Source of the DNA: Escherichia phage Psq-1
Length of the DNA: 44,183 bases
Sequence record: PQ595991.1
Direction: 5' to 3' (one strand)
Part shown: positions 1 to 44,183 of the stretch, in pieces
Position numbering within the stretch: position 1 is the first letter of the stretch
Layout of the letters: every line of letters starts with the position of its first letter
The notes under the pieces: model-generated
Databases searched by the model: none
The model's input: the letters and a program-made list of their open reading frames with translations, nothing else
Told to the model about the DNA's origin: nothing
Position numbers and translations under genes: made by a program

Positions 1-555
1 ATGAAATTACTATTCCGCCGCAAGCATGACGGGTGCATCCTTAAGCCAATACAGACCCTGGATTCATACGTCCGCTTACAAAACGCGGCGGGCAATCGCG
101 TCTGGTGGGCGAAGAAAGACAAGCTGCCGGAAAACTTCGACGTACTCACACACGATATCGAGCGCGGCGATGTGCTGCGTGATATTCGCGACGGGCAACT
201 GTGGGTCGTGGAGCACACCCACCAGCACGGCTTGCGGTTGAAGTCCGGCATCTTGTTGAAGGGAATGACTTACTTCGGGCTAATCCACTACGAGCGCGTG
301 GGGCGCAAGTACAGCCTCCGAGATCGCCAGCAGCATGAGCGCGTTGAGTTCCGCAAGTCACAGCCAGCCTATGCCACCTACGACGTGAGCAAAGTTATGG
401 ACCCGATCCGCCAGGCGACGCATGAGATTATTAATCGCTTCGATGCCGTGACGAACGCACAGCGCCAGGCGCGGGAATACGGCGTGGGATTCATCCGTGT
501 CGAACCAGACGGCAGCATGAACGCCATTGACCCGCGCTCGGTGATTCTGAAATGA
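1..555 (+). CDS. hypothetical early protein (184 aa)
   Basis: Track ORF opening with ATG at window position 1; no motif I recognise. The ORF running off the window end (43918..) would stop in an ATGA overlap with this ATG if the genome is circular. Confidence 0.4.
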   Translation: MKLLFRRKHDGCILKPIQTLDSYVRLQNAAGNRVWWAKKDKLPENFDVLTHDIERGDVLRDIRDGQLWVVEHTHQHGLRLKSGILLKGMTYFGLIHYERVGRKYSLRDRQQHERVEFRKSQPAYATYDVSKVMDPIRQATHEIINRFDAVTNAQRQAREYGVGFIRVEPDGSMNAIDPRSVILK

Positions 556-676
556 GTGCGGCTATCCGTGATATGCTGATGCACAACCGCTTTGAGATAG
601 GCGGTAGGGTATTTCGCAATTACTTCGTGGCGCGTGCATGGGCGCGCCATATTGGCAAACCGGAAGGGGCAATACG

Positions 677-964
677 ATGCTACACGATGTGATTTATCGG
701 TTTGGTTTGATCTGCGGGCTGTGCCTGCTTACCGCGGTGCTGTTGGGCGTCCTGATGTTCGTAGTATGGCCTGCCGTGGAAGCCGCCAGTATTACCCGCA
801 TGACGTTCGAGATCTACAAGCGCCGTGGAATCACGGAGCACCCGACCAGGTTGCGCATGTGGTGGCTGTGGTATCGGGATATGATAGGCGGTCGAACATT
901 CGAAGCCGTCCGATCATCCGGGTGGGAGTGGAAAGGCGTCGGCAAGTGGTCCATTTTCGATTAA
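677..964 (+). CDS. small membrane protein (95 aa)
   Basis: Internal ATG of track ORF 638..964, preceded by GGAAGGGG; hydrophobic stretch FGLICGLCLLTAVLLGVLMFVVW predicts one TM helix. Confidence 0.35.
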   Translation: MLHDVIYRFGLICGLCLLTAVLLGVLMFVVWPAVEAASITRMTFEIYKRRGITEHPTRLRMWWLWYRDMIGGRTFEAVRSSGWEWKGVGKWSIFD

Positions 965-981
965 TTATGCAAGCGTGATAT

Positions 982-1016
982 AGTCCCAGTGAGATAAAAC
1001 TTACTGGGACTTTTTT
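982..1016 (+). terminator. rho-independent terminator
   Basis: Perfect 9-bp stem AGTCCCAGT / ACTGGGACT (982-990, 1003-1011) followed by TTTTTT (1011-1016). Confidence 0.6.
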
Positions 1017-1307
1017 ATGGATAAGCTAAACGAGTGGTTATTCGCCCTGGCATGTCTGGCGGGTGGCTTCGTAGGCGCACGCATTCATGGTGAGGCTACG
1101 AAGGGGCCACTAAACTTCGTTTTGTATGTTGTAGTTGGCTTCTTGTGTGCCATATTTGGCGCACCGGCTATCGCTGAGTGGGCTGGTTTGTCGGGTGAGC
1201 GCACTGTCGCCGGTTTGGGCTTCGTAACCGCAATCTTCTGGATGCCAATCGCCGACCGGATCAGGGAGACTATTGCGTCGTTCCGACTTCCGGGGGGTGC
1301 AAAATGA
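1017..1307 (+). CDS. putative holin (96 aa)
   Basis: Small protein with hydrophobic TM segments (LFALACLAGGFVGA, FVLYVVVGFLCAIFGAPAI, GLGFVTAIFWMPI) just upstream of the lysozyme gene. No Shine-Dalgarno; ATG directly follows the terminator T-run. Confidence 0.5.
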   Translation: MDKLNEWLFALACLAGGFVGARIHGEATKGPLNFVLYVVVGFLCAIFGAPAIAEWAGLSGERTVAGLGFVTAIFWMPIADRIRETIASFRLPGGAK

Positions 1308-1549
1308 TTATCTCCGTCCTGTTGTTTGTTATCATCGGGGCTTCGTCCCTGTTTAACGTGTATGCGCCGTCCGTCCGGGATGGCATTTTCGGTCGGGTGC
1401 TGTATCTGCTAACGGCAATGATCTGTATTATCGGACTGTTGCAAACAGGAGACGTATCCGATACCACCTGGACCGCGTTAATCTGGCTGTTTGCATTGCG
1501 CACCCTGCGTAATGCTGTTTTGAATGGGGTAAAACATGCGATTCAGTGA
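1304..1549 (+). CDS. small membrane protein, possible second holin/antiholin component (81 aa)
   Basis: Two hydrophobic helices (ISVLLFVIIGASSLF, LYLLTAMICIIGLL); sits between holin and endolysin with overlapping stop/start. Confidence 0.4.
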   Translation: MIISVLLFVIIGASSLFNVYAPSVRDGIFGRVLYLLTAMICIIGLLQTGDVSDTTWTALIWLFALRTLRNAVLNGVKHAIQ

Positions 1550-2027
1550 CAACGGTCTACGATTTACGGCAGCATGGGAGGCTTTCAGCCCGGTGCCGTA
1601 TTTCGCGACCAAGAAAGAGCAGGCCCGCGGCCTGTACACCTGGGGTTATGGTCATACAGGCACTAATCCGCCTCGAAGCATTACCCGCGAGGAAGCGCTG
1701 GCACTGCTCAAGCGCGATGTGGCGTATGCCGAGGATTGGGTGAACAAATACGCGCATAAGAGCATTAACCAGGCGCAATTCGACGCGCTGGTGGATCTGG
1801 TAATCAATGCCGGTCCGGGTCCGATCGTACCGGATGATGTTGCGAATGATTTCGATGACGCGGTGCGGTTGGGTGACTGGGCGAAGGTCCGTGCTACTCT
1901 GCCGCAGTTCCGAAAACAAGGCGGTGAAGTGCTTAAGGGTCTGGTACGCCGTGCAATCGGCAGACAGGCGTTGTTTGATGGTAAGCAGTGGGACGTTGCC
2001 GAGCGAATCGGTCGTAACGCTGCATAA
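1536..2027 (+). CDS. endolysin, phage lysozyme (GH24-like)
   Basis: Motifs matching P22/T4-type lysozymes as I remember them: catalytic-region WEAF, TWGYGHTG (cf. TIGVGHTG), NQAQFDALVDLVINAG (cf. NQYDALCSLIFNIG), GRQALF. Confidence 0.85.
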   Translation: MRFSDNGLRFTAAWEAFSPVPYFATKKEQARGLYTWGYGHTGTNPPRSITREEALALLKRDVAYAEDWVNKYAHKSINQAQFDALVDLVINAGPGPIVPDDVANDFDDAVRLGDWAKVRATLPQFRKQGGEVLKGLVRRAIGRQALFDGKQWDVAERIGRNAA

Positions 2028-2043
2028 TACGAGGTGACACAAA

Positions 2044-2445
2044 ATGTTAGATTCGATCTTGCGACGTAAAGAACGCATTATCAAGACTCTGCCCGCAGTG
2101 CAGAACCCAGAAGCGCGCCGCATCCTGGCGGGGGATATGAATGTATCAGGCGTCTTCGACAAGGCCGTGCCTGAAGGGACGCCGGTGGCGAGCGCTACCG
2201 TTACCATCACGCCAGCTACCGCCGCAGTTGGTGAGACAGCCGCCGCGACTGTTGCCATCCTGCCATCCGGCGCGACCAACAAGGCCGGGTCGTGGGTGTC
2301 GGCTAACCCTAACCGCGCCTCAATCAATCCGACTACCGGCGAAATCACAGCGAAAGCAGCGGGTAACGTCCGCATCGTTTGGGTGGCGTCCGACGGTAGC
2401 GGGGTGCAGGCTGACGCAGGCTTCACAGTAACGGCAGCAGAGTAA
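2044..2445 (+). CDS. Ig-like (Big_2-type) domain protein (133 aa)
   Basis: C-terminal ~80 aa has the Big_2 pattern (VTITPATAAV...SWVSANPNRASINPTTGEITAKAAGNVRIVWVASDGSGVQADAGFTV). Confidence 0.45.
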   Translation: MLDSILRRKERIIKTLPAVQNPEARRILAGDMNVSGVFDKAVPEGTPVASATVTITPATAAVGETAAATVAILPSGATNKAGSWVSANPNRASINPTTGEITAKAAGNVRIVWVASDGSGVQADAGFTVTAAE

Positions 2446-2451
2446 ACCAAC

Positions 2452-2479
2452 AAGCCTGGTTAATTCCGGGCTTTTTATT
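2452..2479 (+). terminator. rho-independent terminator
   Basis: Stem AAGCCTGG / CCGGGCTT (one G-U pair), loop TTAATT, then TTTTTATT. Confidence 0.45.
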
Positions 2480-2682
2480 GCTTGACTTGCAACCAACATA
2501 GAGGCCATACTGCAACCAACCAATAAGAGGAGTAATCAAGATGGCACGTAACGATATTTGGGTATTAGCGATCTGGACCACCGCGGCTTTTATCGGCATG
2601 GTTATTTGCGAATTGATATAACCCGCCGCCATACGGACCGTGATATATTGTCCACGGTCCACTAATCAGGAATTAATTAAAT

Positions 2683-3825
2683 ATGCACCCGCAAACTAAA
2701 ATTACCGACGAGCAATTGACCGCAGAAATTCAGGCAGGGACTACGGTTAAAGAGATTGCGAAGGAATACGGCATTGCACTTCGTAACGTCTACATGCGCA
2801 AAGCCCGCCTGTCGAAAAAGGGGATTGGTCACGGCAATGATGCCGTGATCCGTAAGCGCGTTGCCGATGGTTTTGGGGTTAAGCGCGTATCGGCCCTGGT
2901 GCGCGGCAATGGCGAAGAGGTCATGTCGTGGGTCATCACTGAGCAGGACAAGGAGCGCCAACTCGAAGCCATGCGCGCTGTTGTCGAGGGTATGAACAGC
3001 GAAATCACACCGGCAGCGCCAGTAAACGCCCCGCCAGTCCCGATCCAGGCGCTCGACTTGCTCAACCTGTACACAGTGTCCGACTTCCACTTGGGAATGC
3101 TGGCATGGGGCGAGGAGACTGGCGAAGATTGGGATATGGCGATTGCTGAAGACCTGTTCTACCGCTGGTTTGTCGAAGCCTTCGCCCGCGCACCGGACGC
3201 AGGCACTGCCGTTATCAATATCCTCGGAGATATGGCCCACTTTGACAGCCTCGACGCCGTCACACCCGCCAGCGGTCACGTACTGGACGCGGATACCCGC
3301 TACCAGAAACTGGTCCGCTATATGATTCGCATGGTGCGCAACGTGGTTGACCTGGCGCTGCAAAAACACCACAAAGTAAAACTGCTAATCGTTCAGGGTA
3401 ATCATGACGAATCGGGTATGATTTGGCTTGCTGAGATGTTCAATACCCTGTATGAGAACGAGCCGCGCGTCGATGTGGACACGTCCCCGGACGTCTACAA
3501 AATGGTGCAGCACGGTAAGACCACGCTATTTTTCCACCACGGGCACAAAGCGCGATTCGATGTTATCGAGCAGGTTATGATCTCTAAATTCAGACAGGCG
3601 TTCGGGTCGAGCGAATACAGCTACGCGCACGTAGGCCATTTGCACCACCAGAAGATTGTCGAGTCTCGCAACATGATTGTTGAACAGCACCGGACGCTCG
3701 CAGCGAAAGACGCCTACGCCAGTCGTGGCGGTTGGATGTCCGGTCGCAGCGCCAACGTCATTACCTACAGCGCCAACTACGGCGAAGTAGCGCGCTTAAC
3801 CATTAGCCCGGAAATGTTGAAATGA
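2683..3825 (+). CDS. HTH domain fused to calcineurin-like metallophosphoesterase (380 aa)
   Basis: N-terminal ~110 aa with HTH-like TVKEIAKEYGIALRNVYMRKARL. C-terminal domain has all five metallophosphoesterase motifs: DFHLG (DxH), ILGDMAHFD (GDxxD), VQGNHDE (GNHD/E), FFHHGH, HVGHLHH (GHxH). Confidence 0.6.
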   Translation: MHPQTKITDEQLTAEIQAGTTVKEIAKEYGIALRNVYMRKARLSKKGIGHGNDAVIRKRVADGFGVKRVSALVRGNGEEVMSWVITEQDKERQLEAMRAVVEGMNSEITPAAPVNAPPVPIQALDLLNLYTVSDFHLGMLAWGEETGEDWDMAIAEDLFYRWFVEAFARAPDAGTAVINILGDMAHFDSLDAVTPASGHVLDADTRYQKLVRYMIRMVRNVVDLALQKHHKVKLLIVQGNHDESGMIWLAEMFNTLYENEPRVDVDTSPDVYKMVQHGKTTLFFHHGHKARFDVIEQVMISKFRQAFGSSEYSYAHVGHLHHQKIVESRNMIVEQHRTLAAKDAYASRGGWMSGRSANVITYSANYGEVARLTISPEMLK

Positions 3826-4034
3826 TCAGACAAGTATTCATGAGCACGCAGGCCACCCGCCTGGAAGAGCTACGCAAGCAACTAGAAGGCTTGCGCCGAT
3901 TTGAACGAACGGCAGCGGCAGTCGGAATGTCGATGGACGAGAGGATCGAAATACTGTCGCAAATACGCTACACAGAAGGAGCGATAAGAGAAGTACAAAG
4001 CATGTTAACCCGATACTACGGGCGCGACGTTTAA
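3822..4034 (+). CDS. hypothetical protein (70 aa)
   Basis: Track ORF with ATGA overlap to the upstream gene; helical composition, no motif recognised. Confidence 0.35.
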   Translation: MIRQVFMSTQATRLEELRKQLEGLRRFERTAAAVGMSMDERIEILSQIRYTEGAIREVQSMLTRYYGRDV

Positions 4035-4052
4035 ACCGCATAGCCTGCCGAT

Positions 4053-4081
4053 TTGGTGGGCTTTTTTGTGCCTGTTATAAT
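4053..4081 (+). promoter_or_regulatory. candidate sigma70 promoter with extended -10 (TGtTATAAT)
   Basis: TATAAT at 4076-4081 preceded by TGT; weak -35 TTGGTG at 4053-4058 with 17-bp spacer; upstream of the packaging genes. Confidence 0.35.
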
Positions 4082-4130
4082 CCCCCTTAGATGGCAGGGC
4101 CGTCTCCTATGTTGCCGATGGTCGGCGCAT

Positions 4131-4703
4131 ATGAACAAAAGGGCTTATATCATGGCAGAAATCAAAGTTAAGGGCCGACGCGCCAAACTGGACGGGCGAG
4201 TAGCAGTAACCCCGCGTCGTAAACCAGGCGAGCAAACAGAGCATACCAATCTCGGACCGGAAATCGAATACGGAAAGCGCCGTAAAGGCGGCAAATGTGG
4301 ACGACCTACTGACTACCGATCCGTTTACTGCGACCAGCTTCGCCGCTATTTTGCCGACGCCGACGCATGGCAGGTCAACTACTCCGATAAAGGCGCTGCG
4401 CAAGTAATCCCTCGCAACAAAATGCCGACCTTCGGTCGATTTGCCGCTGAAATCGGCGTAGGCGTAGCTTGCCTGTATCGCTGGGCGCGTGCGCATGAGG
4501 AGTTTGCCGAGGCGATGGCGGACGCAATGGAACTGCAGAAAACTTTCCTGATGGAAGCCGGTGGTGTGACCATCGCGGCAGGCTTCGCTACATTCCTGCT
4601 TAAAGCAAACCACGGCGTCCGCGACGATGTACCGCTGGATGACGACGAAGATGATAACGGCGACGTAGTTGTCGAACCTTCCGGCAAAGGCCAGGGTGAA
4701 TAA
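4131..4703 (+). CDS. terminase small subunit (putative)
   Basis: Position immediately upstream of TerL with TAATG overlap; HTH-like PTFGRFAAEIGVGVACLYRWARAHEEFAEA; acidic C-terminus. Start chosen at internal ATG 4131; track ORF opens at 4053. Confidence 0.6.
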   Translation: MNKRAYIMAEIKVKGRRAKLDGRVAVTPRRKPGEQTEHTNLGPEIEYGKRRKGGKCGRPTDYRSVYCDQLRRYFADADAWQVNYSDKGAAQVIPRNKMPTFGRFAAEIGVGVACLYRWARAHEEFAEAMADAMELQKTFLMEAGGVTIAAGFATFLLKANHGVRDDVPLDDDEDDNGDVVVEPSGKGQGE

Positions 4704-6088
4704 TGCGTAACTATGCGGCAGAACACCGCGCACTGGAACGCGCGATCGCAAAGCGCAACAGACCACCACGCCCGACACGCGTTGCGCAGGCGGTGCGTCT
4801 TTACCAGCCTGATTGCTTGCCGCACCAGGTTGAACTATTGCGCGACACAAAGACTAAAATCCTCGGCCTGTGCTCTGGCTTCGGCGGCGGCAAGTCATGG
4901 GTCGCAGCCCGTAAGGTAATCCAGCTTTTAACCCTGAACCCTGGTCATGATGGCATCGTTACAGAGCCGACTATTCCACTCCTGGTTAAGATCATGTACC
5001 CGGAACTGGAGAAGGCATTCGACGAGGCTGGCTTCCGGTGGAAGTTCAATAAGCAGGACAAGATCTACAATGTGCTGGTGAAAGGCAAATGGACTCGCGT
5101 TATCTGTGAGTCAATGGAGAACTATACCCGCCTGATCGGTATCAACGCCGCGTGGATTGTTGCCGACGAGTTCGACACCACGAAGCAAGACGTCGCAATG
5201 GCGGCATACCACAAACTTCTCGGTCGTCTGCGTGCAGGCGTAGTCCGCCAGTTTGTCATAGTGTCCACGCCGGAAGGATTCCGGGCGATGTATCAAATTT
5301 TCGAGGTGGAGAAAGATAGCCAGAAACGCTTGATCCGGGCGAAGACCACGGACAACCACCATTTACCGGCAGACTTTATAGACACGCTTCGCAGTCAGTA
5401 CCCGGCTAACCTGATTGATGCGTACCTGAACGGCATGTTTGTTAACCTTACGTCGGGCGCGGTGTACAAGATGTTCAACCGCGAGGAGAACGCCAGCACC
5501 GAAGAAGTGCAGCCGGACGACACGCTGATTATCGGTATGGACTTTAACGTCACGAAAATGGCGGCGGTCGTGTATGTAAGACGGCAGCGTACCACCGAGA
5601 ACAAGGAGTTCCGCGACGAGATTCACGCGGTGGATGAATTTGTGGACCTGTTTGACACCCCGGCTATGATTGAGGCGATCGAGGAGCGCTACCCAGAACA
5701 TTGCGCCGCCGGTCGTGTTGTCGTTTACCCGGATAGCAGCGGCAAATCACGCAAGACGGTCAACGCGTCGTCGTCCGATATCGCACAACTGGAAGACGCG
5801 GGCTTCGATGTGGAATATGACAGCGTTAACCCGCCAGTGAAAGACCGATTGATCGCGATGAATACGATGATGTGCAACTCGAAGGGCGTTCGCCAGTATT
5901 TTGTCAACCTGGATAAATGCCCTACACTAGCGAAATGTCTGGAACAGCAGGTTTACGACCTGAAGAAAGGCGAGCCGGATAAAACCGCCGGTGTAGACCA
6001 CATGAACGATGCCGCGGGCTACCCTATTGCGCACTTGTTCCCTGTGATTCGTCCGATCGCCGTTGTTCCAACTGTAGACTTCTACTAA
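4703..6088 (+). CDS. terminase large subunit
   Basis: Walker A GFGGGKS, Walker B-like WIVADEFD, C-terminal nuclease-like region; 461 aa. Confidence 0.85.
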   Translation: MRNYAAEHRALERAIAKRNRPPRPTRVAQAVRLYQPDCLPHQVELLRDTKTKILGLCSGFGGGKSWVAARKVIQLLTLNPGHDGIVTEPTIPLLVKIMYPELEKAFDEAGFRWKFNKQDKIYNVLVKGKWTRVICESMENYTRLIGINAAWIVADEFDTTKQDVAMAAYHKLLGRLRAGVVRQFVIVSTPEGFRAMYQIFEVEKDSQKRLIRAKTTDNHHLPADFIDTLRSQYPANLIDAYLNGMFVNLTSGAVYKMFNREENASTEEVQPDDTLIIGMDFNVTKMAAVVYVRRQRTTENKEFRDEIHAVDEFVDLFDTPAMIEAIEERYPEHCAAGRVVVYPDSSGKSRKTVNASSSDIAQLEDAGFDVEYDSVNPPVKDRLIAMNTMMCNSKGVRQYFVNLDKCPTLAKCLEQQVYDLKKGEPDKTAGVDHMNDAAGYPIAHLFPVIRPIAVVPTVDFY

Positions 6089-6099
6089 GGAAACCGACC

Positions 6100-7620
6100 A
6101 TGACCGTTAACGTTGACAACCAGCACCCGCTCTATGCGCGCATCGCGCCAGAGTGGAAAATGATCCGTGACTGCGTAGCAGGGGAGCGCGCCGTGAAGGC
6201 GTGCGGGCCATTGTACCTGCCGCACCCCGCAAGCGGCGACACCACCGACCCGAAATCACGGGCACGCTATAAGGCATATAAGCAACGTGCTGTCTTCCTG
6301 AACGCCACCGCCCGCACACTGAATGCACTGTTAGGCGTCGCCTTCGCCAAACCGGTGAGTATGGACCTTTCCGGGGCAATGGCTGACCTGATCGAAGACG
6401 TAGACGGCAGCGGGATGCCCCTGGCACAACTCCTGCGCGGCGCTATGTCGGAAGTGCTGCAATCAGGCCGTGCCGGGTTTATGGTCGACTACGACCGCCA
6501 GGCGCATTTTGACGAACTAGGTAACGTAGTACCGCAGACCGCCGCTGAGATGGCAGCACACCGCCCGCTTATCCGCCTGTATACGGCTGAACAGATCATC
6601 AACTGGCGGCAGACCCACGGCGTCGATACGCTAATAGTGCTGAAGGAGACGGACGAAATCAGCACCGAAGACCCGGACGACTTCGCAAACCACGAAGTAA
6701 CGATCTGGACCGAGCTTCGCATGATTGCAGGTAAGGCCCACGCCCGCCGCTGGTTTTACAACGCTGACACGTCCGAGGTGCAGATGGACTTGCCGCGAGG
6801 CTTCACCCGCACCGACCTAGTACCATTGGTGGATGCCTCCGGTAATGCGCTAACTCAACTGCCATTTTGCTGGTGTGGCGCGGTGGACAACAACGCGACA
6901 CCGGACGCCGCACCGCTGGCGGATATTGCGTCCATCAACATTAAGCACTACAACGCCGAAGCGGACGTCGCCGAGATTGCGCACATCGTGGGGCAACCTA
7001 CCCTCATTGCGACTGGTCTTACCCAATCATGGGCTGATAAAAACCTGAAGGGCGGCATCGCACTAGGCGCTACTAAGGGCGTTATCCTGGGCCAGAACAT
7101 GGACGCCAAACTGCTTCAGGCGGAGGAGCGCAACTTGTCTGTTGCGCTGTGTGAGCGACGCGAGTTGCAAATGGCTAAACTGGGCGCGGCCCTGGTCGAG
7201 AAGGGGACCGCACCTAAGACGGCAACCGAAGCGGCCTACGATGCGCAGACTGATAACAGTATCCTGTCACTGATTGCCGGTAACGTCGAGAAGGCTTTCA
7301 ACCGGGCGCTGCAAATCGTCAAGCTGTTCACGGGCGACACCGCAGATCAACGCGTAACGCTGAATAAGTTCTACACCGAAATCACGGTTGACGCACAGCT
7401 TATGACCGCAATGATGGCGGGTGTGCAGACCGGTACGGTCCGGCTGGCGGACTTTATCAAGTGGATGATGGCCCAGGGCGTCATTGATGACTCGCAAACC
7501 GTCGAGCAGGTGGAAGACGAACTGCGAAATCAGAATCCATTGCCTCAAATGTCCCCTGATGCGGTAGAATCTACCGAAGAAGACCCGGACAAGGTAGCTG
7601 ACAATGGCGAAGACAATTAA
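6100..7620 (+). CDS. portal protein (506 aa)
   Basis: Size and position between TerL and the head-morphogenesis gene; acidic C-terminus. No specific motif verified. Confidence 0.7.
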   Translation: MTVNVDNQHPLYARIAPEWKMIRDCVAGERAVKACGPLYLPHPASGDTTDPKSRARYKAYKQRAVFLNATARTLNALLGVAFAKPVSMDLSGAMADLIEDVDGSGMPLAQLLRGAMSEVLQSGRAGFMVDYDRQAHFDELGNVVPQTAAEMAAHRPLIRLYTAEQIINWRQTHGVDTLIVLKETDEISTEDPDDFANHEVTIWTELRMIAGKAHARRWFYNADTSEVQMDLPRGFTRTDLVPLVDASGNALTQLPFCWCGAVDNNATPDAAPLADIASINIKHYNAEADVAEIAHIVGQPTLIATGLTQSWADKNLKGGIALGATKGVILGQNMDAKLLQAEERNLSVALCERRELQMAKLGAALVEKGTAPKTATEAAYDAQTDNSILSLIAGNVEKAFNRALQIVKLFTGDTADQRVTLNKFYTEITVDAQLMTAMMAGVQTGTVRLADFIKWMMAQGVIDDSQTVEQVEDELRNQNPLPQMSPDAVESTEEDPDKVADNGEDN

Positions 7621-8707
7621 TCAATATATGGCGGATCGAATGATTCGCCGTCACATATTCACCCAGCGCCTGAGCAATGACCAGGCGCGGAGGGTGCTGG
7701 CTATGTGGGAGAAGTTCCGCCCCTCGTTACTTGGTAAGCTGACCGAGTTACTTGATGGCAAAAAGTCCATGAATAACAAGGCACTGTCCACGCTGTTGAC
7801 GCAACTCGACAAGACAGTTAAAGCAGAATTGCGCACCGAGTTTAAGGCGTTGGCTGAAAGCCTTCAGGAGTTTGCCGACACGGAGGCTGATTATCTCGCC
7901 GACACATTAACGGCAGCGATCCAGCCGGTGGTCGCCGTACGTGCGGTTGAGGTGGTTGGCGTAGTGACCGGTGCGCAGATCGCAGCGACGGCTATGAAAA
8001 ACCCGTTCCAGGGTAATACGATGATGCAATGGCCTGACTCACTTTCTGAGTGGACCAGAACGCAGATCGGCAATCAGGTGCGCGCCGGATTCATCCAGGG
8101 CAAGCCGACTATGGAAATTATAGCGGACGTGAGGCGCGCGCTCGGCGGTCGTAGTGCGCAAGCTATCTCAAGCGTTGTTAAGTCGGCAGTCAACCACTAT
8201 GCGGCTACCGCCCGCGAACTAATGGTAAAAGCAAATGACGATATTCTCGAAGGTCGCCAATGGTTATCTACATTGGACACGCATACTTCTCCCATGTGCC
8301 AGCTACGCGATCGCCTGTTTTATCCGGTTGATGTTACTCCCGACACCAAAGGAAAGCGCGGCGGGGAAGTGGTGGCTGGGTCACAATATGGCGCTGGTCC
8401 GGGCAAGTTGCATTATTGTTGCCGGTCGACGGAGACGTGGAAGGTTAAAGGCATGGAAGATTGGCCCAGTGGTAAGCGTCCGGCACTGAAGGCTGACGCG
8501 GGTCGATTGCTGAGTGAGCAGGTCGACGCGCAGACTGATTTCTTCTCATGGGTGCAGCGCCAGCCGCGCCATATCCTGGAAGAATTATATGGGGTGCAGC
8601 GCGCCGACCAGATTATGCGCGGCGTGAAAGTGCCGAAGATGTTCACCGATTCAGGTGAACTGATGACTATCGCACAGCTTAAAAACCGGGGGTTATGGCG
8701 TGATTAA
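7604..8707 (+). CDS. head morphogenesis protein (MuF / SPP1 gp7-like)
   Basis: 367-aa ORF overlapping the portal stop, in the position of MuF-like minor head proteins. Confidence 0.55.
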   Translation: MAKTINQYMADRMIRRHIFTQRLSNDQARRVLAMWEKFRPSLLGKLTELLDGKKSMNNKALSTLLTQLDKTVKAELRTEFKALAESLQEFADTEADYLADTLTAAIQPVVAVRAVEVVGVVTGAQIAATAMKNPFQGNTMMQWPDSLSEWTRTQIGNQVRAGFIQGKPTMEIIADVRRALGGRSAQAISSVVKSAVNHYAATARELMVKANDDILEGRQWLSTLDTHTSPMCQLRDRLFYPVDVTPDTKGKRGGEVVAGSQYGAGPGKLHYCCRSTETWKVKGMEDWPSGKRPALKADAGRLLSEQVDAQTDFFSWVQRQPRHILEELYGVQRADQIMRGVKVPKMFTDSGELMTIAQLKNRGLWRD

Positions 8708-9029
8708 GTATGCAGCGATTGGACTGGTTATCGGTCTGGCGGTAGGATTCTGGTTAGGCGACTCCTATCGCGCTGGCGTAGTGGCGGAGGCGGCGCAAGA
8801 AGCGCAAGCCGAAGCCCAACGGCAGCAAACTAAAGTAATTGAGCGCTCCGTGCAGGCAGAACAAGCCCGCGACGTGGAATACCGGACTATCACAAAAGAG
8901 GTTGTTAAATATGTTACGCGCCCTAACCGCCCTGATTGTAGTTTTGATGCTGAGCGCGTGCGGATCAAGCAACGCGCCGTTGATGCCGCTAACGGAGTCG
9001 GCACTGCGACCGCCGTGCAAGTTCGATAG
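8700..9029 (+). CDS. i-spanin (Rz-like)
   Basis: N-terminal TM anchor IKYAAIGLVIGLAVGFWLG followed by an A/E/Q-rich coiled-coil segment; the o-spanin-like ORF is embedded in the +1 frame. Confidence 0.5.
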   Translation: MIKYAAIGLVIGLAVGFWLGDSYRAGVVAEAAQEAQAEAQRQQTKVIERSVQAEQARDVEYRTITKEVVKYVTRPNRPDCSFDAERVRIKQRAVDAANGVGTATAVQVR

Positions 9030-9141
9030 CCCGTCCGCAGACCCCGACGAGGATTTGATGATTGACGTGAAAAATATGGAATGCGGGGCGAAGCTAAGGG
9101 CGCAGGTGCTGGAGTTGCAGCAAATAATTAAGGGGCCGTAA
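8911..9141 (+). CDS. o-spanin (Rz1-like outer-membrane lipoprotein)
   Basis: ATG 8911 preceded by AAGAGG; signal peptide MLRALTALIVVLMLSAC with lipobox LSAC; Pro-rich mature part with extra Cys; overlaps and extends past the i-spanin frame. Confidence 0.55.
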   Translation: MLRALTALIVVLMLSACGSSNAPLMPLTESALRPPCKFDSPSADPDEDLMIDVKNMECGAKLRAQVLELQQIIKGP

Positions 9142-9153
9142 TGGCCCCTTTTT
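9131..9153. terminator. bidirectional rho-independent terminator between convergent genes
   Basis: AGGGGCC-GTAAT-GGCCCCT hairpin with TTTTT on the plus side and A-run on the other. Confidence 0.6.
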
Positions 9154-9155
9154 CG

Positions 9156-9920
9156 TTAGCGAGGAATGCCGCAAATCTCGTTGAGTGTTTTCACGTCCAG
9201 CGCCACTGCCGTGGATTTGGGCTTGTCCGTGTATGGGATGAATTGCTCGACTTCAGGCCATGCCTTAATCAGCTTCTTGTCTGTATTGTGCAGGTCCAGT
9301 ACACCGGTAACGGTGAGTTTGAACGCATCATACTTCGCGCGCAACTCGCGACGGGCTTTGTCGTTGCGGTCCAGGCGTTTGCAGAAATAATGATCTGCCG
9401 GGTAGTCTACGCGACCGCGAGGAAGATATATCGGCAACGCTTTCCCGTCCTCGTCCACTTCGCACACTGACGCTAACATAATTTCCTCATACCCAGGTAC
9501 GATATCACCGAGATCGGGCGAGAGATTATTCATATATTTCTCTTCCCAGTACCCGCGATGTATGCGGTGTTGGCGACCGTCGCCGCTCAATGACAAGGTG
9601 CGAACATTGCCGCCTGCGTTGATTTCAAAGGTGGCGTTATAGACGCTGCCGATACCCTTCGGGCGGTCGGAGTTATAACTATACGTCGCCTTGTTGGTGT
9701 ATACGCTGACGCCGTACATCTGCGACTGGTCATCGCGGATTAACAGGATATGCTCGCGTAGCGCGGCGAATGTGCGAATGCCGTCCGGCATACAGTCCAG
9801 CGTGATTGCGTACGCCAGGTCGCGAGAGTCCATCATGATTTGTTTGGCTTCGGTTGCGATTTCGTGGTCGCGCAGGATGTTAGCTAGGATCTGATTTTTA
9901 ATGTCTTTTGTCAGTCTCAT
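9156..9920 (-). CDS. hypothetical protein encoded antisense to the head module (254 aa)
   Basis: Start set at internal ATG 9920 with GAGGA 8 nt upstream; own upstream region with ATTGGTTGCA boxes and own terminator; no motif recognised. Confidence 0.5.
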   Translation of the reverse strand: MRLTKDIKNQILANILRDHEIATEAKQIMMDSRDLAYAITLDCMPDGIRTFAALREHILLIRDDQSQMYGVSVYTNKATYSYNSDRPKGIGSVYNATFEINAGGNVRTLSLSGDGRQHRIHRGYWEEKYMNNLSPDLGDIVPGYEEIMLASVCEVDEDGKALPIYLPRGRVDYPADHYFCKRLDRNDKARRELRAKYDAFKLTVTGVLDLHNTDKKLIKAWPEVEQFIPYTDKPKSTAVALDVKTLNEICGIPR

Positions 9921-10069
9921 TTTTGTGTCCTCATTGTTGGTGTGCAACCAATATAGCGCAACCAAGACAAGGATTGCAAGCTAATTTTGCGATTATTTTT
10001 ATCGCTGATAATATTAGAAGCGTGAAGTCGAGCGGGTGGCCTGCTCTGCCACAATCCCAGGGGGATAGC

Positions 10070-10774
10070 ATGAAACTTACTAAAGCAGAATATGACGCGT
10101 TGCCGGAAGGTATGAAGGCGCTTTTTGTTGCCGATGGTGACGGGTATAAATCAACGTTCATGACCGCCGAAGAAGTACAGGCGGAGATCAAGGGTCTGAA
10201 AGACAACAACGCGAAGCTGGTTAGCGAGAAGAAAGCAGAAGCCGAACGCCGCGCCGAAGCCGAGCGCCTTGCGAAAGAGAAAGAGGAAGCCGCCGCGCGC
10301 AAAAATGGCGACCTCGAAGCGATCGACAAGTCCTGGAAAGATAAGTTTGCAAAACACGAAGCAGACACATCGGGAAAAATCGAAGCCTACCGCAAGCAGA
10401 TCCACGATCTAACCATCGGCAGCGCTGCCAAAGATCTGGCGTCGAAGCTGTTCGGTAAGAATGCCGGAATCATGCAACGCCACGTTATGGACCGCCTCAC
10501 GCTGGAAGACGGCGAAGACGGCAGCTTAAAAGTGCGTGTCTTGCAGGATGGCAAACCGTCCGCGCTGACTATGGAAGAGCTTGAAAAAGAGTTCCGTAAT
10601 AACGCCGATTTTGCATCCGTCCTGGCTGGCACTCCAGCAGGCGGCGCTCCTAGCAAACCGACGCAGGTTGTCGAAGATGTGAAGTCAAAAATCACTATGG
10701 GCCATAGCTTCGGTATCACTGACTTGACGAAACAGGCCGGGGATATCATCGCTAAAATGGGCGACGACGAGTAA
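10070..10774 (+). CDS. head scaffolding protein (putative)
   Basis: ATG 10070 preceded by AGGGGGA; charged K/E/A-rich coiled-coil composition; immediately upstream of the major capsid gene. Confidence 0.6.
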   Translation: MKLTKAEYDALPEGMKALFVADGDGYKSTFMTAEEVQAEIKGLKDNNAKLVSEKKAEAERRAEAERLAKEKEEAAARKNGDLEAIDKSWKDKFAKHEADTSGKIEAYRKQIHDLTIGSAAKDLASKLFGKNAGIMQRHVMDRLTLEDGEDGSLKVRVLQDGKPSALTMEELEKEFRNNADFASVLAGTPAGGAPSKPTQVVEDVKSKITMGHSFGITDLTKQAGDIIAKMGDDE

Positions 10775-10778
10775 GCAG

Positions 10779-10804
10779 ATCGCCCGCGAAAGCGGGCGAT
10801 TTTG
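10779..10804 (+). terminator. weak terminator or RNA-stability hairpin
   Basis: Stem ATCGCCCGC / GCGGGCGAT with GAAA loop, followed by only TTTG. Confidence 0.35.
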
Positions 10805-10871
10805 CGAGCGCGTAAATCTAAGGTAACATTAACGACACTGAGCGAATGCTCACAACTCAAAGGATTCTAAT

Positions 10872-11972
10872 ATGTCTTTAACAGTGTTCCAGCGTAAACT
10901 CGTCACCGCGGTTACGCAAATGATCCCCGATAACCTGAACGTGTTCAACGCTGCCGCTAACGGCGCTGTTGTTCTCGGCACGGGTGAAGTGCTGAAGGAC
11001 GTTGTAGAAAAAATGTCCGTAGGCTTGATCGCCAACCTCGTTACCGACCGTAACGCATACGCCCCTGTCGGTACTCCAGCGACCGCAAAAGTGCTGGCGC
11101 GTATGCTGACCAACTCGGTTAACCTTTCCGCGAAAGTGGGTCCGGTAGCAATCACTAAGGCCATGATGGCTAAGATCGAAACCAACGTTAACAGCGTTGC
11201 GGCTGAGATTGCGGCACAGGCTACTCAAGCGATTATGCTGCATTACCTCAAAGCTGGTATCGGTGCGGGCAAAGCCGCTATTGAAAGCAACACAGCGGCA
11301 AACTACACCCAACCGGCGCGCGTTGACGGCGTTGGCGGTCGTACCTTCCCGACCCTGGCAGACTTCCCGCTGGCAGCTTCCAAGTTCGGCGATCAGGCGT
11401 CTTTGATTAAATCCTGGTTTATGGACGGCGTTACCTGGGCAAACTTCATCGCATACCAGGCGCTCCCATCTGCCGAGCAGGTATTCGCGATCGGCGATCT
11501 GCAGGTAATGGGCGACGGCCTGGGTCGCCGTTTCATTATCTCCGATGCCGCGGCTGACGCGATGGGCGCGGGTAAAATGCTGGGCCTGGTCCCTGGCGCG
11601 GTTGCAGTTACCACCAACGGCCTTGATATGCTGGCGCAGGAAAAAGGCGGTAACGAGAACATTGAGCGCTGGTGGCAGGGCGAGTTCGACTTCAACGTGG
11701 CTGTTAAAGGCTATCGACTGAAGGCGTCCGCTCGCACCCAGATCGAAGGTGTACGCTCGTTCAAACTGGACGATATCACCACTAAGGATAACTGGGAACT
11801 GGACCAGGGCCAGGTAGACAACGCACCGGCAACCGTTCAAGATGTTGGCGCGGTTGGTGACGGCGATACTAAAGGCCGTCGTAAAACCCAGGCTGCGCAG
11901 GCAGTGCCTACCCGTCACATCAAGGAAACGGCGGGCGTACTGGTTACGCTGACTGCGACTACCGCGTCTTAA
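10872..11972 (+). CDS. major capsid protein (putative)
   Basis: 366-aa ORF after the scaffold gene, followed by a strong terminator; call is by synteny. Confidence 0.7.
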   Translation: MSLTVFQRKLVTAVTQMIPDNLNVFNAAANGAVVLGTGEVLKDVVEKMSVGLIANLVTDRNAYAPVGTPATAKVLARMLTNSVNLSAKVGPVAITKAMMAKIETNVNSVAAEIAAQATQAIMLHYLKAGIGAGKAAIESNTAANYTQPARVDGVGGRTFPTLADFPLAASKFGDQASLIKSWFMDGVTWANFIAYQALPSAEQVFAIGDLQVMGDGLGRRFIISDAAADAMGAGKMLGLVPGAVAVTTNGLDMLAQEKGGNENIERWWQGEFDFNVAVKGYRLKASARTQIEGVRSFKLDDITTKDNWELDQGQVDNAPATVQDVGAVGDGDTKGRRKTQAAQAVPTRHIKETAGVLVTLTATTAS

Positions 11973-11991
11973 CGGGCGCACATCCCAAATG

Positions 11992-12016
11992 GGCGGGCTT
12001 ATGCCCGCCTTTTTTA
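11992..12016 (+). terminator. rho-independent terminator
   Basis: GGGCGGGC-TTAT-GCCCGCC hairpin followed by TTTTTT. Confidence 0.6.
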
Positions 12017-12030
12017 TAGGAGTGAATGAA

Positions 12031-12531
12031 ATGTATGGCGACCCGCAAACATTTGTCGATTATGCCGCGGCGCGAGGCGTTGAAGTCACGCTGAGCGATG
12101 CAACGCGACACCTTACCGTAGTTAATGACTTCCTTAACGGCATCAACTGGATCGGAGAACCCGCAGACCAGACCGGAATCGACGCATGGCCCCGCATAAA
12201 TTACCCATCGGACGGTAAGCCGGTGCGCGACACGCTCACTGAAGTTGTGGCAGTAGTGCCTGCAGGGCAGATCGTAGATTTTGCATCAATCCCCATTGCC
12301 GTCGAGCAAGCCGTTTACAGGTTGGCGATGTTGGTGGCGGACGAGGTCGATATTTCTCCTGTTGGCAGTGGTAAGGAGACTATCCGCGAAACTGTTGGCC
12401 CGATCACGATGGAATATGACCCTGCGACGATTGGTAGCGGTGTCTCGTTCCCGTGGTGGGATGGCTTGCTGGGCCACTGGATTGACTCCAACGGCAACGC
12501 AGCGGGTAATTTTGACGTATTCCGGGGGTGA
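12031..12531 (+). CDS. head-tail adaptor or head completion protein (putative)
   Basis: ATG 12031 preceded by AGGAGTG; position after the capsid gene. Product by synteny only. Confidence 0.4.
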   Translation: MYGDPQTFVDYAAARGVEVTLSDATRHLTVVNDFLNGINWIGEPADQTGIDAWPRINYPSDGKPVRDTLTEVVAVVPAGQIVDFASIPIAVEQAVYRLAMLVADEVDISPVGSGKETIRETVGPITMEYDPATIGSGVSFPWWDGLLGHWIDSNGNAAGNFDVFRG

Positions 12532-12629
12532 TATGAATCCTGCATTACTGGCGGCTATTATCGCCGCAAATACTAAACGCCAACCAGAACCGGAGCCAGC
12601 ACCAGAACCAGAACCACCGGTACCGGAGG

Positions 12630-12989
12630 ATGATAATGGCGGGCTTTAATTACGCAGGATTAAAGCGGAAAGTGAATCCGCTGATTAAAAAATTCGGCAT
12701 GACCGTTACGGTTACGCGTCCGGGGTCGGTTGACCGCGTAGACGGCGACGAAGTGGTAATCCCGCCAACGTCGTTCGACGTCATAGGTCTTCGCGAGGAG
12801 TACAAGCCTAGCGAGATCGACGGAACGCGTATCGTTGCTGGTGATGTGAAGTTTTTATGTCGGGCGGTTGAGCAATTGCGGGTGGGCGACATTGTTAGCC
12901 TGAACGGCACTGACTACCGGGTCGTCAACCCTAACCCACTGCAACCGGCTGGGACGACCATGCTGTTTCAACTACAGCTAAGGGGCTAA
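12630..12989 (+). CDS. head-tail joining protein (putative, 119 aa)
   Basis: Position in the connector gene block. Confidence 0.4.
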   Translation: MIMAGFNYAGLKRKVNPLIKKFGMTVTVTRPGSVDRVDGDEVVIPPTSFDVIGLREEYKPSEIDGTRIVAGDVKFLCRAVEQLRVGDIVSLNGTDYRVVNPNPLQPAGTTMLFQLQLRG

Positions 12990-12990
12990 C

Positions 12991-13584
12991 GTGGCTGAAG
13001 TCTACTCATTCGCCGCCACTATTGCTACGTGGGTGGATAAGACGAAGGAGAACAACGATAAGGCGGTGCGGGCGTACGGAATGCAAATACTCGGACGCCT
13101 TATTGAGATCTCCCCGGTGGGCGACCCTCGCCGGTGGAAAATTAACAGGGCTTACGCGCTGGCCCGCCAGCACGCGAACAAGGTGAACGCCGCGCAGCGT
13201 CGCAAGAATGGCGGCAAACTGAAGCGCGGGCAGAAAAAGCACGCCAGCGTGCTGGTATCATTCAAGACTAAAAACGGCAACGTCACGTTCCGCCAGCGTG
13301 GCTGGGCTGCGAAGAATTACACCGGCGGACGCTTCCGGGGAAACTGGCAGGTTACGTTCGACCGACCGGCGGTTGGCGCTATCGACCGCGTGGACAAGGC
13401 CGGAACGGCAACATTAGCCGCTGGGCGTGAAGTGCTGGCGCATTACGATTCCGGTGAATACGGGTCGATCTGGTTTACTAACAACGTGCCATACGCGCAG
13501 CGACTTGAGTATGGCTGGAGTAAACAAGCGCCTGCGGGGATTGTTCGCGTCGTAGCGGCAGAAATTAATTCTAAGGTGAAATAA
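12991..13584 (+). CDS. neck/tail component (HK97 gp10-like position)
   Basis: GTG start after AAGGGGC; 197 aa; synteny. Confidence 0.4.
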   Translation: MAEVYSFAATIATWVDKTKENNDKAVRAYGMQILGRLIEISPVGDPRRWKINRAYALARQHANKVNAAQRRKNGGKLKRGQKKHASVLVSFKTKNGNVTFRQRGWAAKNYTGGRFRGNWQVTFDRPAVGAIDRVDKAGTATLAAGREVLAHYDSGEYGSIWFTNNVPYAQRLEYGWSKQAPAGIVRVVAAEINSKVK

Positions 13585-14006
13585 TGAGCAATACTCTAAT
13601 CCGCAAGGCGCTTAACCGCGTGGTTGAAGAATTAGCGGTTAGCCTGAGCACTAGCCAGCGTCCGATCCAGGTTAACTGGGAGAACGTGAGCGGCGACCAC
13701 GCTAACGGCAATGGTGTATACCTGGAGCCGTACTTGCTACCGGCCCCGACCCAGTTTGTTGGCTTTCAGCAGAAAGGCCGGATCTATGCAGGCGTTTATC
13801 AGGTTGCAGTAGTGTTTCCCGCGGGCACGGGGACACAGTACGCGAGCGAACTGGCGGACTCCATCGCCACGTCGGATAAGTGGCAGGCAGTCAAGATCGC
13901 TGGCGCAGCGTTCCAGCTTCAGGACGCGCCATACACCAGTTCCGTGATTGAGGATGTAGACCGCGCACGCATCGTGGTTACAGTCCCCTACACATGTTGC
14001 GCCTGA
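13584..14006 (+). CDS. tail completion protein (putative, 140 aa)
   Basis: ATGA-overlapped ORF immediately before the major tail gene. Confidence 0.4.
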   Translation: MSNTLIRKALNRVVEELAVSLSTSQRPIQVNWENVSGDHANGNGVYLEPYLLPAPTQFVGFQQKGRIYAGVYQVAVVFPAGTGTQYASELADSIATSDKWQAVKIAGAAFQLQDAPYTSSVIEDVDRARIVVTVPYTCCA

Positions 14007-14067
14007 TTTGGCGCTATTCTGCGCGTGCTGTATCATTGAACCGTATATCTAAACAGGAGCGTTCATT

Positions 14068-14793
14068 ATGGGTTATCAACTTCCTAACGGGTCCAGCGTC
14101 CAGATTGGGTCCGTACTGGGCAACGGTATCGCTGTTACGGCAGCTACCAACGCCGCCGCGTCGATCTCTGATCTTACGAAAGGGTGCGTTATCACCTGCG
14201 CGGCTTCTCATGGCTTGAAAGTTGGCGACGTGGTTATGTTCACTAAAACCCCGTGGGTCCGTGCGCTGAACCGCGCGTTCATCGTGGGTAAAGTGGCGAC
14301 TAACGACGTTACACTGGCGCGCTTCGATACTCAAGACGTCACCAAATATCCTGCCGGTGCTTTTGGGGCGGGAACCCCAGGCGAAGTGGTGAAAGTGTCG
14401 AATTTTATCGACTTCCCGTATATCACTAACGTTGCCGTGTCGGGTGGCGACCAGCAGACCACCACCTTCCAGCCGTTGCAGGTGAATACCGCGATCAGTC
14501 TGAACACCACGAAAAACCCGTTGGTACAGACCTACACATTCACCCACGACGAAGAAGACCCGATCCGCCCGATTCTGGAAGACCTGGACGACACACAGAA
14601 AACCACTGTGATTAAGTTCACTAACCCGGCAGCGGCAAGCGGCAAAGGTGAGATCCGCATTTACCCGGCTAAGGTGTCTTTCCAGAAGATTCCATCTGCT
14701 GAAGTAAACAACGTGGAGACAGTGGAGTCCACTCTGACCATGCAATCCGATATGGTTATTTACCGTAAGGACCTGGTTGAAGCGCTGTCGTAA
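14068..14793 (+). CDS. major tail protein
   Basis: 241-aa ORF with strong RBS (CAGGAG), directly upstream of the G/GT chaperone pair and followed by a terminator. Confidence 0.65.
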   Translation: MGYQLPNGSSVQIGSVLGNGIAVTAATNAAASISDLTKGCVITCAASHGLKVGDVVMFTKTPWVRALNRAFIVGKVATNDVTLARFDTQDVTKYPAGAFGAGTPGEVVKVSNFIDFPYITNVAVSGGDQQTTTFQPLQVNTAISLNTTKNPLVQTYTFTHDEEDPIRPILEDLDDTQKTTVIKFTNPAAASGKGEIRIYPAKVSFQKIPSAEVNNVETVESTLTMQSDMVIYRKDLVEALS

Positions 14794-14823
14794 TTTGGTC
14801 GCTTAAATAGCGGGTGTTAATAT

Positions 14824-14846
14824 GGGGCCAGTACGGCCCCTTTTTT
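14824..14846 (+). terminator. rho-independent terminator
   Basis: GGGGCC-AGTA-CGGCCCC hairpin then TTTTTT. Confidence 0.6.
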
Positions 14847-14862
14847 ATTGGAGAATACTACA

Positions 14863-15225
14863 ATGGCAAAAGCACCACTCTTCACACTTGACCCTAAGCC
14901 GACCTTTAAGCTGCCGATTGAGATCCCGCGCCCCGGTGAAAACGAACCGGGGAAAATGACGTTTACCGTGCGCCACCGCCCGATCGACGAATTTTCGCAG
15001 ACCATGCAGGATACTGAGCGCAAGTTGTCGGAGTATGACGACAATGACCCTGACGGCTTTAACGTTATGGTCGAGGCCATCATGCACGTCGCAGAAGGCT
15101 GGAATCTACCAGACGAATTTAACGCGGAGAACGTCCGCCGCCTGGTGGTCAACTATCCGCGCGCGTTCGGCGTGTTCCACACTTCGTACTATCTCGAACT
15201 GATGGGATTGCGTGAAAAAAACTAA
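14863..15225 (+). CDS. tail assembly chaperone (lambda G-like)
   Basis: 121-aa ORF between the major tail and tape-measure genes, ending in the slippery heptamer A_AAA_AAC. Start at ATG 14863 (GGAG upstream). Confidence 0.65.
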   Translation: MAKAPLFTLDPKPTFKLPIEIPRPGENEPGKMTFTVRHRPIDEFSQTMQDTERKLSEYDDNDPDGFNVMVEAIMHVAEGWNLPDEFNAENVRRLVVNYPRAFGVFHTSYYLELMGLREKN

Positions 15226-15539
15226 TTGAGGCGGCGCGACGCTTTTATGGCCCGCCGCCACCATCCGAAGATTTAGCCGCGAGTTTATGGGGCGCGACCC
15301 CTGAAGACGTTTGCCCTCCGGTTGCACTATGGCCTGACAATGCGAAGGTAGTCGCAGTCTTCACAGATTGCTCCACGCAATGGCGTACCGGATTCGGTGG
15401 CGCATACGGCATCGACTACGGCGTACTGGAATGGTTATTTAATATGCACGGCATCGAAAACGCGCAACGTGCGTTTAAAGATATCAAGCTAATGGAACGC
15501 GTTGCGCTGGATGAAATGGCGCGGCAGAACCCCGCATAA
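14863..15539 (+). CDS. tail assembly chaperone frameshift product (lambda GT-like), -1 shift at 15216-15222
   Basis: The -1 frame is open, without an ATG, from the slippery site to TAA 15537-15539 and encodes ...AYGIDYGVLEWLFNMHGIENAQRAFKDIKLMERVALDEMARQNPA. A 7-bp GC stem (15230-15236 / 15253-15259) lies 7 nt downstream of the heptamer. Confidence 0.55.
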
Positions 15540-15540
15540 C

Positions 15541-15870
15541 GGAGCGGGACAGGCGGGACGTCCCGTTTTGTCACGCACCTCTAAAACTGCATATTTACTC
15601 ACCACAATTGCATAAACTAAAAGCGGGACAGGCGGGACGTCCCGTTTTGTCCCACCCCCAAAATGTGAATGTCTATTCAGTTTTAGTGCATAAAGTAAGC
15701 GGGACAAAAAGCGGGACAAACCAGGGGCGGGACAAAGTGGGACAGCACCCCCGTCCCCGTCAGTGCTGCCGCGGGTTTTAGCCGATCGGGACAGGCGGGA
15801 CAAACCCCAGTCTTTCAGACTAGACGGGGGTCAGTTGGCCCCCTCGTCTGAGACTGAATAAGGTTTGTTT
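15541..15870. repeat. iteron-like repeat element, copy A
   Basis: About 12 GCGGGACA/GGGACA boxes, two 30-bp direct repeats (15543-15572, 15622-15651) each holding the palindrome CGGGACGTCCCG, TGCATAAA boxes, and a GC-rich inverted repeat (15808-15856). Segment 15687-15861 recurs at 43050-43222. Confidence 0.6.
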
Positions 15871-15924
15871 TAAATTCGCTGATACAATGACCGACGGCAA
15901 CTGCATAAAAAGGGGGACTGCATA

Positions 15925-18567
15925 ATGGCAGATCAGGCAGCGGGCATCACGCTCAAGGCGGACGTCGCGCAAATTAAAACGGCTAATACTGTGCTGGACA
16001 CATTTGCGCAGAAATCCGAGAACACAGAACAGAAAGTAAAGAAATTAAACGACACACTCGGCAAGTCGAAAAAGGTTACTGGCGACGCCGCTGGCGGAAT
16101 GGAAAAGTTAGCGACTGAATCGCAGCGCGCCGCCGACGGCATGACGAAACAGGAGCGACTCGCCAGCCGATTAGGCATGTCGACCAAAAACCTGGGATTT
16201 GCATCGCGTAACGCCGCATTCCAGTTACAGGATATCGCGGTTACGCTTGAGATGGGTATGCCGGTGCACCGCGTCATGCTTCAGCAGCTACCACAGCTAA
16301 CCGGCGCATTTGGCGGACTGGGTAACACGCTGCGTTATGTTGCAGGATTCCTCGGCCCAGTAGGGATCGGACTTGCTGCCGTAACGGCGACGTTAGGCGT
16401 GGGCGTGGCAATTACGTCACGGGCAGAGAACCAGGTAGCCGCGCTTAATAAGACGCTGGCGCTGTCCGGTAATATCTCCGGCCTCACAGCTAACCAGATC
16501 CTGGTGCTGTCCGAGAACGCTGAGCGAATGGGCGGGTCATTTCGCAAGACGCGTGACACAATCCAGGCGCTGGCGGCGGCGGGTGTGAAAGCGGGTGGTG
16601 ACTTCGGCGCATTGGCTAAGGTAGTTAATGACTTTGCGAAGGTGTCCAGCCAGCCGATCGAGGATGTGGTGGCGGCGGTGGCGAAGCTGTCAACCGACCC
16701 CGTTGGCGGACTGCGTGCGCTGGCGGATAAGTATCACGTCGTAAACGAAGCGCAGATCCAGCAGGTACAGTCGCTCGTTGATGCGGGTCGTGAGACAGAC
16801 GCAGTTGCGCTGGCTAACAAAACAGCCGCTGCGTCGTTCACCAGCATGACCAATGAGATCAAGGCGAACATGGGTACGCTTGAGCGATCTATGAACGTCG
16901 TCACATCGGCAGCCAAATCAATGTGGGATGCCATCCTGGATGTGGGCCGCGCGCAGTCCTCCAATGAATCCGAGATGAAAGCGCGCGAATCACTGCAGCG
17001 GCTGACCACAGCTTACTATGCCGAGATGAAAGCGGTAAACGCTGCCGGTGGGGTAATGACTGAAGCGCAGAAAGCACGTATTAACATGCTTTACAGCGAA
17101 CTGGTCGCCCAGGAAAAAGTGGTGGCGTCGCTCACCCTTCGTAACCGTGCTGAGCGAGACAACGCCCGCGCCGCAGACGAATCCGCAAAGGCGAACGAGG
17201 AGGCCAACCGCACTGCCCGTGACCGCGCCGCGTTCGAGAAGGAATACGCCACCAACGCTAAGAAGCGCGCCGACGAGATCGCCCGCCTCAATTTGCTGAA
17301 TAAGCGTGGTGTTATTGACGAGAAAGAGCTTGCCGAGGCGGTGAAGCAGGTAAACGAGCGTTACAAAGACCCCGCCCCGAAGAAGGCCGCGGCTGTTCGC
17401 GTGGATGCCGGTATGAAAATGCTGGAAGTCGCACGGAGCGAACTGGCCCAGCTTCGAGAATCCGGCAAGCAGATCGAAGCCAACGCGTCTACGCAGACCC
17501 GCACGCAACGCGCTCAAGCGGCCTTAAACAAGCTGATCGCCGATAATGAGCAGTTAATCGCTGCGAGCAAAGAAAGAGCGCTAACGGCAGCAGAAAAGCA
17601 GCAATTAGTTGAGTTCGGGCGCGTGAAGGAAGTCCGCGAGCAGATCGTCGAAGAAGCCAAATTGCTGGATGCGAAAGAGCAGCAGGTTAAGGCGCACGCG
17701 CAGATCGATGCCTTCGTTAAGAACCAGAACGCCGAACTAAAAGCCACCGCCGCGGGGTATGCGCTTTCCACTCGCGAAGCGGCAAACCTGCGCGAAGAAT
17801 TGCAGCTAATTGACCGCCTGAAGCGGGTTGGCGCTAACGATACCGATATTGACAAGGCGGTGTCTAAGCTGCGAGAAGTGCAGGAAGCACAGACCGGCGC
17901 TAACGCCTCGTTATGGGATGGATTCAGTCGCGGGCTTAAGGATAGCGTGGATGAGATGGGTAACGGATATACGCAGATGGCGTCTCTCACGAAATTCACA
18001 TTCAGCGCTATGCAGGACACGATGAACGAGTTTTTCGAGACTGGCAAGCTGAACGCAAAGGATATGGTTAAGTCCATCCTGCGCGAATTAATCAAGCTGG
18101 CTACCTCGCAGGCGTTCAAGTCCATCGTTAGCGCTTTCGGTGGTGACGGCGGCAAAAACGGATTGTTCGGCGCTATCTTCTCTGGCCTTACTAAGAATGC
18201 GGACGGCGGAGCGTACGCAGGAGGCAATCTCGCGGCCTATTCGGGGAAAGTGGTAAGCCAGCCTACCTTTTTCAGTTATGGCGTCCAGGCGTTCGCTAAG
18301 GGCGCTGGGTTGATGGGTGAGGCTGGACCCGAGGCCATCATGCCACTGAAGCGCGGGCCGGACGGGAAACTGGGCGTTGCCGCGTCTGGCGCAGGCGGTG
18401 GTATGGTCGTGACGACTAACGTTTACACGGGGACCGGTAAGACGGATACCAGTGTGAGCGGACCGGACCCACGCACCGCGCAGGCGTTCGGAAAGCAAAT
18501 CACCGAGTCGGTCAAGGCCGAGATTGTGAAGGCGACGAAACCGGGTGGTGTACTTTACAAACGATGA
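15925..18567 (+). CDS. tail tape measure protein (880 aa)
   Basis: Long alpha-helical, A/E/K/Q-rich ORF with Gly-rich C-terminal region, downstream of the G/GT chaperone. Confidence 0.85.
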   Translation: MADQAAGITLKADVAQIKTANTVLDTFAQKSENTEQKVKKLNDTLGKSKKVTGDAAGGMEKLATESQRAADGMTKQERLASRLGMSTKNLGFASRNAAFQLQDIAVTLEMGMPVHRVMLQQLPQLTGAFGGLGNTLRYVAGFLGPVGIGLAAVTATLGVGVAITSRAENQVAALNKTLALSGNISGLTANQILVLSENAERMGGSFRKTRDTIQALAAAGVKAGGDFGALAKVVNDFAKVSSQPIEDVVAAVAKLSTDPVGGLRALADKYHVVNEAQIQQVQSLVDAGRETDAVALANKTAAASFTSMTNEIKANMGTLERSMNVVTSAAKSMWDAILDVGRAQSSNESEMKARESLQRLTTAYYAEMKAVNAAGGVMTEAQKARINMLYSELVAQEKVVASLTLRNRAERDNARAADESAKANEEANRTARDRAAFEKEYATNAKKRADEIARLNLLNKRGVIDEKELAEAVKQVNERYKDPAPKKAAAVRVDAGMKMLEVARSELAQLRESGKQIEANASTQTRTQRAQAALNKLIADNEQLIAASKERALTAAEKQQLVEFGRVKEVREQIVEEAKLLDAKEQQVKAHAQIDAFVKNQNAELKATAAGYALSTREAANLREELQLIDRLKRVGANDTDIDKAVSKLREVQEAQTGANASLWDGFSRGLKDSVDEMGNGYTQMASLTKFTFSAMQDTMNEFFETGKLNAKDMVKSILRELIKLATSQAFKSIVSAFGGDGGKNGLFGAIFSGLTKNADGGAYAGGNLAAYSGKVVSQPTFFSYGVQAFAKGAGLMGEAGPEAIMPLKRGPDGKLGVAASGAGGGMVVTTNVYTGTGKTDTSVSGPDPRTAQAFGKQITESVKAEIVKATKPGGVLYKR

Positions 18568-18575
18568 TAAAATGG

Positions 18576-18602
18576 CCCTCACTACAACGTGGGGGCTTTT
18601 TT
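18576..18602 (+). terminator. rho-independent terminator or attenuator
   Basis: CCCTCAC-TACAAC-GTGGGGG hairpin (one G-U pair) followed by CTTTTTT; abuts the next start codon. Confidence 0.45.
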
Positions 18603-19202
18603 ATGTCACAAGGCACAATCACTCTAACGAACGGAAGTAAGACCGTCACGGGCGCGGGAACGGCGTTCCTGAGCGAGATCGGGAAGGTCCGCGTATTTAC
18701 CCGCATCGACGGCAACGACTACACCGGAAAAATTGCGGCATTCAACTCTGACACTGTCATCACCCTGGCTGATAACTGGGCAGGCCCGACAAAAGCCGGT
18801 GCGGCTTATGAGCTAATCGAAGCGCACGACCCGCGGTCAAGCGAATGGCCTTATTACTGGCACATGCAATTGCAAGGCGGCGGAGACGTGCAGTTGGCTT
18901 TCCGGTCCGAGGAATTGCAGTTTGGTAACGGTTACGGTCAGAACATCGCGGACGGCCCGAACGCCGAAACGAAACAGTTCCCCGTGCAATTCGTCGGGCT
19001 GACTACTGACAAATGGTGCGACCCTAAGCTGGTTTACAACTTCCTTCGCGGGCACTTTGTAAAACCGTTCATCGTCACCGCGCCGGATGGCGAGACAGGT
19101 TTATTCGTGGTCGAGCGTTCGAGCTTGTCGTACACTGACAACGGGCACTACACGGCAACGGTATCCGCCACCCTTAAAACAGCTATTGGATTCGTAAGAT
19201 GA
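18603..19202 (+). CDS. minor tail protein (lambda M position, 199 aa)
   Basis: First gene after the tape measure. N-terminus MSQGTITLTNGSKTVTGAGTAF resembles the N-terminus of the tail fibre at 26079. Confidence 0.5.
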   Translation: MSQGTITLTNGSKTVTGAGTAFLSEIGKVRVFTRIDGNDYTGKIAAFNSDTVITLADNWAGPTKAGAAYELIEAHDPRSSEWPYYWHMQLQGGGDVQLAFRSEELQFGNGYGQNIADGPNAETKQFPVQFVGLTTDKWCDPKLVYNFLRGHFVKPFIVTAPDGETGLFVVERSSLSYTDNGHYTATVSATLKTAIGFVR

Positions 19203-19987
19203 ATAAACTTTATCGCGAGGCGACACGCTTCGACCCATCGGGCCGCGTTCGCCTGATTCACATTGACGCGCAGGACGTGGAACCGGGCGACGGCGCGATC
19301 GGCGCGGGCCACCACTATTTTCACTATTGCTTTATTCCGCACACTGCCGAGGATATTGCCGCGGCTGGTGGTGACGAGGACAAGCTAAAACCTAAATCCA
19401 TCTTCTTCGGCGGGCAGGAGTTCGAATTTTGGCCCTTCGATTTGTCCGGCCTTAACTTCTCCACATCAACGGCAGCAGAACCGCAGCTGACCATCGTCGA
19501 TATTGGTGGCATTATCACCAGGCTATCGCTGAATCATGACCAGCTACTGGGCGCGAAGGTTGAAATAATCGACACGTTTGCTAAGTTCCTGGATAACGGG
19601 GCGGATCCAGACCCGACGCAAAAACGTGTCCAGGAGTATTACATCGACTCACAGGTCGGGCGCAATCCCGGCAAGCAAATAACCTTCGCGCTATCCTCCC
19701 CCGCGGATATGGAGGGGCAAGTAGTTCCACGCCGCCAGATCATGAACATGTGCGAATGGGCGCTCAATGGGAAGTATGCCAGCGGTGACGGTTGCACATG
19801 GAACCTTGCGCAGCCCGGAATCAAGTATTACGACGAGCGCGGAAATGAAGTCATCTCGATGAATATGGACCGATGCGGCGGATGCTTGTCGGACTGCTAT
19901 CTTCGTTTTGGACAAGGTCTTGCGGACCCAAAAGCGGCGGTGCTGGACTTCGGCGGTTTTCCAGGGTCCAAATTAATTAAGGGGTAG
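19199..19987 (+). CDS. minor tail protein (lambda L-like)
   Basis: 262 aa with C-terminal Cys cluster (CEWALNGKYASGDGCTWN...DRCGGCLSDC), as in gpL-type proteins; synteny. Confidence 0.7.
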   Translation: MNKLYREATRFDPSGRVRLIHIDAQDVEPGDGAIGAGHHYFHYCFIPHTAEDIAAAGGDEDKLKPKSIFFGGQEFEFWPFDLSGLNFSTSTAAEPQLTIVDIGGIITRLSLNHDQLLGAKVEIIDTFAKFLDNGADPDPTQKRVQEYYIDSQVGRNPGKQITFALSSPADMEGQVVPRRQIMNMCEWALNGKYASGDGCTWNLAQPGIKYYDERGNEVISMNMDRCGGCLSDCYLRFGQGLADPKAAVLDFGGFPGSKLIKG

Positions 19988-19989
19988 TC

Positions 19990-20730
19990 ATGTTGACGAA
20001 AAAGGTTAAAAGTGATATCGCCGCACACGTTGCGGCATGTCTGCCGGAAGAAGCCTGCGGCCTGGTTGTCATGGTGGGCCGCAAACAAGTTTTTATCCCG
20101 TGCCTTAACGTGTTCGAAGACCCCACCGGCGCGCGCTCTCGAAAGGACGCGTTTACAATTAGCGATATGGCCTGGATGGATGCCGAGGATATGGGCGACG
20201 TCGTGCGCGTAGTCCACTCGCACCCAGGTCAGCGCGAGTTAACCCCGTCGTTGGGCGACGTTAACGGATGCAACGGCAGCGGCGTCGTCTGGGCCATCAC
20301 TAACGAATATGGCGACTTTATCGAGATCGACCCTGAAGATCCTCCGCTGGTGGGGCGTCGATTTGTTCTCGGAATTACGGATTGTTACGGCCTCGTCATG
20401 GACTGGCACAAAAAGCAGGGAGTAAACCTGCCAGACTTCCGCGTGCCATATAACTGGTGGGAGACAGGCGAGAATCTGTATATGGATAATTGGTACGGCG
20501 CGGGCTTCAGGGAGTGTGAGGAAAATACGCCGGGGGCAATGGTAATTATGAAAATCAGCGCGCCAGTACCTAACCATGCCGGGATATTCCTTCCAGGCAA
20601 CCAACTACTACACCATATCTACGGCAGTCTGTCGAGTGTGATACCCTTCCGGTCAGGATTTTTCCGCGACAATGTGGTTAAATGGGTACGTCATAAAGAC
20701 CTACCGGGGAATATAACAGAATGGCAATGA
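19990..20730 (+). CDS. tail assembly protein (lambda K-like; JAB/MPN plus NlpC/P60)
   Basis: JAB motif VHSHPGQ and NlpC/P60-like Cys in GITDCYGLV. Confidence 0.75.
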   Translation: MLTKKVKSDIAAHVAACLPEEACGLVVMVGRKQVFIPCLNVFEDPTGARSRKDAFTISDMAWMDAEDMGDVVRVVHSHPGQRELTPSLGDVNGCNGSGVVWAITNEYGDFIEIDPEDPPLVGRRFVLGITDCYGLVMDWHKKQGVNLPDFRVPYNWWETGENLYMDNWYGAGFRECEENTPGAMVIMKISAPVPNHAGIFLPGNQLLHHIYGSLSSVIPFRSGFFRDNVVKWVRHKDLPGNITEWQ

Positions 20731-21338
20731 CCACATTTAAATTATACGGCGTTTTAGGACGTCGATTCGGTAAAGTGCATAAGCTGGATTGCTTCACTCC
20801 TGGCGAGGGTATCACCGGCCTGTGCGTGAAGTTACCCGGCTTACAGGACTTTCTAATGTCGGCACACCTGGACAATATAATGTTCAAGGTGCGCAAAGGC
20901 GACCACACGATGACCGGCTATGATGAGTTGGGCGAGTTCCACGGCAACCGCGTAGTTACCATCGCTCCGGTTATGACGGGCGCAAAAAGAGGTCTGGGCC
21001 AATTGCTGGCGGGTGTGGCAATAGTGGTGGCGTCGTTCTATACCGGCGGACTTGCTACCGCCGCTTTTGGGGCTTCGGCTGCAACCGCTGCCGCTATCGG
21101 AACGGCGACGTTTTCGTTCGGGATGTCGATGGCGCTGGGTGGCGTTATGCAATTGCTATCGCCACAGCCGAAAGGATTGCAGACACGGCAGGACGTGGAT
21201 AACAAAGCGTCGTATGCGTTCGGCGGACCGGTAAACACGACCGCACAAGGTACGGCACTTGGTGTATTATGGGGCGAGCGTGAGATCGGCGGCGCTATTA
21301 TTTCAGCCGGAATCGTAACCGAGGACTTGAACGAATGA
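20721..21338 (+). CDS. tail assembly protein (lambda I-like)
   Basis: 205 aa with Gly/Ala-rich hydrophobic core; position between K-like and J-like genes. Confidence 0.65.
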   Translation: MAMTTFKLYGVLGRRFGKVHKLDCFTPGEGITGLCVKLPGLQDFLMSAHLDNIMFKVRKGDHTMTGYDELGEFHGNRVVTIAPVMTGAKRGLGQLLAGVAIVVASFYTGGLATAAFGASAATAAAIGTATFSFGMSMALGGVMQLLSPQPKGLQTRQDVDNKASYAFGGPVNTTAQGTALGVLWGEREIGGAIISAGIVTEDLNE

Positions 21339-24300
21339 CGATTGTATACGACGTCACAGGCCATAAAGGCGGCGGAGGCAAACAGCACACCCCACAGGAG
21401 ACGCCAGATAGCCTGCATTCGCTGGCTAAAATCCGCATCTTGCTGGCGCTGGGTGAAGGGGAATTCGAAAGTATTACCAGCGCCAGCGAATTGCGGCAGC
21501 GTGTATATCTGGACGGAACACCGATCCAGAATGCTGACCTGTCCGAAAACTTCCCCGGCGCTCGTGTGGAGTTCCGCCCCGGAACCCAGCACCAGGATGT
21601 GATCCACGGATTTTCGGCGGTGGAAAGTGAGCAATCCGTAGGTGTAAAACTGGAAAACGGTACGCCGTGGGTGCGCCAGATTAACGACACCAGTCTTGAC
21701 GCCGTGCGCGTTCGCATCGGCATTCCTGCCCTGTACACTAGCGAAGATAATGGCGACCTGGTGGGCGGGCGCATCGACTATAAGATCGTTGTGTATACGG
21801 ATAACGCCGACCCGCGTGAGTTTACCTTCGCTGCCGTTGGTAAAACAATGTCGTTATACGAGCGCGATCACCGCATCGAGCTACCGCCGAACGTTAACAC
21901 CGGCTGGCGCGTGGAGGTGCACCGCATAACGGCAGACTCCACATCGGCAAAAGTGGTTAACGATATCCAGGTGCAATCTATTACTGAGATTATCGACGCC
22001 CGTCTTCGCTACCCGCTAACCGCGCTGTTGTTCGTGGAGTTCGACGCTAAAGCGTTCCAGAATATCCCGCGCGTGTCCATTAAGTGCAAAGGCCGCAAAG
22101 TTCTAATACCGAACAACTATGACCCGATTACTCATACCTATTCGGGGGACTGGGACGGCACGTTTAGACGCGCATGGACGGATAACCCTGCGTGGCACTG
22201 GTACGATATTTGTATTACGGAACGCTTCGGCCTCGGGCGCCGGATCAAACCGCAAATGCTGAACCGATACGCGCTCTACCAGATTGCGCAGCGCTGCGAT
22301 CAACTGGTCAGCGACGGCAACGGTGGTCGAGAAATCCGCTTTAAGAATGATATGTACATTCAGTCACAGACGGATGCCTGGACCGTGCTTAAGGATTTGG
22401 CTGCCATCTTCGCCGGGATGACTTGGTGGGGCAACCAGATGTTGAATATCGTCAGTGACCAACCGGTCGCAGCAGTGTCGCACACTATCACCAACGCCTC
22501 GGTAATTGATGGTAGATTCGACTACGCATCTGGCAGCCAGAAAACGCGGTACTCCACTTTCGCGGTGGCCTACGGCAACCCGAAAAACCACTATGATGAC
22601 GCTATCGCAACGGGCCAGCGCGTCGAACTGGTGCGCCGCCATAAGATTAACCGTCTTGATATCACGGCGATCGGCTGTACGCGCGAGTCAGAAGCGCAAC
22701 GCCGTGGGCACTGGGCGCTAATATCCAACCAGCTTGACCAGCAGGTCAGCTTCAAGGTTGGCATGGAAGGTCTATTCTTCATTCCGGGTAGCGTAGTCGC
22801 GATCGCAGATACTAATATTTCTGGCGGATTCGAGACTCGCGGCGGTCGCCTATTGTCAGACCCTGGCACGCGTACCGTGCTGAACACAGACAGCGAAATC
22901 ACATTCCGCCCTGGTGATAAGTTCCTGGTGCGCACCGATAGCGGAAATGTGGAGACTCGCGAGATCGCCAGCGTCAACGGCAACAAGGTCACGCTAAAAA
23001 CCGCACTGGATGCCGACCCGATTCCAGACCAACCGTTTTGCGTTGATGGCGATGATATCCAGTTGCAAAAATTCCGCATCACCGACCTTGAGTATGACGA
23101 CTCTACCAGCACTTTCTCGGTGCGCGGGATTGAGTACAACGATAGCAAGTATGATGCCGTTGATAATGGCGCTCGCCTTGATCCTGGCATCTTTACGCAA
23201 GTGCCTGACGGCGTAATGAAGGGGCCGGAGTCTGTGACCATCACACCGTCGCAGATCTCATCGCAAGGCCAGCTAATCACCAACGTGGATATTGTTTTCC
23301 CGCCGGTGAAGGATGCCGTGGTGTATGAAATCCAGTGGCGGCGTACAAGCCTGCAGAATATGGCGGTCCAGTGGGGTAACGACTGGGTGAATATCCCCCG
23401 CACGGCATCGAACGGCGCTCACATCCCTAACGTGTTCTCCGGTAACTACCAGGCGCGCGTCCGCGCGATCGGTATGGGCGAGATTTCATCCCCGTGGGTA
23501 TCGTCCGCTATCACGCCGGTGGAAGGTCGCCTCGGCGGGCTTAACGCACCAATCATCACCATCGCGATTTCGGGTCTGCATCAAATTCTATGGAAGTGGA
23601 ACCACAACAACGCCGCTACGGATATTTCTTACACCGAGCTTGAAGTCCGCAAGACGGGCGAAACGGAATGGAAGTTCTTAACAAACGTCCCGTATCCTGG
23701 CGCGGAGTACGCGCAAACGTCGCTGGAGTTCGGAATTTACCAGCAGTTGCGCGCCCGTGTAGCGGATAAAATTGGCAACCTGTCGGACTGGTCGGCCCCG
23801 TTTGAAGGGCAGGTGAGTGACAAAGTTGACGAGTACATGAAGGGGCTTGATGACGAGTTCTTGACTTCCGAGGATGGTAAACACTTCCAGGAAGCAATCG
23901 ACACCATTCCTCAAGGCATTTATGAGTCTATGCTAACGGACGCACAGCAATTGATTAACGCCCGCTCCGAGTATCAAGGGATTTATGCGGAAATCAAGGT
24001 GGCGTATAACGTTGCCACGGACGCCCACAAGGCAGTAGCGCAACTGGAAACGTTGATCGGCACACGACTTGATGATGCGGAGGCGTCAATCCACACGTTG
24101 CAGACAGCGCAAAGCACGCACGAACAAGCGTTCGCCCAGTACCAACAAACTGTCGCCGCTAAGTTTGGGGAACAGGAAGCCGCCATCCAGCAGGTACAAA
24201 CGGCAACGGCAGACGTAGCTGGCGCACTGGCGGAGTACAAGACCCAGGTCGCGGCACAGTTCGGTCAGCAGTCCGCCGCTATTGAGCAGAAGATGACGTC

Positions 24301-24781
24301 CACGTTTAACCATGCGGGTGGTAGCGCCACTTATAGCCTTAAGGCTGGCGTGACGTATAACGGGGCTTACTATGATGCCGGTATGCAGCTTTCAGTTGTT
24401 GCGGAAGGTGGCGCGGTTAAATCCCGCATCGCGTTCAAGGCGGACCAGTTCTACATCATGCACCCATCTAATGGGTCGCTTTCGTCCGCGTTTATCGTTG
24501 ACGGCGGTCAGGTGTACATTGACACCGCACGCATCAAGAACGCGTCTATCAACTTCGCGCAGATCACGGACACGCTGCAGTCGAATAACTGGAATCCAGG
24601 CAACAGTGGCTGGCGTATCGCGAAGGATGGCGGGGCGGAGTTCAACAACGTAACGGTACGAGGCAACTTGTTCGCTACTACTGGTAACTTCGGATTCTCT
24701 GGAGGGTCGGTACAGATCGACGCCACCGGCATTAACGTGCCGTTACCTGGCGGGGGTAGGGTGAAAGTGGGGACGTGGTAA
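21335..24781 (+). CDS. central tail fibre / host specificity protein (lambda J-like, 1148 aa)
   Basis: Size, position after the I-like gene, and N-terminal region typical of J-family tip proteins. Confidence 0.85.
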   Translation: MTIVYDVTGHKGGGGKQHTPQETPDSLHSLAKIRILLALGEGEFESITSASELRQRVYLDGTPIQNADLSENFPGARVEFRPGTQHQDVIHGFSAVESEQSVGVKLENGTPWVRQINDTSLDAVRVRIGIPALYTSEDNGDLVGGRIDYKIVVYTDNADPREFTFAAVGKTMSLYERDHRIELPPNVNTGWRVEVHRITADSTSAKVVNDIQVQSITEIIDARLRYPLTALLFVEFDAKAFQNIPRVSIKCKGRKVLIPNNYDPITHTYSGDWDGTFRRAWTDNPAWHWYDICITERFGLGRRIKPQMLNRYALYQIAQRCDQLVSDGNGGREIRFKNDMYIQSQTDAWTVLKDLAAIFAGMTWWGNQMLNIVSDQPVAAVSHTITNASVIDGRFDYASGSQKTRYSTFAVAYGNPKNHYDDAIATGQRVELVRRHKINRLDITAIGCTRESEAQRRGHWALISNQLDQQVSFKVGMEGLFFIPGSVVAIADTNISGGFETRGGRLLSDPGTRTVLNTDSEITFRPGDKFLVRTDSGNVETREIASVNGNKVTLKTALDADPIPDQPFCVDGDDIQLQKFRITDLEYDDSTSTFSVRGIEYNDSKYDAVDNGARLDPGIFTQVPDGVMKGPESVTITPSQISSQGQLITNVDIVFPPVKDAVVYEIQWRRTSLQNMAVQWGNDWVNIPRTASNGAHIPNVFSGNYQARVRAIGMGEISSPWVSSAITPVEGRLGGLNAPIITIAISGLHQILWKWNHNNAATDISYTELEVRKTGETEWKFLTNVPYPGAEYAQTSLEFGIYQQLRARVADKIGNLSDWSAPFEGQVSDKVDEYMKGLDDEFLTSEDGKHFQEAIDTIPQGIYESMLTDAQQLINARSEYQGIYAEIKVAYNVATDAHKAVAQLETLIGTRLDDAEASIHTLQTAQSTHEQAFAQYQQTVAAKFGEQEAAIQQVQTATADVAGALAEYKTQVAAQFGQQSAAIEQKMTSTFNHAGGSATYSLKAGVTYNGAYYDAGMQLSVVAEGGAVKSRIAFKADQFYIMHPSNGSLSSAFIVDGGQVYIDTARIKNASINFAQITDTLQSNNWNPGNSGWRIAKDGGAEFNNVTVRGNLFATTGNFGFSGGSVQIDATGINVPLPGGGRVKVGTW

Positions 24782-24788
24782 AGGAGAA

Positions 24789-24810
24789 GGGGCCATCCGG
24801 CCCCTTTTTT
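24789..24810. terminator. bidirectional rho-independent terminator
   Basis: GGGGCC-ATCC-GGCCCC hairpin with TTTTTT downstream on plus and an A-run on the other side, between convergent genes. Confidence 0.6.
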
Positions 24811-25774
24811 AATAGATGTTAGGAATTACGAGTAACGGGGTGGGTACTGCAATATTTTTACCCGGCATTTGGAATTGCTGCCGTGAATAGTTGCCGATTA
24901 CCCGGTTTTTGGCAATGCGCACATTACCGCCTGCCATTCGAATCCCGTTCATTCGAACGTGATTGTAGCCGCCGTTGTTCTCAATGAGCGCGCCGGTATA
25001 CGAAAGCTGGACCAGGCTATTGCCTATGTACTGATCGCCGCCGCCGATATAGATAAGGCGGTCATAAACAAATGGCTTATTCACTGTTGAGAACGTGACC
25101 TGACCCTGGTTGTTTGTCATGGTTATGCCGTTTCCAGGGGTGGGTGGCGTATTGTTGAATATAACCAGGTCCATTTCAACGGCAGCGCCTACGTCGTCAA
25201 TCCCACCATAGGACGCATTACGGACGATAATACTTCCGCCATCGAAGCCGACCGACACGTTTCCGTCGTCCCAGCGCGCGAATGGGACACCACCTACAGG
25301 TAACGGCATACTTCCGTTCACCCACACGCGCTGCGCATATTGGCAGGTCATTAGCCTGGATACATTTGATATGGCGGTGAAGTCCGTCGAGTTCGCCACC
25401 AGTAACCCTGCGTTGCGCGAACCCACCGGCAACACTTCCATGATCACCCCGCCCCATGTTGGAAGCCCGCTATATGCGCCATATGCGTCTTCACCTCGCA
25501 AGGTGATTCCGCCATCCCCGTTACGTTGTACTGAGGTGACGTAGAAAGGGTCGGGCAAGACCAGTGTCTGGTCGAATACTTCTATAACTTCAACGGGGCT
25601 TGTGAGCGCGACGACCAGATCTGACCCTGGCGTTAGCTGAGTGTTAATAGTAAGCGTCTTATCAGACTGGCAGCGCTGATAGAATGAGGTACAGAATGAC
25701 GGAGCGCGAAGTCCGGCTGTTATCTCCATCACCGGCCTTCCGTCGTTGTAGTCTATAAGTATTCCAGCGCCCAT
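24809..25774 (-). CDS. hypothetical Gly/Asn-rich protein, possible receptor-binding protein (321 aa)
   Basis: ATG 25774 with GGGAG upstream, overlapping the stop of the lipoprotein gene; beta-rich composition (GGGDQYIGNS, NNGGYNH); antisense between J and the tail fibre. Product assignment is by analogy only. Confidence 0.4.
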   Translation of the reverse strand: MGAGILIDYNDGRPVMEITAGLRAPSFCTSFYQRCQSDKTLTINTQLTPGSDLVVALTSPVEVIEVFDQTLVLPDPFYVTSVQRNGDGGITLRGEDAYGAYSGLPTWGGVIMEVLPVGSRNAGLLVANSTDFTAISNVSRLMTCQYAQRVWVNGSMPLPVGGVPFARWDDGNVSVGFDGGSIIVRNASYGGIDDVGAAVEMDLVIFNNTPPTPGNGITMTNNQGQVTFSTVNKPFVYDRLIYIGGGDQYIGNSLVQLSYTGALIENNGGYNHVRMNGIRMAGGNVRIAKNRVIGNYSRQQFQMPGKNIAVPTPLLVIPNIY

Positions 25775-25776
25775 AA

Positions 25777-25998
25777 TTACCACTCCCGAGATTTAACTGA
25801 TACCGTACCAGAGAAGTTGCCGTCACTATCCGCGGACAGGCCGGTGAAGCGCATGTCGACCTCCCCAGCAGGGACTTTTTGCCCGTCAACGTAGCGCAAC
25901 ATGCAGCTTCCGTAAGCTACCGTAATGCAATCGCCGTTGTTACGCTCTACCGCGCAGCCGGACAGAAGAACCGCACAAATCACAATTAATGTTTTCAT
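25777..25998 (-). CDS. small lipoprotein, Llp/Cor-like superinfection-exclusion candidate (73 aa)
   Basis: ATG 25998 with AGGGGA upstream; signal peptide MKTLIVICAVLLSGC with lipobox LSGC; four further Cys in the mature part. Confidence 0.6.
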   Translation of the reverse strand: MKTLIVICAVLLSGCAVERNNGDCITVAYGSCMLRYVDGQKVPAGEVDMRFTGLSADSDGNFSGTVSVKSREW

Positions 25999-26078
25999 GG
26001 TATCATCCCCTATATTTGGTTGAGTTTTAGTATTGCACCGCTCAACCAAGAATGCAACCAATTTATGAGGATTCAGCT

Positions 26079-27719
26079 ATGGCAGCGGGTACACTATCCG
26101 TAACGAATAACAGCAAGGCGGTTGTCGGGGTAGGCACGACGTTTACCACGTTTACCGCTGGCGACTTCTTAACTCTGGTGGTGGGGCAAGTGCCTTACAC
26201 TGTTGCTATCGCGTCCGTCGAAAGCGACACCGCGATTACGCTTGTGCTTCCGTTCGACGGCCCCACGGCAACCGGCCTCGCGTGGGATGGCGTTAAGCGC
26301 GATACCATGTCGCTGGCAACGATGGGCGTAACAGTACAGGCACAGAAAGCGTTGCGCTTGATGATCGCTGACGAAAACAACTGGCGTGCAATCTTCGGAG
26401 ACGAAGAAGAAGTCACGGTAACGCTGCCGAACGGGCAAGTTATGCAAGGTATGGCATGGGGCTACCTGTCACAATTGATGAGGCAGATCGACCCCGTTGA
26501 AATGCGCAACCTGCAACAACAAGCCGCGGCATCTGAAGCAGCAGCGCAAGGATTTCGCAATGAGGCCGAAGGCTTCAAGACTGAGACGGCGGGGATCCGC
26601 GACGCCACCAACCAGATTAAGGCGGATACGCAGGCTATCCGCGACGCCACCAACCAGATTAAGGCGGATACGCAGGCTATCCACGACGCCACCAATACCA
26701 TCAAGACGCAGACGGCCCAGATTAAGACTGACACCGGCGTTATTCGCGATGAGGCCAATGCCGCGAAGGCTGAAGCGCAATCCGCCCGAGATGCCGCGCT
26801 GGGATATCGGAACGAGGCCGAACAATTCAAGAATGAGATTGACCCGTCTAACTTTCTGGCAAAGGGTGGCAACCTGGCTGGGTTAACTGACTTGTCCGAG
26901 TCGCGGGATAACTTGGGTTTAGGAGCGTTGGCGACTAAAGATTCGGCGGCGCTAAACTCCACAGATACGACCGGTATTCTGCCCTTAGATAAGGGCGGTT
27001 TAGGCGCTGGTACCATCCCTGGCGCACGGGAGACGATGCATATTTATGGTCATGACGCTACGTTCGGGACCATAAATAATATCCTCACATACTTCAACAA
27101 TATTGCGGGTAACGGCGGACTCTTCTCGTTTCGAGATGGTGCCGTTGACGCCACTAACACCTACAAATTCGGCTCAGCAATACTGTTTCGCTCAGCCGAC
27201 ACCTACGGACTGTTAAGTGTTGACCACAACAACGGAAACGTTAGAGCATCCGGTGGTGTAGTTTCTGGTGGGATCGCGGCCACAGCATACATCAACAACC
27301 TGTGGGGTACGCGTAACACCACCGTAGACGGTAACGGGTTTATTAAAACCGCGTCGCCCATCGTCAAGATCTTCAGTGACGGTGCCGCGGAGACTAACGA
27401 CGAGGCCGAAGGCGTTACGGTGACTCGCATATCTGCGGGGGTGTATGTTGTGGAGGGGTGTCTAGGCCTCAACTCAGACCCATCCTGGGGCGGGCCTGAC
27501 GGCGGGATTGAGATTCCGACGGACGTGAACAAGCAGCCTCGTTTATGGGTTGATTATAAAGTGCGCGCTGACGGCTCTGTGGAGGTACGCACATACCACC
27601 GAACACACCCACACGCTCCAGCATTCGCAAGAAATGAGATAGAAGGTGTGGCGGAAGGGGACCCGGTTGATATACCGCGTGGCACGTTCATATCTGTTCG
27701 GGTTAATATGCCTGAGTAA
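26079..27719 (+). CDS. tail fibre protein (546 aa)
   Basis: ATG 26079 with GAGGA upstream; coiled-coil shaft with 14-aa repeats (IRDATNQIKADTQA), Gly-rich C-terminal domain. Confidence 0.7.
   Translation: MAAGTLSVTNNSKAVVGVGTTFTTFTAGDFLTLVVGQVPYTVAIASVESDTAITLVLPFDGPTATGLAWDGVKRDTMSLATMGVTVQAQKALRLMIADENNWRAIFGDEEEVTVTLPNGQVMQGMAWGYLSQLMRQIDPVEMRNLQQQAAASEAAAQGFRNEAEGFKTETAGIRDATNQIKADTQAIRDATNQIKADTQAIHDATNTIKTQTAQIKTDTGVIRDEANAAKAEAQSARDAALGYRNEAEQFKNEIDPSNFLAKGGNLAGLTDLSESRDNLGLGALATKDSAALNSTDTTGILPLDKGGLGAGTIPGARETMHIYGHDATFGTINNILTYFNNIAGNGGLFSFRDGAVDATNTYKFGSAILFRSADTYGLLSVDHNNGNVRASGGVVSGGIAATAYINNLWGTRNTTVDGNGFIKTASPIVKIFSDGAAETNDEAEGVTVTRISAGVYVVEGCLGLNSDPSWGGPDGGIEIPTDVNKQPRLWVDYKVRADGSVEVRTYHRTHPHAPAFARNEIEGVAEGDPVDIPRGTFISVRVNMPE
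26595..26678 (+). repeat. perfect 42-bp tandem duplication inside the tail fibre gene
   Basis: ATCCGCGACGCCACCAACCAGATTAAGGCGGATACGCAGGCT twice (26595-26636, 26637-26678), followed by a degenerate third unit. Confidence 0.85.
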
Positions 27720-27731
27720 AGCATAATGCGA

Positions 27732-27753
27732 AGGGGCCATTCGGCCCCTTTTT
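27732..27753. terminator. bidirectional rho-independent terminator
   Basis: AGGGGCC-ATTC-GGCCCCT hairpin followed by TTTTT, between convergent genes. Confidence 0.6.
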
Positions 27754-28327
27754 AATTTGAGTTTTCCCAGTCCATTTTGCGCCGCACAAGCGGGCTTTCG
27801 TAGTATTCCTTACCTTCCACTTCCACTAAATGCCAGTCATTCACAATCACGTATGGCTCTGCTATATCCTCAATCACGCCGTGCGCGCTATGCTGCCCGA
27901 ACGACACGCCAACCAGAATAACTCCGGCAACCCGACGGGAAAGATACTCGCGGGCACAACGGGCCTCAACCAGACCGCGACGGATGCCGCTGGTGGCTTT
28001 GACCTCATATGTCCAGACGGCATCAATCATGTGCTCTTTGTAGTCGGGACCGGATTTTACCTTGCGCTTGCCGACCATGATAATATCGCCGCGGTCAATG
28101 GTATTGGCGCTAAACAGGCCGGTACGCATGAGCAAGCCTTGAGGGATACAACTGCGCCCGCCTGCTTGCCCTTCCAGGTACATGCCCGCAAACATCTCGC
28201 CCAGCACACCGACCAGTCGGCTTTGCTTGCACGCGTCAGACTTTAAGCGCCATTGGTCAAACTCGATGCTTGCTATCATTGCCGCCAGGTGGAATTGTTT
28301 ACCAGATATTTCATATTCGCCGTACAT
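27752..28327 (-). CDS. hypothetical protein with PD-(D/E)XK-like signature (191 aa)
   Basis: RGDIIMVGKRK...GPDYKEHMIDAVWTYEVK resembles the D...(D/E)xK core seen in the VRR-NUC protein of this genome (PDLIIIINGKIVFVEVK). Weak. Confidence 0.35.
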   Translation of the reverse strand: MYGEYEISGKQFHLAAMIASIEFDQWRLKSDACKQSRLVGVLGEMFAGMYLEGQAGGRSCIPQGLLMRTGLFSANTIDRGDIIMVGKRKVKSGPDYKEHMIDAVWTYEVKATSGIRRGLVEARCAREYLSRRVAGVILVGVSFGQHSAHGVIEDIAEPYVIVNDWHLVEVEGKEYYESPLVRRKMDWENSN

Positions 28328-28369
28328 CGTGCGGTCCTCATTGATGCGGGCCGAAGCCCGCGATTAGAA

Positions 28370-28891
28370 TTATTTCAGTGCGCCAGTCACCAGTGTTTTT
28401 TCCATGTTGCGGAAGTCTTCCGGCGTCATGAGGATTTTGGACCCATCCTCGCCGGTGAGCACGACCATAGGCTGGACGTATTGCTCTGCGATGCCGAAAT
28501 TAGCGGCTTTAACCGTCTTGCCTGCCGATGACGAAGGATGCCACGCCCCCGCGGTGGCGATGGGCCAACCTTTAAGGCTGTCGTATTGCGCTGCCGTTGT
28601 ATCAACCTGAATCTCGTCGTGTACGGTCATGTACGACTCGCCCAGCAAAGCCGCATACGCTACCAGGTCGACGATATTGTCCTCCTGGTGCTTACGGTGC
28701 TGGCGTACCAGCTTCAGGCAGATCAAGAAGGTCCAGGCTTCTTGCTCGGTCAGGTCTCGACCGGTAAGCGCGTTAAACACGGCAGCAATTTGTTTTGCGC
28801 TGCGTTCCTCTTTCGCGTTGTCATAGCCGTTTTCTTTTCCTCGCTGTTCCATAGTGGTGGCGGCGTTTTTGCAGTATTCGTATGCTTTCAT
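28370..28891 (-). CDS. hypothetical protein (173 aa)
   Basis: Track ORF with RBS AAAAAGGA and a sigma70-like promoter upstream; no motif assigned. Confidence 0.45.
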   Translation of the reverse strand: MKAYEYCKNAATTMEQRGKENGYDNAKEERSAKQIAAVFNALTGRDLTEQEAWTFLICLKLVRQHRKHQEDNIVDLVAYAALLGESYMTVHDEIQVDTTAAQYDSLKGWPIATAGAWHPSSSAGKTVKAANFGIAEQYVQPMVVLTGEDGSKILMTPEDFRNMEKTLVTGALK

Positions 28892-28932
28892 TATGTGGTC
28901 CTTTTTAGGGGCAATATTGCCCCGACGCGTTA

Positions 28933-28961
28933 ACTATAGTGCAACCAACTATTGGTTGCAA
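28933..28961 (-). promoter_or_regulatory. sigma70-like promoter overlapping an inverted ATTGGTTGCA pair
   Basis: Minus strand reads TTGCAA (-35), 17-bp spacer, TATAGT (-10). The inverted repeat TGCAACCAA-CTA-TTGGTTGCA (28940-28960) overlaps it. Confidence 0.4.
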
Positions 28962-29419
28962 GTAAATTTTGCAACATTTATTGCGTAAATTTTCGGAACC
29001 AGATCGCTGCACGCCCGACGAATTGCCGCGATGTTCTTCTCGCAATCTTCAATGATGACCAGTTCCGACACGTCTGCGTAGCAGACCATTTTGAACACGG
29101 CGCACGCCTTAAACTCTGGCGGCGGGGTATCGTCCAGCATGTGGCGCATAAACAACCGGCCTGTCGGGAATACTTCCAGTTGCTCGGCGGTAGTCTCCCA
29201 ACATTCGCGCTGCCGGTTGGTCAGATAAGCGATCTCGAAGCCTTGCTCTTTATACATGCGCAACAGCGGCAGCATATCCATGTTCAGATCTTCGCGGACG
29301 TGCGCTTTGTGCCACTTCGCCCAAAAGGTGGATTTTGTTTTTATGCCCGGAACAAGGTCGGCGCGTGCATCACTCGAACCATTAATAACGCCATCAAGAT
29401 CACAAATCAGTAGTTTCAT
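28949..29419 (-). CDS. HAD-superfamily phosphatase (156 aa)
   Basis: HAD motif I CDLDGV near the N-terminus, motif II-like LTNR, motif IV-like IIED. Confidence 0.6.
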   Translation of the reverse strand: MKLLICDLDGVINGSSDARADLVPGIKTKSTFWAKWHKAHVREDLNMDMLPLLRMYKEQGFEIAYLTNRQRECWETTAEQLEVFPTGRLFMRHMLDDTPPPEFKACAVFKMVCYADVSELVIIEDCEKNIAAIRRACSDLVPKIYAINVAKFTCNQ

Positions 29420-29640
29420 TTTAAGCTCTCAATAAGGGTGTGTCGGGCGCTGCGCGCGGTGAAGGAGTTGCATACGAAATGGCAACGCTGAGTCATGACA
29501 AGCCAACCGGTGAGGTCAAGGCCCAGGATGTATTCGGGGCGAGACGCGCGCACCACACGATCGCGGCGTGGGTCAATACCGTAGTCTTTTTGCATTTGGT
29601 ATACTACCGCGGGGTCGCGGTCAACGATTAAGATATTCAA
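29416..29640 (-). CDS. hypothetical protein (74 aa)
   Basis: Track ORF with overlapping stop/start coupling to its neighbours. Confidence 0.35.
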   Translation of the reverse strand: MNILIVDRDPAVVYQMQKDYGIDPRRDRVVRASRPEYILGLDLTGWLVMTQRCHFVCNSFTARSARHTLIESLK

Positions 29641-30106
29641 GGAGTTCTCCTTCGCTCATTATTTCAATTTGTGCGCTGCCGATGGGTGGCGCTTCGTCAA
29701 ATATTATCAATTGCTGGCACTTGTTATTGCTCGGCCCGACTTCGCCGGTGACGGCGTGAATGAATCTAATCCGCCAGTCCAGAAGAATTATCATATTGGC
29801 AGTCTTCCGGGCCAACTTCGCCCACTTCGTCGACGTGTCTTGATTCAGCAGCATGACAGTCCGGCGACCGTGCGCTGCGCATTCCACCCACGGCAGCGGG
29901 TCGGAATACGGCGGATTGCACCACTTCCACCCTTTCAACTCTGCCCAGTCCACATCAAGCGCGCTGTGTTCCGCCGTGAAGTAACGCGGGAGCAGGTGGT
30001 TTGCATCGCTTGCCGCCATATCGTAACGGAATCGGTACTTCCGACGAAGCGGTTTAAATAGAGCTGGCGGCGTGCGCCAGCTATCCTTTTGCTCATTCTT
30101 CGTCAT
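29621..30106 (-). CDS. phage Dam-like DNA N6-adenine methyltransferase (161 aa)
   Basis: Motif WCNPPYSD (NPPY catalytic motif) and overall size typical of small phage Dam-family methylases. Confidence 0.7.
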   Translation of the reverse strand: MTKNEQKDSWRTPPALFKPLRRKYRFRYDMAASDANHLLPRYFTAEHSALDVDWAELKGWKWCNPPYSDPLPWVECAAHGRRTVMLLNQDTSTKWAKLARKTANMIILLDWRIRFIHAVTGEVGPSNNKCQQLIIFDEAPPIGSAQIEIMSEGELLEYLNR

Positions 30107-30545
30107 GGTCGGGGGCTATCGCGTAAAGGGCAATTTTCTTATCACTGTTTAACATGCGTAGTATGCGCTTTGACACCCCGGCGCTAAGCGCATACCGGTG
30201 TAATTCTTCGCGGCCCAGCCACCCTACCGGAACCAGATCTTTCCGGTCGATCTTAGACTGGCGACCTTTGGGGCGCACGTACTCCTCAGCCCGTTTGCAA
30301 TGCTCACGCAGCGCGTCGGCAGTGATGCGGTTTAGTGCAACGCTGGTGGTGTATCCGGTGCGCTGCATAATCCCCATCAATTCGAATAGCAGTTCGAAGC
30401 GCTCCTCTAACTCCTGGCGCACTTTCTTCTCCCCCTCATATAGCGACTGGTTGGCGTCCGCCAACGCGTTCGCACGTTTGGCCTGTTCACGGGCTTCGAG
30501 GCATTGCGCGGCCCAGTAATCTTTTTCTTCTTGTAAAATTTTCAT
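30093..30545 (-). CDS. hypothetical coiled-coil protein (150 aa)
   Basis: ATG 30545 with GGAGA upstream; charged helical composition. Confidence 0.45.
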   Translation of the reverse strand: MKILQEEKDYWAAQCLEAREQAKRANALADANQSLYEGEKKVRQELEERFELLFELMGIMQRTGYTTSVALNRITADALREHCKRAEEYVRPKGRQSKIDRKDLVPVGWLGREELHRYALSAGVSKRILRMLNSDKKIALYAIAPDHDEE

Positions 30546-30562
30546 CGTGTTGTCTCCAGATA

Positions 30563-30590
30563 TTAAAAAGGGCGTCCAACCGGACACCCT
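30563..30590 (-). terminator. rho-independent terminator or attenuator on the minus strand
   Basis: Minus strand reads AGGGTGTCC-GGTT-GGACGCCCT (one G-U pair) then TTTTTAAT; sits between two boxes and the next RBS. Confidence 0.45.
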
Positions 30591-30625
30591 CAATATAATG
30601 CAACCAATCTAGTTACGCAACCAAT

Positions 30626-30949
30626 TTATGCGTAGAAGTTCGGGTCGCGTGCAACGTCTACCAAATAAAGATTGCTCATGCGGTTGCCGTAGTGCCCTGG
30701 TGTGCGCTGGCGGCACACAACGGCGAAGCCGGGAGGGATTATATTGCCCGTCTCAATAATCCACGCTACGCGCGCGCCAGATAGCGTCTTGCCGTTGTAT
30801 TCGATGCGTGTTCCGCCATCGGCAGTGTTAAGGTTGCCAATCTTGCAGCCTGTGGACTTCAGGCGAATGACGCCGGTCTTGCTGTCGTAGGAAAAAAGCT
30901 GATTGGTCATTGCCACTGAAAAGTCGATGGCGTCGAATGCAGTATTCAT
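30626..30949 (-). CDS. HNH_3-like (homing-endonuclease-like) domain protein, possibly degenerate (107 aa)
   Basis: ARVAWIIETGNIIPPGFAVVCRQRTPGHYGNRMSNLYLV resembles the HRLVW...G.IP.G..VDH.NG..DNR..NL pattern, but the usual catalytic His is replaced (VVCRQ). Confidence 0.35.
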   Translation of the reverse strand: MNTAFDAIDFSVAMTNQLFSYDSKTGVIRLKSTGCKIGNLNTADGGTRIEYNGKTLSGARVAWIIETGNIIPPGFAVVCRQRTPGHYGNRMSNLYLVDVARDPNFYA

Positions 30950-31641
30950 TTTAAATTTTCCTCGTTAACCGCTATCGCGAAGCCGCGCGGGGTGAGCGAC
31001 CTGATTAATTTGGTGCGGGCAGATTTGCCTCCGAGGCGACTATACTGCTTCGAGTACCCTTTTTCAACGAAAACAGGTTTCTTCTCTGGCATACGGAAGC
31101 CGTTGCCGGTCCATAAGCAGGTCATCTTCGGATATGAATCGCGGGCGTTGATGTATTCCGGGAAGAGCGGGTGTACGTCATCCTCCGGCAGATATCCGCC
31201 ATACTCCCACGGGTCAAACGAGTGGTCCGGCTTACGCCATTGAGTTGATAGCACGCTGCGCGGATTCTCAATCATATACGGCACTTCAAAGAAATCACCC
31301 AGGTAAGCGGCGATCTTCGCGGTGCGCACCGCCTTAAGCTGGAAGGCAGGGTCGCGGGCGCGTTTGCGCGGGAAAGCTGGCGCACCGCTAACCGCCAGGT
31401 CCGTACACGGCGGGAATGCATAAATGATATCCGGCGTACCGAAATCGCCATTCATCGCGCGGTCTACAAAGTCCAGATCGATAAACTCATTACGATAGCG
31501 GATACCGCGCCCATAAATCCGGTAGTCCAGGTACGACCCGTGATCGGCTTCGGAGTAGTTGAAGCAATAACATTTATGCCCCATCTCGGCAGCACGCTCA
31601 ATCATCAAGCCGCTGCCGTCAAACAATGACCAAATTATCAT
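30946..31641 (-). CDS. compact C5-cytosine DNA methyltransferase-like protein (231 aa)
   Basis: Motif I-like SLFDGSG, PC motif AFPPC, ENV-like IENP, possible motif X GFAIAVNE; far shorter than canonical C5 methylases. Confidence 0.45.
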   Translation of the reverse strand: MIIWSLFDGSGLMIERAAEMGHKCYCFNYSEADHGSYLDYRIYGRGIRYRNEFIDLDFVDRAMNGDFGTPDIIYAFPPCTDLAVSGAPAFPRKRARDPAFQLKAVRTAKIAAYLGDFFEVPYMIENPRSVLSTQWRKPDHSFDPWEYGGYLPEDDVHPLFPEYINARDSYPKMTCLWTGNGFRMPEKKPVFVEKGYSKQYSRLGGKSARTKLIRSLTPRGFAIAVNEENLK

Positions 31642-33062
31642 TTGCGCGCCTTTTTAGCTTTCATGTATTCCATCAGGTCATCCTGTATATCTCGCTTACT
31701 GTCGCGACGCTCTGCGACTAGCTCATCCAGTGTGCCGCGCGCCTGGATAATGTAGACGAATACCGGTCGAGGGTGTCCGGCCTGCATCTGGCGAACCGGC
31801 CCGATACGCTCCACAATCTGCGAAAAATGCTCATAGTTCCAGGTGTCGGAGAAGATGGCAAGGTGGTGTCCGCCGTCCTGCAAGTTAAGGCCGTGGCCTG
31901 CCGATGCCGGGTGTGCAAACATGATGGGGATCTCGCCCCTGTTCCACGCTTCCATATCCTTATTGCCCTGCTTACCCTTACCCAACGAGACGCCGTGGGG
32001 AAATTTCTTCTTAAGACGTGCCAGGTCATGCTTATACTGATACGCAACGAGCAACGGCGCGCCGTTCAACTCCTCCACGATACTTTCCAGCGCGTCCAGT
32101 TTGGCGTCGTGAATCTTCACCCACTCGTCGGTCCGTTCGCCGTCTTCGTCCACCTTATACACAGCGCCGGAAGCAAGCTGAAGGCACTTAATTGTCTTCG
32201 ATGCCGCGTTCGCCGCTTCCACAGTCCCGCTTTCCAGTTCGGCAAATAGCTCGCTTTCAAACTGGTCGTAAATCTTGCGGGCTTTCTTCGGCAGGTCCAC
32301 AACAACCGGCGTATAGATTGGCTTGTCGCACCCGAAGTATTCAGCCGCGTCAACGGTGAGGGATACGTCAGACAGGCGTTGTTGGATCTCCTTCTCGGAG
32401 TTCTTTAGCGGGGCGTGCTGCATAGTGAAGCTGCCAGGCTTAACAGGCTTGCTAATAAACCAGCGGTCTGTGAATGCCTTATAACTACTGCCGAGGCGTT
32501 CGCCACCGTCGACAAACCACGTCTGACCCCATAGGTCTTTCAGTCCGTTTGGTGCGGGTGTGCCGGTAAGGTTAATCCAGCGCTTGACGCGCTTATGTGC
32601 GATCGCCGCCAGGGCGCGGGCGCGCTTACTTCCCTGCTTGCTTCTATATCCTTTCAGCTTAGTGGATTCATCGGCAACAACTACCGTAAAGGGCCACTCG
32701 TCGCCGCAATACTCGACAAGCCACTCAACCACATCATAGTTAACACAAACCACGTTAGCGTCGCTCTCAAGCGCAGCGATGCGGTCCTTCTCCGACCCGG
32801 TGCCGTCTACTACCAGCAGGGCGGGGAAGCGCCATTTTTCTTGTTCCGGGGGCCATGTGCCCGATGCAACGCGCAGCGGGGCAAGCACCAGTACGCGGTC
32901 CTCCTGGTTGGACAGGATGCCGGTCTGGAACATTTTATTCAGCGCCCACATGGTCGCGCCGGTTTTACCCGACCCCATTGTCGCCCATATATTGCATCGC
33001 TTATGCTTGAGGATGAACGCGGTTATCAACTTCTGATATTCGCGACGTCGGAAACGTGCCAT
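31638..33062 (-). CDS. SNF2-family DEAD-like helicase
   Basis: ATG 33062; Walker A ATMGSGKT, DExx box VVVADEST, motif III LTGTPAPN. Confidence 0.8.
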   Translation of the reverse strand: MARFRRREYQKLITAFILKHKRCNIWATMGSGKTGATMWALNKMFQTGILSNQEDRVLVLAPLRVASGTWPPEQEKWRFPALLVVDGTGSEKDRIAALESDANVVCVNYDVVEWLVEYCGDEWPFTVVVADESTKLKGYRSKQGSKRARALAAIAHKRVKRWINLTGTPAPNGLKDLWGQTWFVDGGERLGSSYKAFTDRWFISKPVKPGSFTMQHAPLKNSEKEIQQRLSDVSLTVDAAEYFGCDKPIYTPVVVDLPKKARKIYDQFESELFAELESGTVEAANAASKTIKCLQLASGAVYKVDEDGERTDEWVKIHDAKLDALESIVEELNGAPLLVAYQYKHDLARLKKKFPHGVSLGKGKQGNKDMEAWNRGEIPIMFAHPASAGHGLNLQDGGHHLAIFSDTWNYEHFSQIVERIGPVRQMQAGHPRPVFVYIIQARGTLDELVAERRDSKRDIQDDLMEYMKAKKARK

Positions 33063-33066
33063 ATCT

Positions 33067-33291
33067 TTATTCCGCCTTTTTCCAGACTTCGGTTTCACTG
33101 TTCCAGTTCCTTTTTGTGGCGTCGTAGTTGGTGCGGTGCCCGATGTGCACACCCGTCGCCCGGAAGCTCTTAAATTTTTGCCAGCACACCGTCAACGGCA
33201 GCGGGTACTTCATGCCCGCGATAAACCATACGCGATCGCCTGGTTTGCATTCGCCCAGTGTGGTGAGTCGGTAGCGTTCTTTCATCGTCAT
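33067..33291 (-). CDS. hypothetical protein (74 aa)
   Basis: ATG 33291 with GGGAGA upstream; directly downstream of a minus-strand terminator. Confidence 0.35.
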   Translation of the reverse strand: MTMKERYRLTTLGECKPGDRVWFIAGMKYPLPLTVCWQKFKSFRATGVHIGHRTNYDATKRNWNSETEVWKKAE

Positions 33292-33298
33292 GTCTCCC

Positions 33299-33322
33299 AA
33301 AAAATGGCGGGACAAGCCCGCC
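33299..33322 (-). terminator. rho-independent terminator or attenuator on the minus strand
   Basis: Minus strand reads GGCGGG-CTTGT-CCCGCC then ATTTTTTGG; the stem contains a GCGGGACA box. Confidence 0.4.
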
Positions 33323-33329
33323 GTATTAA

Positions 33330-33503
33330 TTATTTTTGTTCTGCGCGGTAGCGGCGCTGCCGTTCGCGCTCTTTTTTATTGCGGCACGATTTGCACTCTG
33401 CCCGATACCCGTCCGGGCTTCGCGCAGTCTTACCGGTGTATTTGTGGAACTGGGATAGCGGTTTAACGCAGCCGCAATTACTGCAGCGTTTTTCTTCAAT
33501 CAT
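33330..33503 (-). CDS. small zinc-ribbon protein (57 aa)
   Basis: ATG 33503 with GAGGA upstream; CSNCGC ... CKSC four-Cys arrangement, basic C-terminus. Confidence 0.4.
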   Translation of the reverse strand: MIEEKRCSNCGCVKPLSQFHKYTGKTARSPDGYRAECKSCRNKKERERQRRYRAEQK

Positions 33504-33534
33504 TTCTAAAATCCTCGTTAGTGCTAACCTGCTC

Positions 33535-33563
33535 ACTATACTGTTAAGCGACCAATTCAGCAA
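33535..33563 (-). promoter_or_regulatory. candidate sigma70 promoter overlapping an ATTGGTTGC box
   Basis: Minus strand reads TTGCTG (-35, inside TTATTGGTTGCTG), 17-bp spacer, TATAGT (-10). Confidence 0.35.
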
Positions 33564-33822
33564 CCAATAAATCACAGTCGGCTATGTTGTCTATAACGCG
33601 AACGTCCGCACCGCGGCGGGCCATTCGCTCATGTTCTCGTACCTGGTGCGGCTTTGGTTTACCGCCTGGGCGCTTCACTTCGACGAAAACTATCTTGCCG
33701 TTGATGATGATTATCAGGTCGGGCGCTCCTGCGCGCCCCTCCCATGCCACTTTACGGCAGAATCCGCCGACGGCTTTCACCCTCTTCATAAGGTAACTTT
33801 GGATCTTGCCTTCTGGTGTCAT
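33544..33822 (-). CDS. VRR-NUC domain nuclease (92 aa)
   Basis: APDLIIIINGKIVFVEVKRPGGKPKPHQ matches the PD-(D/E)XK core of VRR-NUC proteins. Confidence 0.7.
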   Translation of the reverse strand: MTPEGKIQSYLMKRVKAVGGFCRKVAWEGRAGAPDLIIIINGKIVFVEVKRPGGKPKPHQVREHERMARRGADVRVIDNIADCDLLVAELVA

Positions 33823-36113
33823 TATTTTCTGTACCTGTACATAATGTCGCCTTCCGCGGCAAGCGGGAAGCCTTTCGCCCAAACAGGGAGGTCGCACATC
33901 AGCGCGCACAACTCCTCGGTTGTGTAGTCGTCAGTATCCGGCACTTCGGTTATCAGTTCATCGTGTACGGACAGTACGATCTCATATCCCGCAGATTCAA
34001 CGCCCGGCATGGACCATGCGAGGATATCGCGGCACAGAGCCTGCACGATGTTTTCCGTCAGTTTGCCGCCGTAGGTGTACTGGAATCCCCACTGGCGCGT
34101 CGTCTGATTCTCACCCTGATATTTAATGCGGGTGCTGGTGCGCTTCTTGCCGGTGTCTTCGTCGATCTCGGTCGTGACAGACAGCGCGATGCCCGGATAA
34201 CTCATGATGCGCCCCGACGGCAACTCGATTTTCAACCACCACCCCGCGGCGTTCGGGTCGTCGCGCTCCTCGTCGAAGGTGGGGTCGTGCTTCGCCTTCG
34301 TGCGGACTATCTTGAGCGCTTTCTTGCCATCAGGGCGAACGTTCGCGCCAGCCCAGTACGCTTTGCCCGGATTGCGGATCGCGCAGAGCACCGCGTCTTC
34401 CAGTTCAGCCCAAAATGCTACCGTCTTCGGGTGCGACTCGCGCCACATACGTTTGATCGCATCACACGTCAACCATACGTTTTTCGGCAGTATATAAGTT
34501 GGGCGCTCGTCCTTCTTGCCAGGCTTCGGCGGGCGCTTCGCTTCGTTAATGCGGGCATATTCATAACCACGTTTCGCCGCAGCCCAAATATGATCGGGGA
34601 ATGTACCCTTCATGACGTCCGCCATCGCATACAGGTCTAGACCCAGGTTTTTAGCGAACTGCAAGAACGCCGCAACGCCGCCGCCATAGCCTAGTCCCAA
34701 TTCGCACGCCTTACCGATCTGGCGTAAGTCTTTGCGGTTGGCTTTAATGTATTCCGGGTCGAGGCCAAACATCTTACCGGCAGTTTCACAATAAATATCG
34801 CGACCGGCCTTAAACACCATTAGCGCGGTTTTCTCGCCAGCGACCCAGGCAAGCCCGCGTCCTTCCACGTTGGAATAGTCCGCTACGACAAACTTCTTGC
34901 CCTTCGCCGGAATAATGCACCCGCGAACGGTCGAGGCCGTTAGCTTCGATATGTCATACGCCCAGTGCGCTGTCCCGCGTAACAGGGAATTGATGCCGTT
35001 GGTAAGCATGTGCGACCGGACCCAAAAAGAAACGTCGCTCTCGCCTTCACGGCGTTTAATCTTCCCTTCGTGGTCGTCGCTATACTCGCCGCGTGCCAGG
35101 TTTTGAGGTTGAAAGCCTTTACCGGCCCAGCGTAGCGTGCGCTTTGCCCCACCATACTGAAGACAACCACGGCGGCGACCATCGGCGGACAGGCCATTGA
35201 CAAGCGGATTGTATTTAGTAGATGCCGTTGATGACGCACCGAGGCGCATTTCGATAAGCGCTTTGCCTTCGTCGGGGAAATCCGGGTCTTCCAGCAGGTC
35301 GTTAAGCGTGGATTTCTGCGCGTTGTGGATTGTGAACGCAGGCGCGAGGTCGCGCAGCGCTGGCAGGAAGTCATTGCCGGTCAGCTTACCACCGAAGCGC
35401 TCCCAGGCTTCTTCCTTCAACTCTTCCTTATGCGCCTGCACCGCTTTGATCGCAGCGCGCGCCAGGTCAACGTCCACGTAGAAGCCGCGGTCGTTAATCA
35501 ATTGGTCGATAAGCAGGATTTCGTCTTCCTTCGGCGTATTACCCCAGTCCGGTATGCGCCAATAGACTTCCCTCATCGCGATGATGTCCAGCGCGGCATA
35601 GCGCAGGAATTTAGCCCACTCCTCGGGGTGCGTCTTGCGCGTGTAGCGGCGGATTTTGTAGGTCTTAGGGGTAGGCTTACAGAATCGTTTAATCAGCGCC
35701 TTGCCTGCCTTATCCTTCGCGTGTTCTGCGTCAACACCCAACACCTGGCATTGCATATCGAGGCTACCCGGCAGCGCGTGTCGAAAGGCCATAATCATGG
35801 TATCTTCGATCTGGCACACTGGCAGATCTATACCCCACTTTTCGCGAATAACCAGGCGGTCAAACAGGAGGCCGTTAGCCATCACTATTTTTGCTTTCTT
35901 GCGGGATACACGGCGGAGCGCCTTGCGCAGTTCGCGCGGCATCGTAGGGGATTCGGTGCAATCCCAGGTCTGTACGCGGCCCTCGTCGATGGCGTAGGTG
36001 CAGATCATAATCTCGGTTGTCGGGTGCTCTGCGTAGGCGTATGCGCCAACTTTCTTCAGGTCTACCCCGCTAAATGTCTCGGTATCGAGAAACAGGCGTT
36101 TGAAGTCTTTCAT
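33822..36113 (-). CDS. DNA polymerase I-type (family A) with 3'-5' exonuclease domain
   Basis: ATG 36113 with GAGGA upstream; exo motif FLDTETFS near the N-terminus; 763 aa with a family A polymerase-like C-terminal half. Confidence 0.8.
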   Translation of the reverse strand: MKDFKRLFLDTETFSGVDLKKVGAYAYAEHPTTEIMICTYAIDEGRVQTWDCTESPTMPRELRKALRRVSRKKAKIVMANGLLFDRLVIREKWGIDLPVCQIEDTMIMAFRHALPGSLDMQCQVLGVDAEHAKDKAGKALIKRFCKPTPKTYKIRRYTRKTHPEEWAKFLRYAALDIIAMREVYWRIPDWGNTPKEDEILLIDQLINDRGFYVDVDLARAAIKAVQAHKEELKEEAWERFGGKLTGNDFLPALRDLAPAFTIHNAQKSTLNDLLEDPDFPDEGKALIEMRLGASSTASTKYNPLVNGLSADGRRRGCLQYGGAKRTLRWAGKGFQPQNLARGEYSDDHEGKIKRREGESDVSFWVRSHMLTNGINSLLRGTAHWAYDISKLTASTVRGCIIPAKGKKFVVADYSNVEGRGLAWVAGEKTALMVFKAGRDIYCETAGKMFGLDPEYIKANRKDLRQIGKACELGLGYGGGVAAFLQFAKNLGLDLYAMADVMKGTFPDHIWAAAKRGYEYARINEAKRPPKPGKKDERPTYILPKNVWLTCDAIKRMWRESHPKTVAFWAELEDAVLCAIRNPGKAYWAGANVRPDGKKALKIVRTKAKHDPTFDEERDDPNAAGWWLKIELPSGRIMSYPGIALSVTTEIDEDTGKKRTSTRIKYQGENQTTRQWGFQYTYGGKLTENIVQALCRDILAWSMPGVESAGYEIVLSVHDELITEVPDTDDYTTEELCALMCDLPVWAKGFPLAAEGDIMYRYRK

Positions 36114-36339
36114 TGCTGGATCCTCACTACGGCGTCGGCGCTGCCGATCATGGAGAAGATACCGTCGGAAAGGGTTATCTCCTCGCCGTTGTTGCGAATC
36201 TCGGCAACGGTGAAATATTCCCCCAGTAACTTGGACCATACTCGCATTCCGACTTTTACTTCGCTGGCTTTAATGCGCATTTTTCATTGTCCTATTAAAA
36301 AAGCCCGCATTAAGCGGGCTTGAATAGTGGGCTTTGCCC

Positions 36340-37068
36340 TTAACGGCGGCGACGTTTACGTGGTGCTTCGTCTTCGTCGTCGTCCTCATCTTCGTCATCG
36401 CGTGGCTTACGACGTTTACGAGGTTTCTCGTCTTCATCTTCGTCGTCGTCATCGCGGCGCTTGGATTTTTTGGACTTGCGCGGGCTTTCATCTTCGTCAT
36501 CGTTGTCCAGGTCTTCGTCGGAGCAAGAAGCCCCGCCACCACCGAAGGATTCACCATCATCGCGGAAGCGAAGACCCAGCAGGCCGGCCCCGAGGCCTTT
36601 ACCGTTGGTATTGTTCCATGCCCAAATATCCAGGGACACGTTGCAATAACAACCGGAGTAGATCTCCCGGCCTTCGATCTCGTCGCCTTCTACGGTCAGA
36701 CCTTGTTCCGTCTGCTTCTCGCCGAGTGACGTTTGAATGTTTGGTTGTTTGAACGATTTGGTGTTGATATACAACATGCCTTCGAATTCTTCGGTTACTT
36801 CGTCGCGCTCGTCACCGTCGCGAACAGCGCATTCCTTAGAATCCTGGGCGTAGTGGCGCTCCATCCACTTATCGGCGTTCTTCTCGGATTTCAGCTTATC
36901 GGTGAGCACTGCGCGCGCTGCCGCTTCCACTTTGTCCACCTGCGGATCTTCTTTATCCAGAAGAATCACGGCACGGTATGCCGGTTTCTGGCCATCCTTT
37001 TTAGGGGTATCGCGCTCCCAAATATTAAGGAAACATACACGCACATTTTTCAGGTTGACTTTAGCCAT
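36340..37068 (-). CDS. DUF2815-like ssDNA-binding-type protein with charged low-complexity tail
   Basis: N-terminus MAKVNLKNVRVCF typical of this family; C-terminal 80 aa alternate acidic runs with KRRK/PRKRRRR blocks. Confidence 0.55.
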   Translation of the reverse strand: MAKVNLKNVRVCFLNIWERDTPKKDGQKPAYRAVILLDKEDPQVDKVEAAARAVLTDKLKSEKNADKWMERHYAQDSKECAVRDGDERDEVTEEFEGMLYINTKSFKQPNIQTSLGEKQTEQGLTVEGDEIEGREIYSGCYCNVSLDIWAWNNTNGKGLGAGLLGLRFRDDGESFGGGGASCSDEDLDNDDEDESPRKSKKSKRRDDDDEDEDEKPRKRRKPRDDEDEDDDEDEAPRKRRRR

Positions 37069-37158
37069 TTTCAAATTCCTCATTTTCACATGTATCGGGG
37101 TTATTGTGAGCCACCCCGTTCGGCTTGGTTGCTAATCTACTTGGTTGCGCCTAAGCGG

Positions 37159-37401
37159 TCAAGCACTTTCATTAAAAAGATTTCTGGTCACGTAGTTGGT
37201 GGCGTTCTCGATCCAGCTTAACGGCGGTCGGTCGATGTTCTTCTCCACCAAGTCGACGGCAGCGTCACTATATCCATCGTCCAGCCAGCGGGTCGGATGG
37301 CGAATCATCCAGGCCACCATTAACACGCCTTGCACGCAATGCAGGATAAAGCCCAGCGCGCCGAGCAAAAACATCAATAAGATTGCAAATACTTTATTCA
37401 T
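37159..37401 (-). CDS. small membrane protein (80 aa)
   Basis: Two hydrophobic segments (FAILLMFLLGALGFILHCV, GVLMVAWMI). Confidence 0.4.
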   Translation of the reverse strand: MNKVFAILLMFLLGALGFILHCVQGVLMVAWMIRHPTRWLDDGYSDAAVDLVEKNIDRPPLSWIENATNYVTRNLFNESA

Positions 37402-38824
37402 TGCTTAAGTCCTCGTCAGTAGCTTCAGACCACGTGGGGCGCGGGTCGTCGATTGGTGCTAACACCGGTTTTGCAGGTGCGCGTGTGATTTTAGCACACA
37501 GCTTCGCCCACACTTTCGGTTTTTCGTCCTTCAGCACCTTCTCGGCATCGGTAGGGCTGAGCAATGTTTCTTTGTACATCACATCGCGCTTAATCCGAGC
37601 CTTAGTGAATATTTCAATCACTTCGCTCTCGTCCGCCCACTTACGGATTCCTTCCTTACCGGCAACCATCTTGAGGCCCAGCGATTCGCCATCCCCAGCC
37701 ATTACCGCTTTGAATACCGCGGACTCGATAGCTTTGATGTGCTGGCGCATTGCGTCCAGGCCTTCATAAGCCTTGCGCAGTTCCGCCGCGCTCATAGCTC
37801 CTGGTGTGGATTCCTTCTTGCCTCGTTTAGCACGTCGGGCAGCCTTCCGGGCTTCGCGGGCCATATTGCGATTGTGGTTGGCGCATTCTTCCTCGGTCGC
37901 CACGCTCACGTCGTCGCCCAGGTCTTCGTCGGTTGCCGTTGGCGGGGTCATCGTGTCGATTGCGGCCTTCGCCCGGACGCTGCACTGATCCGCGAAGCGA
38001 CACCACTGGCACGCATCAACGCTCGGTCGGAAGTCGGCGCGGTTGAGTCCCTTTTTGCCGCGTTCGTACGCATCCAGTGCGATGACAGCGCGCTTGGACG
38101 CAAACTTCGCGAATATTTCCAGGGCTTCTACCGAAATATCCCACTCTGACGCCCCGCCGCAATACGGCTGGAAGATGACCAGGCGCACGGTCGTAATGTC
38201 GTACATGGTTTGCAGCTTGCGCAGCAGGCCGAGCGCGTACAACATAAGCTGTTTGTTTTCTTTCGCCTCGACCTTATGTCGACCAGTCTTCAGGTCGCCA
38301 ACAATCAGCATGTACGTGCCGTCGGTCTTCTTCATGACCATGACCATATCGGCAGTGCCGAACGTTTTAACCTTGTTACCGTCGATCTCGACGCCGGGGT
38401 GGAGAACGCGGGTGAGATCGGAGCGCATCTCAAGCTGGACAAACTCCGCCACTTCAAGGAGCGGTCGCCAGTGGTCGATGTACGCATCGCACTGCTTCAC
38501 CATATCGTCGTTGACCAGTACGCCGCCTTTCGGTGCTTTTGGGTGGGCCTTTACCGGTCCCTTGCCTTCGTTCTCGACGTAACATCCTTTATACGTCTTC
38601 GCGGTTATTTTCTTCTCACCGGCGATAATGCGGTTTAGCACCACTTCAGATACTGTGTGCATACTCGTACCGTTAATCGCTGCCTGCCCGGATTCGTTCG
38701 GGATATCTTTTTCTACCACCAGGGCGGCGGGACACCCCATCCATTTTTTAGCACCGGATGGTCCGAGTAATGAGTGCTCCGTATTGCTACCGGATTGCGT
38801 CTTACGTTTTGGTTTAATCGCCAT
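37394..38824 (-). CDS. DUF2800-like PD-(D/E)XK (Cas4-like) nuclease
   Basis: 476 aa; nuclease-core-like LIVGDLKTGRHKVEAK; C-terminal Cys cluster CQWCRFADQC consistent with an Fe-S site. Confidence 0.6.
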   Translation of the reverse strand: MAIKPKRKTQSGSNTEHSLLGPSGAKKWMGCPAALVVEKDIPNESGQAAINGTSMHTVSEVVLNRIIAGEKKITAKTYKGCYVENEGKGPVKAHPKAPKGGVLVNDDMVKQCDAYIDHWRPLLEVAEFVQLEMRSDLTRVLHPGVEIDGNKVKTFGTADMVMVMKKTDGTYMLIVGDLKTGRHKVEAKENKQLMLYALGLLRKLQTMYDITTVRLVIFQPYCGGASEWDISVEALEIFAKFASKRAVIALDAYERGKKGLNRADFRPSVDACQWCRFADQCSVRAKAAIDTMTPPTATDEDLGDDVSVATEEECANHNRNMAREARKAARRAKRGKKESTPGAMSAAELRKAYEGLDAMRQHIKAIESAVFKAVMAGDGESLGLKMVAGKEGIRKWADESEVIEIFTKARIKRDVMYKETLLSPTDAEKVLKDEKPKVWAKLCAKITRAPAKPVLAPIDDPRPTWSEATDEDLSNE

Positions 38825-39012
38825 TATTCCACCCTTGAAAACTGAGCAATGTAATAGTCATGTTTAACACCGGCCCGCTTCGCGGCTTCGTTCATGGTAG
38901 CCGCCAAACCTCTGGCTTGAGTCCAGCAGCAATTCCAGTTCTGATTCATAACGATTTCTGGTTGCTCATCGCCGGTAATACGGCAGCGAAATAAAACGAA
39001 AAATATAGCCAT
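38824..39012 (-). CDS. hypothetical protein (62 aa)
   Basis: Track ORF in an operon gap; low confidence. Confidence 0.3.
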   Translation of the reverse strand: MAIFFVLFRCRITGDEQPEIVMNQNWNCCWTQARGLAATMNEAAKRAGVKHDYYIAQFSRVE

Positions 39013-39264
39013 TTATTTTGTCTCCCAGCGGTCAATTGTTTTTGCTTCGGATGCAACGGCGAAACGAACATATTCCAGATTTGAATCAGCCCAAATATAA
39101 AAGTCGGGATTAGTAAAGGTGGCGCGCTTAATTTGCGCGGGTGTGTTGCGGCGTTTATCAATTACGGCAACGCGCGATTGAAAGCTGCCGATGCGTTCGA
39201 ATAGCCAATAGTACGGGCGCTGGTCGCGGGAATCCACCGCCTCGATTAGCGTGAAGCGTGCCAT
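39013..39264 (-). CDS. hypothetical protein (83 aa)
   Basis: Track ORF with GAGGA-type RBS. Confidence 0.4.
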   Translation of the reverse strand: MARFTLIEAVDSRDQRPYYWLFERIGSFQSRVAVIDKRRNTPAQIKRATFTNPDFYIWADSNLEYVRFAVASEAKTIDRWETK

Positions 39265-39277
39265 TGTCTCGTCCTCT

Positions 39278-39304
39278 AAAAATAGGCCCGCAGATTAGCG
39301 GGCC
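39278..39304 (-). terminator. rho-independent terminator or attenuator on the minus strand
   Basis: Stem GGCCCGC / GCGGGCC with 6-nt loop, followed on the minus strand by TATTTTTA. Confidence 0.4.
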
Positions 39305-39312
39305 GGATAATA

Positions 39313-39822
39313 TTAGTCTTCCAGTTCGAAATAGGTTTCGACGATTTCTTTCAGATCTTTGTGGAAGTCTTCGACGTCGTCATCTTCCAGTTTAGCGATT
39401 GATTTGATCTCGAACGATTCCAGCAGGTCGTCAAATTCGTCGTTGGCGTCGTCGTCATCACCACCGGCGATAATCGCGGCATACTGTTTGATTTCGTCGC
39501 GCATCTCTGCCAGCGGATCGGCATCTTTCTTACCTTTGCCTTTCGCCGTGGCTTTTTTACCTTTCGCCGGTTTTTCGTCTTCGGCTTCATCGTCGTCATC
39601 TTCTACGACTTCTTTTTTGGCCTTACCTTTCGCCGGTGCTTTTTTGGTTTTCGCCGGTGCTTCGTCTTCAGCGTCGTCATCTTCTACGACTTCTTTTTTC
39701 GCCTTAGACGGCTTCTTGTCTTCCTGCGTACCAACGGCAGCGCCAACGGTTTCATAATGTTTAGCGATTGTTTCCAGTGCTACTACGCCGCGAGTAATCA
39801 GGTTTACGATTTGTTCAAACAT
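39313..39822 (-). CDS. highly charged tandem-repeat protein (169 aa)
   Basis: ATG 39822 with GGAGA upstream; two 26-27-aa repeats KKEVVEDDD-EDE-PAK-KKA-AKGK-KK plus acidic D/E runs; nucleotide-level tandem repeat at about 39540-39720. Confidence 0.5.
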   Translation of the reverse strand: MFEQIVNLITRGVVALETIAKHYETVGAAVGTQEDKKPSKAKKEVVEDDDAEDEAPAKTKKAPAKGKAKKEVVEDDDDEAEDEKPAKGKKATAKGKGKKDADPLAEMRDEIKQYAAIIAGGDDDDANDEFDDLLESFEIKSIAKLEDDDVEDFHKDLKEIVETYFELED

Positions 39823-40018
39823 GGTATATCTCCGATTGGTTAAGTTTAGGTGTCGACCATTAACTTCGTCGGTGGCCTTAACATATTGCCAGGTTACGCG
39901 TTCTCCCGTTCGGGTAGTGGACCTGGTTATATAATCACGGTTGGGAATCCTGACACTTCGATCCGGCCCCTGCGTTGCCCCTCTCCAGTTTGCGTCCTGC
40001 ATCCTGTCGACGAGGTGA

Positions 40019-40047
40019 ATATTAGATTGGTTGCATGAGGGAGTCAA
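40019..40047 (-). promoter_or_regulatory. sigma70-like promoter for the minus-strand early/replication operon
   Basis: Minus strand reads TTGACT (-35), 17-bp spacer containing TGCAACCAA, TAATAT (-10). Confidence 0.4.
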
Positions 40048-40059
40048 CAACTAATTTCA

Positions 40060-40115
40060 AAAAAAAAGCGCCGAAGCAAAATGCGACGGCGCTAACCAAT
40101 AAGAGACAATGAGAC
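40060..40115 (-). ncRNA. candidate small RNA (~56 nt)
   Basis: Minus-strand promoter TTGAAA-17-AATAAT (40122-40150) followed about 55 nt later by terminator hairpin GCGCCG...CGGCGC and a 9-U tract (plus 40059-40092); no ORF. Confidence 0.25.
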
Positions 40116-40163
40116 GGGGGTATTATTACACGCGTGCGCGCCCGTTTCAATATTCCAAAGGAG

Positions 40164-40192
40164 TTGACACCCTGCGGTTTTAGGTGTAGTTT
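40164..40192 (+). promoter_or_regulatory. sigma70-like promoter for the HTH and primase genes
   Basis: Perfect -35 TTGACA (40164-40169), 17-bp spacer, weak -10 TAGTTT (40187-40192). Confidence 0.4.
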
Positions 40193-40223
40193 CGTTGGTC
40201 ATTAACCAACCGGAGACAGAACA

Positions 40224-40553
40224 ATGAATATCGACGACGCAATCGAAATGTTAACTAAGACTGTTTGCAGTGAGACTAGCCGGTCTTGGGCATATACAGA
40301 TGCCGTTGGGGCGGTGCTATTTGAAATCGAACGTCTGCGACTTACCGAAAAAGAATTGCGCGCGAAGCTGGAATTACTCAACGGTACGGCAGCCAGCAAG
40401 CTGCAAAAGCACAATGAAGAAATGGAAGAATACAAAAAACAGGTTATCCGTTTGCGCGATGAGGGGAAGTCATGGGCGATGATCGCCGAGTTGACAGGAA
40501 TTAATCAGAGCACCGTGCGCTCCTGGGTACGCAATAACAAAACTTCGAAATAA
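40224..40553 (+). CDS. HTH domain protein, putative regulator (109 aa)
   Basis: C-terminal HTH GKSWAMIAELTGINQSTVRSWVRNNK; coiled-coil middle; first gene of the plus-strand early unit. Confidence 0.5.
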   Translation: MNIDDAIEMLTKTVCSETSRSWAYTDAVGAVLFEIERLRLTEKELRAKLELLNGTAASKLQKHNEEMEEYKKQVIRLRDEGKSWAMIAELTGINQSTVRSWVRNNKTSK

Positions 40554-40723
40554 GGCAACGGCAATGAGCTTAATTAAATTCGCTGTAACAAGACCCTCAT
40601 GGGCGATGATCGCCGAGTTGACAGGAATTAATCAGAGCACCGTGCGCTCCTGGGTACGCAATAACAAAACTTCGAAATAAGGCAACGGCAATGAGCTTAA
40701 TTAAATTCGCTGTAACAAGACCC
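40470..40723. repeat. exact 127-bp tandem duplication (40470-40596 and 40597-40723)
   Basis: Both copies read identically by eye; they span the last 28 codons of the HTH gene and the first 11 codons of the primase gene. Confidence 0.9.
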
Positions 40724-42955
40724 GCTAAAAAAGGCGAAAAAGCCAGGGCGGAAAACTTCCAGATGACAACTGATGAATTTTTCGAATTTATCAATGACGC
40801 GAAAGAAATCTCATCGGTGCACATCAACAAGACCGAGGATAAAGCTGAGTATGCGCGCCGCAAGCGCAAGGCCGATGGCATCGTGGCATATACCAGTGAC
40901 GGCCTACGCCGTAAGACCAGCGCGGTGGACCGCTCGATCCTGTTCTTTGATATTGACCGCACCGACACTCGCACCTTGCGCCGCTGCCGTAAGGCGTTCA
41001 TTGACGCGGGTCTGGAACACGTATTCCACACAACCACCGGCGATCGCCACCCGCTGAAAGGCGGCACGCGTTGCGCCCGTTTCCTTGTGCTCACAGATAA
41101 ACCAGTACCGGCGGAAGACCTGGGCCGCGTCCAGTACGCGCTGTTAGACCAACTTGGTCTGTCAGATGTGGACTTCGACGATTGTACGAAGGACACAAAC
41201 CGTCTTATGTACCTGCCACACCAGCAGTCTGTCATTAAGTGCCACCACGGCAAACGTGCCAATGTGCGGCGTCTGCTACGCCTGGCGGATAAGCTGGGAG
41301 TGGAGAAAGAGGAAGTACGCCGCGAGCTTACCCAGGGCGACGACGCAGTGGCGGACGGGATTCTGGACTGGTGCTTCCAGGCAGGATTCGAGGAGTTATC
41401 TTCCGGTCGCGGTTATGAAGTTCCGTGCCCGAACGAACATCTGCACAGCGGCGAAGGGTCGACGGCTATCATGGTCAAGGATGGCGAGATCCGTTTCAAG
41501 TGTATGCACACCGGCAACGAGTGTTGCTCGGAGCTAAATAGACACCAGCACCTTGCGCTACGTCTCATCGGGATACCGGACCACCTGAACGTCGAGCCGC
41601 ACAACATGTCACGTAAGCAAATCGCCGCCATCCTGCCAGGTCTGGACGACGAGGAAGTCGAATCCTTATATGACCACATTGTTGATGCGGTTGGCGACGG
41701 CGAAGAATATGGCGTGTGCACCGATGCGGATCTTGATAACGAGCCGGTTGCGCTGTTCAGTAAGCACGACCCGATCATCGAGGGGTTGATTAACTTTAAA
41801 TCGACCTGGTACATGGCGGGTGAGTCGAATATCGGTAAGTCTTTCTATGTGCTGGGGCAGATGGGCGCGGTTGCCGCCGGTATTCCGTTTGGCGGTGCGA
41901 AGGTCGTCCAGTCGCATTGCTTCTATTTCGATGCGGAAGGCGGCGAAGCCTCCAACCAGCGCAAAGAAGCATTGCAGATTAAATATGAGCACGACCTGGA
42001 CAAGCTGCACATTATAGACCTGCAGTCACGCGGCTGGGATATCACCAGCAAGTCCGGTTTGCGCGAAGTTATCAGCTTTATCAACCGCACCGCTAACGGC
42101 GAACCGGTTGGCCTGGTGGCGTTCGACTCACTTAACCAGACTGTTGCGCTGCGGTCCGCCGATGCTAAACCGTTTGACGAGAACAACGCCAGCGATATGG
42201 GAGAAGTGGTCAAAGCGCTGAAAGCCATTGCGGAAAATACAGGTGGCAGTGCGGGCGTCATCCACCACCCGGCGAAAGGTGCAAACGGCAGCAGAACCCC
42301 ACGCGGATCCGGCGCACTGCATGGTGCTGTCGATTCAGCTTTCTTCCTGGAACAGCCGGACGACAACCAGCCAGGACAACTCAACCTGTATCACGAAAAA
42401 TCACGTAATGGCATCAAGCAAGCGCCGCGTGGCTTCGTCCTGCTCAAGTGCAAGGTGGAGGTGGATCTCCGCAAGTCAGAAGCGTTCGCGTCGCACCAGT
42501 CCACCAGCACCGGGCCGGACTTCGGAGACGTCGTTGCCGGTTGGGACGTCAAACCAATTGCGTCCACCCCGCGCGACGAGACTCTGTACCTCGTACCAGT
42601 AGCCCTGGCACCGTTCGCTATAGAACAGGCAAAGGCCGCTGGCAAAGCCGCAGTTAAGGAAGAAAACGCCGCCGGTCCGCGCAACGAAAAAGAGAAAGTG
42701 CTTTATGCGGCCCTGGAAAAACTGATGGAAGATAACCCTAACCATACTGGATTCAGTAAATCGGCAATTGTCCGCCAGGCGGGACTCGCGAAGGGTGGTA
42801 CTTCGACGAAAGCAATCGACGATATGGTGGAGCGTGGCGTGATTGGTTTTTATACAGATCCGCACACCGGGGCCATATATGGGTCGTCGAATTTAGTCAT
42901 CAAATCGGATATTCCCATAACGCTTTCGGCGACCGACGACGACCTGAAGGATTAA
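40691..42955 (+). CDS. DNA primase/helicase-type replication protein (754 aa)
   Basis: Zn-binding-like HLHSGEGS...FKCMHTGNECC; P-loop GESNIGKS and Walker B-like LVAFDSLNQ in the C-terminal half. Confidence 0.6.
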   Translation: MSLIKFAVTRPAKKGEKARAENFQMTTDEFFEFINDAKEISSVHINKTEDKAEYARRKRKADGIVAYTSDGLRRKTSAVDRSILFFDIDRTDTRTLRRCRKAFIDAGLEHVFHTTTGDRHPLKGGTRCARFLVLTDKPVPAEDLGRVQYALLDQLGLSDVDFDDCTKDTNRLMYLPHQQSVIKCHHGKRANVRRLLRLADKLGVEKEEVRRELTQGDDAVADGILDWCFQAGFEELSSGRGYEVPCPNEHLHSGEGSTAIMVKDGEIRFKCMHTGNECCSELNRHQHLALRLIGIPDHLNVEPHNMSRKQIAAILPGLDDEEVESLYDHIVDAVGDGEEYGVCTDADLDNEPVALFSKHDPIIEGLINFKSTWYMAGESNIGKSFYVLGQMGAVAAGIPFGGAKVVQSHCFYFDAEGGEASNQRKEALQIKYEHDLDKLHIIDLQSRGWDITSKSGLREVISFINRTANGEPVGLVAFDSLNQTVALRSADAKPFDENNASDMGEVVKALKAIAENTGGSAGVIHHPAKGANGSRTPRGSGALHGAVDSAFFLEQPDDNQPGQLNLYHEKSRNGIKQAPRGFVLLKCKVEVDLRKSEAFASHQSTSTGPDFGDVVAGWDVKPIASTPRDETLYLVPVALAPFAIEQAKAAGKAAVKEENAAGPRNEKEKVLYAALEKLMEDNPNHTGFSKSAIVRQAGLAKGGTSTKAIDDMVERGVIGFYTDPHTGAIYGSSNLVIKSDIPITLSATDDDLKD

Positions 42956-43049
42956 ATTTTGCGCGCATTGGTTGCCATTTTGAGTGTTTTTAGCTGGTCG
43001 CATTGGTTGCCGTGTAGTGTAAAAATATTGAATAGTTATGCAATAAAAC

Positions 43050-43222
43050 TGCATAAAGTAAGCGGGACAAAAAGCGGGACAGACCAGGGGCGGGACAAAG
43101 CGGGACAGCACCCCCGTCCCGCCCCGGATGACGCGGCCTGGCGAGGAGCGGGACAGGCGGGACAACTACCAGTCTTTCAGACTAGACGGGGGTCAACGGC
43201 CCCCCTCGTCTGAGACTGCATA
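43050..43222. repeat. iteron-like repeat element, copy B
   Basis: Six GCGGGACA boxes, a TGCATAAA box, inverted GTCCCGC...GCGGGAC, and the same GC-rich inverted repeat as copy A (43170-43217). AT-rich stretch at 43021-43050. Confidence 0.6.
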
Positions 43223-43370
43223 AAATCCGGGATTGCAAAATACACGGCAGCACATTGTAAATTGCGGTCGTCGCGGAACTAGGCAACCAATGCGGGATGC
43301 AGAACGTGGTGTGAAAAATGCAGTCACAGCAGATAGCGATCAACTTTTTCATACGCGTGATTAATATTGG

Positions 43371-43399
43371 TTGCATTCACCTCGGCGCCTTGCTATATT
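43371..43399 (+). promoter_or_regulatory. sigma70-like promoter built from two ATTGGTTGCA boxes
   Basis: -35 TTGCAT (43371-43376), 17-bp spacer, -10 TATATT (43394-43399). Confidence 0.4.
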
Positions 43400-43426
43400 G
43401 GTTGCACACCAACAGGAGGGCGGAAC

Positions 43427-43606
43427 ATGAAAACCGAAATGGTTGATAAGCACGAAATCAAGATCGGCGATACGGTAGTCCACAACGGGGGGCTTCGCAC
43501 TGTGTGCAAGCGAGCGTTTAGCATCGATGAATTTATGGGACTGCTACTTTGGGGCGACAGCTATCGTTTAGGGTATAAACTGGTTGAGAGGGTTACGGAA
43601 CGATGA
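43427..43606 (+). CDS. hypothetical early protein (59 aa)
   Basis: ATG 43427 preceded by AACAGGAGGG. Confidence 0.45.
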   Translation: MKTEMVDKHEIKIGDTVVHNGGLRTVCKRAFSIDEFMGLLLWGDSYRLGYKLVERVTER

Positions 43607-43908
43607 GAGCACTAATCTGGAATTACACAATGGCGGTGGCAAAGCTGTACGAAGCAAAACACACAAACGGCAACGCAGACGACGCGCGCCAGGTTGTCGT
43701 CCTGGCCCAGCAGGGAATCATGGACGCGTTCGACGATATGTTTGTCCGCCTGGACGAACTTGAACCGCTGCGCGTGGCAATCTGCGAATATGCGATGGCA
43801 TTTGCCCGTGAACGCCTGGCGTATCGCTTCGGGATCGGCGAGACGGCAGTGACAAACGTCGCCCGGATTAAAGCCCAGCGTGAACTATTCGCCCAGCTTG
43901 CGAAATAA
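43603..43908 (+). CDS. hypothetical early protein (101 aa)
   Basis: ATGA overlap with the upstream gene. Confidence 0.45.
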   Translation: MRALIWNYTMAVAKLYEAKHTNGNADDARQVVVLAQQGIMDAFDDMFVRLDELEPLRVAICEYAMAFARERLAYRFGIGETAVTNVARIKAQRELFAQLAK

Positions 43909-43917
43909 GAGGCCAAA

Positions 43918-44183
43918 ATGCGCCGTAGACGAGCCAAACAGCTTTCGTGGCATATTCCACTGCATTGCATACGAATATGGGCTGAGAATGCGACTGAGGG
44001 CGAATCTGTATTCTGGTGCTATCGCGACGACGTAAAGCCGTTGACGCAGACTCGCTACTTGCACCAGTTCGCAGCACAACACGATTTCAGGGTGCGGACT
44101 TCCTTGCAACAAATGGGGATCCGAATTACATTACGCCGGAAGCCCGCAGTCGAGCGGGTAGGCAAACACTGGAGACTGAGCAA
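43918..44183 (+). CDS. hypothetical early protein, open at window end
   Basis: ATG 43918 preceded by AAGAGG; no stop before the window end. Confidence 0.4.
   Translation, partial: MRRRRAKQLSWHIPLHCIRIWAENATEGESVFWCYRDDVKPLTQTRYLHQFAAQHDFRVRTSLQQMGIRITLRRKPAVERVGKHWRLS

Follow-up and report, generated by a model that had tools for sequence, protein, structure and literature searches.

A repeat-rich gap between two tail genes of the Dhillonvirus Psq-1 resembles a second copy of an iteron-type replication-origin module

We analysed the whole stretch of 44,183 nucleotides (hereafter the window) of sequence record PQ595991.1 from Escherichia phage Psq-1, a Dhillonvirus (HK578/SO-1-like coliphage), and concentrated on a gap among its tail genes. 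The tail chaperone GT is made via a -1 slip at A AAA AAC (15215-15221), after which the T frame is open to 15539 (stop codon at 15537-15539). The tape-measure gene (TMP), encoding a product of 880 aa, starts at 15925. These boundaries confirm the gap of 385 bp described in an earlier note. That note also held that chaperone and tape-measure genes normally abut, in agreement with the more distant relative L184, where TMP lies 2 nt past the T frame. Open reading frames in the gap gave no match to PHROG families and 1-nt indels among close relatives disrupt their reading frames: the 'hypothetical proteins' called within the gap in many records are almost certainly spurious. The genomes of eiAU and L181 carry an inserted reverse-strand ORF within the gap. 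The features discussed below are, in window coordinates:

14863-15539, plus strand: tail assembly chaperone G (14863-15225) with its GT frameshift extension; DUF1789/DUF1799.
15540-15924, plus strand: region A, the entire non-coding gap from the GT stop to the TMP ATG, 385 bp, which is 'region A' of the SO-1 record.
15543-15579, plus strand: repeat unit 1, with GCGGGACA and GCGGGAC as direct boxes and one inverted box forming the palindrome CGGGACGTCCCG, then TTTTGTC.
15573-15621, strand not applicable: AT-rich spacer 1, 65% AT, with TGCATAT and TGCATAA boxes.
15622-15658, plus strand: repeat unit 2, 92% identical to unit 1.
15655-15697, strand not applicable: AT-rich spacer 2, 65% AT, ending in GTGCATAAAGTAA; the module shared with copy B starts here.
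15699-15744, plus strand: boxes 1-4, three times GCGGGACA and one GTGGGACA, with GGGAC start-to-start distances of 12, 16 and 10 nt, the same in copy B.
15739-15757, plus strand: box 4 and inverted box, GGGAC-AGCACCCCC-GTCCC.
15786-15802, plus strand: boxes 5-6, CGGGACA and GCGGGACA, 9 nt apart and 48-49 nt past box 4 in both copies.
15808-15856, plus strand: long imperfect hairpin of 49 nt, CAGTCTTTCAGACTAGACGGGGG-loop-CCCCCTCGTCTGAGACTG.
15880-15888, plus strand: predicted extended -10 sigma-70 promoter TGaTACAAT, lacking a -35 element and ~30 nt 5' of the TMP start codon.
15909-15927, plus strand: ribosome-binding site (RBS) AAGGGGGA and TMP start codon (ATG at 15925).
40224-40553, plus strand: gp47, a small HTH protein (HTH_23, Sigma70_r4_2), first gene of the gp47-gp48 operon.
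40691-42955, plus strand: gp48 primase-helicase, the proposed initiator, with an AAA_25 core at residues 357-531.
42686-42901, plus strand: C-terminal winged helix of gp48 (residues ~666-737), from fold prediction.
43029-43223, plus strand: copy B, 'region B' of SO-1, with an AT-rich lead, boxes 1-4, inverted box, boxes 5-6 and hairpin.

The gap is crowded with short boxes. We counted 15 exact occurrences of GCGGGACA in the window against 1.95 expected (none of 100 shuffles reached 15), six of them in the gap, at 15544, 15623, 15699, 15711, 15727 and 15795. The shorter GGGAC occurs there 15 times on both strands, when 0.32 are expected from the rest of the window (Poisson P ~2e-20); 11 are on the plus strand, including one within the RBS, and four are inverted. 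The earlier estimate of about 12 boxes was thus correct, as were the GCGGGACA positions. From its 5' end, region A has a group of three boxes (two direct, one inverted), a 65% AT block, a group of four (two direct, two inverted), a second 65% AT block, a group of five (four direct, one inverted), a spacer and a final pair of direct boxes. The AT-rich DNA mentioned in the note consists of blocks that alternate with GC-rich ones. The first of these blocks, AT-rich spacer 1, is a candidate DNA-unwinding element. The motif TGCATAA is found at 15609, 15687, 15902 and 15919. Its resemblance to a DnaA box (7-8 of 9 positions of TGTGNAWAA) is noted only in passing, the first two positions not being conserved, and we rejected it as a sigma-54 or other special promoter (by inspection, there is no -24 GG element). 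We also discarded a 16/18 similarity between TTAAATTCGCTG(A/T)(T/A)ACAA and 40574/40701, which lies in gp48 coding sequence and is, by our estimate, at chance level for a self-comparison of 44 kb.

Both direct repeats were confirmed; at 37 nt and 92% identity they somewhat exceed the 30 bp first attributed to them, and each contains the expected perfect palindrome. Repeat unit 1 (pi = 0.13) looks, by its sequence, like a weak terminator. Repeat unit 2 was terminator-like on the minus strand in a terminator scan, and is replaced by GGGACAGgggtgCTGTCCC in other Dhillonviruses, where the pairing of box and inverted box is kept via a different sequence. The pairing between box 4 and its inverted box is likewise retained in other phages, as GGGACGTCCC. 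For GTGCATAAAGTAA, with which AT-rich spacer 2 ends, there is a related element, TGAATAGTTATGCA, whose conservation extends over copy B, L157/L181 and Cornellvirus SP-031.

The element is not confined to the gap. A module of ~195 bp (15666-15861) has a second, 78-88% identical occurrence at 43029-43223, on the same strand and with unchanged distances between the boxes. This second copy (copy B) starts ~75 nt past the gp48 stop, has its first box 107 nt past that stop, and contains six direct boxes, one inverted box and a hairpin at 43170-43218. The copy in the gap (copy A) is not adjacent to gp48, from which it is separated by 27 kb, or by 17 kb round the circle. Nor was the element without annotation: the record of Sodalis phage SO-1 (GQ502199) annotates region A in the gp16-gp17 gap and region B after gp48 as direct, inverted and palindromic repeats that are mutually similar and have a 'possible' function, and the HK578 record places a terminator at the first palindrome. 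The SO-1 regions are the same element, known there from the annotation alone, without a link to the primase-helicase tail or to other clades; we found no published analysis of them in the literature searched. All 158 Dhillonvirus records contain the module, at 328 places in total and about two per genome.

The inverted repeat at 15808-15856 is also real and, with boxes 5-6, among the best-conserved parts of the module. The folding energy is -27.7 kcal/mol as RNA (z = -5.25) and -11.8 kcal/mol as DNA (z = -3.8). Throughout the genus and in both copies the arms do not vary, and variation is confined to the loop: pi is 0.000-0.006 in the arms and 0.29 in the loop, compared with 0.19-0.25 at neighbouring third codon positions. 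The module is under strong purifying selection. We detected no covariation within Dhillonvirus-type hairpins, where the invariant arms leave the test without power. Hence, covariation within the genus does not separate a folded structure from a sequence-specific duplex site. The support for pairing comes only from L181, from eiAU and from the hairpin of the sister clade: by eye, the L181 hairpin has a compensatory change from A-T to G-C, the top of the stem is common to eiAU, and the sister-clade hairpin has four compensatory pairs and none broken. The hairpin is followed by AATAAGG in copy A and by CATAAAATCC in copy B; there is no conserved T-run, and it does not have the make-up of a terminator.

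We then turn to the distribution of the module in other phages. Four related clades have the same layout 3' of the primase-helicase gene, with four different boxes (GCGGGACA, TCGCCCCG, TTGCGAGT and GGGGAGA). In L157 (box GCGGGACA) and in the L160 clade (box TTGCGAGT, in both orientations), a homologous module lies past the orthologous gene. The L160 clade has a different structural module, and retrieval of its TMP region with major-tail-protein and major-capsid-protein patterns was unsuccessful. Cornellvirus FSL SP-031 has GGGGAGA six times, plus one inverted, 3' of the orthologous gene and in a single copy in the genome, and in eiAU the module (box TCGCCCCG) partly follows the orthologous gene. 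A search of plasmids with the module gave no match. Among 113 unrelated IMG/VR loci with the box pattern, gp48 was the sole protein of the window with recurrent homologues (15 loci). At 13 of these 15, the array begins 4-100 nt past the stop of the helicase gene, with 0-1 boxes in the 1200 bp upstream. A second search round gave 23 loci with a helicase match, the array being at the 3' end of the gene in ~19. These helicases are AAA_25 domains fused to Toprim, Prim-Pol or unassigned primase domains. No helicase of the gp48 type was detectable near ~37 strong GGGACA arrays, among them truncated loci and arrays that follow other protein families.

These patterns point to gp48 as the candidate reader of the boxes. 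The box sequence varies clade by clade together with the winged-helix tail of the primase-helicase. Yet gp47 also differs between Dhillonvirus and eiAU, where the two proteins are unrelated, so this co-variation does not single out gp48; gp47 is a candidate alternative box binder, or an autoregulator of its operon. The winged-helix tails of the unrelated contigs with GGGACA arrays have KKKAFQRA where gp48 has TSTKAIDD, and hence there is no recognition sequence in common. Since the tail fragment of gp48 alone retrieved two proteins, the homologue search used the full-length protein. The sole sequence match of gp48 in the PDB was RSF1010 RepA (E = 0.53), and its family is the RecA-type AAA_25. 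The HK578 protein Gp46 has been treated as a replication-initiation protein (10.64898/2026.07.10.737580).

On balance, we favour with moderate confidence the reading that region A is a second copy of an iteron-type replication-origin module of the phage. Its basis is the anatomy of the repeats, the duplication of the module, the strong purifying selection, the way in which box arrays go with primase-helicase genes, and the predicted winged-helix fold; from these we infer binding of gp48 to the boxes, firing of the module as an origin and a role for the second copy. The 8-nt GCGGGACA boxes, direct and inverted, would be sites for the C-terminal winged helix of gp48, acting as a self-loading initiator. 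The AT-rich stretches flanked by boxes could melt, and the invariant stem-loop at the end of the module may serve as a loading or priming signal. The copy after gp48 would then occupy the ancestral position of the origin, and the copy in the GT-TMP gap would be a duplicate fixed in the Dhillonvirus/Eiauvirus lineage. Weak terminator-like palindromes upstream might separate the gap copy from late transcription, and the extended -10 promoter might start it again, into the TMP gene. The example of SPP1 oriR suggests that the gap copy could be a second initiation site, or an initiator-bound barrier aiding the switch from theta replication to concatemers. Such a second origin would account for the splitting of GT and TMP, which normally abut, in the Dhillonvirus lineage. 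It was one of four options in the earlier note, and the one we retain: the same module lies directly 3' of the primase-helicase gene, boxes change with the winged-helix tail, and GGGACA arrays follow AAA_25 primase-helicases in unrelated contigs. That note had missed copy B, the link to gp48 and the promoter at 15880-15888. Since it tracks the coding strand, GC skew is uninformative here and has no inflection at copy A or copy B.

The arrangement of the two copies, in the same orientation and upstream of promoters, also fits a transcriptional role. The boxes could be operators for a phage regulator, for example gp47, and together with the hairpin they would insulate or gate transcription at two operon boundaries, from early to middle/late genes at copy B and from proximal to distal tail genes at copy A. 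Both copies are on the coding strand at boundaries of transcription units, and a promoter is predicted past each: TGATACAAT at 15880, whose TGaTACAAT is invariant in 15-16 genomes and was not flagged by a simple -35/-10 scan, and TTGCAT-N17-TATATT at 43370-43403. The palindromes upstream of copy A are terminator-like, and L141, Ioannina and L181 have a canonical terminator directly past GT. The gp47 fold, HTH and similar to sigma-70 region 4, differs between clades with different boxes. We nevertheless regard this explanation as unlikely. Boxes 5-6 are centred ~100 nt 5' of the predicted starts and separated from them by the 49-nt hairpin, an unusual placement for sigma-70 activators. There is no gp47 homologue near the GGGACA arrays of unrelated contigs, where it is the helicase that recurs. 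The Cornellvirus module is single and 3' of the primase gene. Finally, the genome-wide promoter motif, TTGGTTGC, is distinct from those at copies A and B.

An improbable alternative is a cis-acting element of the late mRNA, in which the hairpin would be a site of RNase III processing or of stabilisation, or take part in put/nut-like antitermination, with the GGGAC repeats bound by an RNA-binding protein. In favour of this, the RNA form of the hairpin is very stable, both copies have it on the sense strand and its loop varies freely; the compensatory pairs in the sister clade argue in the same direction. Against this, the arms are invariant in sequence, beyond what pairing alone would demand. 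The L160 clade and many unrelated arrays have boxes that point both ways, an argument for recognition of the duplex. Box sequences also differ completely between clades whose hosts stay enterobacterial, and those of eiAU lack GGA. A host RNA-binding protein such as CsrA is unlikely given this swap of boxes at a constant host range. The more specific idea of a CsrA sponge or small RNA, prompted by the GGA in GGGACA, was rejected: the boxes of eiAU, L160 and SP-031 are without GGA, and boxes occur in both orientations. No Rfam family matched, even at E <= 10; in Rfam 15 the highest-scoring hit of the gap, mir-4433 (E = 1.4), reached 19.8 bits where the gathering score is 77, and a tRNA/tmRNA search found none. 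The free-standing structured RNA contemplated in the earlier note is thus disfavoured by the lack of an Rfam match, by the orientations of the boxes in sister clades and by their swap between clades.

It is very unlikely that the gap consists of tandem intrinsic terminators only, which would keep TMP and the distal tail genes below the expression level of the major tail protein and the chaperones. The sequence CGGGACGTCCCG followed by TTTTGTC occurs twice, and the annotators of HK578 called the first copy a rho-independent terminator. The resemblance is weak, with stems of 4-6 bp in the palindromes at 15554-15572 and 15633-15651. Such terminators would cover no more than 60 bp of the 385, the T-run is missing from the second unit in many Dhillonviruses (GATCTGTCCC), the best-conserved parts (boxes 5-6 and the hairpin) have no conserved T-tract, and the identical module after gp48 is left unaccounted for. 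The idea of tandem weak terminators put forward in the note suits the two upstream palindromes in part and does not suit the long hairpin. According to these sequence predictions, the late-region copy is flanked by terminator-like palindromes upstream and by the invariant extended -10 element downstream.

A packaging signal or physical genome end (pac/cos) in the gap is the least credible proposal, in spite of records that break in or beside region A (eiAU, UAE_MI-01 inside the hairpin loop, Maverick and PNS1) and of a 4+2 box layout loosely similar to that of P1 pac. The break points vary by record and coincide with repeats, as expected for assembly breaks; two pac sites in the same orientation per genome would be unusual; and the sole claim of a cos (ATCTTAAGGG, EE09) concerns a site elsewhere in the EE09 genome that is absent from the Psq-1 window. 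We rejected a genome terminus in the gap given such heterogeneous breaks, with no reproducible end among the deposited records, and the literature on headful packaging, where PhageTerm analyses indicate circularly permuted genomes (PMC9022532).

The reading of region A as a second origin copy matters since Dhillonviruses (HK578, SO-1 and several phages of the BASEL collection) have become common tools for the study of anti-phage defence. OLD defence against HK578 was tied in a recent preprint to the helicase-primase and to hairpin-forming iterons of the origin, with the HK578 origin not mapped (10.64898/2026.07.10.737580). Our analysis provides two precise candidates for the origin, at 15.54-15.92 kb and at 43.03-43.22 kb, together with defined boxes and, in residues ~666-737 of gp48, a domain that may read them. 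It also suggests a rule to find origins in uncultivated phages: an array of short boxes and a hairpin directly 3' of an AAA_25 primase-helicase gene. More speculatively, AAA_25 winged-helix primase-helicases with a 3' box array and hairpin might be a widespread, undescribed class of self-loading replicons, with swapping of box/helix specificity, a barrier in the tail operon and a trigger of defence, a proposal that we advance only tentatively. Boxes and recognition helix exchanged together would swap specificity, and there are four box types in one family of enterobacterial siphoviruses. The tail-operon copy in Dhillonvirus/Eiauvirus would time the concatemer switch, as a programmed barrier or a second origin. 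Palindromic iterons may be the ssDNA-hairpin trigger to which OLD, Lamassu or similar defence systems respond; the HK578 escape mutations in gp46 and in the gp46 promoter would be consistent with this.

A two-copy arrangement of the origin is already known from Bacillus phage SPP1, a virulent siphovirus of ~44 kb in which the second copy breaks up the conserved order of virion-assembly genes, in a segment with transcription signals on either side; its initiator binds both copies (oriL and oriR), and oriR has been proposed to stall forks and trigger the theta-to-sigma switch (PMC6316719). Psq-1 resembles it in having two similar modules of direct repeats and AT-rich DNA (an unwinding element in SPP1), one in the replication module and one in the late region. 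Morons lie beside the late copy of SPP1, as the inserted reverse-strand ORF lies in the gap of eiAU and L181. The two systems differ in that SPP1 has separate proteins for origin binding (gp38), loading (gp39) and unwinding (gp40, a DnaB-type helicase), whereas there is a single primase-helicase candidate here; oriL is within gene 38, whereas copy B is downstream of gp48. The repeats are unrelated in sequence, and binding of gp48 to the boxes is putative.

The archaeal plasmid pRN1 has an essential stem-loop origin 3' of an operon of repressor and primase-helicase (orf56/orf904), which is still functional when displaced, and its authors noted similar arrangements in several bacteriophages (PMC4234260). 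Psq-1 shows this order, with the gp47 HTH gene, then gp48 in one operon, and the stem-loop with invariant arms downstream. In pRN1, ORF904 is an SF3 helicase, no iteron array is reported and the stem-loop is ~100 nt long, compared with 49 nt here.

A parallel in mechanism would be the Rep/ori of SaPIs, where a self-loading helicase with a winged-helix tail acts on 6-12 short iterons with an AT-rich centre, immediately 3' of rep (PMC9371898). In these elements, the C-terminal winged helix reads iterons, some of them inverted, specificity is swapped among relatives and a primase is adjacent or fused. The gp48 helicase, with its predicted winged helix at the C-terminus, has the same architecture. 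Region A has iterons flanking AT-rich DNA, some in opposite orientation, and at least six boxes lie just 3' of the initiator gene in copy B, L157, the L160 clade, SP-031 and 13 of the 15 unrelated contigs, as opposed to copy A. SaPI Rep has an AAA+ core (SF3/MCM-like), to which gp48, with its RecA-type AAA_25 core, shows no homology. SaPI iterons are 5-6 nt long instead of 7-8 nt, and there is one ori instead of two copies with a terminal invariant hairpin. By analogy, the gp48/box system is one that would work like that of SaPIs, and not a member of it by descent. The satellite P4 offers a further parallel: its octamer iterons form two separate clusters, ori and crr, both needed in cis and read by the C-terminal winged helix of alpha, a primase-helicase of the D5/SF3 type, with the clusters 4.5 kb apart compared with 17-27 kb in Psq-1.

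The 385-bp gap between the genes for the frameshifted tail chaperone (GT) and the tape-measure protein (TMP), in which an earlier note had described an iteron-like element, is real, since the open -1 frame ends at 15539 and the TMP frame starts at 15925. We call this gap (15540-15924) region A, or copy A. Psq-1 belongs to the genus Dhillonvirus and is a virulent E. coli siphovirus of the HK578/SO-1 type; the region has matches of 80-96% identity in 158 phage records.

Genes that frame the two copies of the module
14863-15225, tail chaperone G, with the slippery A AAA AAC at 15215-15221
up to 15539, open -1 frame entered from the slippery A AAA AAC
from 15925, TMP ORF, 880 aa
40691-42955, gp48, primase-helicase ORF, 754 aa

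All the sequence elements listed in the earlier note were found in the gap. With both strands counted together, it has 15 GGGAC boxes, against 0.32 expected from the remainder of the window (P ~2e-20). Of the longer box GCGGGACA, the window has 15 copies (1.95 expected), six of them in the gap. There are also two direct repeats of 37 nt, each with CGGGACGTCCCG, and several TGCATAA boxes; 65% AT blocks alternate with blocks of about 30-35% AT. The gap also contains a 49-nt imperfect hairpin, with folding energies of -27.7 kcal/mol for RNA (z = -5.25) and -11.8 kcal/mol for DNA (z = -3.8). Searches of the gap for tRNAs and against Rfam gave no match. In many of the public Dhillonvirus records (NHEP3, B2, CEC_Kaz_2018 and Ioannina among them), one to three CDSs for a 'hypothetical protein' have been placed inside the gap. 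These are likely over-predictions, because a PHROG search with the gap ORFs (57 aa on the plus strand, 104 aa on the minus strand) gave no family, and 1-nt indels in close relatives break the frames. Elsewhere in the window, GCGGGACA lies within coding sequence at 34971 and 38727. The isolated occurrence at 33307-33314, located between minus-strand genes, belongs to a small GC stem-loop, GGCGGGacaagCCCGCC, with A/T runs on either side, and is probably a terminator rather than an iteron.

A module of ~195 bp within the gap (15666-15861) is repeated on the same strand at 43029-43223, with 78-88% identity, starting ~75 nt past the gp48 ORF (copy B). The order of parts is identical in both copies.

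Parts of the module, in order, in both copies
1, AT-rich lead ending in GCATAAAGTAA
2, four boxes, GGGAC spacing 12/16/10 nt
3, inverted box
4, GC-rich spacer
5, two boxes with 9 nt between them
6, hairpin CAGTCTTTCAGACTAGACGGGGG-loop-CCCCCTCGTCTGAGACTG

Region A has 15 boxes and copy B seven, for which reason region A may be the stronger binding region. Across Dhillonvirus we located the module at 328 places in 158 records, two per record on average. The element has been annotated in some records: the SO-1 GenBank record annotates repeat regions A and B and states their mutual similarity, and the HK578 record marks the first palindrome as a terminator. Our literature search found no published analysis of SO-1-type regions A/B. 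A hairpin-loop variant, TCTGGCAC, is common to SO-1 copy B (L003 40387) and to copy A of another phage (L136/L176), which suggests exchange either between copies, by gene conversion or recombination, or between phages. The (N)TGCATAA boxes lie beside the iteron sets of both copies (window 15588, 15609, 15687, 15902, 15919, 43050 and 43217; 13780-13815 in the compared locus L266). They agree with the DnaA-box consensus TGTGNAWAA, taken as its reverse complement, at 7-8 of 9 positions, the first two positions being variable, and are a possible host-factor site.

Diversity, computed over 15-16 Dhillonvirus genomes, is close to nil in the 41 nt of the hairpin arms (pi 0.000-0.006) and reaches 0.29 in the 8-nt loop, which drifts freely; the flanking genes show 0.19-0.25 at third codon positions and 0.01-0.04 at first and second ones. 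Variation among the 32 distinct hairpin variants, both copies pooled, is confined to loop and bulge. The pairing of box and inverted box is kept by different sequences across phages, GGGACGTCCC versus GGGACAGgggtgCTGTCCC and, for a second pair, GGGAC-AGCACCCC-GTCCC versus GGGACGTCCCGCC. Invariant too is a TGaTACAAT nonamer at 15880-15888, ~30 nt upstream of the TMP ribosome-binding site, a predicted textbook extended -10 promoter lacking a -35 element. Because its arms do not vary, the hairpin shows no covariation within the genus.

Four related clades share the architecture of the module with changed box sequences. Edwardsiella phage eiAU (Eiauvirus; 45% identity in the primase-helicase) likewise shows a large gap between GT and TMP, with the same layout directly upstream of the TMP gene and (T)CGCCCCG as box; the top of its stem is unchanged (GACGGGGG / CCCC-T-CGTC) and the lower stem differs yet stays complementary. 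The L157/L181 clade (68% identity) has both copies, the box GCGGGACA and, by inspection, one compensatory stem change (A-T to G-C). In the L160-L167 clade (48% identity), the box TTGCGAGT occurs in both orientations downstream of the primase gene, together with a long hairpin of its own, where 4 of 28 pairs are compensatory and none broken among only three distinct sequences. Cornellvirus FSL SP-031 (44% identity) has a single copy, directly 3' of the primase gene, with six direct and one inverted GGGGAGA boxes; it has no gap upstream of TMP, and in a more distant relative (L184) TMP abuts GT. The motif TGAATAGTTATGCA, related to the TGCATAA boxes, is conserved in Dhillonvirus copy B, L157/L181 and Cornellvirus. 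This comparison of sequences indicates that the post-primase position is the general one, and that the tail-operon copy is derived and belongs to the Dhillonvirus/Eiauvirus lineage. The GT-TMP gap is also an insertion hot spot, given that eiAU (L128 42365-42718) and L181 (~4990-5345) gained a reverse-strand ORF (moron) there.

A further motif, TTGGTTGC, occurs 19 times in the window (1.8 expected), mostly paired and intergenic (2489/2512, 9944/9958, 28941/28952, 30600/30617, 37125/37141, 42968/43003 and 43367/43398, for example). These sites are predicted to form a phage sigma-70 promoter family, TTGGTTGCA-N17-TATAKT, such as 43367-43403 upstream of an ATG at 43428, with the TTGG extension as a possible operator. 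The motif is kept as GCAACCAAC in eiAU and is found in L157, L181 and SP-031-like loci.

Exact matches to GCGGGACA-N4-GCGGGACA were found in IMG/VR at no fewer than 120 loci; of the 120 matches listed, seven are Dhillonvirus and 113 unrelated. Many of the latter are dense non-coding arrays (8-17 boxes per 300 bp), often terminated by a hairpin with inverted boxes as arms. Three loci (L055, L013 and L120) were rejected as iteron arrays: their long tandem 12-mers, GGGACAGCGTGY / GGGCCAGCGTG, may lie inside ORFs coding for repetitive peptides. When all window ORFs were searched against the 113 listed loci, gp48 was the sole recurring protein (15 loci, via the helicase core). In 13 of these 15 the array starts 4-100 nt past the stop codon of the gene, with 0-1 boxes in the upstream 1200 bp. 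A second search round gave 23 loci with the helicase, ~19 of them with the array at its 3' end; AAA_25 is there fused to Toprim + Zn-ribbon, Prim-Pol or unassigned primase modules. No gp48-type helicase was detectable near ~37 strong arrays. Genes of a second P-loop family end 2 nt upstream of such arrays, and in two loci, L051 and L076, the place of the helicase is taken by a DnaA-domain-IV protein. This 165-aa protein is near-entirely DnaA domain IV (Bac_DnaA_C, E = 2e-25) and lies ~260 nt upstream of the array. The recurrence of AAA_25 helicase, P-loop or DnaA-domain-IV genes beside the arrays thus suggests that the arrays go with genes of replication initiation rather than with those for tails or regulators.

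The observation in the earlier note is therefore confirmed, and of the roles it proposed we find iterons of a second origin the best supported, a candidate somewhat better than even, although the GC skew of the window gives no replication signal. Behind it come the boxes as regulator sites accompanied by an RNA hairpin, the module as an RNase III or antitermination RNA, and the gap as terminators only, such as the one annotated in HK578. A pac/cos site was considered because several deposited genomes are linearised in or beside region A (UAE_MI-01 (L005), whose record starts with a cut in the hairpin loop, eiAU, whose record ends inside the GCAACCAAC repeat run, Maverick, PNS1 and Sponge), but the positions vary and lie in repeats, published PhageTerm analyses indicate headful packaging, and the breaks probably arose during assembly, at the A/B repeat, and are not physical ends.

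In the second-origin reading, the boxes would be iterons for the predicted winged-helix tail of a self-loading primase-helicase, the AT-rich blocks separating box clusters candidate melting sites, and the invariant hairpin either a signal for loading or priming or a duplex site recognised by its sequence. The gp48 tail is the sole part of the protein that could not be aligned with the eiAU orthologue, and the starts of the putative recognition helix differ across the four box groups (TSTKAI, RKKFQEGW, NYKKVL, DRYKIL). The small HTH protein gp47, encoded directly upstream, also differs between clades and so remains an alternative candidate binder. A recent preprint on HK578 (10.64898/2026.07.10.737580) assigns the gp48 orthologue Gp46 and its promoter to replication initiation, on the strength of OLD-escape mutations located there; it does not map the origin. 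The operon hit by the HK578 OLD-escape promoter deletion carries in the window an exact 127-bp tandem duplication (40470-40723, 100% identity), covering the gp47 3' end, intergenic DNA and 33 nt at the start of gp48. It explains a gp47-gp48 distance of 137 nt (10 nt in SO-1), and is either a very recent event or an assembly artefact.

These results single out precise candidate origins in a genus now used to study defence against phages, and offer a simple genomic signature by which to look for origins in AAA_25 primase-helicase phages. The region A/B module, for which one GenBank record already has repeat-region annotation, would be a new member of known origin architectures, and three experimentally studied systems have the working mode proposed here. 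In SaPI Rep, a C-terminal winged helix reads 5-6-nt iterons directly 3' of rep (PMC9371898). In pRN1, a stem-loop just 3' of the repressor and primase-helicase operon is required, and functions after relocation (PMC4234260). SPP1 has two origin copies alike: oriL in the replication module and oriR amid virion-assembly genes, initiator-bound and with transcription signals on both sides, where fork stalling is proposed to switch replication to the concatemeric mode (PMC6316719). By analogy, region A agrees with the pattern of oriR: terminator-like palindromes precede it and a predicted promoter follows it, some relatives have canonical terminators directly after GT, which may correspond to the bracketing of oriR, and the gap morons of eiAU and L181 recall the oriR segment of SPP1, itself an insertion hot spot.

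Follow-up and report, generated by a model that had tools for sequence, protein, structure and literature searches.

The closest described counterparts of the locus analysed here are the regions that the BASEL papers term a "bona fide RBP locus", each consisting of a receptor-binding protein (RBP) gene and a cognate exclusion gene. Maffei et al. (PMC8594841) matched alleles of this locus to receptors, described RBP loci as hot spots of exchange, and found that small deletions in the loops of lptD block seven phages carrying the module, Oekolampad among them. Humolli et al. 2025 (PMC11990801) predicted LptD for Bas83-85, and a 2026 preprint (10.64898/2026.04.02.716166) reports that one protein family at the RBP locus tracks the use of LptD. 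Experimental dependence on LptD was established for phage OzMSK by Black et al. 2025 (PMC13035648), who list BF9 as predicted to be LptD-dependent. In the same work the fold of the RBP is given as two lectin-like beta-sandwiches, with end loops pointing toward LptD and a basal N-terminus toward the tail (PMC13035648).

The structural basis of this recognition comes from the cryo-EM study of Dunbar et al., PNAS 2025 (PMC12685063), which is the source of three entries of LptDE with the Oekolampad protein RBPOeko (9RPT, 9RPW and 9RQI) and one of LptDE(M) with the exclusion lipoprotein Rtp45 (9RPS). RBPOeko was obtained in soluble form on purification. It docks on LptDE from the extracellular side, in the open state of the translocon, and is seated deep in the extracellular mouth of LptD through an interface of ~1,700 Å² that involves mainly EL3-5 and EL11 and includes a bond between Gln299 of RBPOeko and Ser350 of LptD (PMC12685063). 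Binding or infection is lost when LptD carries D352Y or Y671N or lacks EL4. Rtp45 pushes EL4 of LptD outward, by up to 20 Å, and so prevents RBP binding sterically rather than allosterically. Expression of SEOeko, the cognate exclusion protein of Oekolampad, failed in the authors' hands, and the exclusion structure is that of Rtp45 (PMC12685063), which is 36% identical to the lipoprotein analysed here.

Two other systems share the general design. The Cor lipoproteins of T1, phi80 and N15 are small and mediate exclusion, and in these small siphophages their genes lie close to those for host range. Cor acts on FhuA. In T5, the RBP gene and llp are transcribed against the other tail genes. The T5 RBP (pb5, encoded by oad) is a monomer on the central fibre, and the adjacent llp, downstream of oad, encodes a small one-disulfide, periplasm-facing lipoprotein of the outer membrane that inactivates the receptor (PMC9586334, a study of the Llp-FhuA complex).

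The window, that is, the whole 44,183-nucleotide stretch of Escherichia phage Psq-1 DNA that was analysed, comes from a genome of the genus Dhillonvirus, and its gene pair between J and the tail fibre is an ordinary instance of a cassette already described, with which small E. coli siphophages recognise their host through LptD, the LPS exporter of the outer membrane. We estimate at roughly 90% the probability that this pair is the LptD-type RBP locus of Dhillonvirus, composed of a DUF6453 RBP and an exclusion lipoprotein, a reading drawn from sequence comparison. Over 1.5 kb the locus is 99.1% identical to that of Escherichia phage vB_EcoS_011D5, and many other Dhillonvirus genomes, including the BASEL phages Bas83-85, range from 84 to 96% (90.6% DNA identity for Bas84). 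The predicted RBP is 100% identical to its 011D5 homologue, and the window contributes only one more allele to the published picture. The open reading frame list bears out the antisense gene pair that had been proposed in an earlier note on this DNA: two neighbouring minus-strand frames are flanked by a J-like gene and a lateral tail fibre gene, both on the plus strand.

21335-24781, plus strand: J-like central tail fibre or tail tip protein, 1148 aa (Pfam FNIII-A_GpJ, Phage-tail_3 and Phage_Tail_Tip; PHROG 31 'central tail fiber J').
24809-25774, minus strand: RBP gene, 321 aa, DUF6453, predicted binder of the LptD/LptE LPS translocon (Pfam and PDB sequence matches).
25777-25998, minus strand: predicted superinfection-exclusion lipoprotein gene, 73-aa precursor (Pfam PF24052, PHROG 4281, PDB 9RPS chain D).
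25999-26078, no strand assigned: divergent control region of 80 bp between the lipoprotein and lateral fibre genes, with both Shine-Dalgarno sequences and candidate promoters.
26079-27719, plus strand: lateral tail fibre gene, 546 aa from the ATG at 26079 (PHROG tail fiber families; Pfam Phage_tail_C_2; start according to the annotation of relatives).

The structural genes through J are transcribed rightward and the lipoprotein-RBP pair leftward, as is a block from 27752 to about 40050, so that the tail fibre gene is a lone rightward unit between two leftward stretches. Relatives annotate a tail fibre start equivalent to 26079, and the intergenic region therefore spans 25999-26078, as had been claimed. 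The J-like protein, presumed to be the docking platform for a separate RBP, is 95.4% identical to J of Oekolampad over 989 aa and 86% across the last 150 aa. The lateral tail fibre is the primary glycan-binding fibre; over its first 100 residues it shares 95% identity with the Oekolampad fibre, and its C-terminus is divergent.

This gene architecture, directly observed here, recurs in 8-9 other phages of three lineages, in which the RBP gene and the J homologue converge and a lipoprotein gene in turn precedes the RBP gene. The carriers, representative of many more, are 011D5, Oekolampad, Bas84, WFI, JL1, Pandora71 and bov22_1 (Dhillonvirus), Rtp (rtp43/44/45, Drexlerviridae) and OzMSK, in whose record the RBP is annotated as LptD-binding 'based on experimental evidence'. 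Oekolampad (bas18_0025/bas18_0026) shares with our phage the genus, gene order, orientation, 80-bp control region and terminator, and differs by 39 substitutions in the RBP, 3 in the lipoprotein and the divergent C-terminal part of the lateral fibre. In Rtp the lipoprotein gene (rtp45) likewise precedes the RBP gene (rtp44), both run toward the J homologue, and the disulfide cysteines and a VPAGEVD motif are conserved, but there is a 1-nt overlap of stop and start, and a recombination module instead of a lateral fibre gene lies upstream of the pair. The layout had also been likened to that of T5. The likeness holds for the exclusion lipoprotein gene next to an RBP gene, and fails for gene order (the lipoprotein gene lies upstream of the RBP gene here), for sequence family and for the receptor, since T5 uses FhuA with allosteric exclusion whereas LptD is blocked by steric displacement of a loop.

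The 321-aa protein matches Pfam DUF6453 with an E-value of 5.5e-120 and 400.5 bits (gathering cut-off, 25 bits) over profile positions 1-290 of 291, and a PDB sequence search retrieved chain C of 9RPT, 9RPW and 9RQI at E 2.9e-187, covering residues 1-321. Identity to RBPOeko is 87.9% (282/321) without indels, and Gln299, the one residue that the main text of PMC12685063 names as contacting LptD, is conserved. Identity is 86% to the RBP of BF9 and 32.5% to Rtp44, and tblastn found the RBP in 436 phage records. The description of the protein as Gly/Asn-rich was fair (G 12.5%, V 10.3%, N 7.8%), and its supposed beta-rich character fits the two lectin-like beta-sandwiches described for the RBP fold (PMC13035648). 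The earlier note had left open whether this protein was the true RBP or an exclusion factor; its homology to a protein solved on LptDE argues for the former and against the latter. LptD, rather than FhuA, is most likely its receptor, which for this particular allele we infer from homology.

The 39 substitutions that separate the protein from RBPOeko are clustered at residues 27-59, 83-108, 139-161 and 240-249, and they may have shifted its preference among LptD alleles. Another reading, by which the protein would have drifted or switched from K-12-type LptD to the LptD variant of other strains or to another outer-membrane protein, would draw on this clustering, on the exchange known at RBP loci (PMC8594841) and on the occurrence of DUF6453 homologues in Klebsiella, Salmonella and Vibrio phages. 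We consider it improbable, however, as all experimentally tested DUF6453 RBPs use LptD, down to ~32% identity; these comprise the RBPs of Bas01/02, Bas14, Bas18-20, Bas25 and OzMSK (PMC8594841; 10.64898/2026.04.02.716166; PMC13035648). Furthermore, the cognate lipoproteins of our phage and of LptD-dependent Oekolampad share 96% identity, and the RBP itself carries no indels.

The 321-aa protein also matches PHROG 1265, labelled 'membrane protein / moron', and several GenBank records agree; 'auxiliary metabolic gene and host takeover' is a further database label. If these labels were right, the protein would be non-structural, a membrane-associated moron or an exclusion factor. Against this, its N-terminus reads MGAGILIDY and no signal peptide or hydrophobic segment is visible in its sequence, its homologue is soluble when purified and docks on LptDE from the extracellular side (PMC12685063), and the database labels are propagated automatic annotations. 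We hence rejected the label, and regard a non-structural role as extremely unlikely.

Both frames are real genes and not chance products, as judged from their Pfam scores and from an excess of synonymous changes. Compared with Oekolampad, the RBP gene shows 129 synonymous and 39 non-synonymous codon differences, the lipoprotein gene 24 and 3, respectively, and both genes are under purifying selection relative to that phage.

The lipoprotein frame starts at an ATG at 25998 and stops at 25777-25779. Its product begins MKTLIVICAVLLSGC, with a basic, K-containing n-region and a hydrophobic core that leads into the lipobox L-S-G-C at residues 12-15, so that the proposal of a 73-aa lipoprotein with an LSGC lipobox withstands a reading of the sequence. 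The lipobox reads MKTLIVICAVLL-SG-C15-A16. The residue at +2 is Ala and not Asp, which is compatible with sorting to the outer membrane under the established +2 rule for E. coli lipoproteins. To call the mature part Cys-rich was an overstatement, since besides Cys15, the predicted lipidation site, it contains only two cysteines, Cys24 and Cys32. These align with the Cys30-Cys38 disulfide pair of Rtp45, and we predict that they form a disulfide as well.

By homology, the protein belongs to the Pfam family PF24052 'Phage lipoprotein family' (E 5.4e-22, 78 bits, for a cut-off of 27 bits; Rtp45 itself scores 128 bits) and to PHROG 4281 (E 3e-33), and it matches Rtp45 in PDB 9RPS, chain D (E 5.8e-9). 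Identity is 95.9% (70/73, at equal lengths) to SEOeko (bas18_0026) and 35.8% to Rtp45, with the VPAGEVD motif aligned. Rtp44 and Rtp45 thus fall into the same two Pfam families as the 321-aa protein and the lipoprotein, and no further Pfam family was matched by our two proteins. With tblastn, the lipoprotein was found in 390 phage records. The idea of a superinfection-exclusion lipoprotein encoded beside the receptor-binding genes is supported by its identity to SEOeko and by the family shared with Rtp45.

The lipoprotein had been called Llp/Cor-like, a description that is apt for function and not for sequence. A PDB sequence search at E<=10 returned only Rtp45 and chance matches, and not Llp; the match to the Cor family, PHROG 1119 (E 5e-4), is confined to residues 1-30, that is, to the signal peptide and lipobox. 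Membership in either family was therefore rejected. The same observations bear on whether the protein could be a Cor/Llp-type blocker of FhuA or of another TonB-dependent transporter, acting through long-range allostery as in T5. Such a role could claim the weak Cor match and a common design, in which a small one-disulfide lipoprotein is encoded beside the RBP gene (PMC9586334). Set against these are the restriction of the Cor match to the signal peptide, the lack of an Llp match in the PDB at E<=10, and the strong PF24052 membership shared with Rtp45, which was solved on LptDE and acts through steric displacement of loop 4. A Cor/Llp-type action on a TonB-dependent transporter has, in our view, only the slimmest chance of being correct, and we retain the reading as a predicted LptD-directed exclusion lipoprotein.

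The stop and start codons of the two genes had been described as overlapping. The RBP frame runs from an ATG at 25774 to a stop at 24809-24811, and with this start the genes abut, the junction reading TAA-TT-ATG with a 2-nt gap. A GGGAG Shine-Dalgarno sequence lies 8 nt upstream of the ATG, which agrees with the N-terminus of the solved homologue. An overlap arises only from an alternative in-frame GTG at 25783, which would yield 324 aa and is an unlikely start. The 2-base gap and the position of the GGGAG sequence indicate that the genes are tightly coupled without overlap, and we infer that they are co-transcribed.

On the other side of the RBP gene lies a GC-rich hairpin that has a near-copy beyond the tail fibre gene (27731-27750).

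24787-24810, no strand assigned: hairpin terminator common to the convergent J and RBP genes (AAGGGGCC-ATCC-GGCCCCTT, then a T run).
27731-27755, no strand assigned: second, almost identical terminator hairpin after the tail fibre gene (AAGGGGCC-ATTC-GGCCCCTT and a T run).

The T run of the first hairpin overlaps the RBP stop codon. Its folding energy is -19.7 kcal/mol on the plus strand (z -2.9) and -15.7 kcal/mol on the minus strand, it is kept in 8 relatives, and the record of phage WFI annotates a terminator. A consensus terminator scan reported no terminators, although hairpin and T run are plain at 24787-24810, and the call at this position is based on RNA folding and on the WFI annotation. 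The second hairpin folds at -17.9 and -16.7 kcal/mol. The window has these two copies and no others, against an expectation of 0.02, and the two-copy arrangement is also present in 011D5 and Oekolampad. As a consequence of the two terminators, the lipoprotein-RBP pair would depend on a promoter within or close to the 80-bp region, and so would the fibre gene.

This region is ~95% conserved in 18 distinct relatives. On the plus strand, a scan returned a sigma-70-like candidate, ATCACA-16-TG-n-TATCAT (25979-26006), that overlaps the lipoprotein start codon. On the minus strand, a candidate that is below the scan threshold was picked by eye, TTGCAT (26057-26052)-17-TGcAATACT (26034-26029). The sigma-70 scan yielded 2 sites versus 1.7 expected by chance, and promoter assignments are therefore tentative; if correct, the two candidate promoters would face each other. 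Between the two genes there is also a repeat.

26016-26024 and 26041-26049, plus strand: 9-bp inverted repeat (TTGGTTGAG-N16-CTCAACCAA), exact; within its 5' leader, the fibre transcript could form a hairpin here.

The repeat is exactly where it had been reported. A further CAACCAA at 26055-26061 brings the copies of TTGGTTG/CAACCAA in the 80-bp region to three, and motifs of this type are not a genome-wide signal (12 matches with <=1 mismatch versus 7.8 expected). Around the inverted repeat, a local 47-nt fold reaches -12.7 kcal/mol (z -2.8), and folding of the whole 80-bp region is not unusual (z -0.6 and -1.3). Across the 18 distinct relatives, 97.5% of the cells of the stem are paired when it is read as plus-strand RNA versus 84% on the minus strand; changes in the stem are mostly transitions in the right arm, yielding G·U pairs on the plus strand. 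One compensatory pair was found, from UA to UG to CG, in which a T-to-C change in the left arm is matched by A-to-G in 3 of 4 sequences. In a shuffle control for stem covariation neither the cells paired (95/500) nor the score (86/500) was significant, and the region is ~95% conserved in any case; the covariation evidence is thus weak, and we claim no proven RNA structure at the inverted repeat. We rate the hairpin as real, if unproven, and as probably either tolerated or selected as a structure of the leader preceding the fibre gene. An Rfam search gave no match, and a tRNA search found none. A search for related loci gave 5, and in a 17-mer scan of metagenome contigs most matches were due to chance, the only true relatives being L082, L161 and L166.

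Because of the three TTGGTTG/CAACCAA copies, the better pairing on the plus strand and the candidate promoters, which seem to face each other with overlapping starts, the 80-bp region could conceivably act as a switch by which the exclusion lipoprotein is expressed early and the RBP and lateral fibre late, through promoter interference or through a stabilising hairpin at the 5' terminus of the fibre mRNA. We hold this to be doubtful.

The exclusion and RBP roles are assigned to the lipoprotein and the 321-aa protein because of their homology to characterised proteins, and from these roles we propose the following course of events. The RBP would be carried, as a monomer, by the tip of the central, J-like fibre. 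The lateral fibre would deal first with surface glycans, after which the loop-bearing end of the RBP would enter the extracellular mouth of the LptD barrel. Both genes would be read leftward as one unit, coupled through the stop-TT-ATG junction and starting in the 80 bp that also serve the fibre gene, and this unit would end at the hairpin terminator it has in common with J. The 73-aa product would be exported, lipidated at Cys15 and, with Ala at +2, delivered to the outer membrane, where it would reside in the inner leaflet. From the periplasmic side it would bind LptD and push extracellular loop 4 outward, so that an RBP is no longer accepted. The infected cell would in this way be shielded from superinfection, and the progeny kept from sticking to debris.

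Gene layout and lipobox alone sufficed to arrive at the right function, and the locus therefore serves as a positive control. Its use for understanding host range and immunity follows from published work (BASEL 2021 and 2025; LptDE structures 2025). In these phages the module explains how infected cells turn immune, and it is useful for the prediction of host range, the design of phage cocktails and receptor engineering.

Exactly two copies of the terminator hairpin AAGGGGCC-N4-GGCCCCTT, each followed by a T run, are present in the Psq-1 genome, against 0.02 expected, and both have the same orientation:

24787-24810, terminator hairpin
27731-27755, terminator hairpin

The two copies flank a 2.9-kb stretch that carries both host-range determinants, the RBP with its exclusion partner as well as the lateral tail fibre; the same pair of hairpins is present in phages vB_EcoS_011D5 and Oekolampad. 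The duplicated hairpin could serve as a homology anchor in cassette exchange. At the J/RBP terminator, the 4-nt loop (24795-24798) reads ATCC in the window and likewise in Oekolampad, Bas84 and WFI, while the otherwise 99%-identical 011D5 has GGAT, its reverse complement. This difference bears the signature of a hairpin flip, by template switching or inversion inside the palindromic stem.

Comparison with Oekolampad showed that 12% of residues have diverged in the RBP, which faces the extracellular side, against 4% in the lipoprotein, which faces the periplasm. In J, the last 150 aa are 86% conserved and the remainder 95%. This pattern fits a J tip that would co-vary with the RBP, together with quicker evolution at the surface-loop interface.

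The entire intergenic region between the lipoprotein and tail fibre genes is roughly two-fold symmetric around a centre at 26038.5, with the symmetry spanning 26005-26072. Its inverted pair (26005-26022 / 26055-26072) is 72% complementary, the two Shine-Dalgarno sequences are mirrored across the centre, as are two TTGGTTG copies, and a third TTGGTTG copy makes up the 9-bp stem. The longest tail fibre ORF starts at ATG 26052 (555 aa). The annotation of relatives places the start at the equivalent of 26079 (546 aa), with a GAGGA Shine-Dalgarno sequence. A mechanical ORF call would absorb 26052-26078, one third of the control region.

The E. coli-type module was also found, near-identical or clearly related, in records named Acinetobacter phage NJ01, Campylobacter phages A127/A131 and Sodalis phage SO-1 (hits H23, H37, H101 and H150). 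These host labels look doubtful, or else unexpected hosts were used to propagate the phages.

Prolate podophages that belong to the Gordonclarkvirinae, namely Kuravirus and its relatives, encode homologues of both the RBP and the lipoprotein. They include Bas87, 91, 92 and 94 and records of ~67-82 kb among hits H72-H84 and H118-H145. Kuravirus Ptacy1532 (PQ863255.1) carries the following:

L169:4659-5693, DUF6453 homologue, 344 aa (E 2e-25)
L170:2468-2749, PF24052 lipoprotein, 93 aa (E 2.6e-36)

The DUF6453 gene directly follows the genes for the tail fibre and the 'tail tip fiber'. The lipoprotein has a lipobox as well as cysteines and a motif of the Rtp45 type; its gene lies ~46 kb away, amid small early-type genes. 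In the literature searched we found no link of Gordonclarkvirinae podophages to LptD. LptD may be the terminal receptor of these podophages, with exclusion acting through it.

Follow-up and report, generated by a model that had tools for sequence, protein, structure and literature searches.

Does a perfect tandem duplication within the shaft of a phage tail fiber alter the length of that fiber? The question is raised by a 42-bp repeat in the genome record of Escherichia phage Psq-1 (PQ595991.1), the 44,183 nucleotides of which are referred to here as the window. An initial annotation of the same DNA reported two identical units within the coiled-coil region of a tail fiber, took their identity as evidence of a recent event, and proposed that unit number could vary between isolates and change fiber length. 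We find that the duplication is real and derived, that it is paired with an equal loss nearby, and that the shaft is not longer.

The repeat lies in the lateral tail fiber gene of a Dhillonvirus

A megablast search with the gene assigned it to Dhillonvirus, a genus of small E. coli siphoviruses. The best match was Escherichia phage vB_EcoS_011D5, with 97.3% nucleotide identity across the full 1668-nt query in a single ungapped piece; the matching gene is annotated there as "putative tail tip protein" (protein QMP82830.1). The identification of the product as a tail fiber held up, with matches to phrog_1591 (E 5e-89) and, for the C-terminal domain, to PF25670 (E 1e-59). Translation starts at ATG 26079 (MAAGT...), which is preceded by a GAGGA Shine-Dalgarno sequence 7 nt upstream and is the codon annotated in relatives, and an upstream ATG at 26052 was rejected on these grounds. 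The exact 546-aa protein was absent from a collection of 15 billion proteins searched by exact-sequence look-up.

A gpJ-type central fiber gene (21335-24781) and minus-strand genes for a DUF6453 membrane protein and a Cor-like lipoprotein are found upstream of the fiber gene, and a convergent gp26-like gene is found downstream. The same gene order is annotated in 011D5, Bas83, JL1, and others. The BASEL papers name this gene lateral tail fiber and propose that the lateral fiber engages O-antigen, the primary receptor, before the central fiber binds porin (PMC8594841, PMC11990801).

The gene product consists of an N-terminal anchor, a helical shaft, and a distal part (Table 1). The N-terminal end is the conserved virion-attachment end of the fiber according to the BASEL papers (PMC8594841), and an alignment of 15 homologs contained 66 invariant columns within aa 1-130. 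A 284-aa query covering anchor and shaft matched 413 library proteins at E<=1e-10; most of the matches listed span only residues 1 to about 135, and close homologs are 81-94% identical to the query. Residues 1-73 of the anchor (26079-26297) are weakly but significantly similar (E 6.3e-5) to the N-terminal 73 residues of PDB 23gd_B, "Distal tail protein gp20", which hints at an attachment module common to the two proteins.

At the other end, aa 360-545 (27156-27716, ~185 aa) are homologous to residues 601-784 of the 786-aa chain PDB 7z47_D (also 7z4a, 7z4b, and 7z4f), a "Putative tail fiber" (E 6.7e-67). The homology covers the PF25670 domain and is confined to the distal domain, the shaft and N-terminal anchor of that protein being unrelated to those of Psq-1; this suggests a distal module common to both fibers. 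Different distal modules follow the shaft in relatives of Psq-1, as is characteristic of an exchangeable C-terminal module. GenBank records named Campylobacter phage A144, an Acinetobacter phage, and two Sodalis phages also match this fiber gene, A144 with 88% nucleotide identity in the shaft region; these records may be mislabelled or contaminant sequences.

Table 1. Features of the Psq-1 lateral tail fiber gene, with positions in the window
Feature	Position	Strand	Basis
Lateral tail fiber gene	26079-27719	+	546 aa plus stop; phrog_1591 "tail fiber protein", E 5e-89; PF25670
N-terminal anchor domain, aa 1-137	26079-26489	+	Conserved
17-heptad alpha-helical shaft, DPVEMRN ... FKNEIDP	26490-26846	+	Hydropathy, AF2, whole-heptad length differences
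Array-bracketing repeat, proximal (AAQG FRNEAEG FKTE)	26541-26586	+	Direct repeat family D2
Module A copy 1 (IRDATNQ IKADTQA), ancestral	26595-26636	+	Sequence and position as 011D5 heptads 5-6
Module A copy 2, derived, at ancestral module B position	26637-26678	+	42/42 nt identical to copy 1; in no relative
Out-of-register tract, 98 nt	26637-26734	+	98/98 identical to 011D5-type sequence 42 nt upstream
Module B (IHDATNT IKTQTAQ), shifted 42 nt 3' into ancestral module C position	26679-26720	+	Equals 011D5 heptads 7-8
Array-bracketing repeat, distal partner (AALG-YRNEAEQ-FKNE)	26793-26838		78% nt identity to proximal repeat; spacing 252 nt = 12 heptads
C-terminal PF25670 domain, putative receptor-binding distal part	27315-27716	+	E 1.3e-59, aa 422-555 of 555-aa ORF
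Intrinsic-terminator-like hairpin	27730-27751

The exact repeat spans 88 nt and comprises two copies of one module

The two 42-bp units are identical at every nucleotide, and both are in frame, each encoding IRDATNQIKADTQA. Identity at an offset of 42 nt extends over 46 nt, so that the exact repeat is 88 nt long and ends with ATCC at 26682. Tandem Repeats Finder called positions 26595-26695 with a period of 42, 2.4 copies, 98% matches, and a score of 195. The third unit (26679-26720, IHDATNTIKTQTAQ) has 27 of 42 nt and 8 of 14 aa in common with the first, which confirms the description of a perfect pair followed by a diverged unit. Given the base composition, ~3e-21 perfect 42-nt tandem pairs at period 42 would be expected by chance in the whole window, and 1.6e-18 at any period up to 500. 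Exact copies of the 42-nt unit number only 2.1, short of the array of several identical units that defines a VNTR or contingency locus.

Other roles for the repeat were considered. No promoter-like site, terminator-like site, or inverted repeat was found within it, and a regulatory or RNA role was rejected for that reason. A diversity-generating retroelement was set aside because the copies are adjacent and identical, with no separated template and variable pair carrying adenine-specific differences. Minus-strand or alternative-frame ORFs overlapping the repeat (26462-27016, 26469-26825, and 26497-26886) were treated as by-products of repetitive, G+C-rich coding sequence.

The shaft is an uninterrupted helix of 17 heptads

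The shaft runs from DPVEMRN to FKNEIDP without interruption, a length of ~119 aa. In its 14 core heptads, position 1 is F, I, A, or Y, position 2 is R or K (H once), and position 5 is T or A (I once). The hydropathy power spectrum peaks at a period of 3.5 residues (power 91.7), a value reached in 1 of 5000 shuffles. An AF2 monomer model contains one continuous helix at aa 139-253, with block-mean pLDDT of 72-96 over aa 141-250; the model is usable for this helix only, as mean pLDDT is 49 and the remainder is poorly modelled. Fourteen residues of alpha helix correspond to a rise of ~2 nm. The shaft sets the distance between the N-terminal anchor and the distal, putatively receptor-binding part, and from fiber biology we infer that it is a trimer.

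Placement of the repeat within a coiled coil, as initially annotated, is thus supported by hydropathy and by the AF2 model, and an elongated N-terminal coiled coil has been described for the homolog Gp29 of Bas85 (RuthEpting) (PMC11990801). A PDB sequence search with the shaft returned no significant homolog; the sole alignment was to the N-terminal region of T7 gp17 (E 0.42).

Psq-1 has gained one module and lost another

Shaft DNA was compared among 011D5, L-h 1M, SECphi4, Henu5_1, fifteen IMG/VR contigs, two metagenome contigs, and ten further GenBank Dhillonviruses, and protein representatives from two large libraries were added to the comparison. The core of the canonical shaft reads FRNEAEG FKTETAG, followed by the two-heptad modules A (IRDATNQ IKADTQA), B (IHDATNT IKTQTxQ), C (IKTDTQA IKDQTNQ), and D (IKTDTGV IRDEANx) and onward. 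The order is A-B-C-D in 011D5 and the other canonical 17-heptad relatives, versus A-A-B-D in Psq-1. Module A is single copy in every relative examined, which, together with the perfect identity of the two copies, marks the duplication as the derived state and agrees with the claim of a recent event.

A heptad-by-heptad DNA comparison located the rearrangement. Heptads 0-6 of Psq-1 equal heptads 0-6 of 011D5, and heptads 7-10 and the first 14 nt of heptad 11 equal 011D5 heptads 5-8 and the first 14 nt of heptad 9. Heptads 9-10 of 011D5, its module C (IKTDTQA IKGQTDQ, IKTDTQAIKGQTDQ), are missing from the window. A sliding-window scan also detected the tract in the Psq-1 shaft, with a shift of -42. 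Its left boundary falls within the 4-nt ATCC, and its right boundary falls within ATTAAGACTGACAC, where module C is lost. Without gaps, the Psq-1 and 011D5 genes differ by 47 mismatches, 30 of them at 26641-26716. Modelling a 42-nt gain and a 42-nt loss leaves 17 mismatches in 1599 nt, or 98.9% identity.

Because the 42-bp gain of A is offset by the 42-bp loss of C, shaft length is unchanged. The expectation that the duplication would lengthen the fiber was therefore not borne out: as in 011D5, there are still 17 heptads in the shaft and 546 aa in the protein. Nor did repeat number vary in related genomes, since unit A was single copy in all relatives found.

The A-A-B-D arrangement is a new allele

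No match above 90.1% to the repeat region was found in GenBank phages. An exact 29-mer from unit A had a single occurrence in each of four contigs, two from IMG/VR and two metagenomic, and was absent from the cellular genomes of GTDB. A fully degenerate probe for the A-to-A junction (DTQA-IRDAT, all synonymous codons) gave zero matches in IMG/VR. It gave three in bacterial MAGs (Acidimicrobiaceae, Geobacter, and Bryobacteraceae), which were taken as unrelated chance matches. A-A-B-D is a new allele; the kind of event that it represents, intragenic repeat recombination in a fibrous coiled-coil protein, is already well known. A literature search for heptad duplication in tail fibers found nothing specific.

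Heptad number varies across the genus in whole heptads

Although unit A does not vary, the broader proposal that shaft length can differ between phages is upheld at the level of the genus, where heptad number ranges from 4 to 20. The 41 distinct arrays contain 4, 5, 11, 13, 14 (five arrays), 15 (three), 16 (two), 17 (25), 19, or 20 heptads. All differ by whole heptads, and none is out of phase. Seventeen heptads is the modal length (61% of distinct arrays) and is found with many different distal modules.

Out-of-register tracts were sought in the DNA of the 17-heptad class by sliding-window comparison with canonical references. They were present in 6 of 18 sequences, Psq-1 included, and all six keep 17 heptads. 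The shifts are -42 in Psq-1, +42 in an IMG/VR contig (L023), Bas83, and Pandora71, -21 in JL1, and both -21 and +42 in bov22_1. Pandora71 carries a perfect 42-nt duplication of a module other than A and still has 17 heptads. The 20-heptad shaft of CHD5UKE2 (L029) contains a perfect 63-nt duplication; NHEP3, with 19 heptads, and P0023, with 16, are further cases of uncompensated change. Shorter runs of identity occur within the shafts of Bas83, bov22_1, JL1, and SECphi4, and P0020 has a very short patch, ETAGIR, copied from sequence 14 aa upstream.

The array is bracketed by nested direct repeats, namely, the IDP motifs at 26490-26498 and 26838-26846 and the pair listed in Table 1. Array-less homologs read QIDPSKFLAK, which equals a join of the two bracketing IDP motifs. 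These homologs look like products of deletion between the IDP motifs, and those with very short arrays, such as phage mckay with only 5 heptads, look like products of deletion between the two copies of the pair in Table 1.

Origin of the rearranged array

We favor, with moderate confidence, a single recent patch between nearly identical heptad modules, made out of register by recombination or template switching, and we consider the change probably neutral. The ancestral shaft would have read A-B-C-D, with nearly identical modules of two heptads (42 nt) each. Template switching or gene conversion, displaced by exactly one module, would then have written a patch copied from A-B over B-C. The product would be A-A-B-D, with a perfect pair of A modules at 26595-26678, B one position down, and C lost, and with heptad phase and total shaft length kept. 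With only 4 nt of identity, the left junction points to slippage or template switching more than to classical homologous exchange or gene conversion. An ACT/ACA marker at the right junction is nondiagnostic, as ACT occurs in both heptads of some relatives. The modules are structurally equivalent and have common core positions, so that the exchange was most likely neutral for fiber function.

That one event rather than two occurred is inferred from several observations. Two independent slippage or unequal-recombination events, namely, a 42-bp duplication of A and a later 42-bp deletion of C between the ATTAAGACTGACAC repeats, would yield the same array, the deletion having been kept by selection for the modal 17 heptads. 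The 4-nt microhomology at the duplication junction and the 14-nt homology at the deletion junction are compatible with such a history, as is the prevalence of 17 heptads across many different distal modules. Uncompensated duplications and deletions are also seen in relatives, which counts against a single patch: besides the 20, 19, and 16 heptads of CHD5UKE2, NHEP3, and P0023, several arrays have 14 to 16. We nonetheless regard this history as less likely, since a lineage that has diverged from 011D5 by only ~1% would have had to undergo two rare events inside 130 bp, and no single-step intermediate was found among GenBank phages, IMG/VR, metagenome contigs, or GTDB. The five other lineages with shifted tracts are likewise length neutral, and a single shifted patch explains this without selection. 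The existence of viable isolates whose shafts range from 5 to 20 heptads also speaks against strict selection on length. A shifted patch preserves length by construction, in keeping with the repeated appearance of length-neutral shifted tracts among relatives.

Two further explanations appear highly improbable. The array could be an assembly or sequencing artifact in a genome that is truly A-B-C-D, and a second tandem duplication in the same record (127 bp at 40470-40723) suggests that the record was not fully curated. However, the change preserves frame, heptad phase, and gene length, and assemblers collapse short tandem repeats rather than create them. The longest exact stretch common to the canonical modules, ~17 nt, is too short to mislead a graph with k>=21, the 88-bp repeat is shorter than a typical read, and analogous structures are found in independently sequenced phages. 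It is just as hard to credit that the repeat is a hypervariable locus of the contingency type, at which unit number changes often within populations and tunes fiber reach, for example, to O-antigen or capsule thickness. The range of heptad numbers in the genus and the proposed engagement of O-antigen by this fiber (PMC8594841, PMC11990801) would accord with such tuning. Against it stand the low copy number of the unit, its single-copy state in every relative, the zero net length change in Psq-1, and the concentration of most distinct arrays at one length despite very different distal domains.

Beyond the proposed single patch in Psq-1, we tentatively suggest that Dhillonvirus shaft modules may evolve in concert through frequent length-preserving out-of-register copying, possibly driven by the recombination functions of the phage itself, and that stabilizing selection may keep the shaft at 17 heptads. 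Should this be so, the most recent case would be Psq-1, whose 98-nt tract shows zero divergence. The shaft would then be a natural system for rates of short-homology recombination in a virulent phage and for asking whether fiber reach is tuned.

Comparison with other fibrous proteins and implications

The closest comparison is with 011D5 and other Dhillonvirus fibers, such as Gp29 of Bas85, which are products of the same gene with a 17-heptad shaft. Psq-1 and 011D5 also have protein length and local synteny in common (gpJ, DUF6453 membrane protein, Cor-like lipoprotein, fiber, and gp26-like gene). They differ in module order, and no other sequence among GenBank phages or in IMG/VR was found to contain the A-to-A junction of Psq-1.

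Streptococcal M proteins contain in-frame, heptad-compatible tandem blocks in which recombination and slippage generate duplications, deletions, and homogenized copies. Like the Psq-1 shaft, they represent intragenic repeat recombination in a fibrous coiled-coil surface protein. Their blocks are multicopy, however, and variation in size and antigenicity is selected, whereas the Psq-1 shaft has two copies, is unchanged in size, and shows no sign of selection. The proximal rod of T7 gp17, T4 fibritin, and the P22 gp26 needle resemble Psq-1 in having a helical heptad rod between the N-terminal end that attaches to the virion and a distal binding domain; in the case of T7 gp17, the shaft alignment noted above demonstrates no homology.

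The significance of the Psq-1 allele is slight outside this gene family, and only the recurrence of length-preserving out-of-register copying is mildly novel. Within the family, Psq-1 provides a clean, dated case of such copying between 42-nt modules in a virulent coliphage, with 4 and 14 nt of homology at the junctions. It also illustrates that a perfect tandem duplication in a fiber shaft need not alter length and that predictions of length polymorphism need a check of the whole array. For phage engineering, the invariably in-phase range of 4 to 20 heptads seen in nature indicates that the shaft tolerates resizing by whole heptads.

Other repeats in the record

Position 1 of the window coincides with the ATG start codon of a conserved gene. 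The perfect 127-bp tandem duplication (40470-40596 = 40597-40723) covers the final 28 codons of a gene for a 109-aa HTH protein (40224-40553, phrog_9366), an intergenic spacer, and the first 12 codons of a helicase-primase gene (40691-42955), and it yields a 38-codon chimeric ORF. An 801-bp query across the duplication corresponded to ~674 bp in 11 of 12 Dhillonviruses among the matches listed. The duplication probably represents an assembler overlap (k=127) that escaped trimming and ended up inside a rotated circular contig, in which case the true genome would be ~44,056 bp; it serves as a practical warning about the assembly of this record. An imperfect tandem repeat of two 81-bp units (39539-39706; 83% matches, 6% indels) is located within a lysine- and acid-rich minus-strand ORF of unknown function (39313-39822, phrog_3127).

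Follow-up and report, generated by a model that had tools for sequence, protein, structure and literature searches.

The eight-gene block between the tail-fibre and helicase genes of Escherichia phage Psq-1 is an ordinary part of the Dhillonvirus replication arm

Two phage proteins described as triggers of bacterial immunity are the closest known counterparts of genes in the locus analyzed here. Ksap1 (KpAvs2-stimulating protein 1) of phage SECphi18 is bound directly by the immune sensor KpAvs2 and activates it, SECphi18 mutants deleted for Ksap1 are viable, and the role published so far is that of a defence trigger, not of an anti-defence factor; sequence and Foldseek searches by its authors gave no homologue of known function (PMC11564622). 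The second is bas06_0055 of phage KarlJaspers, the Dcm studied in phage K42, which makes 5mC at CCWGG and is a trigger of retron Ec86/Eco1. When four residues of the K42 enzyme were changed together (C82, E128, K175 and K176, Dcm^mut), retron Ec86 was no longer activated. Additionally, phenotyping of the BASEL phages found the Dhillonvirus members to be more sensitive to restriction than the deazaguanine-modified Queuovirinae (PMC8594841).

Our window, the whole 44,183-nucleotide stretch of record PQ595991.1, is the genome of a Dhillonvirus (HK578-like) coliphage. Between a plus-strand tail-fibre gene, which ends at 27719, and a minus-strand gene for a SNF2-type helicase lie eight minus-strand open reading frames. 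Both the frames and their flanks are where an initial annotation, made from the letters alone, had put them, and most of its calls for single genes (Dam, HAD phosphatase, C5-methylase, HNH-like) proved correct. The features of the locus are as follows.

27730..27751, unstranded: G+C-rich 9-bp hairpin between the convergent tail-fibre and 191-aa genes (folding energies on both strands)
27752..28327, minus: 191-aa protein with a predicted PD-(D/E)XK (restriction-endonuclease-like) fold (structure model)
28370..28891, minus: DUF6378 protein, 173 aa (Pfam PF19905, E 1e-9)
28933-28961, minus: promoter-like element TTGCAA, 17 nt, TATAGT (consensus match; conserved)
28949..29419, minus: stand-alone HAD phosphatase of the Pnkp1/T4 Pnk type, 156 aa, without kinase domain (PHROG 415)
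29416..29640, minus: Ksap1 homologue, 74 aa, TTG start (identity to SECphi18 gp51)
29621..30106, minus: Dam-family N6-adenine DNA methyltransferase, 161 aa (Pfam PF05869; PHROG 111)
30093..30545, minus: genus-restricted orphan protein, 150 aa (PHROG 10530)
30592-30624, minus: promoter-like element TTGCGT, 17 nt, TATATT (consensus match; conserved)
30626..30949, minus: atypical HNH-like protein, 107 aa (PHROG 99)
30946..31641, minus: compact Dcm-like C5-cytosine DNA methyltransferase, 231 aa (full-length similarity to KarlJaspers bas06_0055)

Each of the eight frames has a PHROG family match and purifying selection acts on all eight genes, with pairwise dN/dS of 0.03-0.22 for their minus-strand frames among nine Dhillonvirus loci. 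Three of the eight are already known, namely the two DNA methylases and Ksap1, the trigger of the bacterial Avs2 immune sensor.

The block had been annotated as an accessory island, and this claim does not survive the comparison with related phages. Matches to the block were found in 158 phage records (150 with a coverage of at least 80%), and the corresponding numbers for the DNA polymerase gene are 157 and 153. Metagenomic relatives with a polymerase identity of 83% have the same gene order. On the helicase side the block has no boundary; the start codon of the C5-methylase gene overlaps the helicase stop codon by 4 nt (31638-31641), and the block is translationally coupled to the helicase gene. 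Overlaps of 4-20 nt are found at helicase/C5-methylase, C5-methylase/HNH-like, 150-aa/Dam, Dam/Ksap1 and Ksap1/HAD. A horizontally acquired, moron-like cargo that varies from phage to phage would fit the position at a strand-switch junction beside the highly variable tail-fibre locus, the nucleotide identity of the block to its relatives (mostly 80-90%, vs 90-95% for the polymerase gene) and small indels such as the added gene for an 80-aa membrane protein in Oekolampad, Opt212 and Teewinot. However, essentially every member of the genus has the block, its GC content (0.525-0.549) is the same as that of the rest of the genome, and there are no repeats at its flanks, no integrase and no tRNA; we regard such an acquisition as extremely improbable. 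In nearly all Dhillonvirus coliphages this block forms the usual end of the replication-gene arm, and it is ordinary for the genus. We hold it to be quite likely that these 3.9 kb are the promoter-distal part of the leftward replication/early arm, that they are vertically inherited, and that the eight genes act separately and not as one system.

Whether the genes belong together was treated with caution in the initial annotation, and rightly so. We see no sign that the eight form one system, because single genes are lost independently: EP23 has no C5-methylase gene and Opt212 and Teewinot only a remnant of it, the HAD gene is truncated in rolling and GeorgBuechner and absent in L017, and BEK2-2 has a truncated 150-aa gene. 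The alternative would be a DNA hyper-modification or anti-restriction system, in which the methylase-like proteins, the HAD phosphatase, the DUF6378 protein and the nuclease jointly make or install an unusual base. The genes are indeed contiguous and co-oriented in every Dhillonvirus, an unrelated contig has DUF6378 two genes away from a HAD_PNKP phosphatase, Serratia phage Tsm2 and N4-like phages have HAD homologues beside DNA methylases, and one RefSeq record labels the DUF6378 protein as nucleotide modification associated. Yet the C5-methylase or HAD gene can go while the remaining components stay intact, the product of the K42 homologue of the C5-methylase is plain 5mC, and in the Drexlerviridae some 7 kb separate the Dam and Dcm genes and the other block genes are missing. 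The block is also split by an internal terminator and two internal promoter-like sites, DUF6378 has no recurrent domain fusions, and the comparative sensitivity of Dhillonvirus phages to restriction speaks against such a system, which makes it very unlikely in our view.

The genes can also be taken separately, beginning with the C5-methylase. The 231-aa protein is 54% identical to the characterized KarlJaspers bas06_0055 over its full length (E 1e-86) and carries FDGSG at residues 7-11, PPC at 77-79 and ENP at 125-127; a search with the Pfam C5-methylase model PF00145 did not match it. Homologues are found in 1530 phage records. By homology, 30946-31641 encodes an orphan Dcm-type C5-methylase, in agreement with the compact C5-methylase-like protein of the initial annotation. 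The two enzymes share their compact size (231 aa here, 236 aa in KarlJaspers) and the nearness of the gene to one for a SNF2-type helicase, and C79, E125 and K172 here align with C82, E128 and K175 of the K42 enzyme. They differ at the K176 position, which is Met here, and the described enzyme is from another phage family (Drexlerviridae); site specificity and retron triggering are putative for the Dhillonvirus copies.

The call of a Dam-like methylase with an NPPY motif also stands. The 161-aa protein is a strong match to the phage Dam family (PF05869, E 3.4e-36; TIGR01712), with NPPY at residues 64-67, a readable N-terminal D-x-W-x-T-P signature and a dN/dS of 0.07. Its TIGR01712 score of 86 bits is under the 97-bit NCBIfam equivalog cut-off and it is just 30% identical to the Dam-like enzyme of KarlJaspers. 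Homology places 29621-30106 as an orphan Dam-family N6A-methylase, for which we assume the GATC target of the family. Site counts show that neither GATC (164 observed, 196 expected) nor CCWGG (156 observed, 157 expected) is avoided and that many 6-bp palindromes are almost missing; this site usage agrees with methylation protecting GATC and CCWGG. The two methylases would modify CCWGG and probably GATC sites of replicating phage DNA, and the methylated progeny would resist restriction enzymes that cut unmethylated sites, at the price that retrons can sense such methylases. Since E. coli itself already methylates GATC and CCWGG, the advantage of having phage copies can only be presumed.

The theme of DNA modification and anti-restriction in the initial annotation is reasonable for the two methylases, but one gene that it left unassigned, as a place for an undescribed function, is the published defence trigger: 29416-29640 has already been described as Ksap1, sensed by KpAvs2 (PMC11564622). 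The 74-aa protein shares 67 of 74 residues (91%) with SECphi18 gp51, by which homology we identify it as Ksap1. Both proteins have 74 aa and both genes lie between those for Dam and the phosphatase (PMC11564622). L39, L47, T50 and F60, which count in KpAvs2 binding or escape, are kept here. At residue 30 it has Val instead of Lys, like the SECphi6 allele that is not sensed, and there are six further substitutions.

Ksap1 and the 150-aa protein are the fastest evolving members of the block, with dN/dS of 0.22 and 0.20 vs 0.03-0.07 for its enzymes (nine Dhillonvirus loci), and they are its best candidates for anti-defence proteins. In a comparison with L006, a distant relative, identity is 37% for Ksap1 and 28% for the 150-aa protein, against 83% for the polymerase. 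The 150-aa gene shows an identity of just 60-80% in 140 of 154 phage records, and its product falls into 215 clusters at 90% identity. In a variability map about 100 N-terminal residues are conserved and the C-terminal 45 or so are hypervariable. The initial annotation described this protein as a coiled-coil. Its start had been placed correctly at ATG 30545 and not at TTG 30593, with GGAG 7 nt upstream of the ATG and the PHROG match opening at residue 17 of the longer frame. The label 'DNA ligase' that the protein has in some records is unsupported; no significant PDB or Pfam match was found.

Both proteins may work at the phage-host interface, which would account for their fast evolution and repeated loss. 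It could be argued that the block serves chiefly through these two orphans, which would inhibit host defence, and that Avs2 evolved to detect one of them. Their rates and divergence, the confinement of variability to the C-terminal third of the 150-aa protein, and the fact that Ksap1 is dispensable and bound directly by an immune sensor would suit this idea. However, neither protein has been reported to inhibit any defence, PDB and Pfam searches gave no match, the searches of the Ksap1 authors gave no homologue of known function, and a mere defence trigger escaping recognition would evolve just as fast. We find this role rather doubtful, and keep to the reading of eight separately acting genes of the replication arm.

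The HAD phosphatase call was borne out by a profile match to the phosphatase domain of Pnkp1 (E 1.7e-7), with a profile built without Drexlerviridae sequences. The protein matches PHROG 415, 'polynucleotide kinase' (E 2.5e-36), and conserves D7-x-D9, N68-R69 and a (D/E)D motif at a dN/dS of 0.04, so homology points to a Pnkp-type HAD phosphatase domain at 28949-29419. It shares the DxD acyl-phosphatase HAD core with Pnkp1 and T4 Pnk, the best solved relative being Capnocytophaga Pnkp1 (PDB 4xrp); T4 Pnk (PDB 1ltq) reaches just E 0.07-0.5 once Drexlerviridae sequence is omitted from the profile. Unlike them it has no kinase domain, and the block holds no recognizable ligase partner. It would take 3'-phosphates off nucleic-acid ends or nucleotides.

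The 191-aa protein, whose family is confined to Dhillonvirus and its closest relatives, has the same predicted fold as the small PD-(D/E)XK nucleases I-Ssp6803I, SSV D212, NhoI, the DpnI catalytic domain and Hjc, and its invariant E44...D102...E108-x-K110 matches their catalytic signature; from the model we infer a PD-(D/E)XK nuclease. In the 173-aa protein, DUF6378 occupies roughly residues 1-88 and is joined by a length-variable linker to a conserved C-terminal segment of some 35 aa; homologues span 130 to 199 aa. DUF6378 itself is a family with 4021 representatives at 50% identity and invariant R17, E29, R30, S31, K60, R63, D71, D75, Y79 and E85; the protein has no PDB match and an AF2 model with a pLDDT of just 45.

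The HNH-like call for the 107-aa protein is upheld by PHROG 99 (E 6.7e-16), with no HNH match in a Pfam search. Its layout seems to resemble the core of HNH_3-type phage homing endonucleases. However, it is without their DNA-binding tail, and the usual position of the catalytic His appears not to be conserved, with an invariant GHY..R..NL instead that extends as far as Edwardsiella phage eiAU-183. Additionally, a selfish homing element is expected to be sporadic, whereas this gene is fixed in essentially every member of the genus (161 records, every one with at least 80% coverage) under strong purifying selection (dN/dS 0.05).

The promoters and terminators of the block are consensus matches only. 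The hairpin at 27730-27751 had been called a bidirectional terminator. Either strand does fold (-16.9 and -16.7 kcal/mol, z about -3.3 and -3.1), but a clean U-run follows on the plus strand only and is poor on the minus, so that the bidirectional call holds only in part; the hairpin resembles an intrinsic terminator of plus-strand transcription. Three further signals, inside the block, had escaped the initial annotation: a terminator-like hairpin and two promoter-like elements. The element at 30592-30624 carries two direct TTGGTTGC copies and is directly followed by a 10-bp stem-loop with a U-run at 30591-30568 of the minus strand (-17.9 kcal/mol, z -3.4); together, 30568..30624 on the minus strand looks like a terminator/promoter junction dividing the block. 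Transcription would come in from the helicase operon, mostly end at the 30591-30568 hairpin and start anew at the two conserved promoter-like sites. The second of these, at 28933-28961, is followed by a stem-loop, GGGGCAATATTGCCCC, upstream of the DUF6378 gene. The recurrent motif TTGGTTGCA is present there as an inverted pair (28907..28961, minus strand) and is found at the same position in nine related loci.

The eight minus-strand genes at 27752-31641, between the tail-fiber gene on the plus strand and the SNF2-type helicase gene, are the distal part of the replication arm that runs leftward and not the accessory island that the initial annotation proposed. Four observations speak against an island. 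The 3.9 kb block matched 158 phage records by megablast, nearly all of them phages of Escherichia or Shigella in the genus Dhillonvirus (HK578, SSL-2009a, SECphi18 and BASEL Bas14-18 among them), with at least 80% of the block covered in 150 of the 158 at 80-95% identity, and the DNA polymerase gene of the window matched a set of the same size (157 records, 153 at coverage of at least 80%). A metagenomic relative with 83% identity in the polymerase keeps the gene order (helicase, 231 aa, 107 aa, 142 aa, Dam, 76 aa, HAD, DUF6378, 191 aa, convergent tail fiber), and so does a second distant relative, in which the HAD gene is missing. The GC content of the block equals that of the remaining genome. 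Finally, the start of the C5-methylase gene overlaps the helicase stop, and most of the other block genes are joined by overlaps of 4-20 nt. For the right-hand 24.7 kb of the window the best deposited genome is 92.4% identical over 96% of the length; because of these matches to deposited genomes, we regard the phage as a further member of a well-sampled genus.

Apart from the island, the initial annotation correctly describes a gene block that is typical of the genus and for the most part already annotated, and three of its genes have characterized homologues. All eight ORFs were found at the coordinates that it had assigned, and each matches a PHROG family. Pairwise Nei-Gojobori dN/dS was calculated per gene with orthologues taken from eight related loci, and the values indicate that all eight are real protein-coding genes in the frames listed here; the neighboring helicase gene gave 0.03.

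Genes of the block, with dN/dS
27752-28327, minus strand, 191-aa protein, candidate nuclease, dN/dS 0.05
28370-28891, minus strand, DUF6378 protein, dN/dS 0.135
28949-29419, minus strand, HAD phosphatase, dN/dS 0.04
29416-29640, minus strand, Ksap1 orthologue, dN/dS 0.22
29621-30106, minus strand, Dam-family methylase, dN/dS 0.07
30093-30545, minus strand, 150-aa orphan protein, dN/dS 0.20
30626-30949, minus strand, HNH-like protein, dN/dS 0.05
30946-31641, minus strand, predicted Dcm-like C5-methylase, dN/dS 0.03

The local gene order also recurs outside the genus. Helicase, HNH-like, methylase and methylase genes follow one another in Edwardsiella phage eiAU-183 (1360-1815 of its extracted locus, L020), and Serratia phage Tsm2 (203-2016 of L013) has helicase, methylase, Dam and HAD genes and then a convergent tail spike. 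This recurrence hints at an old module layout common to small siphoviruses. No Rfam family or tRNA was found in the window, and long repeats inside the block are at chance level, with the exception of a promoter motif described below.

Both methylase calls of the initial annotation were upheld. The C5-methylase (231 aa) is 54% identical over its full length to KarlJaspers bas06_0055 (236 aa; E 1e-86), and of the motifs used to recognize the family (I FxGxG, IV PC, VI ENV) its translation reads FDGSG at 7-11, FPPC at 76-79 and ENP at 125-127. K42, a close relative of KarlJaspers, has a 711-bp dcm gene whose product puts 5mC on the msDNA of retron Ec86 at CCWGG, as demonstrated by LC-MS and mutagenesis; retron activation was lost in the quadruple mutant C82A/E128A/K175A/K176A, and escaper phages had lost the dcm gene (bioRxiv 10.1101/2023.08.16.553469). 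Three of these four mutated residues (C82, E128 and K175) align with C79, E125 and K172 of the window protein. PHROG 757 is its sole family match (2e-82), and no Pfam family, PF00145 (DNA_methylase) included, or NCBIfam family was matched at E up to 1: the compact clade has diverged too far to be recognized by the general model. Homologues of this clade occur in 1530 phage records, and by its motifs and homology the gene is predicted to encode a Dcm-like C5-cytosine DNA methyltransferase of the compact phage clade. The Dam-family protein reaches PF05869 with 124.9 bits against a gathering cut-off of 28.1 (E 3e-36) and carries NPPY at residues 64-67; its 86.4 bits lie under the 97.05 cut-off of the NCBIfam equivalog TIGR01712. 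The literature was searched for methylome data on the BASEL Dhillonvirus phages, and nothing relevant was found.

The C5-methylase gene is cleanly deleted in EP23 (3601-3603 of L008) and reduced to remnant ORFs of about 60 aa in Opt212 (3161-3361 of L010) and Teewinot (3188-3373 of L011), with the helicase and HNH-like flanks intact in all three. These losses could be natural escapes from methylase-sensing retrons.

The gene at 29416-29640 had been listed as unassigned, but it has already been described. Bechon et al. gave the name Ksap1 to SECphi18 gp51, a 74-aa protein encoded between methylase and phosphatase genes, which is bound by the host defense protein KpAvs2, is sufficient to activate it and is deleted or mutated in escapers (PMC11564622). 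The window protein is identical to gp51 at 67 of 74 residues (91%, E 4e-52), and its gene lies between the Dam and phosphatase genes, the position described in that study, so that sequence, length and synteny all point to a Ksap1 orthologue. V30, one of three SECphi6-type changes that jointly abolish sensing (PMC11564622), is shared by the window protein with the non-sensed SECphi6 allele, whereas L39, L47, T50 and F60 are kept. The label 'acid phosphatase' in the RefSeq record of SECphi18 is a mislabel of Ksap1.

The 150-aa orphan is restricted to the genus and is variable within it: 140 of 154 records are only 60-80% identical, and clustering at 90% identity gives 215 clusters. The first 100 or so residues are conserved, with most of the variation falling in the last 45 or so. 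The window allele is rare, with its nearest relative in phage rolling (93%) and the next at 83%. Neither Pfam nor single-sequence and profile searches of the PDB matched it to a family or structure; a likeness of the profile to the NusA AR domain was non-significant (E about 0.5-3) and was rejected. Also rejected was the label 'DNA ligase', which the protein bears in the SSL-2009a, SO-1, HH3 and McMelon records: it matches no nucleotidyl-transferase family, and a remark by one depositor reads 'no evidence'. In records of relatives, small ORFs close to the helicase gene likewise bear the mislabels 'chromatin remodeling complex ATPase' and 'kilA anti-repressor', and such mislabels are propagated from record to record in GenBank and RefSeq.

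In some Dhillonviruses the 150-aa gene and the promoter/terminator junction are separated by one more gene, for a predicted membrane protein of 80 aa (PHROG 18961), whose insertion point is exactly at that boundary (about 30546 in the window). The window itself lacks this gene, as do SECphi18, rolling, EP23, SO-1 and BEK2-2.

Locations of the 80-aa membrane-protein gene, within the extracted loci
Oekolampad (L002), 5303-5545
Opt212 (L010), 3759-4001
Teewinot (L011), 3758-4000

Ksap1 and the 150-aa protein evolve fastest in the block, which fits escape from sensing and anti-defense activity alike. On the second of these, the two would be previously unrecognized anti-defense or host-takeover factors that share one internal promoter with Dam, and the sensing of Ksap1 by Avs2 would be a host counter-move against such a factor. 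We consider this rather unlikely.

The HAD phosphatase at 28949-29419, proposed initially from the sequence, is in agreement with our results. The protein belongs to PHROG 415 (E 2.5e-36), with N68-R69 and D7-L-D9, the DxD that supplies nucleophile and acid in HAD enzymes, invariant and with K104 and E124-D125 at the motif III and IV positions; the (D/E)D motif is conserved. A single-sequence PDB search gave nothing significant. A profile of six homologues matched the Pnkp1 phosphatase domain at E 1.7e-7, followed by acid phosphatases at 1e-3 and T4 Pnk at 0.07-0.5, and adding the Drexlerviridae homologue from KarlJaspers moved Pnkp1 to 9e-14 and T4 Pnk to 3e-6. The closest solved relatives are thus polynucleotide kinase-phosphatases. 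No P-loop 5'-kinase is fused or adjacent to it: the 156 aa are HAD only, and no kinase family was matched in the block with Pfam, PHROG or NCBIfam. Homologues come after helicase-methylase-Dam in Tsm2 and, in N4-like phages, after the DNA polymerase gene and close to the Dmt methylase. Truncated versions of the gene are found in rolling and GeorgBuechner.

In the 191-aa protein E44, D102, E108 and K110 are invariant in seven of seven family members, with identity down to 55%; this fits the catalytic residue signature of PD-(D/E)XK enzymes, E ... D ... (D/E)xK, and makes it a candidate nuclease. Single-sequence PDB searches with this protein, the HNH-like protein and the C5-methylase gave nothing significant. 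The 173-aa gene product of 28370-28891 carries an N-terminal DUF6378 domain (PF19905; residues 16-85, 39 bits against a gathering cut-off of 27.1), followed by a linker of very variable length (homologues have 130-199 aa) and a conserved C-terminal piece. This is a large family (4021 representatives at 50% identity) in which ten residues, mostly charged, are invariant. Two profiles found no PDB match, the AF2 model was unusable (pLDDT 45), and neither an informative fusion nor a recurrent weak match emerged when 40 long and 30 short members were scanned with Pfam. Unrelated phages have DUF6378 in their replication or early regions, in one case at a distance of two genes from a HAD_PNKP phosphatase, and the domain could be an uncharacterized phage enzyme or nucleotide-binding domain.

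The description of 30626-30949 as a degenerate HNH_3-like gene stands only in part: PHROG 99 is matched at 6.7e-16, its sole family match, but no curated Pfam HNH family is matched by the window protein at E up to 1 or by two relatives at E up to 5. By our reading of the sequence, the usual position of the catalytic His (C78-R81) is not conserved and H86, R90 and N93 are invariant. The homologue in eiAU-183, between the helicase gene and two methylase genes, shares the invariant GHY..R..NL. The protein is strongly constrained and is present at coverage of at least 80% in 161 of 161 matching records, a pattern unlike that of a sporadic homing endonuclease. A comparison with SO-1 gp37, labeled 'HNH endonuclease', was uninformative.

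The block has three intergenic gaps only, of 80, 57 and 42 nt. The exact 16-mer TTGGTTGCAYTATAKT lies on the coding strand in each of the two larger gaps, and relatives, a distant one among them, keep it in the corresponding two gaps. Both sites read as a sigma-70-like promoter (TTGC[AG][AT], 17 nt, TATA[TG]T) with a stem-loop after each copy, and the stem-loop at 30591-30568 has a U-run and was scored as an intrinsic terminator. This layout would give three transcription units, which we infer to be helicase with C5-methylase and HNH-like; 150-aa with Dam, Ksap1 and HAD; and DUF6378 with the 191-aa gene. At the far end, the hairpin at 27730-27751, between the convergent tail-fiber and 191-aa genes, had been called a bidirectional terminator; it is stable on both strands, but a good U-run is found on the plus strand only.

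The 8-mer TTGGTTGC has 19 copies in the window against 1.8 expected, a number reached in none of 100 shuffles. The copies are usually paired, 11-35 nt start to start, and several pairs overlap sigma-70-like -35/-10 hexamers and directly precede a Shine-Dalgarno sequence and ATG. The 8-mer probably serves the phage as a promoter or operator motif of its own.

Examples of TTGGTTGC sites
2489-2519, minus strand
9944-9965, minus strand
28941-28959
30600-30624, minus strand
37125-37148, plus strand
42968-43010, plus strand
43367-43405, plus strand

Single block genes are lost in the loci of relatives while their neighbors stay intact, and in Drexlerviridae the Dam and Dcm homologues are about 7 kb apart and occur without the other block genes. 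Because of these independent losses, the Drexlerviridae spacing and the internal promoter- and terminator-like signals, we conclude that the block genes are likely to serve separate functions in a shared operonic neighborhood and not one system. The two orphan methylases would maintain the methylation of phage DNA during replication at Dcm-type and, presumably, Dam-type sites, in line with GATC (164 observed, 196 expected) and CCWGG (156 and 157) not being avoided in the window. The cost of the methylases and of Ksap1 would be detection by host defenses (retrons and KpAvs2). For phage Dam, the retron reported to be activated is Sen2; phage Dcm activates retron Eco1 (bioRxiv 10.1101/2023.08.16.553469). 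Such a cost is a plausible reason for the recurrent gene losses, and since three of the eight genes (Dcm-like, Dam and Ksap1) are linked to defense sensing, the natural losses of the C5-methylase and of Ksap1/HAD look like escapes.

Many 6-bp palindromes are strongly avoided in the window (GCCGGC 1 against 20.6 expected, GGCGCC 2 against 21, TCCGGA 0 against 14.6, AAGCTT 0 against 14, CGGCCG 0 against 9.8 and GGGCCC 0 against 9.5); there is no EcoKI site, and CTAG is at 0.38 of expectation. In the BASEL phenotyping, Dhillonvirus phages were comparatively sensitive to the type I-III systems tested (PMC8594841), and therefore any protection by the methylases is narrow.

What is gained in practice is a clearer picture of a block that more than 150 sequenced coliphages carry. 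Among them are Bas14-18 and SECphi18, phages in wide use for research on defense. The GenBank mislabels of the 150-aa protein and Ksap1 are also corrected. The likeliest places for new function are these two fast-evolving orphans and the large DUF6378 family.

Two observations concern genes outside the block. Just outside it, a 57-aa zinc-ribbon ORF (CxxC...CxxC; 33330-33503, minus strand) has the VRR-NUC gene on one side and the helicase gene on the other. It matches PHROG 5558 'Lar-like restriction alleviation protein' (6.5e-17) as well as endonuclease VII and HNH zinc-ribbon families, and is a possible further anti-restriction candidate. The DNA polymerase I ORF (33822-36239, minus strand) is 805 aa when called mechanically against 2292 bp (763 aa) annotated in relatives, and translation probably begins about 42 codons after the first ATG.

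Follow-up and report, generated by a model that had tools for sequence, protein, structure and literature searches.

Probable intrinsic terminator hairpins and box-bearing promoter-like sites in the minus-strand gene cluster of Escherichia phage Psq-1

In Escherichia phage Psq-1, hairpins followed by U tracts lie on the minus strand immediately upstream of the ribosome-binding sites (RBSs) of genes within a long cluster that includes the DNA polymerase and helicase genes. How are genes placed behind apparent transcription terminators expressed, and does their expression call for a dedicated phage mechanism? An earlier reading of the same DNA (hereafter the original prediction) described a single 12-kb operon in which read-through across such sites would imply attenuation or antitermination.

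The window, that is, the whole stretch of 44,183 nucleotides that was analyzed (PQ595991.1), is a complete Dhillonvirus genome with ~92% identity to coliphages SSL-2009a and EK99P-1, and it appears to contain the whole genome in circularly permuted form. The 12.6-kb region around the feature matches 184 phage records, the best being those of Escherichia phages SSL-2009a, HH3 and EK99P-1 (~92%), all members of Dhillonvirus. Plus-strand genes run from 40224 through the end of the window and on from its start to 27719, and comprise genes for a helix-turn-helix (HTH) protein, a primase-helicase, lysis, terminase, head and tail. The minus-strand cluster spans approximately 40050 to 27752; its first part encodes the acidic orf51 product, an exonuclease, a Gp2.5/Enc34-type ssDNA-binding protein (SSB), DNA polymerase and a VRR-NUC nuclease, and the remainder a Lar-like protein, a helicase, methylases, an HNH endonuclease and small unknown genes. 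The genes to which we refer most often are the following.

39313-39855, minus strand: orf51, the first gene of the cluster, encoding an acidic protein
36340-37089, minus strand: SSB gene, Gp2.5/Enc34-type ssDNA-binding protein
33330-33506, minus strand: Lar-like gene, restriction-alleviation protein
30626-30949, minus strand: HNH endonuclease gene
40224-40553, plus strand: gene of a 109-aa HTH protein, opening the divergent plus-strand unit
4053-6088: terminase genes, more than 15 kb from the module at 30565-30625 (the T4 module)

Anatomy, placement and conservation of the terminator-like hairpins

Four hairpin-plus-U-tract structures were found in the cluster. Three of them (T1, T3 and T4) had been predicted earlier and lie on the minus strand within 2 nt of the predicted positions; T2, absent from that prediction, is a fourth structure of the same kind and the best-conserved terminator of the set.

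39278-39304, minus strand: T1, GGCCCGCuaaucuGCGGGCC then UAUUUUU (stem 39304-39285, tail to 39278)
36295-36321, minus strand: T2, AAGCCCGCuuaauGCGGGCUU then UUUU (stem 36321-36301, U run to 36295)
33299-33322, minus strand: T3, GGCGGGcuuguCCCGCC then AUUUUUU (stem 33322-33306, tail to 33299)
30565-30591, minus strand: T4, GAGGGUGUCCgguuGGACGCCCUU then UUU (stem 30591-30568, U run ending at 30565)

All four are intergenic, in sense orientation, and begin 7-34 nt past the stop codon of the upstream gene (orf51, SSB, Lar-like and HNH, respectively). T1 is found 8 nt past the orf51 stop and is followed by the RBS AGAGGA and the ATG (39264) of the next gene, and T2 is located 18 nt past the SSB stop, followed by the RBS AGGA and by a small ORF (ATG at 36280) that precedes the DNA polymerase gene. 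T3 lies 7 nt past the Lar-like stop and precedes the RBS GGGAG and the ATG (33285) of orf40, after which comes the helicase gene; T4, downstream of the HNH gene, is followed by the RBS GGAG and an ATG at 30545. Since the Shine-Dalgarno sequence is situated only 0-7 nt past each hairpin, with the start codon 12-20 nt past it, the earlier statement that there is no space for a promoter between hairpin and RBS holds at T1-T4 alike.

The stems comprise 6-10 bp with 6-7 G-C pairs, the loops 4-6 nt and the tails 5-7 U; the tail sequences of T1-T4 (UAUUUUU, UUUUUU, AUUUUUU and UUUUU) are invariant or near-invariant among relatives. Taken alone, the hairpins T1/T2/T3/T4 have predicted free energies of -15.8/-14.7/-12.0/-17.2 kcal/mol. 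In folded windows of 41-46 nt, for which the values of T2 and T4 include a few flanking pairs, the minimum free energy (MFE) was -17.2 kcal/mol for T1 (3/200 shuffles equally stable), -17.0 kcal/mol for T2 (z -4.4; stem of 8 bp, 6 U) and -17.9 kcal/mol for T4 (z -3.4; full hairpin of 10 bp). The stability of these three is clearly higher than that of shuffled sequence; that of T3 is so only marginally, with a dG of -12.0 that makes it the weakest hairpin in the set (z of only -1.6; 17 of 200 shuffles equally stable). Along the operon strand (27752-40050) there are four hairpin-plus-U-tract sites with dG <= -12, versus 0.22 +/- 0.44 in 200 dinucleotide-preserving shuffles, none of which reached four sites. 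Moreover, all four fall in intergenic gaps, which by summed gap length make up about 3.6% of the operon.

To follow the sites through the phage family, 43 related loci centered on the helicase gene (helicase identity from 99% to about 42%) were compiled, and terminator-like sites were mapped relative to tblastn gene hits. Within Dhillonvirus, T1 (9/9), T3 (13/13) and T4 (16/16) occur at the same place in every locus covering them; T3 is missing from more distant relatives. T2 is the most deeply conserved, with a hairpin and U tract 18-21 nt past the SSB stop in 22 of the 28 loci with an SSB hit, a spacing also retained by most relatives with an SSB identity as low as 40-47%. Its counterpart is displaced farther downstream in three loci (L023, L036 and L037), overlaps the 3' end of the SSB gene in L020 and is absent from L042 and L043; in nearly all loci an RBS and a start codon come next. 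The stem of T2 in locus L015 is wholly different in sequence (ACGGCCUCgcauGAGGCCGU), and in L015 and L018 unrelated hairpins stand in place of T1, the pattern that would be expected if structure rather than sequence is under selection. Covariation points the same way, although modestly, given that the close relatives are about 90% identical: both partners have changed in four pairs of T2, which none of 500 shuffles equaled, and all 16 T4 sequences form every pair (100%), with one compensatory change from C-G to U-A in two phages and an invariant T5 run. The variation at T3 is uninformative in this respect.

As a prediction, the hairpins are correct but not new, since the homologues of T1-T4 have already been marked in a public record. 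In RefSeq NC_073058.1 (Dhillonvirus vB_EcoS_WFI) all four homologues, plus one site at the end of the cluster, are labeled 'putative transcriptional terminator', with energies of -17.2, -13.6, -12.6 and -15.3 at the homologues of T1-T4, and the T4 homologue is annotated as a terminator in several other public records. These few Dhillonvirus records show the same hairpins at the same four intergenic positions (after the homologues of orf51, the DUF2815/Enc34 SSB, the Lar-like gene and the HNH gene), but as software predictions without functional interpretation, and they list no promoters or boxes in the region; most Dhillonvirus records carry no terminator features. Judged by anatomy, placement and conservation, T1-T4 are most likely ordinary Rho-independent terminators.

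Box-bearing promoter-like sites and a candidate regulator

The 8-mer TTGGTTGC occurs 19 times in the window, counting both strands, whereas a random 8-mer would be expected about 1.3 times over 2 x 44 kb. The copies are nearly always intergenic and usually paired; within the cluster, each one overlaps an operon-strand sigma70-like promoter. The five promoter-like sites of the cluster are listed below.

40047-40019, minus strand: promoter-like site for orf51; TTGACT, 17 nt containing the inverted box TGCAACCAA, TAATAT
37162-37134, minus strand: promoter-like site for the SSB gene; TTGACC, 17 nt containing the inverted box CGCAACCAA, TAGATT
33563-33535, minus strand: promoter-like site for the Lar-like gene; TTGCTG inside the box TTGGTTGCT, 17 nt, TATAGT
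30592-30625 (hexamers 30620-30592), minus strand: promoter-like element abutting T4; box 1, -35-like sequence, 17-nt spacer with box 2, -10-like sequence
28961-28933, minus strand: promoter-like site for the last two genes; TTGCAA, 17 nt, TATAGT, spanning the perfect inverted box pair TGCAACCAAtagTTGGTTGCA

In alignments of 9-16 phages the promoter hexamers and the boxes are invariant while the intervening bases vary. At the orf51 site the hexamers and the box are conserved and the spacer is variable; the homologue of this site is annotated as a promoter in phage HK578 (NC_019724.1), whose annotators marked the homologous promoters of the divergent region. The SSB site lies directly upstream of its gene; another box and a 5'-UTR hairpin, itself conserved, come after it. 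The spacer of the Lar-like site holds a second box, TTGGTCGC, and here hexamers and boxes are invariant in 13 phages among variable neighboring bases. The composite TTGGTTGCNNTATANT (TTGGTTGC-NN-TATANT) has three copies in the genome (9950-9965, 28933-28948 and 30592-30607), all on the minus strand and each upstream of a minus-strand gene, and no copies in shuffled sequence.

The single 12-kb operon of the original prediction is thus not borne out, given box-bearing sigma70-like promoters at 40047-40019, 37162-37134, 33563-33535, 30620-30592 and 28961-28933; the best model for the minus-strand region, as far as its motifs allow one to judge, is a series of nested transcription units with at least five putative sigma70-like promoters instead of one operon running from promoter to end. 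As orf51, SSB and the Lar-like gene each have a predicted promoter of their own, T1, T2 and T3 would each close a one-gene unit. By promoter scan and reading of the gaps, no recognizable promoter of their own was found for the genes behind T1, T2 and T3, namely exonuclease, DNA polymerase and helicase, and we therefore infer that read-through must reach them. AT-rich -10-like strings do precede T1, T2 and T3; inspected by eye, they lack a -35 partner and were rejected as promoters.

The situation at T4 is different. Box 1 (ATTGGTTGCG, minus strand, 30625-30616) holds the -35-like TTGCGT (30620-30615), box 2 (ATTGGTTGCA, minus strand, 30608-30599) lies inside the 17-nt spacer, and the -10-like TATATT occupies 30597-30592 on the same strand. 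With 3/6 matches in TTGCGT, 17 bp, and 5/6 in TATATT, the hexamers fall below the threshold of the consensus scanner. Across 16 phages neither the boxes nor TATATT vary, in contrast to the free variation of the 7-nt stretch between the boxes. We regard the boxes and TATATT as one case of a genome-wide promoter-like architecture and as a candidate promoter for the genes after T4. The earlier claim that downstream genes depend on read-through because no new promoter fits in accordingly stands for T1, T2 and T3, behind which no promoter was found, and would fail for T4, where the promoter-like element ends 1 nt before the hairpin. A pair of boxes and a plus-strand TATAAT had also been pointed out beside T4: the boxes are present, on the minus strand, and the TATAAT (30593-30598), the complement of the overlapping minus-strand TATATT, has no -35 partner. 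An antisense promoter at this TATAAT was rejected for that reason and because the box orientation agrees with the two other sense-strand copies.

Because the -10 ends 1 nt before the T4 hairpin, a transcription start at the usual spacing of ~7 nt (near 30585) would fall within the 5' arm of that hairpin. In folding predictions, RNAs from this start retain only a stem of 4-6 bp, separated from the U tract; without the complete hairpin, termination would not be expected. Polymerases coming from upstream would instead copy the full 10-bp hairpin, so that T4 would end the helicase-methylase-HNH stretch while RNAs started inside its 5' arm would run on into the distal genes. The T4 module would in this way close one unit and open the next within 60 bp. 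It is also a cassette boundary, with at least three different genes behind it across phages.

What might bind the boxes? Known host-factor sites (sigma54 -24/-12, IHF, FNR and DnaA) do not appear to fit, and a search of the literature for the box sequence matched only primers. The 109-aa protein encoded at the head of the divergent plus-strand unit has Pfam matches to HTH_23 (4.6e-7) and Sigma70_r4_2 (2.1e-6), with the HTH located C-terminally; its last 60 residues are near-invariant in 20 homologues, and its N-terminus is variable. The AF2 model consists of a long helix plus the HTH (pLDDT 83.7), and its fold matches were confined to generic HTH domains (DeoR, IstA, resolvase, LuxR and sigma region 4), all with E > 0.7. 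A TTGGT-N5-ACCAA palindrome comes after the predicted promoter of this gene (TTGACA, 17, TAGTTT; plus strand near 40170-40200). The protein is present in 8/8 Dhillonvirus loci that reach its position, all eight of which carry boxes, and it was undetected in box-poor distant relatives. That it binds the TTGGTTGC boxes is a reasonable guess. The box motif and this possible regulator are the only parts of the system that seem undescribed.

Probable passive read-through and its alternatives

We consider it probable that T1-T4 are terminators read by host RNA polymerase and act as leaky, partial stops within the early/replication cluster. The units P40047-orf51-T1, P37134-SSB-T2 and P33535-Lar-T3 would each combine a box-bearing promoter with a terminator of their own, and exonuclease, DNA polymerase, helicase and methylases would be made only by polymerases that read through. 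The expected outcome is that proteins needed early or in stoichiometric amounts (orf51, SSB and Lar-like) would be plentiful and catalytic replication proteins scarce. Graded expression along the cluster, as the original prediction had proposed, remains the best model, in view of the terminators after orf51, SSB and Lar and of their recurrence in the late operon. There, on the plus strand, the design is the same: terminators at 11991-12010, 14824-14840 and 18574-18597 come directly after the major capsid, major tail and tape-measure genes, respectively, and others stand just before the holin and TerS genes. The arrangement is hence a genome-wide trait, not peculiar to the minus-strand cluster.

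Published data are in keeping with leaky termination. In one phage, more than 60% of mapped terminators have an efficiency below 50%, and the balancing of phage expression by leaky terminators, with T7 as a precedent, is documented (PMC9163698). Only four phage proteins were detected in the proteome of E. coli infected with Dhillonvirus EE09 (PMC10673088); two of the four, CDS56 and CDS61, are homologues of orf51 and SSB, whose genes lie just upstream of T1 and T2. Because so few proteins were detected, this agreement with grading is weak, and it may reflect protein stability or size instead of transcript level. The literature, genome papers included, yielded nothing on regulation and no transcript data when searched for Dhillonvirus promoters, terminators and transcriptomes; in a 'transcriptome' paper on a Dhillonvirus host, infected cells were not sequenced.

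The attenuation or antitermination that had been taken to follow from read-through is not implied by it, as leaky terminators are usual in phages (PMC9163698). Regulated antitermination, in which efficient terminators would be overcome at a set time with the help of a phage factor or RNA element, nevertheless deserves to be weighed: the essential polymerase and helicase genes lie behind terminators that are strong on paper (an 8-bp stem and 6 U at T2), time-dependent read-through is known in another phage (PMC9163698), and the many small early ORFs with no known function could hide an antitermination factor. Against this, a search of the whole window with Rfam at the gathering threshold gave no matches and thus no nut/put-like RNA. 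As the original prediction had likewise reported, no N-, Q- or other antiterminator family was recognized, here in Pfam and PHROGs scans of ~25 small ORFs or in the annotations of three relatives. The hairpins that follow the promoters in 5'-UTRs have conserved stems and freely variable loops, and a nut-like protein-binding hairpin would differ; furthermore, the recurrence in the late operon of a terminator behind abundantly expressed genes fits passive grading. We therefore think that regulated antitermination is quite unlikely. A second alternative holds that the hairpins act mainly after transcription, as 3'-end stabilizers or RNase barriers for the mRNA of the upstream gene, and terminate little. 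Stable 3' stem-loops do protect bacterial mRNAs, and the hairpins trail genes expected to need abundant, stable mRNA (orf51, SSB and Lar, and capsid and tail on the other strand). But a conserved U tract, needed for termination and not for mere protection, directly follows every stem, and it is lacking from the phage's own 5'-UTR hairpins. A predominantly stabilizing role appears very unlikely, and the roles of stabilizer and terminator are in any case compatible with each other.

The module at 30565-30625 invites yet another interpretation, namely that it is primarily a cos site or other site of double-strand cleavage, with the boxes serving terminase binding and the hairpin acting as a packaging signal. 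The EE09 record OR756193, re-ordered by PhageTerm with a COS(5') call, has its start precisely within the T4 module, with ...ATTGGTTGCATT as its last letters and ATCTTAAGGGTGTCCGG... as its first; a 10-nt 5' overhang, ATCTTAAGGG, was reported, equivalent to ATATTGAGGG at 30596-30587 of the window. That the top plus-strand and top minus-strand peaks fall 10 nt apart inside the module is unlikely to be pure noise; in addition, an HNH gene lies directly upstream and the genes behind the module differ among phages. A true cos site generally gives a PhageTerm T near 1, whereas the EE09 values are 0.30 and 0.36, compared with 0.25 and 0.34 at unrelated runner-up positions, and only 1 of 157 records starts at the T4 module. 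Further observations favor headful packaging or speak against cos: a headful call was made for Dhillonvirus BF9, the numbering of HK578 begins at the TerS start codon, TerL is of the Terminase_6N/6C type, and TerS resembles P22 gp3 and Sf6 TerS, if only weakly and at scores under the family cut-offs (a comparison of the terminase subunits with PDB sequences gave no hits). The distance of the terminase genes from the module and the presence of boxes at about ten other promoter regions are likewise a poor fit to a unique packaging site. With peaks barely above background, we keep the cos site as a minor and unlikely rival of the terminator and promoter-like reading of the module.

Relation to known systems and significance

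Internal, inefficient terminators are known to balance phage and bacterial operons; the E. coli rplL-rpoB attenuator is one example, and another is the cascade of promoters and terminators in filamentous phage f1/M13. T-phi of T7, located after the major capsid gene 10, offers a close likeness, being a terminator placed right after the gene of a bulk product, with downstream genes reached via read-through; it differs in acting on T7 RNA polymerase, whereas the Dhillonvirus cluster is presumably transcribed by the host enzyme. The lambda N/nut and Q/qut systems and HK022 put resemble Psq-1 in that a long phage transcription unit has essential genes located beyond intrinsic terminators, but they rely on nut, qut or put sites or on N/Q proteins, none of which was found here with Rfam across the window or with Pfam and PHROGs among ~25 small ORFs. 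The sharing of 60 bp by the T4 promoter-like element and its terminator may resemble the coupled or overlapping promoter-terminator elements of bacteria (preprint 'Widespread coupling of promoters and terminators of transcription in bacteria'); a start inside the hairpin arm is what we would propose for this phage.

A more ambitious reading would unite three functions at T4: a terminator, a promoter whose transcripts escape it, and a site recognized by a genus-specific regulator, the 109-aa HTH protein, through binding to the TTGGTTGC boxes at about ten promoters. This combination is speculative and in our view improbable. Were it true, the HTH protein would time the whole early program. In an extreme version, in which the weak EE09 terminus was real, the cohesive-end cut would pass through the -10, and the distal genes would be transcribed from this promoter only after circularization of the genome.

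The leaky-terminator reading, which we favor, would make Psq-1 a usual case: compact phage genomes routinely set protein ratios by leaky intrinsic terminators placed right before the next RBS. The analysis yields a predicted transcription-unit map for the Dhillonviruses, common coliphages in phage collections and therapy work. Four natural terminators and at least five candidate promoters may serve as genetic parts. Finally, the conserved 8-9 bp box at nearly all early promoter regions, co-occurring with a conserved HTH protein, may provide a handle on the timing of gene expression in these phages.

Distribution of the box motif

The sequence TTGGTTGC(A) is the most over-represented non-coding 8-mer in the window, where it occurs in 19 copies as follows:

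2488-2519, 9943-9965, 28940-28960, 30599-30624, 37125-37149, 42968-43011 and 43367-43406: box pairs
26053, 33559, 40027 and 43282: single boxes

Nearly all early or "island" promoter regions carry these boxes, in either orientation, and at promoter regions the boxes abut or overlap the -10 element. Related loci assigned to Dhillonvirus contain 5-12 copies each, whereas more distant relatives contain 0-4. No description of the sequence was found in a literature search.

One box-bearing promoter-like element, which abuts the intrinsic-terminator-like hairpin T4 and forms with it the T4 module, corresponds to a position highlighted in the Dhillonvirus relative EE09. The published EE09 "cos" overhang (OR756193, positions 1-10) equals 30587-30596 (minus strand) of Psq-1 and coincides exactly with the -10 element and the 5' arm of the hairpin, although its PhageTerm statistics are weak. 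At this conserved element the top EE09 read-start peaks of the two strands are separated by 10 nt.

Further promoter-like sites on the minus strand

Two additional good to strong promoter-like sites were recorded, together with orf51, the first gene of the minus-strand early/replication cluster:

40150-40059, minus: strong promoter-like site (TTGAAA, 17, TGtAATAAT; 10/12) with hairpin-U9
39313-39855, minus: orf51, PHROG 3127, unknown function
31039-31067, minus: good promoter-like site (TTGAAA, 17, TATAGT; 10/12)

The hairpin and U9 tract of the first unit (40093-40059, minus strand) follow about 55 nt past its promoter-like site, whose homologue is annotated as a promoter in HK578, and the whole unit directly adjoins the orf51 promoter on the upstream side. 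From this arrangement one would predict either a terminator with an insulating role or a short non-coding transcript. The orf51 protein is very acidic, rich in lysine and aspartate/glutamate, and contains the internal repeat KKEVVEDDD twice; it matches no known family beyond PHROG 3127. Only four proteins of EE09 were detected in cells infected with that phage, and the orf51 homologue is one of them; the orf51 protein may be a DNA mimic or a host-takeover protein.

The site at 31039-31067 lies within the methyltransferase gene, about 90 nt 5' of the HNH endonuclease gene, a location suggesting that the latter has its own promoter. Mobile endonuclease genes frequently do.

Repeated sequences

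15543-15830, plus: iteron-like GCGGGACA array, 6 copies, non-coding
43059-43170, plus: iteron-like GCGGGACA array, 6 copies, non-coding
40470-40596 and 40597-40723: perfect 127-bp tandem duplication

Of the two arrays, which share the longer similarity tgcataaagtaaGCGGGACAaaaaGCGGGACA ... cagtctttcagactagacgggg, one is located directly 3' of the primase gene; the second lies between the gene for the tape-measure chaperone and that for the tape measure itself. They may serve as origins of replication or as arrays to which a protein binds. The duplication takes in the end of a helix-turn-helix (HTH) gene, the gap that follows it and 33 nt from the start of the primase gene, and creates a chimeric 38-aa ORF (40564-40680). 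It is missing from SSL-2009a and EK99P-1, in which the HTH-primase gap is 10 nt, and could be a real recent event or an assembly artefact.

A candidate regulator and the minus-strand islands

40224-40553, plus: HTH gene; 109-aa product, long helix and C-terminal HTH
9156-9965, minus: island, EK99P-1 gp07 homologue
24809-26061, minus: island, DUF6453 membrane protein and small gene

The last 60 residues of the HTH protein are nearly invariant among 20 homologues. Its "transposase" label in public records looks wrong, and we regard it as a candidate box-binding regulator. Both islands lie inside the structural module of the plus strand; relatives annotate the small gene of the second as a lipoprotein or superinfection-exclusion protein. 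Each is headed by a box-bearing promoter-like site, and the two islands therefore probably belong to the early, not the late, regulon.

Follow-up and report, generated by a model that had tools for sequence, protein, structure and literature searches.

A short, predicted C5-cytosine methyltransferase and a catalytically degenerate HNH-like protein as neighbours in a Dhillonvirus genome

Main finding

Two adjacent genes of Escherichia phage Psq-1 (PQ595991.1), encoding proteins of 231 and 107 aa, are best explained as independent neighbours, namely an active orphan C5-cytosine methylase and a domesticated, non-cutting remnant of an HNH endonuclease. We assign this joint reading a probability of about 0.7. 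The window, i.e. the whole stretch of 44,183 nucleotides that was analysed, allowed us to establish fold, motifs, family membership, selection and distribution for both proteins. The current understanding of C5 methylases is left unchallenged; the conserved dead HNH protein is the only new point, and its function is probably DNA binding.

Organization of the locus

The window represents a Dhillonvirus (HK578-like coliphage), and its features are compiled in Table 1. The SNF2-family helicase is the first gene of a tightly packed block; its ORF can be extended to position 33152, and the annotation in relatives is a 1425-nt DNA helicase. The methylase and the HNH-like gene, which occur as a pair in about 155 GenBank phages, follow on the same strand, and the Dam-type gene is the second orphan methylase of the module. 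The overlap of the methylase and the HNH-like ORF that had been described in the original prediction indeed reads ATGA on the minus strand. A second ATGA overlap joins the helicase to the methylase, thus indicating that this coupling is general to the gene block and not particular to the methylase/HNH-like pair. Helicase, methylase and HNH-like gene would form an early DNA-metabolism operon, in which the latter two would be independent neighbours.

Table 1. Positions of the features discussed in the text (window coordinates).
Feature	Position	Strand	Evidence or remark
SNF2-family DNA helicase	31638..33062	-	Pfam SNF2-rel_dom E=3e-11; PHROG 62 E=4.6e-156
ATGA stop/start overlap, SNF2 helicase/methylase	31638..31641	-	ORF list and sequence
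Predicted orphan C5-cytosine DNA methyltransferase, 231 aa, short phage 'Dcm-like' family	30946..31641	-
Motif I FDGSG, residues 7-11; SAM-binding loop after strand 1	31609..31623	-	sequence
Motif IV FPPC, residues 76-79; Cys79 catalytic nucleophile, then Thr80	31405..31416	-	sequence
Motif VI ENP, residues 125-127; end of strand 5	31261..31269	-	sequence
Lys172, invariant basic residue before strand 7, putatively in place of the motif VIII arginines	31126..31128	-	family alignment
Motif X-like RSLTPRGFA, residues 214-222; into C-terminal helix	30976..31002	-	sequence
ATGA stop/start overlap, methylase/HNH-like ORF	30946..30949	-	ORF list and sequence
Predicted nuclease-dead I-HmuI-like HNH-fold protein, 107 aa	30626..30949	-
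Degenerate HNH core C79-RQRTPGHYGNRMSN-L94; R80-Q81 in place of Asp-His, N93 as the asparagine of 'NL'	30668..30715	-	Xop411 p17 alignment
Direct repeat of ATTGGTTGC, two copies spaced 17 nt apart	30600..30625	-	pair begins 1 nt past the HNH-like stop and precedes the next gene
Terminator-like hairpin, 35 nt 3' of the HNH-like stop	30568..30591	-	10-bp stem, 6 GC pairs, then TTTAATATCT; consensus match only
Dam-type N6-adenine methyltransferase	29621..30106	-	Pfam PF05869 E=3.4e-36

Fold and motifs of the methylase

AlphaFold models of both ORFs are of high confidence and match C5 DNA methylases and the homing endonuclease I-HmuI, respectively. For the 231-aa protein (pLDDT 90.4, pTM 0.89), the AlphaFold2 model has the fold of the C5-methylase catalytic domain, and the top 34 Foldseek matches are exclusively DNMT3A/B/C or the prophage C5 methyltransferase 3g7u. 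Motif I, the catalytic cysteine and the ENV-type glutamate are intact, and the three motifs that had been proposed from the sequence (FDGSG, FPPC and ENP) are all located at the expected positions (Table 1). The comparison of 115 family members documents the invariance of F7, S10 and G11 in motif I (G9 is nearly invariant), of P77, P78 and C79 in motif IV and of E125, N126 and P127 in motif VI. In the model, motif I is preceded by a strand (residues 2-6) and followed by a helix (12-19). The threonine that replaces glutamine after the PC motif had been pointed out correctly; it is shared by 187 of the 231 family members checked (those of at least 200 aa), and EN-P is present in 208 of them, so that both represent family signatures.

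The R-x-R of motif VIII is absent, and its place before strand 7 would be taken by K172, which is invariant among the same 115 sequences. The adjacent residue is methionine in the window protein, leucine in most Dhillonviruses and lysine elsewhere, resulting in K-K in most of the family. Close to the C-terminus, RSLTPRGFA (R214, S215, P218 and R219 invariant among the 115 members; helix 219-229 in the model) would correspond to motif X, judging from its position and the fold. In the model, strand 7 and this segment are separated by about 35 residues (180-213) that form two short helices, and the small domain that serves target recognition between motifs VIII and IX in other C5 methylases is not present as a separate unit. 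Target recognition would be reduced to this short stretch. An hhalign comparison of the family profile with the canonical methylase of phage eiAU returned only a spurious 28-column match (probability 1%), and the correspondences of motifs VIII to X therefore rest on fold and position and not on sequence alignment.

Family affiliation and length

Short C5-cytosine methyltransferases of phages form a large family, of which the 231-aa protein is a member. Residues 1-229 match positions 15-218 of the 247 positions of PHROG 757 ('DNA methyltransferase', E=2e-82). The family is present in 1,511 phage records, and we retrieved 2,873 relatives among the 90% clusters and 827 among the 50% clusters. Its median length is 232 aa, with 200-270 aa in 97% of the closest 120 clusters. 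The description of the protein as unusually short is accordingly true in comparison with canonical enzymes such as M.HhaI (327 aa) and the DNMT3 catalytic domains of the matched PDB chains (273-291 aa), but it does not apply within its own family. The protein lacks a Pfam match at E≤1 and an NCBIfam match, and 68 of 115 relatives touch PF00145 at sub-threshold or weak level (best E=1.3e-6). A PDB match was not obtained by sequence, and profile searches against the PDB were likewise of no use. Longer relatives of 290-450 aa were searched for a fused partner domain, and no Pfam domain was found. The dN/dS value of the methylase is 0.03 and equals that of the helicase.

A conserved HNH-like protein without the catalytic residues

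The 107-aa protein is recognized by PHROG 99 ('HNH endonuclease', E=6.7e-16); Pfam and NCBIfam matches, including HNH_3 (PF13392), are absent at E≤1 as well as at E≤10, and sequence and profile searches of the PDB were not informative. Its sequence contains ARVAW (59-63), PPG (72-74), VVCRQ (77-81), NR (89-90) and NL (93-94). The alignment with Xop411 p17 (Pfam HNH_3 E=2.4e-15), in which R80-Q81 face D-H, bears out the original prediction of an HNH_3 pattern that reads VVCRQ instead of the expected VDH and lacks the catalytic histidine. Loss of Asp-His is common to all 10 family clusters, and gp31 of phage eiAU exhibits I-D at the two positions. The motif RQRTPGHYGNRxxNL is conserved in the family with invariant N93-L94, and its His86 is the sole histidine of the protein. 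The C-terminus is located 14 residues after the 'NL' asparagine, and the stretch beyond residue 98 has no predicted helix. About nine positions after 'NL', where HNH_3 proteins harbor the metal-binding asparagine, we found Asp102 followed by Pro-Asn, and the pLDDT falls to 71. The HNH core is directly followed by the protein end without a C-terminal AP2, NUMOD or HTH domain, whereas canonical HNH_3 comparators of 169-174 aa have AP2 or HTH tails.

The gene is under strong purifying selection. Its median dN/dS is 0.08 at a dS of 0.63 (21 loci), compared with 0.10 for the neighbouring Dam gene and 0.19 for p166. The length is held at 105-107 aa down to 55% identity, and the ORF is intact in 20 of the 21 loci; it is frameshifted in the SSL-2009a record. 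Altogether, the protein is present in 161 phage records, and a literature search on the HNH-like gene of Dhillonvirus found no report. The proposal of a decayed homing module was right about a catalytically degenerate homing-endonuclease fold, but the length, the motif and the dN/dS of 0.08 show that the gene is not decaying.

The 107-aa protein probably goes back to an HNH homing endonuclease of the I-HmuI type, of which it would be a domesticated remnant. The N-terminal beta-sheet and two strands of the beta-beta-alpha-metal core would have been kept; the general base Asp-His, the helix for metal binding and the DNA-binding domain at the C-terminus would be gone. We infer a role in DNA binding, most likely without cutting and without the need for the methylase. 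The labels 'HNH endonuclease' and 'homing endonuclease' are thus probably wrong with respect to function. A protein that does not cut by the HNH mechanism yet is strongly conserved represents a small and tractable case of a homing endonuclease that was turned to another use.

Candidate binding sites are located immediately downstream. The ATTGGTTGC pair is conserved at the same position in all Dhillonvirus-like loci that we retrieved, it is part of a family of dispersed motifs close to promoters, and a similar pair is present in eiAU. The 107-aa protein of Dhillonvirus and eiAU-like phages could bind these promoter-proximal repeats; alternatively, it could occupy a former homing site and thereby block related active endonucleases. 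Independently of this, the near-absent recognition domain may confer a relaxed or structure-dependent specificity on the methylase family, with hairpins or ssDNA as in retron msDNA as putative targets. These readings, a sequence-specific DNA-binding factor that acts on ATTGGTTGC or as homing-site blocker and, separately, a methylase of relaxed specificity, are conceivable but rather unlikely.

It is improbable that the protein still acts as a nuclease or nickase, of homing or mismatch type, via a non-canonical site composed of His86, Asn93, Asp98 and Asp102/Asn104. H86, N93 and D98 are invariant, D102-P103 nearly so, the C-terminal D102-P-N104 motif is conserved, and the strong purifying selection would also be compatible with catalysis. 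However, the general-base histidine and the adjacent aspartate are replaced by R80-Q81 in every member. His86 precedes the 'NR' asparagine by three residues instead of the eight in HNH_3 and cannot take the same place in the hairpin. The helix with the metal-binding asparagine appears to be missing, as only 14 residues follow N93 and one of them is Pro103. The gene order, a methylase followed by an overlapping gene for a putative small nuclease, resembles the overlapping dcm and vsr genes of E. coli. Vsr is a mismatch endonuclease, but its fold is unrelated to that of the HNH-like protein. CTTGG/CCAAG is present at 0.35 of expectation, which resembles a signature of very-short-patch repair, but Vsr of the host would be sufficient to account for the low CTWGG frequency.

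Probable activity and role of the methylase

The closest experimental evidence comes from the Dcm of the phages K42 and KarlJaspers. KarlJaspers Dcm (711-bp gene, 236 aa) is 54% identical to the 231-aa protein over the full length (BLASTP E=1e-86), and C79, E125 and K172 align with C82, E128 and K175 of the K42/KarlJaspers enzyme. K42 Dcm expressed alone from a plasmid raises 5mC in msDNA as determined by LC-MS, and the C82A/E128A/K175A/K176A mutant causes no such rise (preprint 10.1101/2023.08.16.553469). The same enzyme is the trigger of retron Ec86/Eco1, and mutations that disrupt dcm result in phage escape from this retron (10.1101/2023.08.16.553469). Its CCWGG specificity was assumed from E. 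coli Dcm and is supported by a mutated msDNA site only (10.1101/2023.08.16.553469). By analogy with K42 Dcm, the relative whose activity and specificity were assayed, we infer that the 231-aa protein is active as a 5mC methylase and that it may have a comparable sequence specificity.

The 231-aa protein would thus be a stand-alone (orphan), SAM-dependent DNA cytosine-C5 methyltransferase with the standard mechanism: Cys79 would attack C6 of the flipped-out cytosine, Glu125 of ENP would protonate N3, and the methyl group would be transferred to the cytosine from SAM bound at FDGSG. Its likely role is the pre-methylation of phage DNA at CCWGG-type sites, which would blunt cytosine-sensitive restriction. 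CCWGG is present at 156 sites of the genome, 2.3-fold above dinucleotide shuffles; the observed/expected ratio of 0.99 under a maximal-order Markov model documents non-avoidance only. The presumable cost is that the methylase becomes open to sensing by retron Ec86/Eco1-type defences, which would explain the loss of the gene in some Dhillonviruses. The methylase is accordingly both a likely trigger of such retrons and a likely shield from cytosine-sensitive restriction, and its presence or repeated loss in Dhillonvirus may be informative about host range and about sensitivity to defence systems in these phages, which are common in therapy and of the BASEL type. An uncharacterized escape gene for Retron-Eco7 is on record in a Dhillonvirus.

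There is very little likelihood that the protein is something other than a simple 5mC methylase, i.e. that it transfers another group (e.g. carboxymethyl from Cx-SAM), acts on RNA or ssDNA, or is inert. Such a reading could draw on the lack of a Pfam match of the window protein, on msDNA as the substrate methylated by the K42 enzyme and on the low 5mC level of this msDNA in MG1655 with the empty vector or the inactive mutant. However, LC-MS identified 5mC as what the 54%-identical K42 enzyme produces, all catalytic motifs are invariant under strong selection, and no gene for a CmoA-like Cx-SAM synthase was noticed in the inspected neighbourhood.

Independence of the two genes

Neither gene of the pair requires the presence of the other. 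The methylase without the HNH-like gene is found in more than 1,300 phages (1,511 versus 161 records), one example being KarlJaspers. Conversely, the HNH-like gene is kept in at least five Dhillonviruses without the methylase: the helicase is joined straight to the HNH-like ORF in EP23 and Dru_SM5, and only a short insert is found at the methylase position in Opt212, Teewinot and Zar3M.

The original suggestion of a minimal methylase with a specificity partner is not supported, since the methylase is far more widespread than its neighbour, K42 Dcm acts alone and the HNH-like ORF outlives the loss of the methylase. M.AquI is a two-subunit methylase whose beta subunit carries the methylase motifs IX-X. 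An M.AquI-like arrangement, in which the 107-aa protein would provide target recognition for the short catalytic subunit, might be favoured by the very small recognition region in the model (about 35 residues), the ATGA junction of the genes and the conservation of the pair down to about 55-60% identity. The eiAU homologue, which is located between the SNF2 helicase and methylase genes, also adjoins a C5 methylase, and this adjacency in Dhillonvirus and eiAU could mean a functional link. We nevertheless give a two-subunit enzyme hardly any chance: in addition to the phage distribution and the solitary activity of the K42 orthologue, the 231-aa protein already possesses the motif X-like helix, the 107-aa protein has a predicted HNH fold without motifs IX-X, and the overlap is unspecific as the helicase and the methylase share the same coupling.

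The least credible proposal is a functionless, decaying pseudogene of a dead homing endonuclease: the loss of the catalytic residues and of the C-terminal DNA-binding domain and the single frameshifted record (SSL-2009a) would fit, but the dN/dS is tighter than for Dam and p166, the ORF is intact even in loci that are only 55-60% identical, and it is kept where the adjacent methylase was deleted.

Comparison with known systems

The most similar structures to the 231-aa protein are DNMT3A and DNMT3B (PDB 6u8p, 4u7t, 6f57), with which it shares only 15-16% identity. These eukaryotic enzymes are oligomers with regulatory domains and a CpG target. Among the canonical enzymes, DNMT3 has to our knowledge the smallest recognition domain, and the phage protein is still about 40-60 residues shorter and contains a conserved 22-residue insert (151-173) before strand 7. 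In comparison with M.HhaI, M.HaeIII and E. coli Dcm (PF00145), the phage protein lacks nearly all of the large domain that serves target recognition between motifs VIII and IX, which accounts for a length difference of about 100-240 aa. Further differences to the canonical bacterial C5 methylases are the putative replacement of the motif VIII Arg-x-Arg by Lys-(Lys/Leu/Met) and a sequence below Pfam detection.

K42 Dcm shares identical PPCTDLA and MIENP motifs with the window protein. Each of the two is an orphan enzyme of a phage, and the models of both can be superposed on DNMT3. KarlJaspers/K42 (Drexlerviridae) nevertheless represent another phage lineage with another gene neighbourhood, in which Dcm has no HNH-like neighbour. 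The second lysine K176, which was mutated in the inactive control, is methionine in the window protein and leucine in most Dhillonviruses. The authors of the K42 study equate the basic residue(s) before strand 7 with arginines of DNMT3A (10.1101/2023.08.16.553469).

The 107-aa protein differs from I-HmuI of the Bacillus phage SPO1 (PDB 1u3e) by Arg-Gln instead of Asp-His, the apparent lack of the metal-binding helix, a length of 107 versus 174 aa and the absence of the C-terminal minor-groove helices and the helix-turn-helix domain. Its sole homologue outside Dhillonvirus-like phages is gp31 of the Edwardsiella phages eiAU/eiDWF (about 38-40% identity). The eiAU protein has the same conserved GHY..R..NL core and likewise lacks Asp-His, but it has an N-terminal extension of 45-75 residues with a weak I-HmuI NUMOD-like match. 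The gene order is also different: gp31 is located upstream of a canonical 330-aa PF00145 methylase, whereas the HNH-like gene of the window is located downstream of a short one.

M.AquI and dcm-vsr resemble the present locus in that a second, small gene overlaps the end of a methylase gene. With its predicted HNH fold and without the catalytic residues, the 107-aa protein corresponds neither to the M.AquI beta subunit nor to Vsr, and relatives of the methylase next to it are complete and autonomous.

Organization of the locus

The methylase and HNH-like ORFs of the table are part of a gene order that runs from DNA polymerase I to an SNF2 helicase, the methylase, the HNH-like gene, one or more small variable genes, the Dam methylase, Ksap1 and a phosphatase. 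The surrounding 3.6-kb region exhibits 91-93% identity to more than 100 Dhillonvirus genomes, among them HK578, SSL-2009a and the BASEL phages Bas14-18; relatives of the two genes are labeled "Dcm-like C5 cytosine methyltransferase" and "putative (HNH) homing endonuclease". The ATGA overlap previously described for the pair is indeed present on the coding strand (30946-30949), and the same ATGA links the upstream helicase to the methylase (31638-31641). Translational coupling is a feature of the entire gene block and not specific to this pair. The helicase, methylase and HNH-like genes are probably located on one transcript.

Features of the locus and dispersed motif sites in the window
Feature	Position	Strand	Size	Basis
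Methylase ORF	30946..31641	-	231 aa	ORF reading of window
HNH-like ORF	30626..30949	-	107 aa	ORF reading of window
p166 ORF	30093-30593	-	150-166 aa	
Ksap1-position ORF	29416-29640	-	74 aa	
Terminator-like hairpin	35 nt past HNH-like stop			Consensus match only
TTGGTTGC motif sites	2489-2519, 9944-9965, 26054, 28941-28959, 30600-30625, 33548-33567, 37125-37148, 40027, 42968-43010, 43283, 43367-43405			

Downstream of the HNH-like gene, the p166 protein matches PHROG 10530, labeled "DNA ligase", and its SECphi18 counterpart is likewise annotated; this label looks doubtful, as Pfam detects nothing in the protein and a ligase would be far larger. The gene is variable (dN/dS 0.19): an orthologue is absent from locus L010 and the divergent outgroup loci L008, L009 and L025, and Oekolampad carries an additional 243-nt ORF at this position. 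Between the Dam and phosphatase genes lies a 74-aa ORF with 91% identity to the gene that, in SECphi18, occupies the place reported for Ksap1, which in Dhillonvirus both binds KpAvs2 and activates this defence (PMC11564622). The ORF in the window has Val30, and K30V is one of three residues changed in a natural escape variant of Ksap1 (PMC11564622). Near-identical Dhillonvirus sequence (91-95% identity) is also found in MG065648.1 "Campylobacter phage A144", OQ221563.1 "Acinetobacter phage NJ01" and NC_013600.1 "Sodalis phage SO-1"; contamination or wrong assignment may lie behind some of these non-Escherichia host labels, above all Campylobacter and Acinetobacter.

The methylase represents a widespread short family

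The 231-aa protein has no match in Pfam, NCBIfam or PDB sequence searches and corresponds over its full length to PHROG 757 "DNA methyltransferase" (E=2e-82). Its family comprises 2,873 clusters at 90% identity (827 representatives at 50%) and occurs in 1,511 of 50,697 phage records, ranging from Dhillonvirus and Drexlerviridae to rV5/PVP-SE1-like myoviruses, Klebsiella and Salmonella siphoviruses and others. The motifs quoted in the original prediction are all in place, namely FDGSG (residues 7-11), FPPC with the adjoining T (76-80) and ENP (125-127). Short length and the Thr after Pro-Cys, taken there as oddities, are real but normal for the family, whose members are uniformly short (median 232-234 aa) and have this Thr in 187 of 231 cases and Glu-Asn-Pro in 208 of 231. 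Weak matches to PF00145 were obtained from 68 of 115 relatives (best E=1.3e-6). A confident AlphaFold2 model based on these 115 relatives (pLDDT 90.4, pTM 0.89) has a seven-stranded Rossmann-type core, and the best 34 Foldseek matches are the catalytic domains of DNMT3A/B/C and the prophage C5 methylase 3g7u, which bears out the predicted C5-methylase-like fold. Where canonical enzymes carry a target-recognition domain, the model has only about 35 residues (180-213); a 22-residue loop before strand 7 (151-173) is strongly conserved. The median dN/dS of 0.03 equals that of the helicase (20 Dhillonvirus-like loci).

An experimental anchor is provided by the 711-bp "Dcm" gene of phage K42, a 95% relative of KarlJaspers/Bas06, which was identified as the trigger of retron Ec86 (preprint 10.1101/2023.08.16.553469). 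Expressed alone from pBAD, it increased 5mC in msDNA as measured by LC-MS, and its C82A/E128A/K175A/K176A mutant did not; defence was lost once the msDNA had its CCTGG site mutated, and the authors superposed an AlphaFold model of Dcm on DNMT3A (10.1101/2023.08.16.553469). The product of the KarlJaspers Dcm gene, also 711 bp long, shares 54% identity with the 231-aa protein over its full length (BLASTP E=1e-86), and C82, E128 and K175 align with C79, E125 and K172, thus indicating that our protein belongs to a family with a characterized, autonomous 5mC-forming member. K176 corresponds to Met173 in the window, to Leu in most Dhillonviruses and to Lys in more divergent ones.

The HNH-like protein lacks the catalytic Asp-His pair and is still constrained

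The 107-aa protein contains all quoted elements (ARVAW, PPG, VVCRQ, NR, NL) and matches PHROG 99 "HNH endonuclease" (E=6.7e-16), with no Pfam HNH_3 match of its own. Xop411 p17 matches HNH_3 (E=2.4e-15) and shares the anchors (A/H)R(V/L)AW and NR..NL; the alignment, ungapped between them, places Arg80-Gln81 on the Asp-His of p17 and confirms the missing catalytic His. Asp-His is absent from every family member (Ile-Asp in eiAU gp31), and RQRTPGHYGNRxxNL is common to the family. The sole histidine, His86, lies three residues before the "NR" Asn instead of eight as in HNH_3. The C-terminus follows 14 residues past the "NL" Asn, with Pro103 between and no helix predicted, so that, going by I-HmuI numbering, the metal-binding Asn helix of I-HmuI-type enzymes appears to be absent. 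Also missing are the DNA-binding domains that free-standing HNH enzymes (169-174 aa) carry at the C-terminus.

The family is rare: even a profile search of 5.8 billion proteins yields just 10 clusters, and among phage records it is confined to 157 Dhillonvirus-like genomes and four Edwardsiella eiAU-type phages. Judged from a median dN/dS of 0.08 at dS 0.63 (21 loci), lower than for Dam (0.10) and p166 (0.19), a length of 105-107 aa kept down to 55% identity and a single frameshifted ORF, the gene is clearly functional despite its lost catalytic features. The frameshift, after residue 72 in the reference genome of Escherichia phage SSL-2009a (L024, ~3240-3320), reflects either true loss of the gene or an error in sequencing. 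On the most likely reading, an I-HmuI-type homing endonuclease has been domesticated here, leaving a remnant that binds DNA and does not cut it. The suggested "decayed homing module" was half right: the remnant lacks Asp-His, but its gene is still under constraint.

The two genes probably do not form a functional pair

Three independent observations argue against a functional pair and leave the suggested minimal methylase with a specificity partner unsupported. First, the methylase family is found in 1,511 phage records and its HNH-like counterpart in 161, a roughly tenfold difference in spread, and KarlJaspers lacks an HNH-like neighbor, its K42 equivalent being active alone. Second, within Dhillonvirus the methylase is lost or truncated with differing deletion end-points in at least five phages with an intact HNH-like ORF: in Shigella phage EP23 the 105-aa ORF starts two bases past the helicase stop (L021, 2993-2995), the junction of Dru_SM5 is equally contiguous, and only ~150-190 bp remain between the flanks in Opt212, Teewinot and Zar3M. 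Since the divergent outgroups L008, L009 and L025 harbor the methylase, these absences represent repeated secondary losses. Third, the HNH-like homologue of eiAU is located directly upstream of another methylase, a canonical PF00145 enzyme of 330 aa (L003, 3360-4835), so that the dead-HNH gene neighbors C5 methylases of two different families in the two phage lineages; the constant part of the locus is helicase, HNH-like gene and Dam, with these methylases on either side. This recurrent adjacency leaves a residual case for a functional link, but the two lineages behind it are related and their synteny is conserved. The eiAU protein (gp31) is the sole outgroup homologue; it is extended at its N-terminus, and this extension gives a weak I-HmuI NUMOD-like match.

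Proposed action and sequence context

The methylase would use standard Cys79/Glu125/SAM chemistry and, having almost no recognition domain, would have to rely on conserved loops to read DNA, possibly in an oligomeric form as DNMT3 does. Methylation would shield phage DNA against cytosine-sensitive restriction and at the same time expose the phage to sensing of the retron Ec86/Eco1 type, a trade-off that may explain the repeated losses, which fit counter-selection by such methylase-sensing defences. CCWGG is not avoided, with 156 sites in the genome at 0.99 of the maximal-order Markov expectation and 2.3-fold over dinucleotide shuffles. Under the same model, CTTGG/CCAAG is depleted to 0.35 in the whole window, a CTWGG depletion that resembles a very-short-patch-repair signature; GGCC stands at 0.66, and GAATTC at 0.28 (four occurrences over both strands, i.e. 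two EcoRI sites, versus 14.2 expected).

Copies of a motif, (A/C/G)TTGGTTGC, are scattered over the genome, and its octamer TTGGTTGC occurs 19 times in the window versus 1.8 +/- 1.3 expected. The copies are mainly paired (11-35 nt apart) and face gene starts that lie 30-70 nt downstream; the pair 28941/28952 is an inverted repeat. Another pair begins 1 nt past the HNH-like stop and is kept at this position in all Dhillonvirus-like loci compared, the most divergent included, and a pair is also present in an eiAU intergenic region (L003, 525/557), whereas KarlJaspers has only unpaired copies. The motif is probably a lineage-specific phage promoter or operator element; that the nuclease-dead HNH protein binds it is speculation.

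Comparison with known systems

Our literature search on the Dhillonvirus HNH-like gene retrieved no paper discussing it; the conserved nuclease-dead HNH protein is a modest variant that those searches did not find described. The methylase joins a known family with an experimental anchor, and its relatives are already annotated accordingly.
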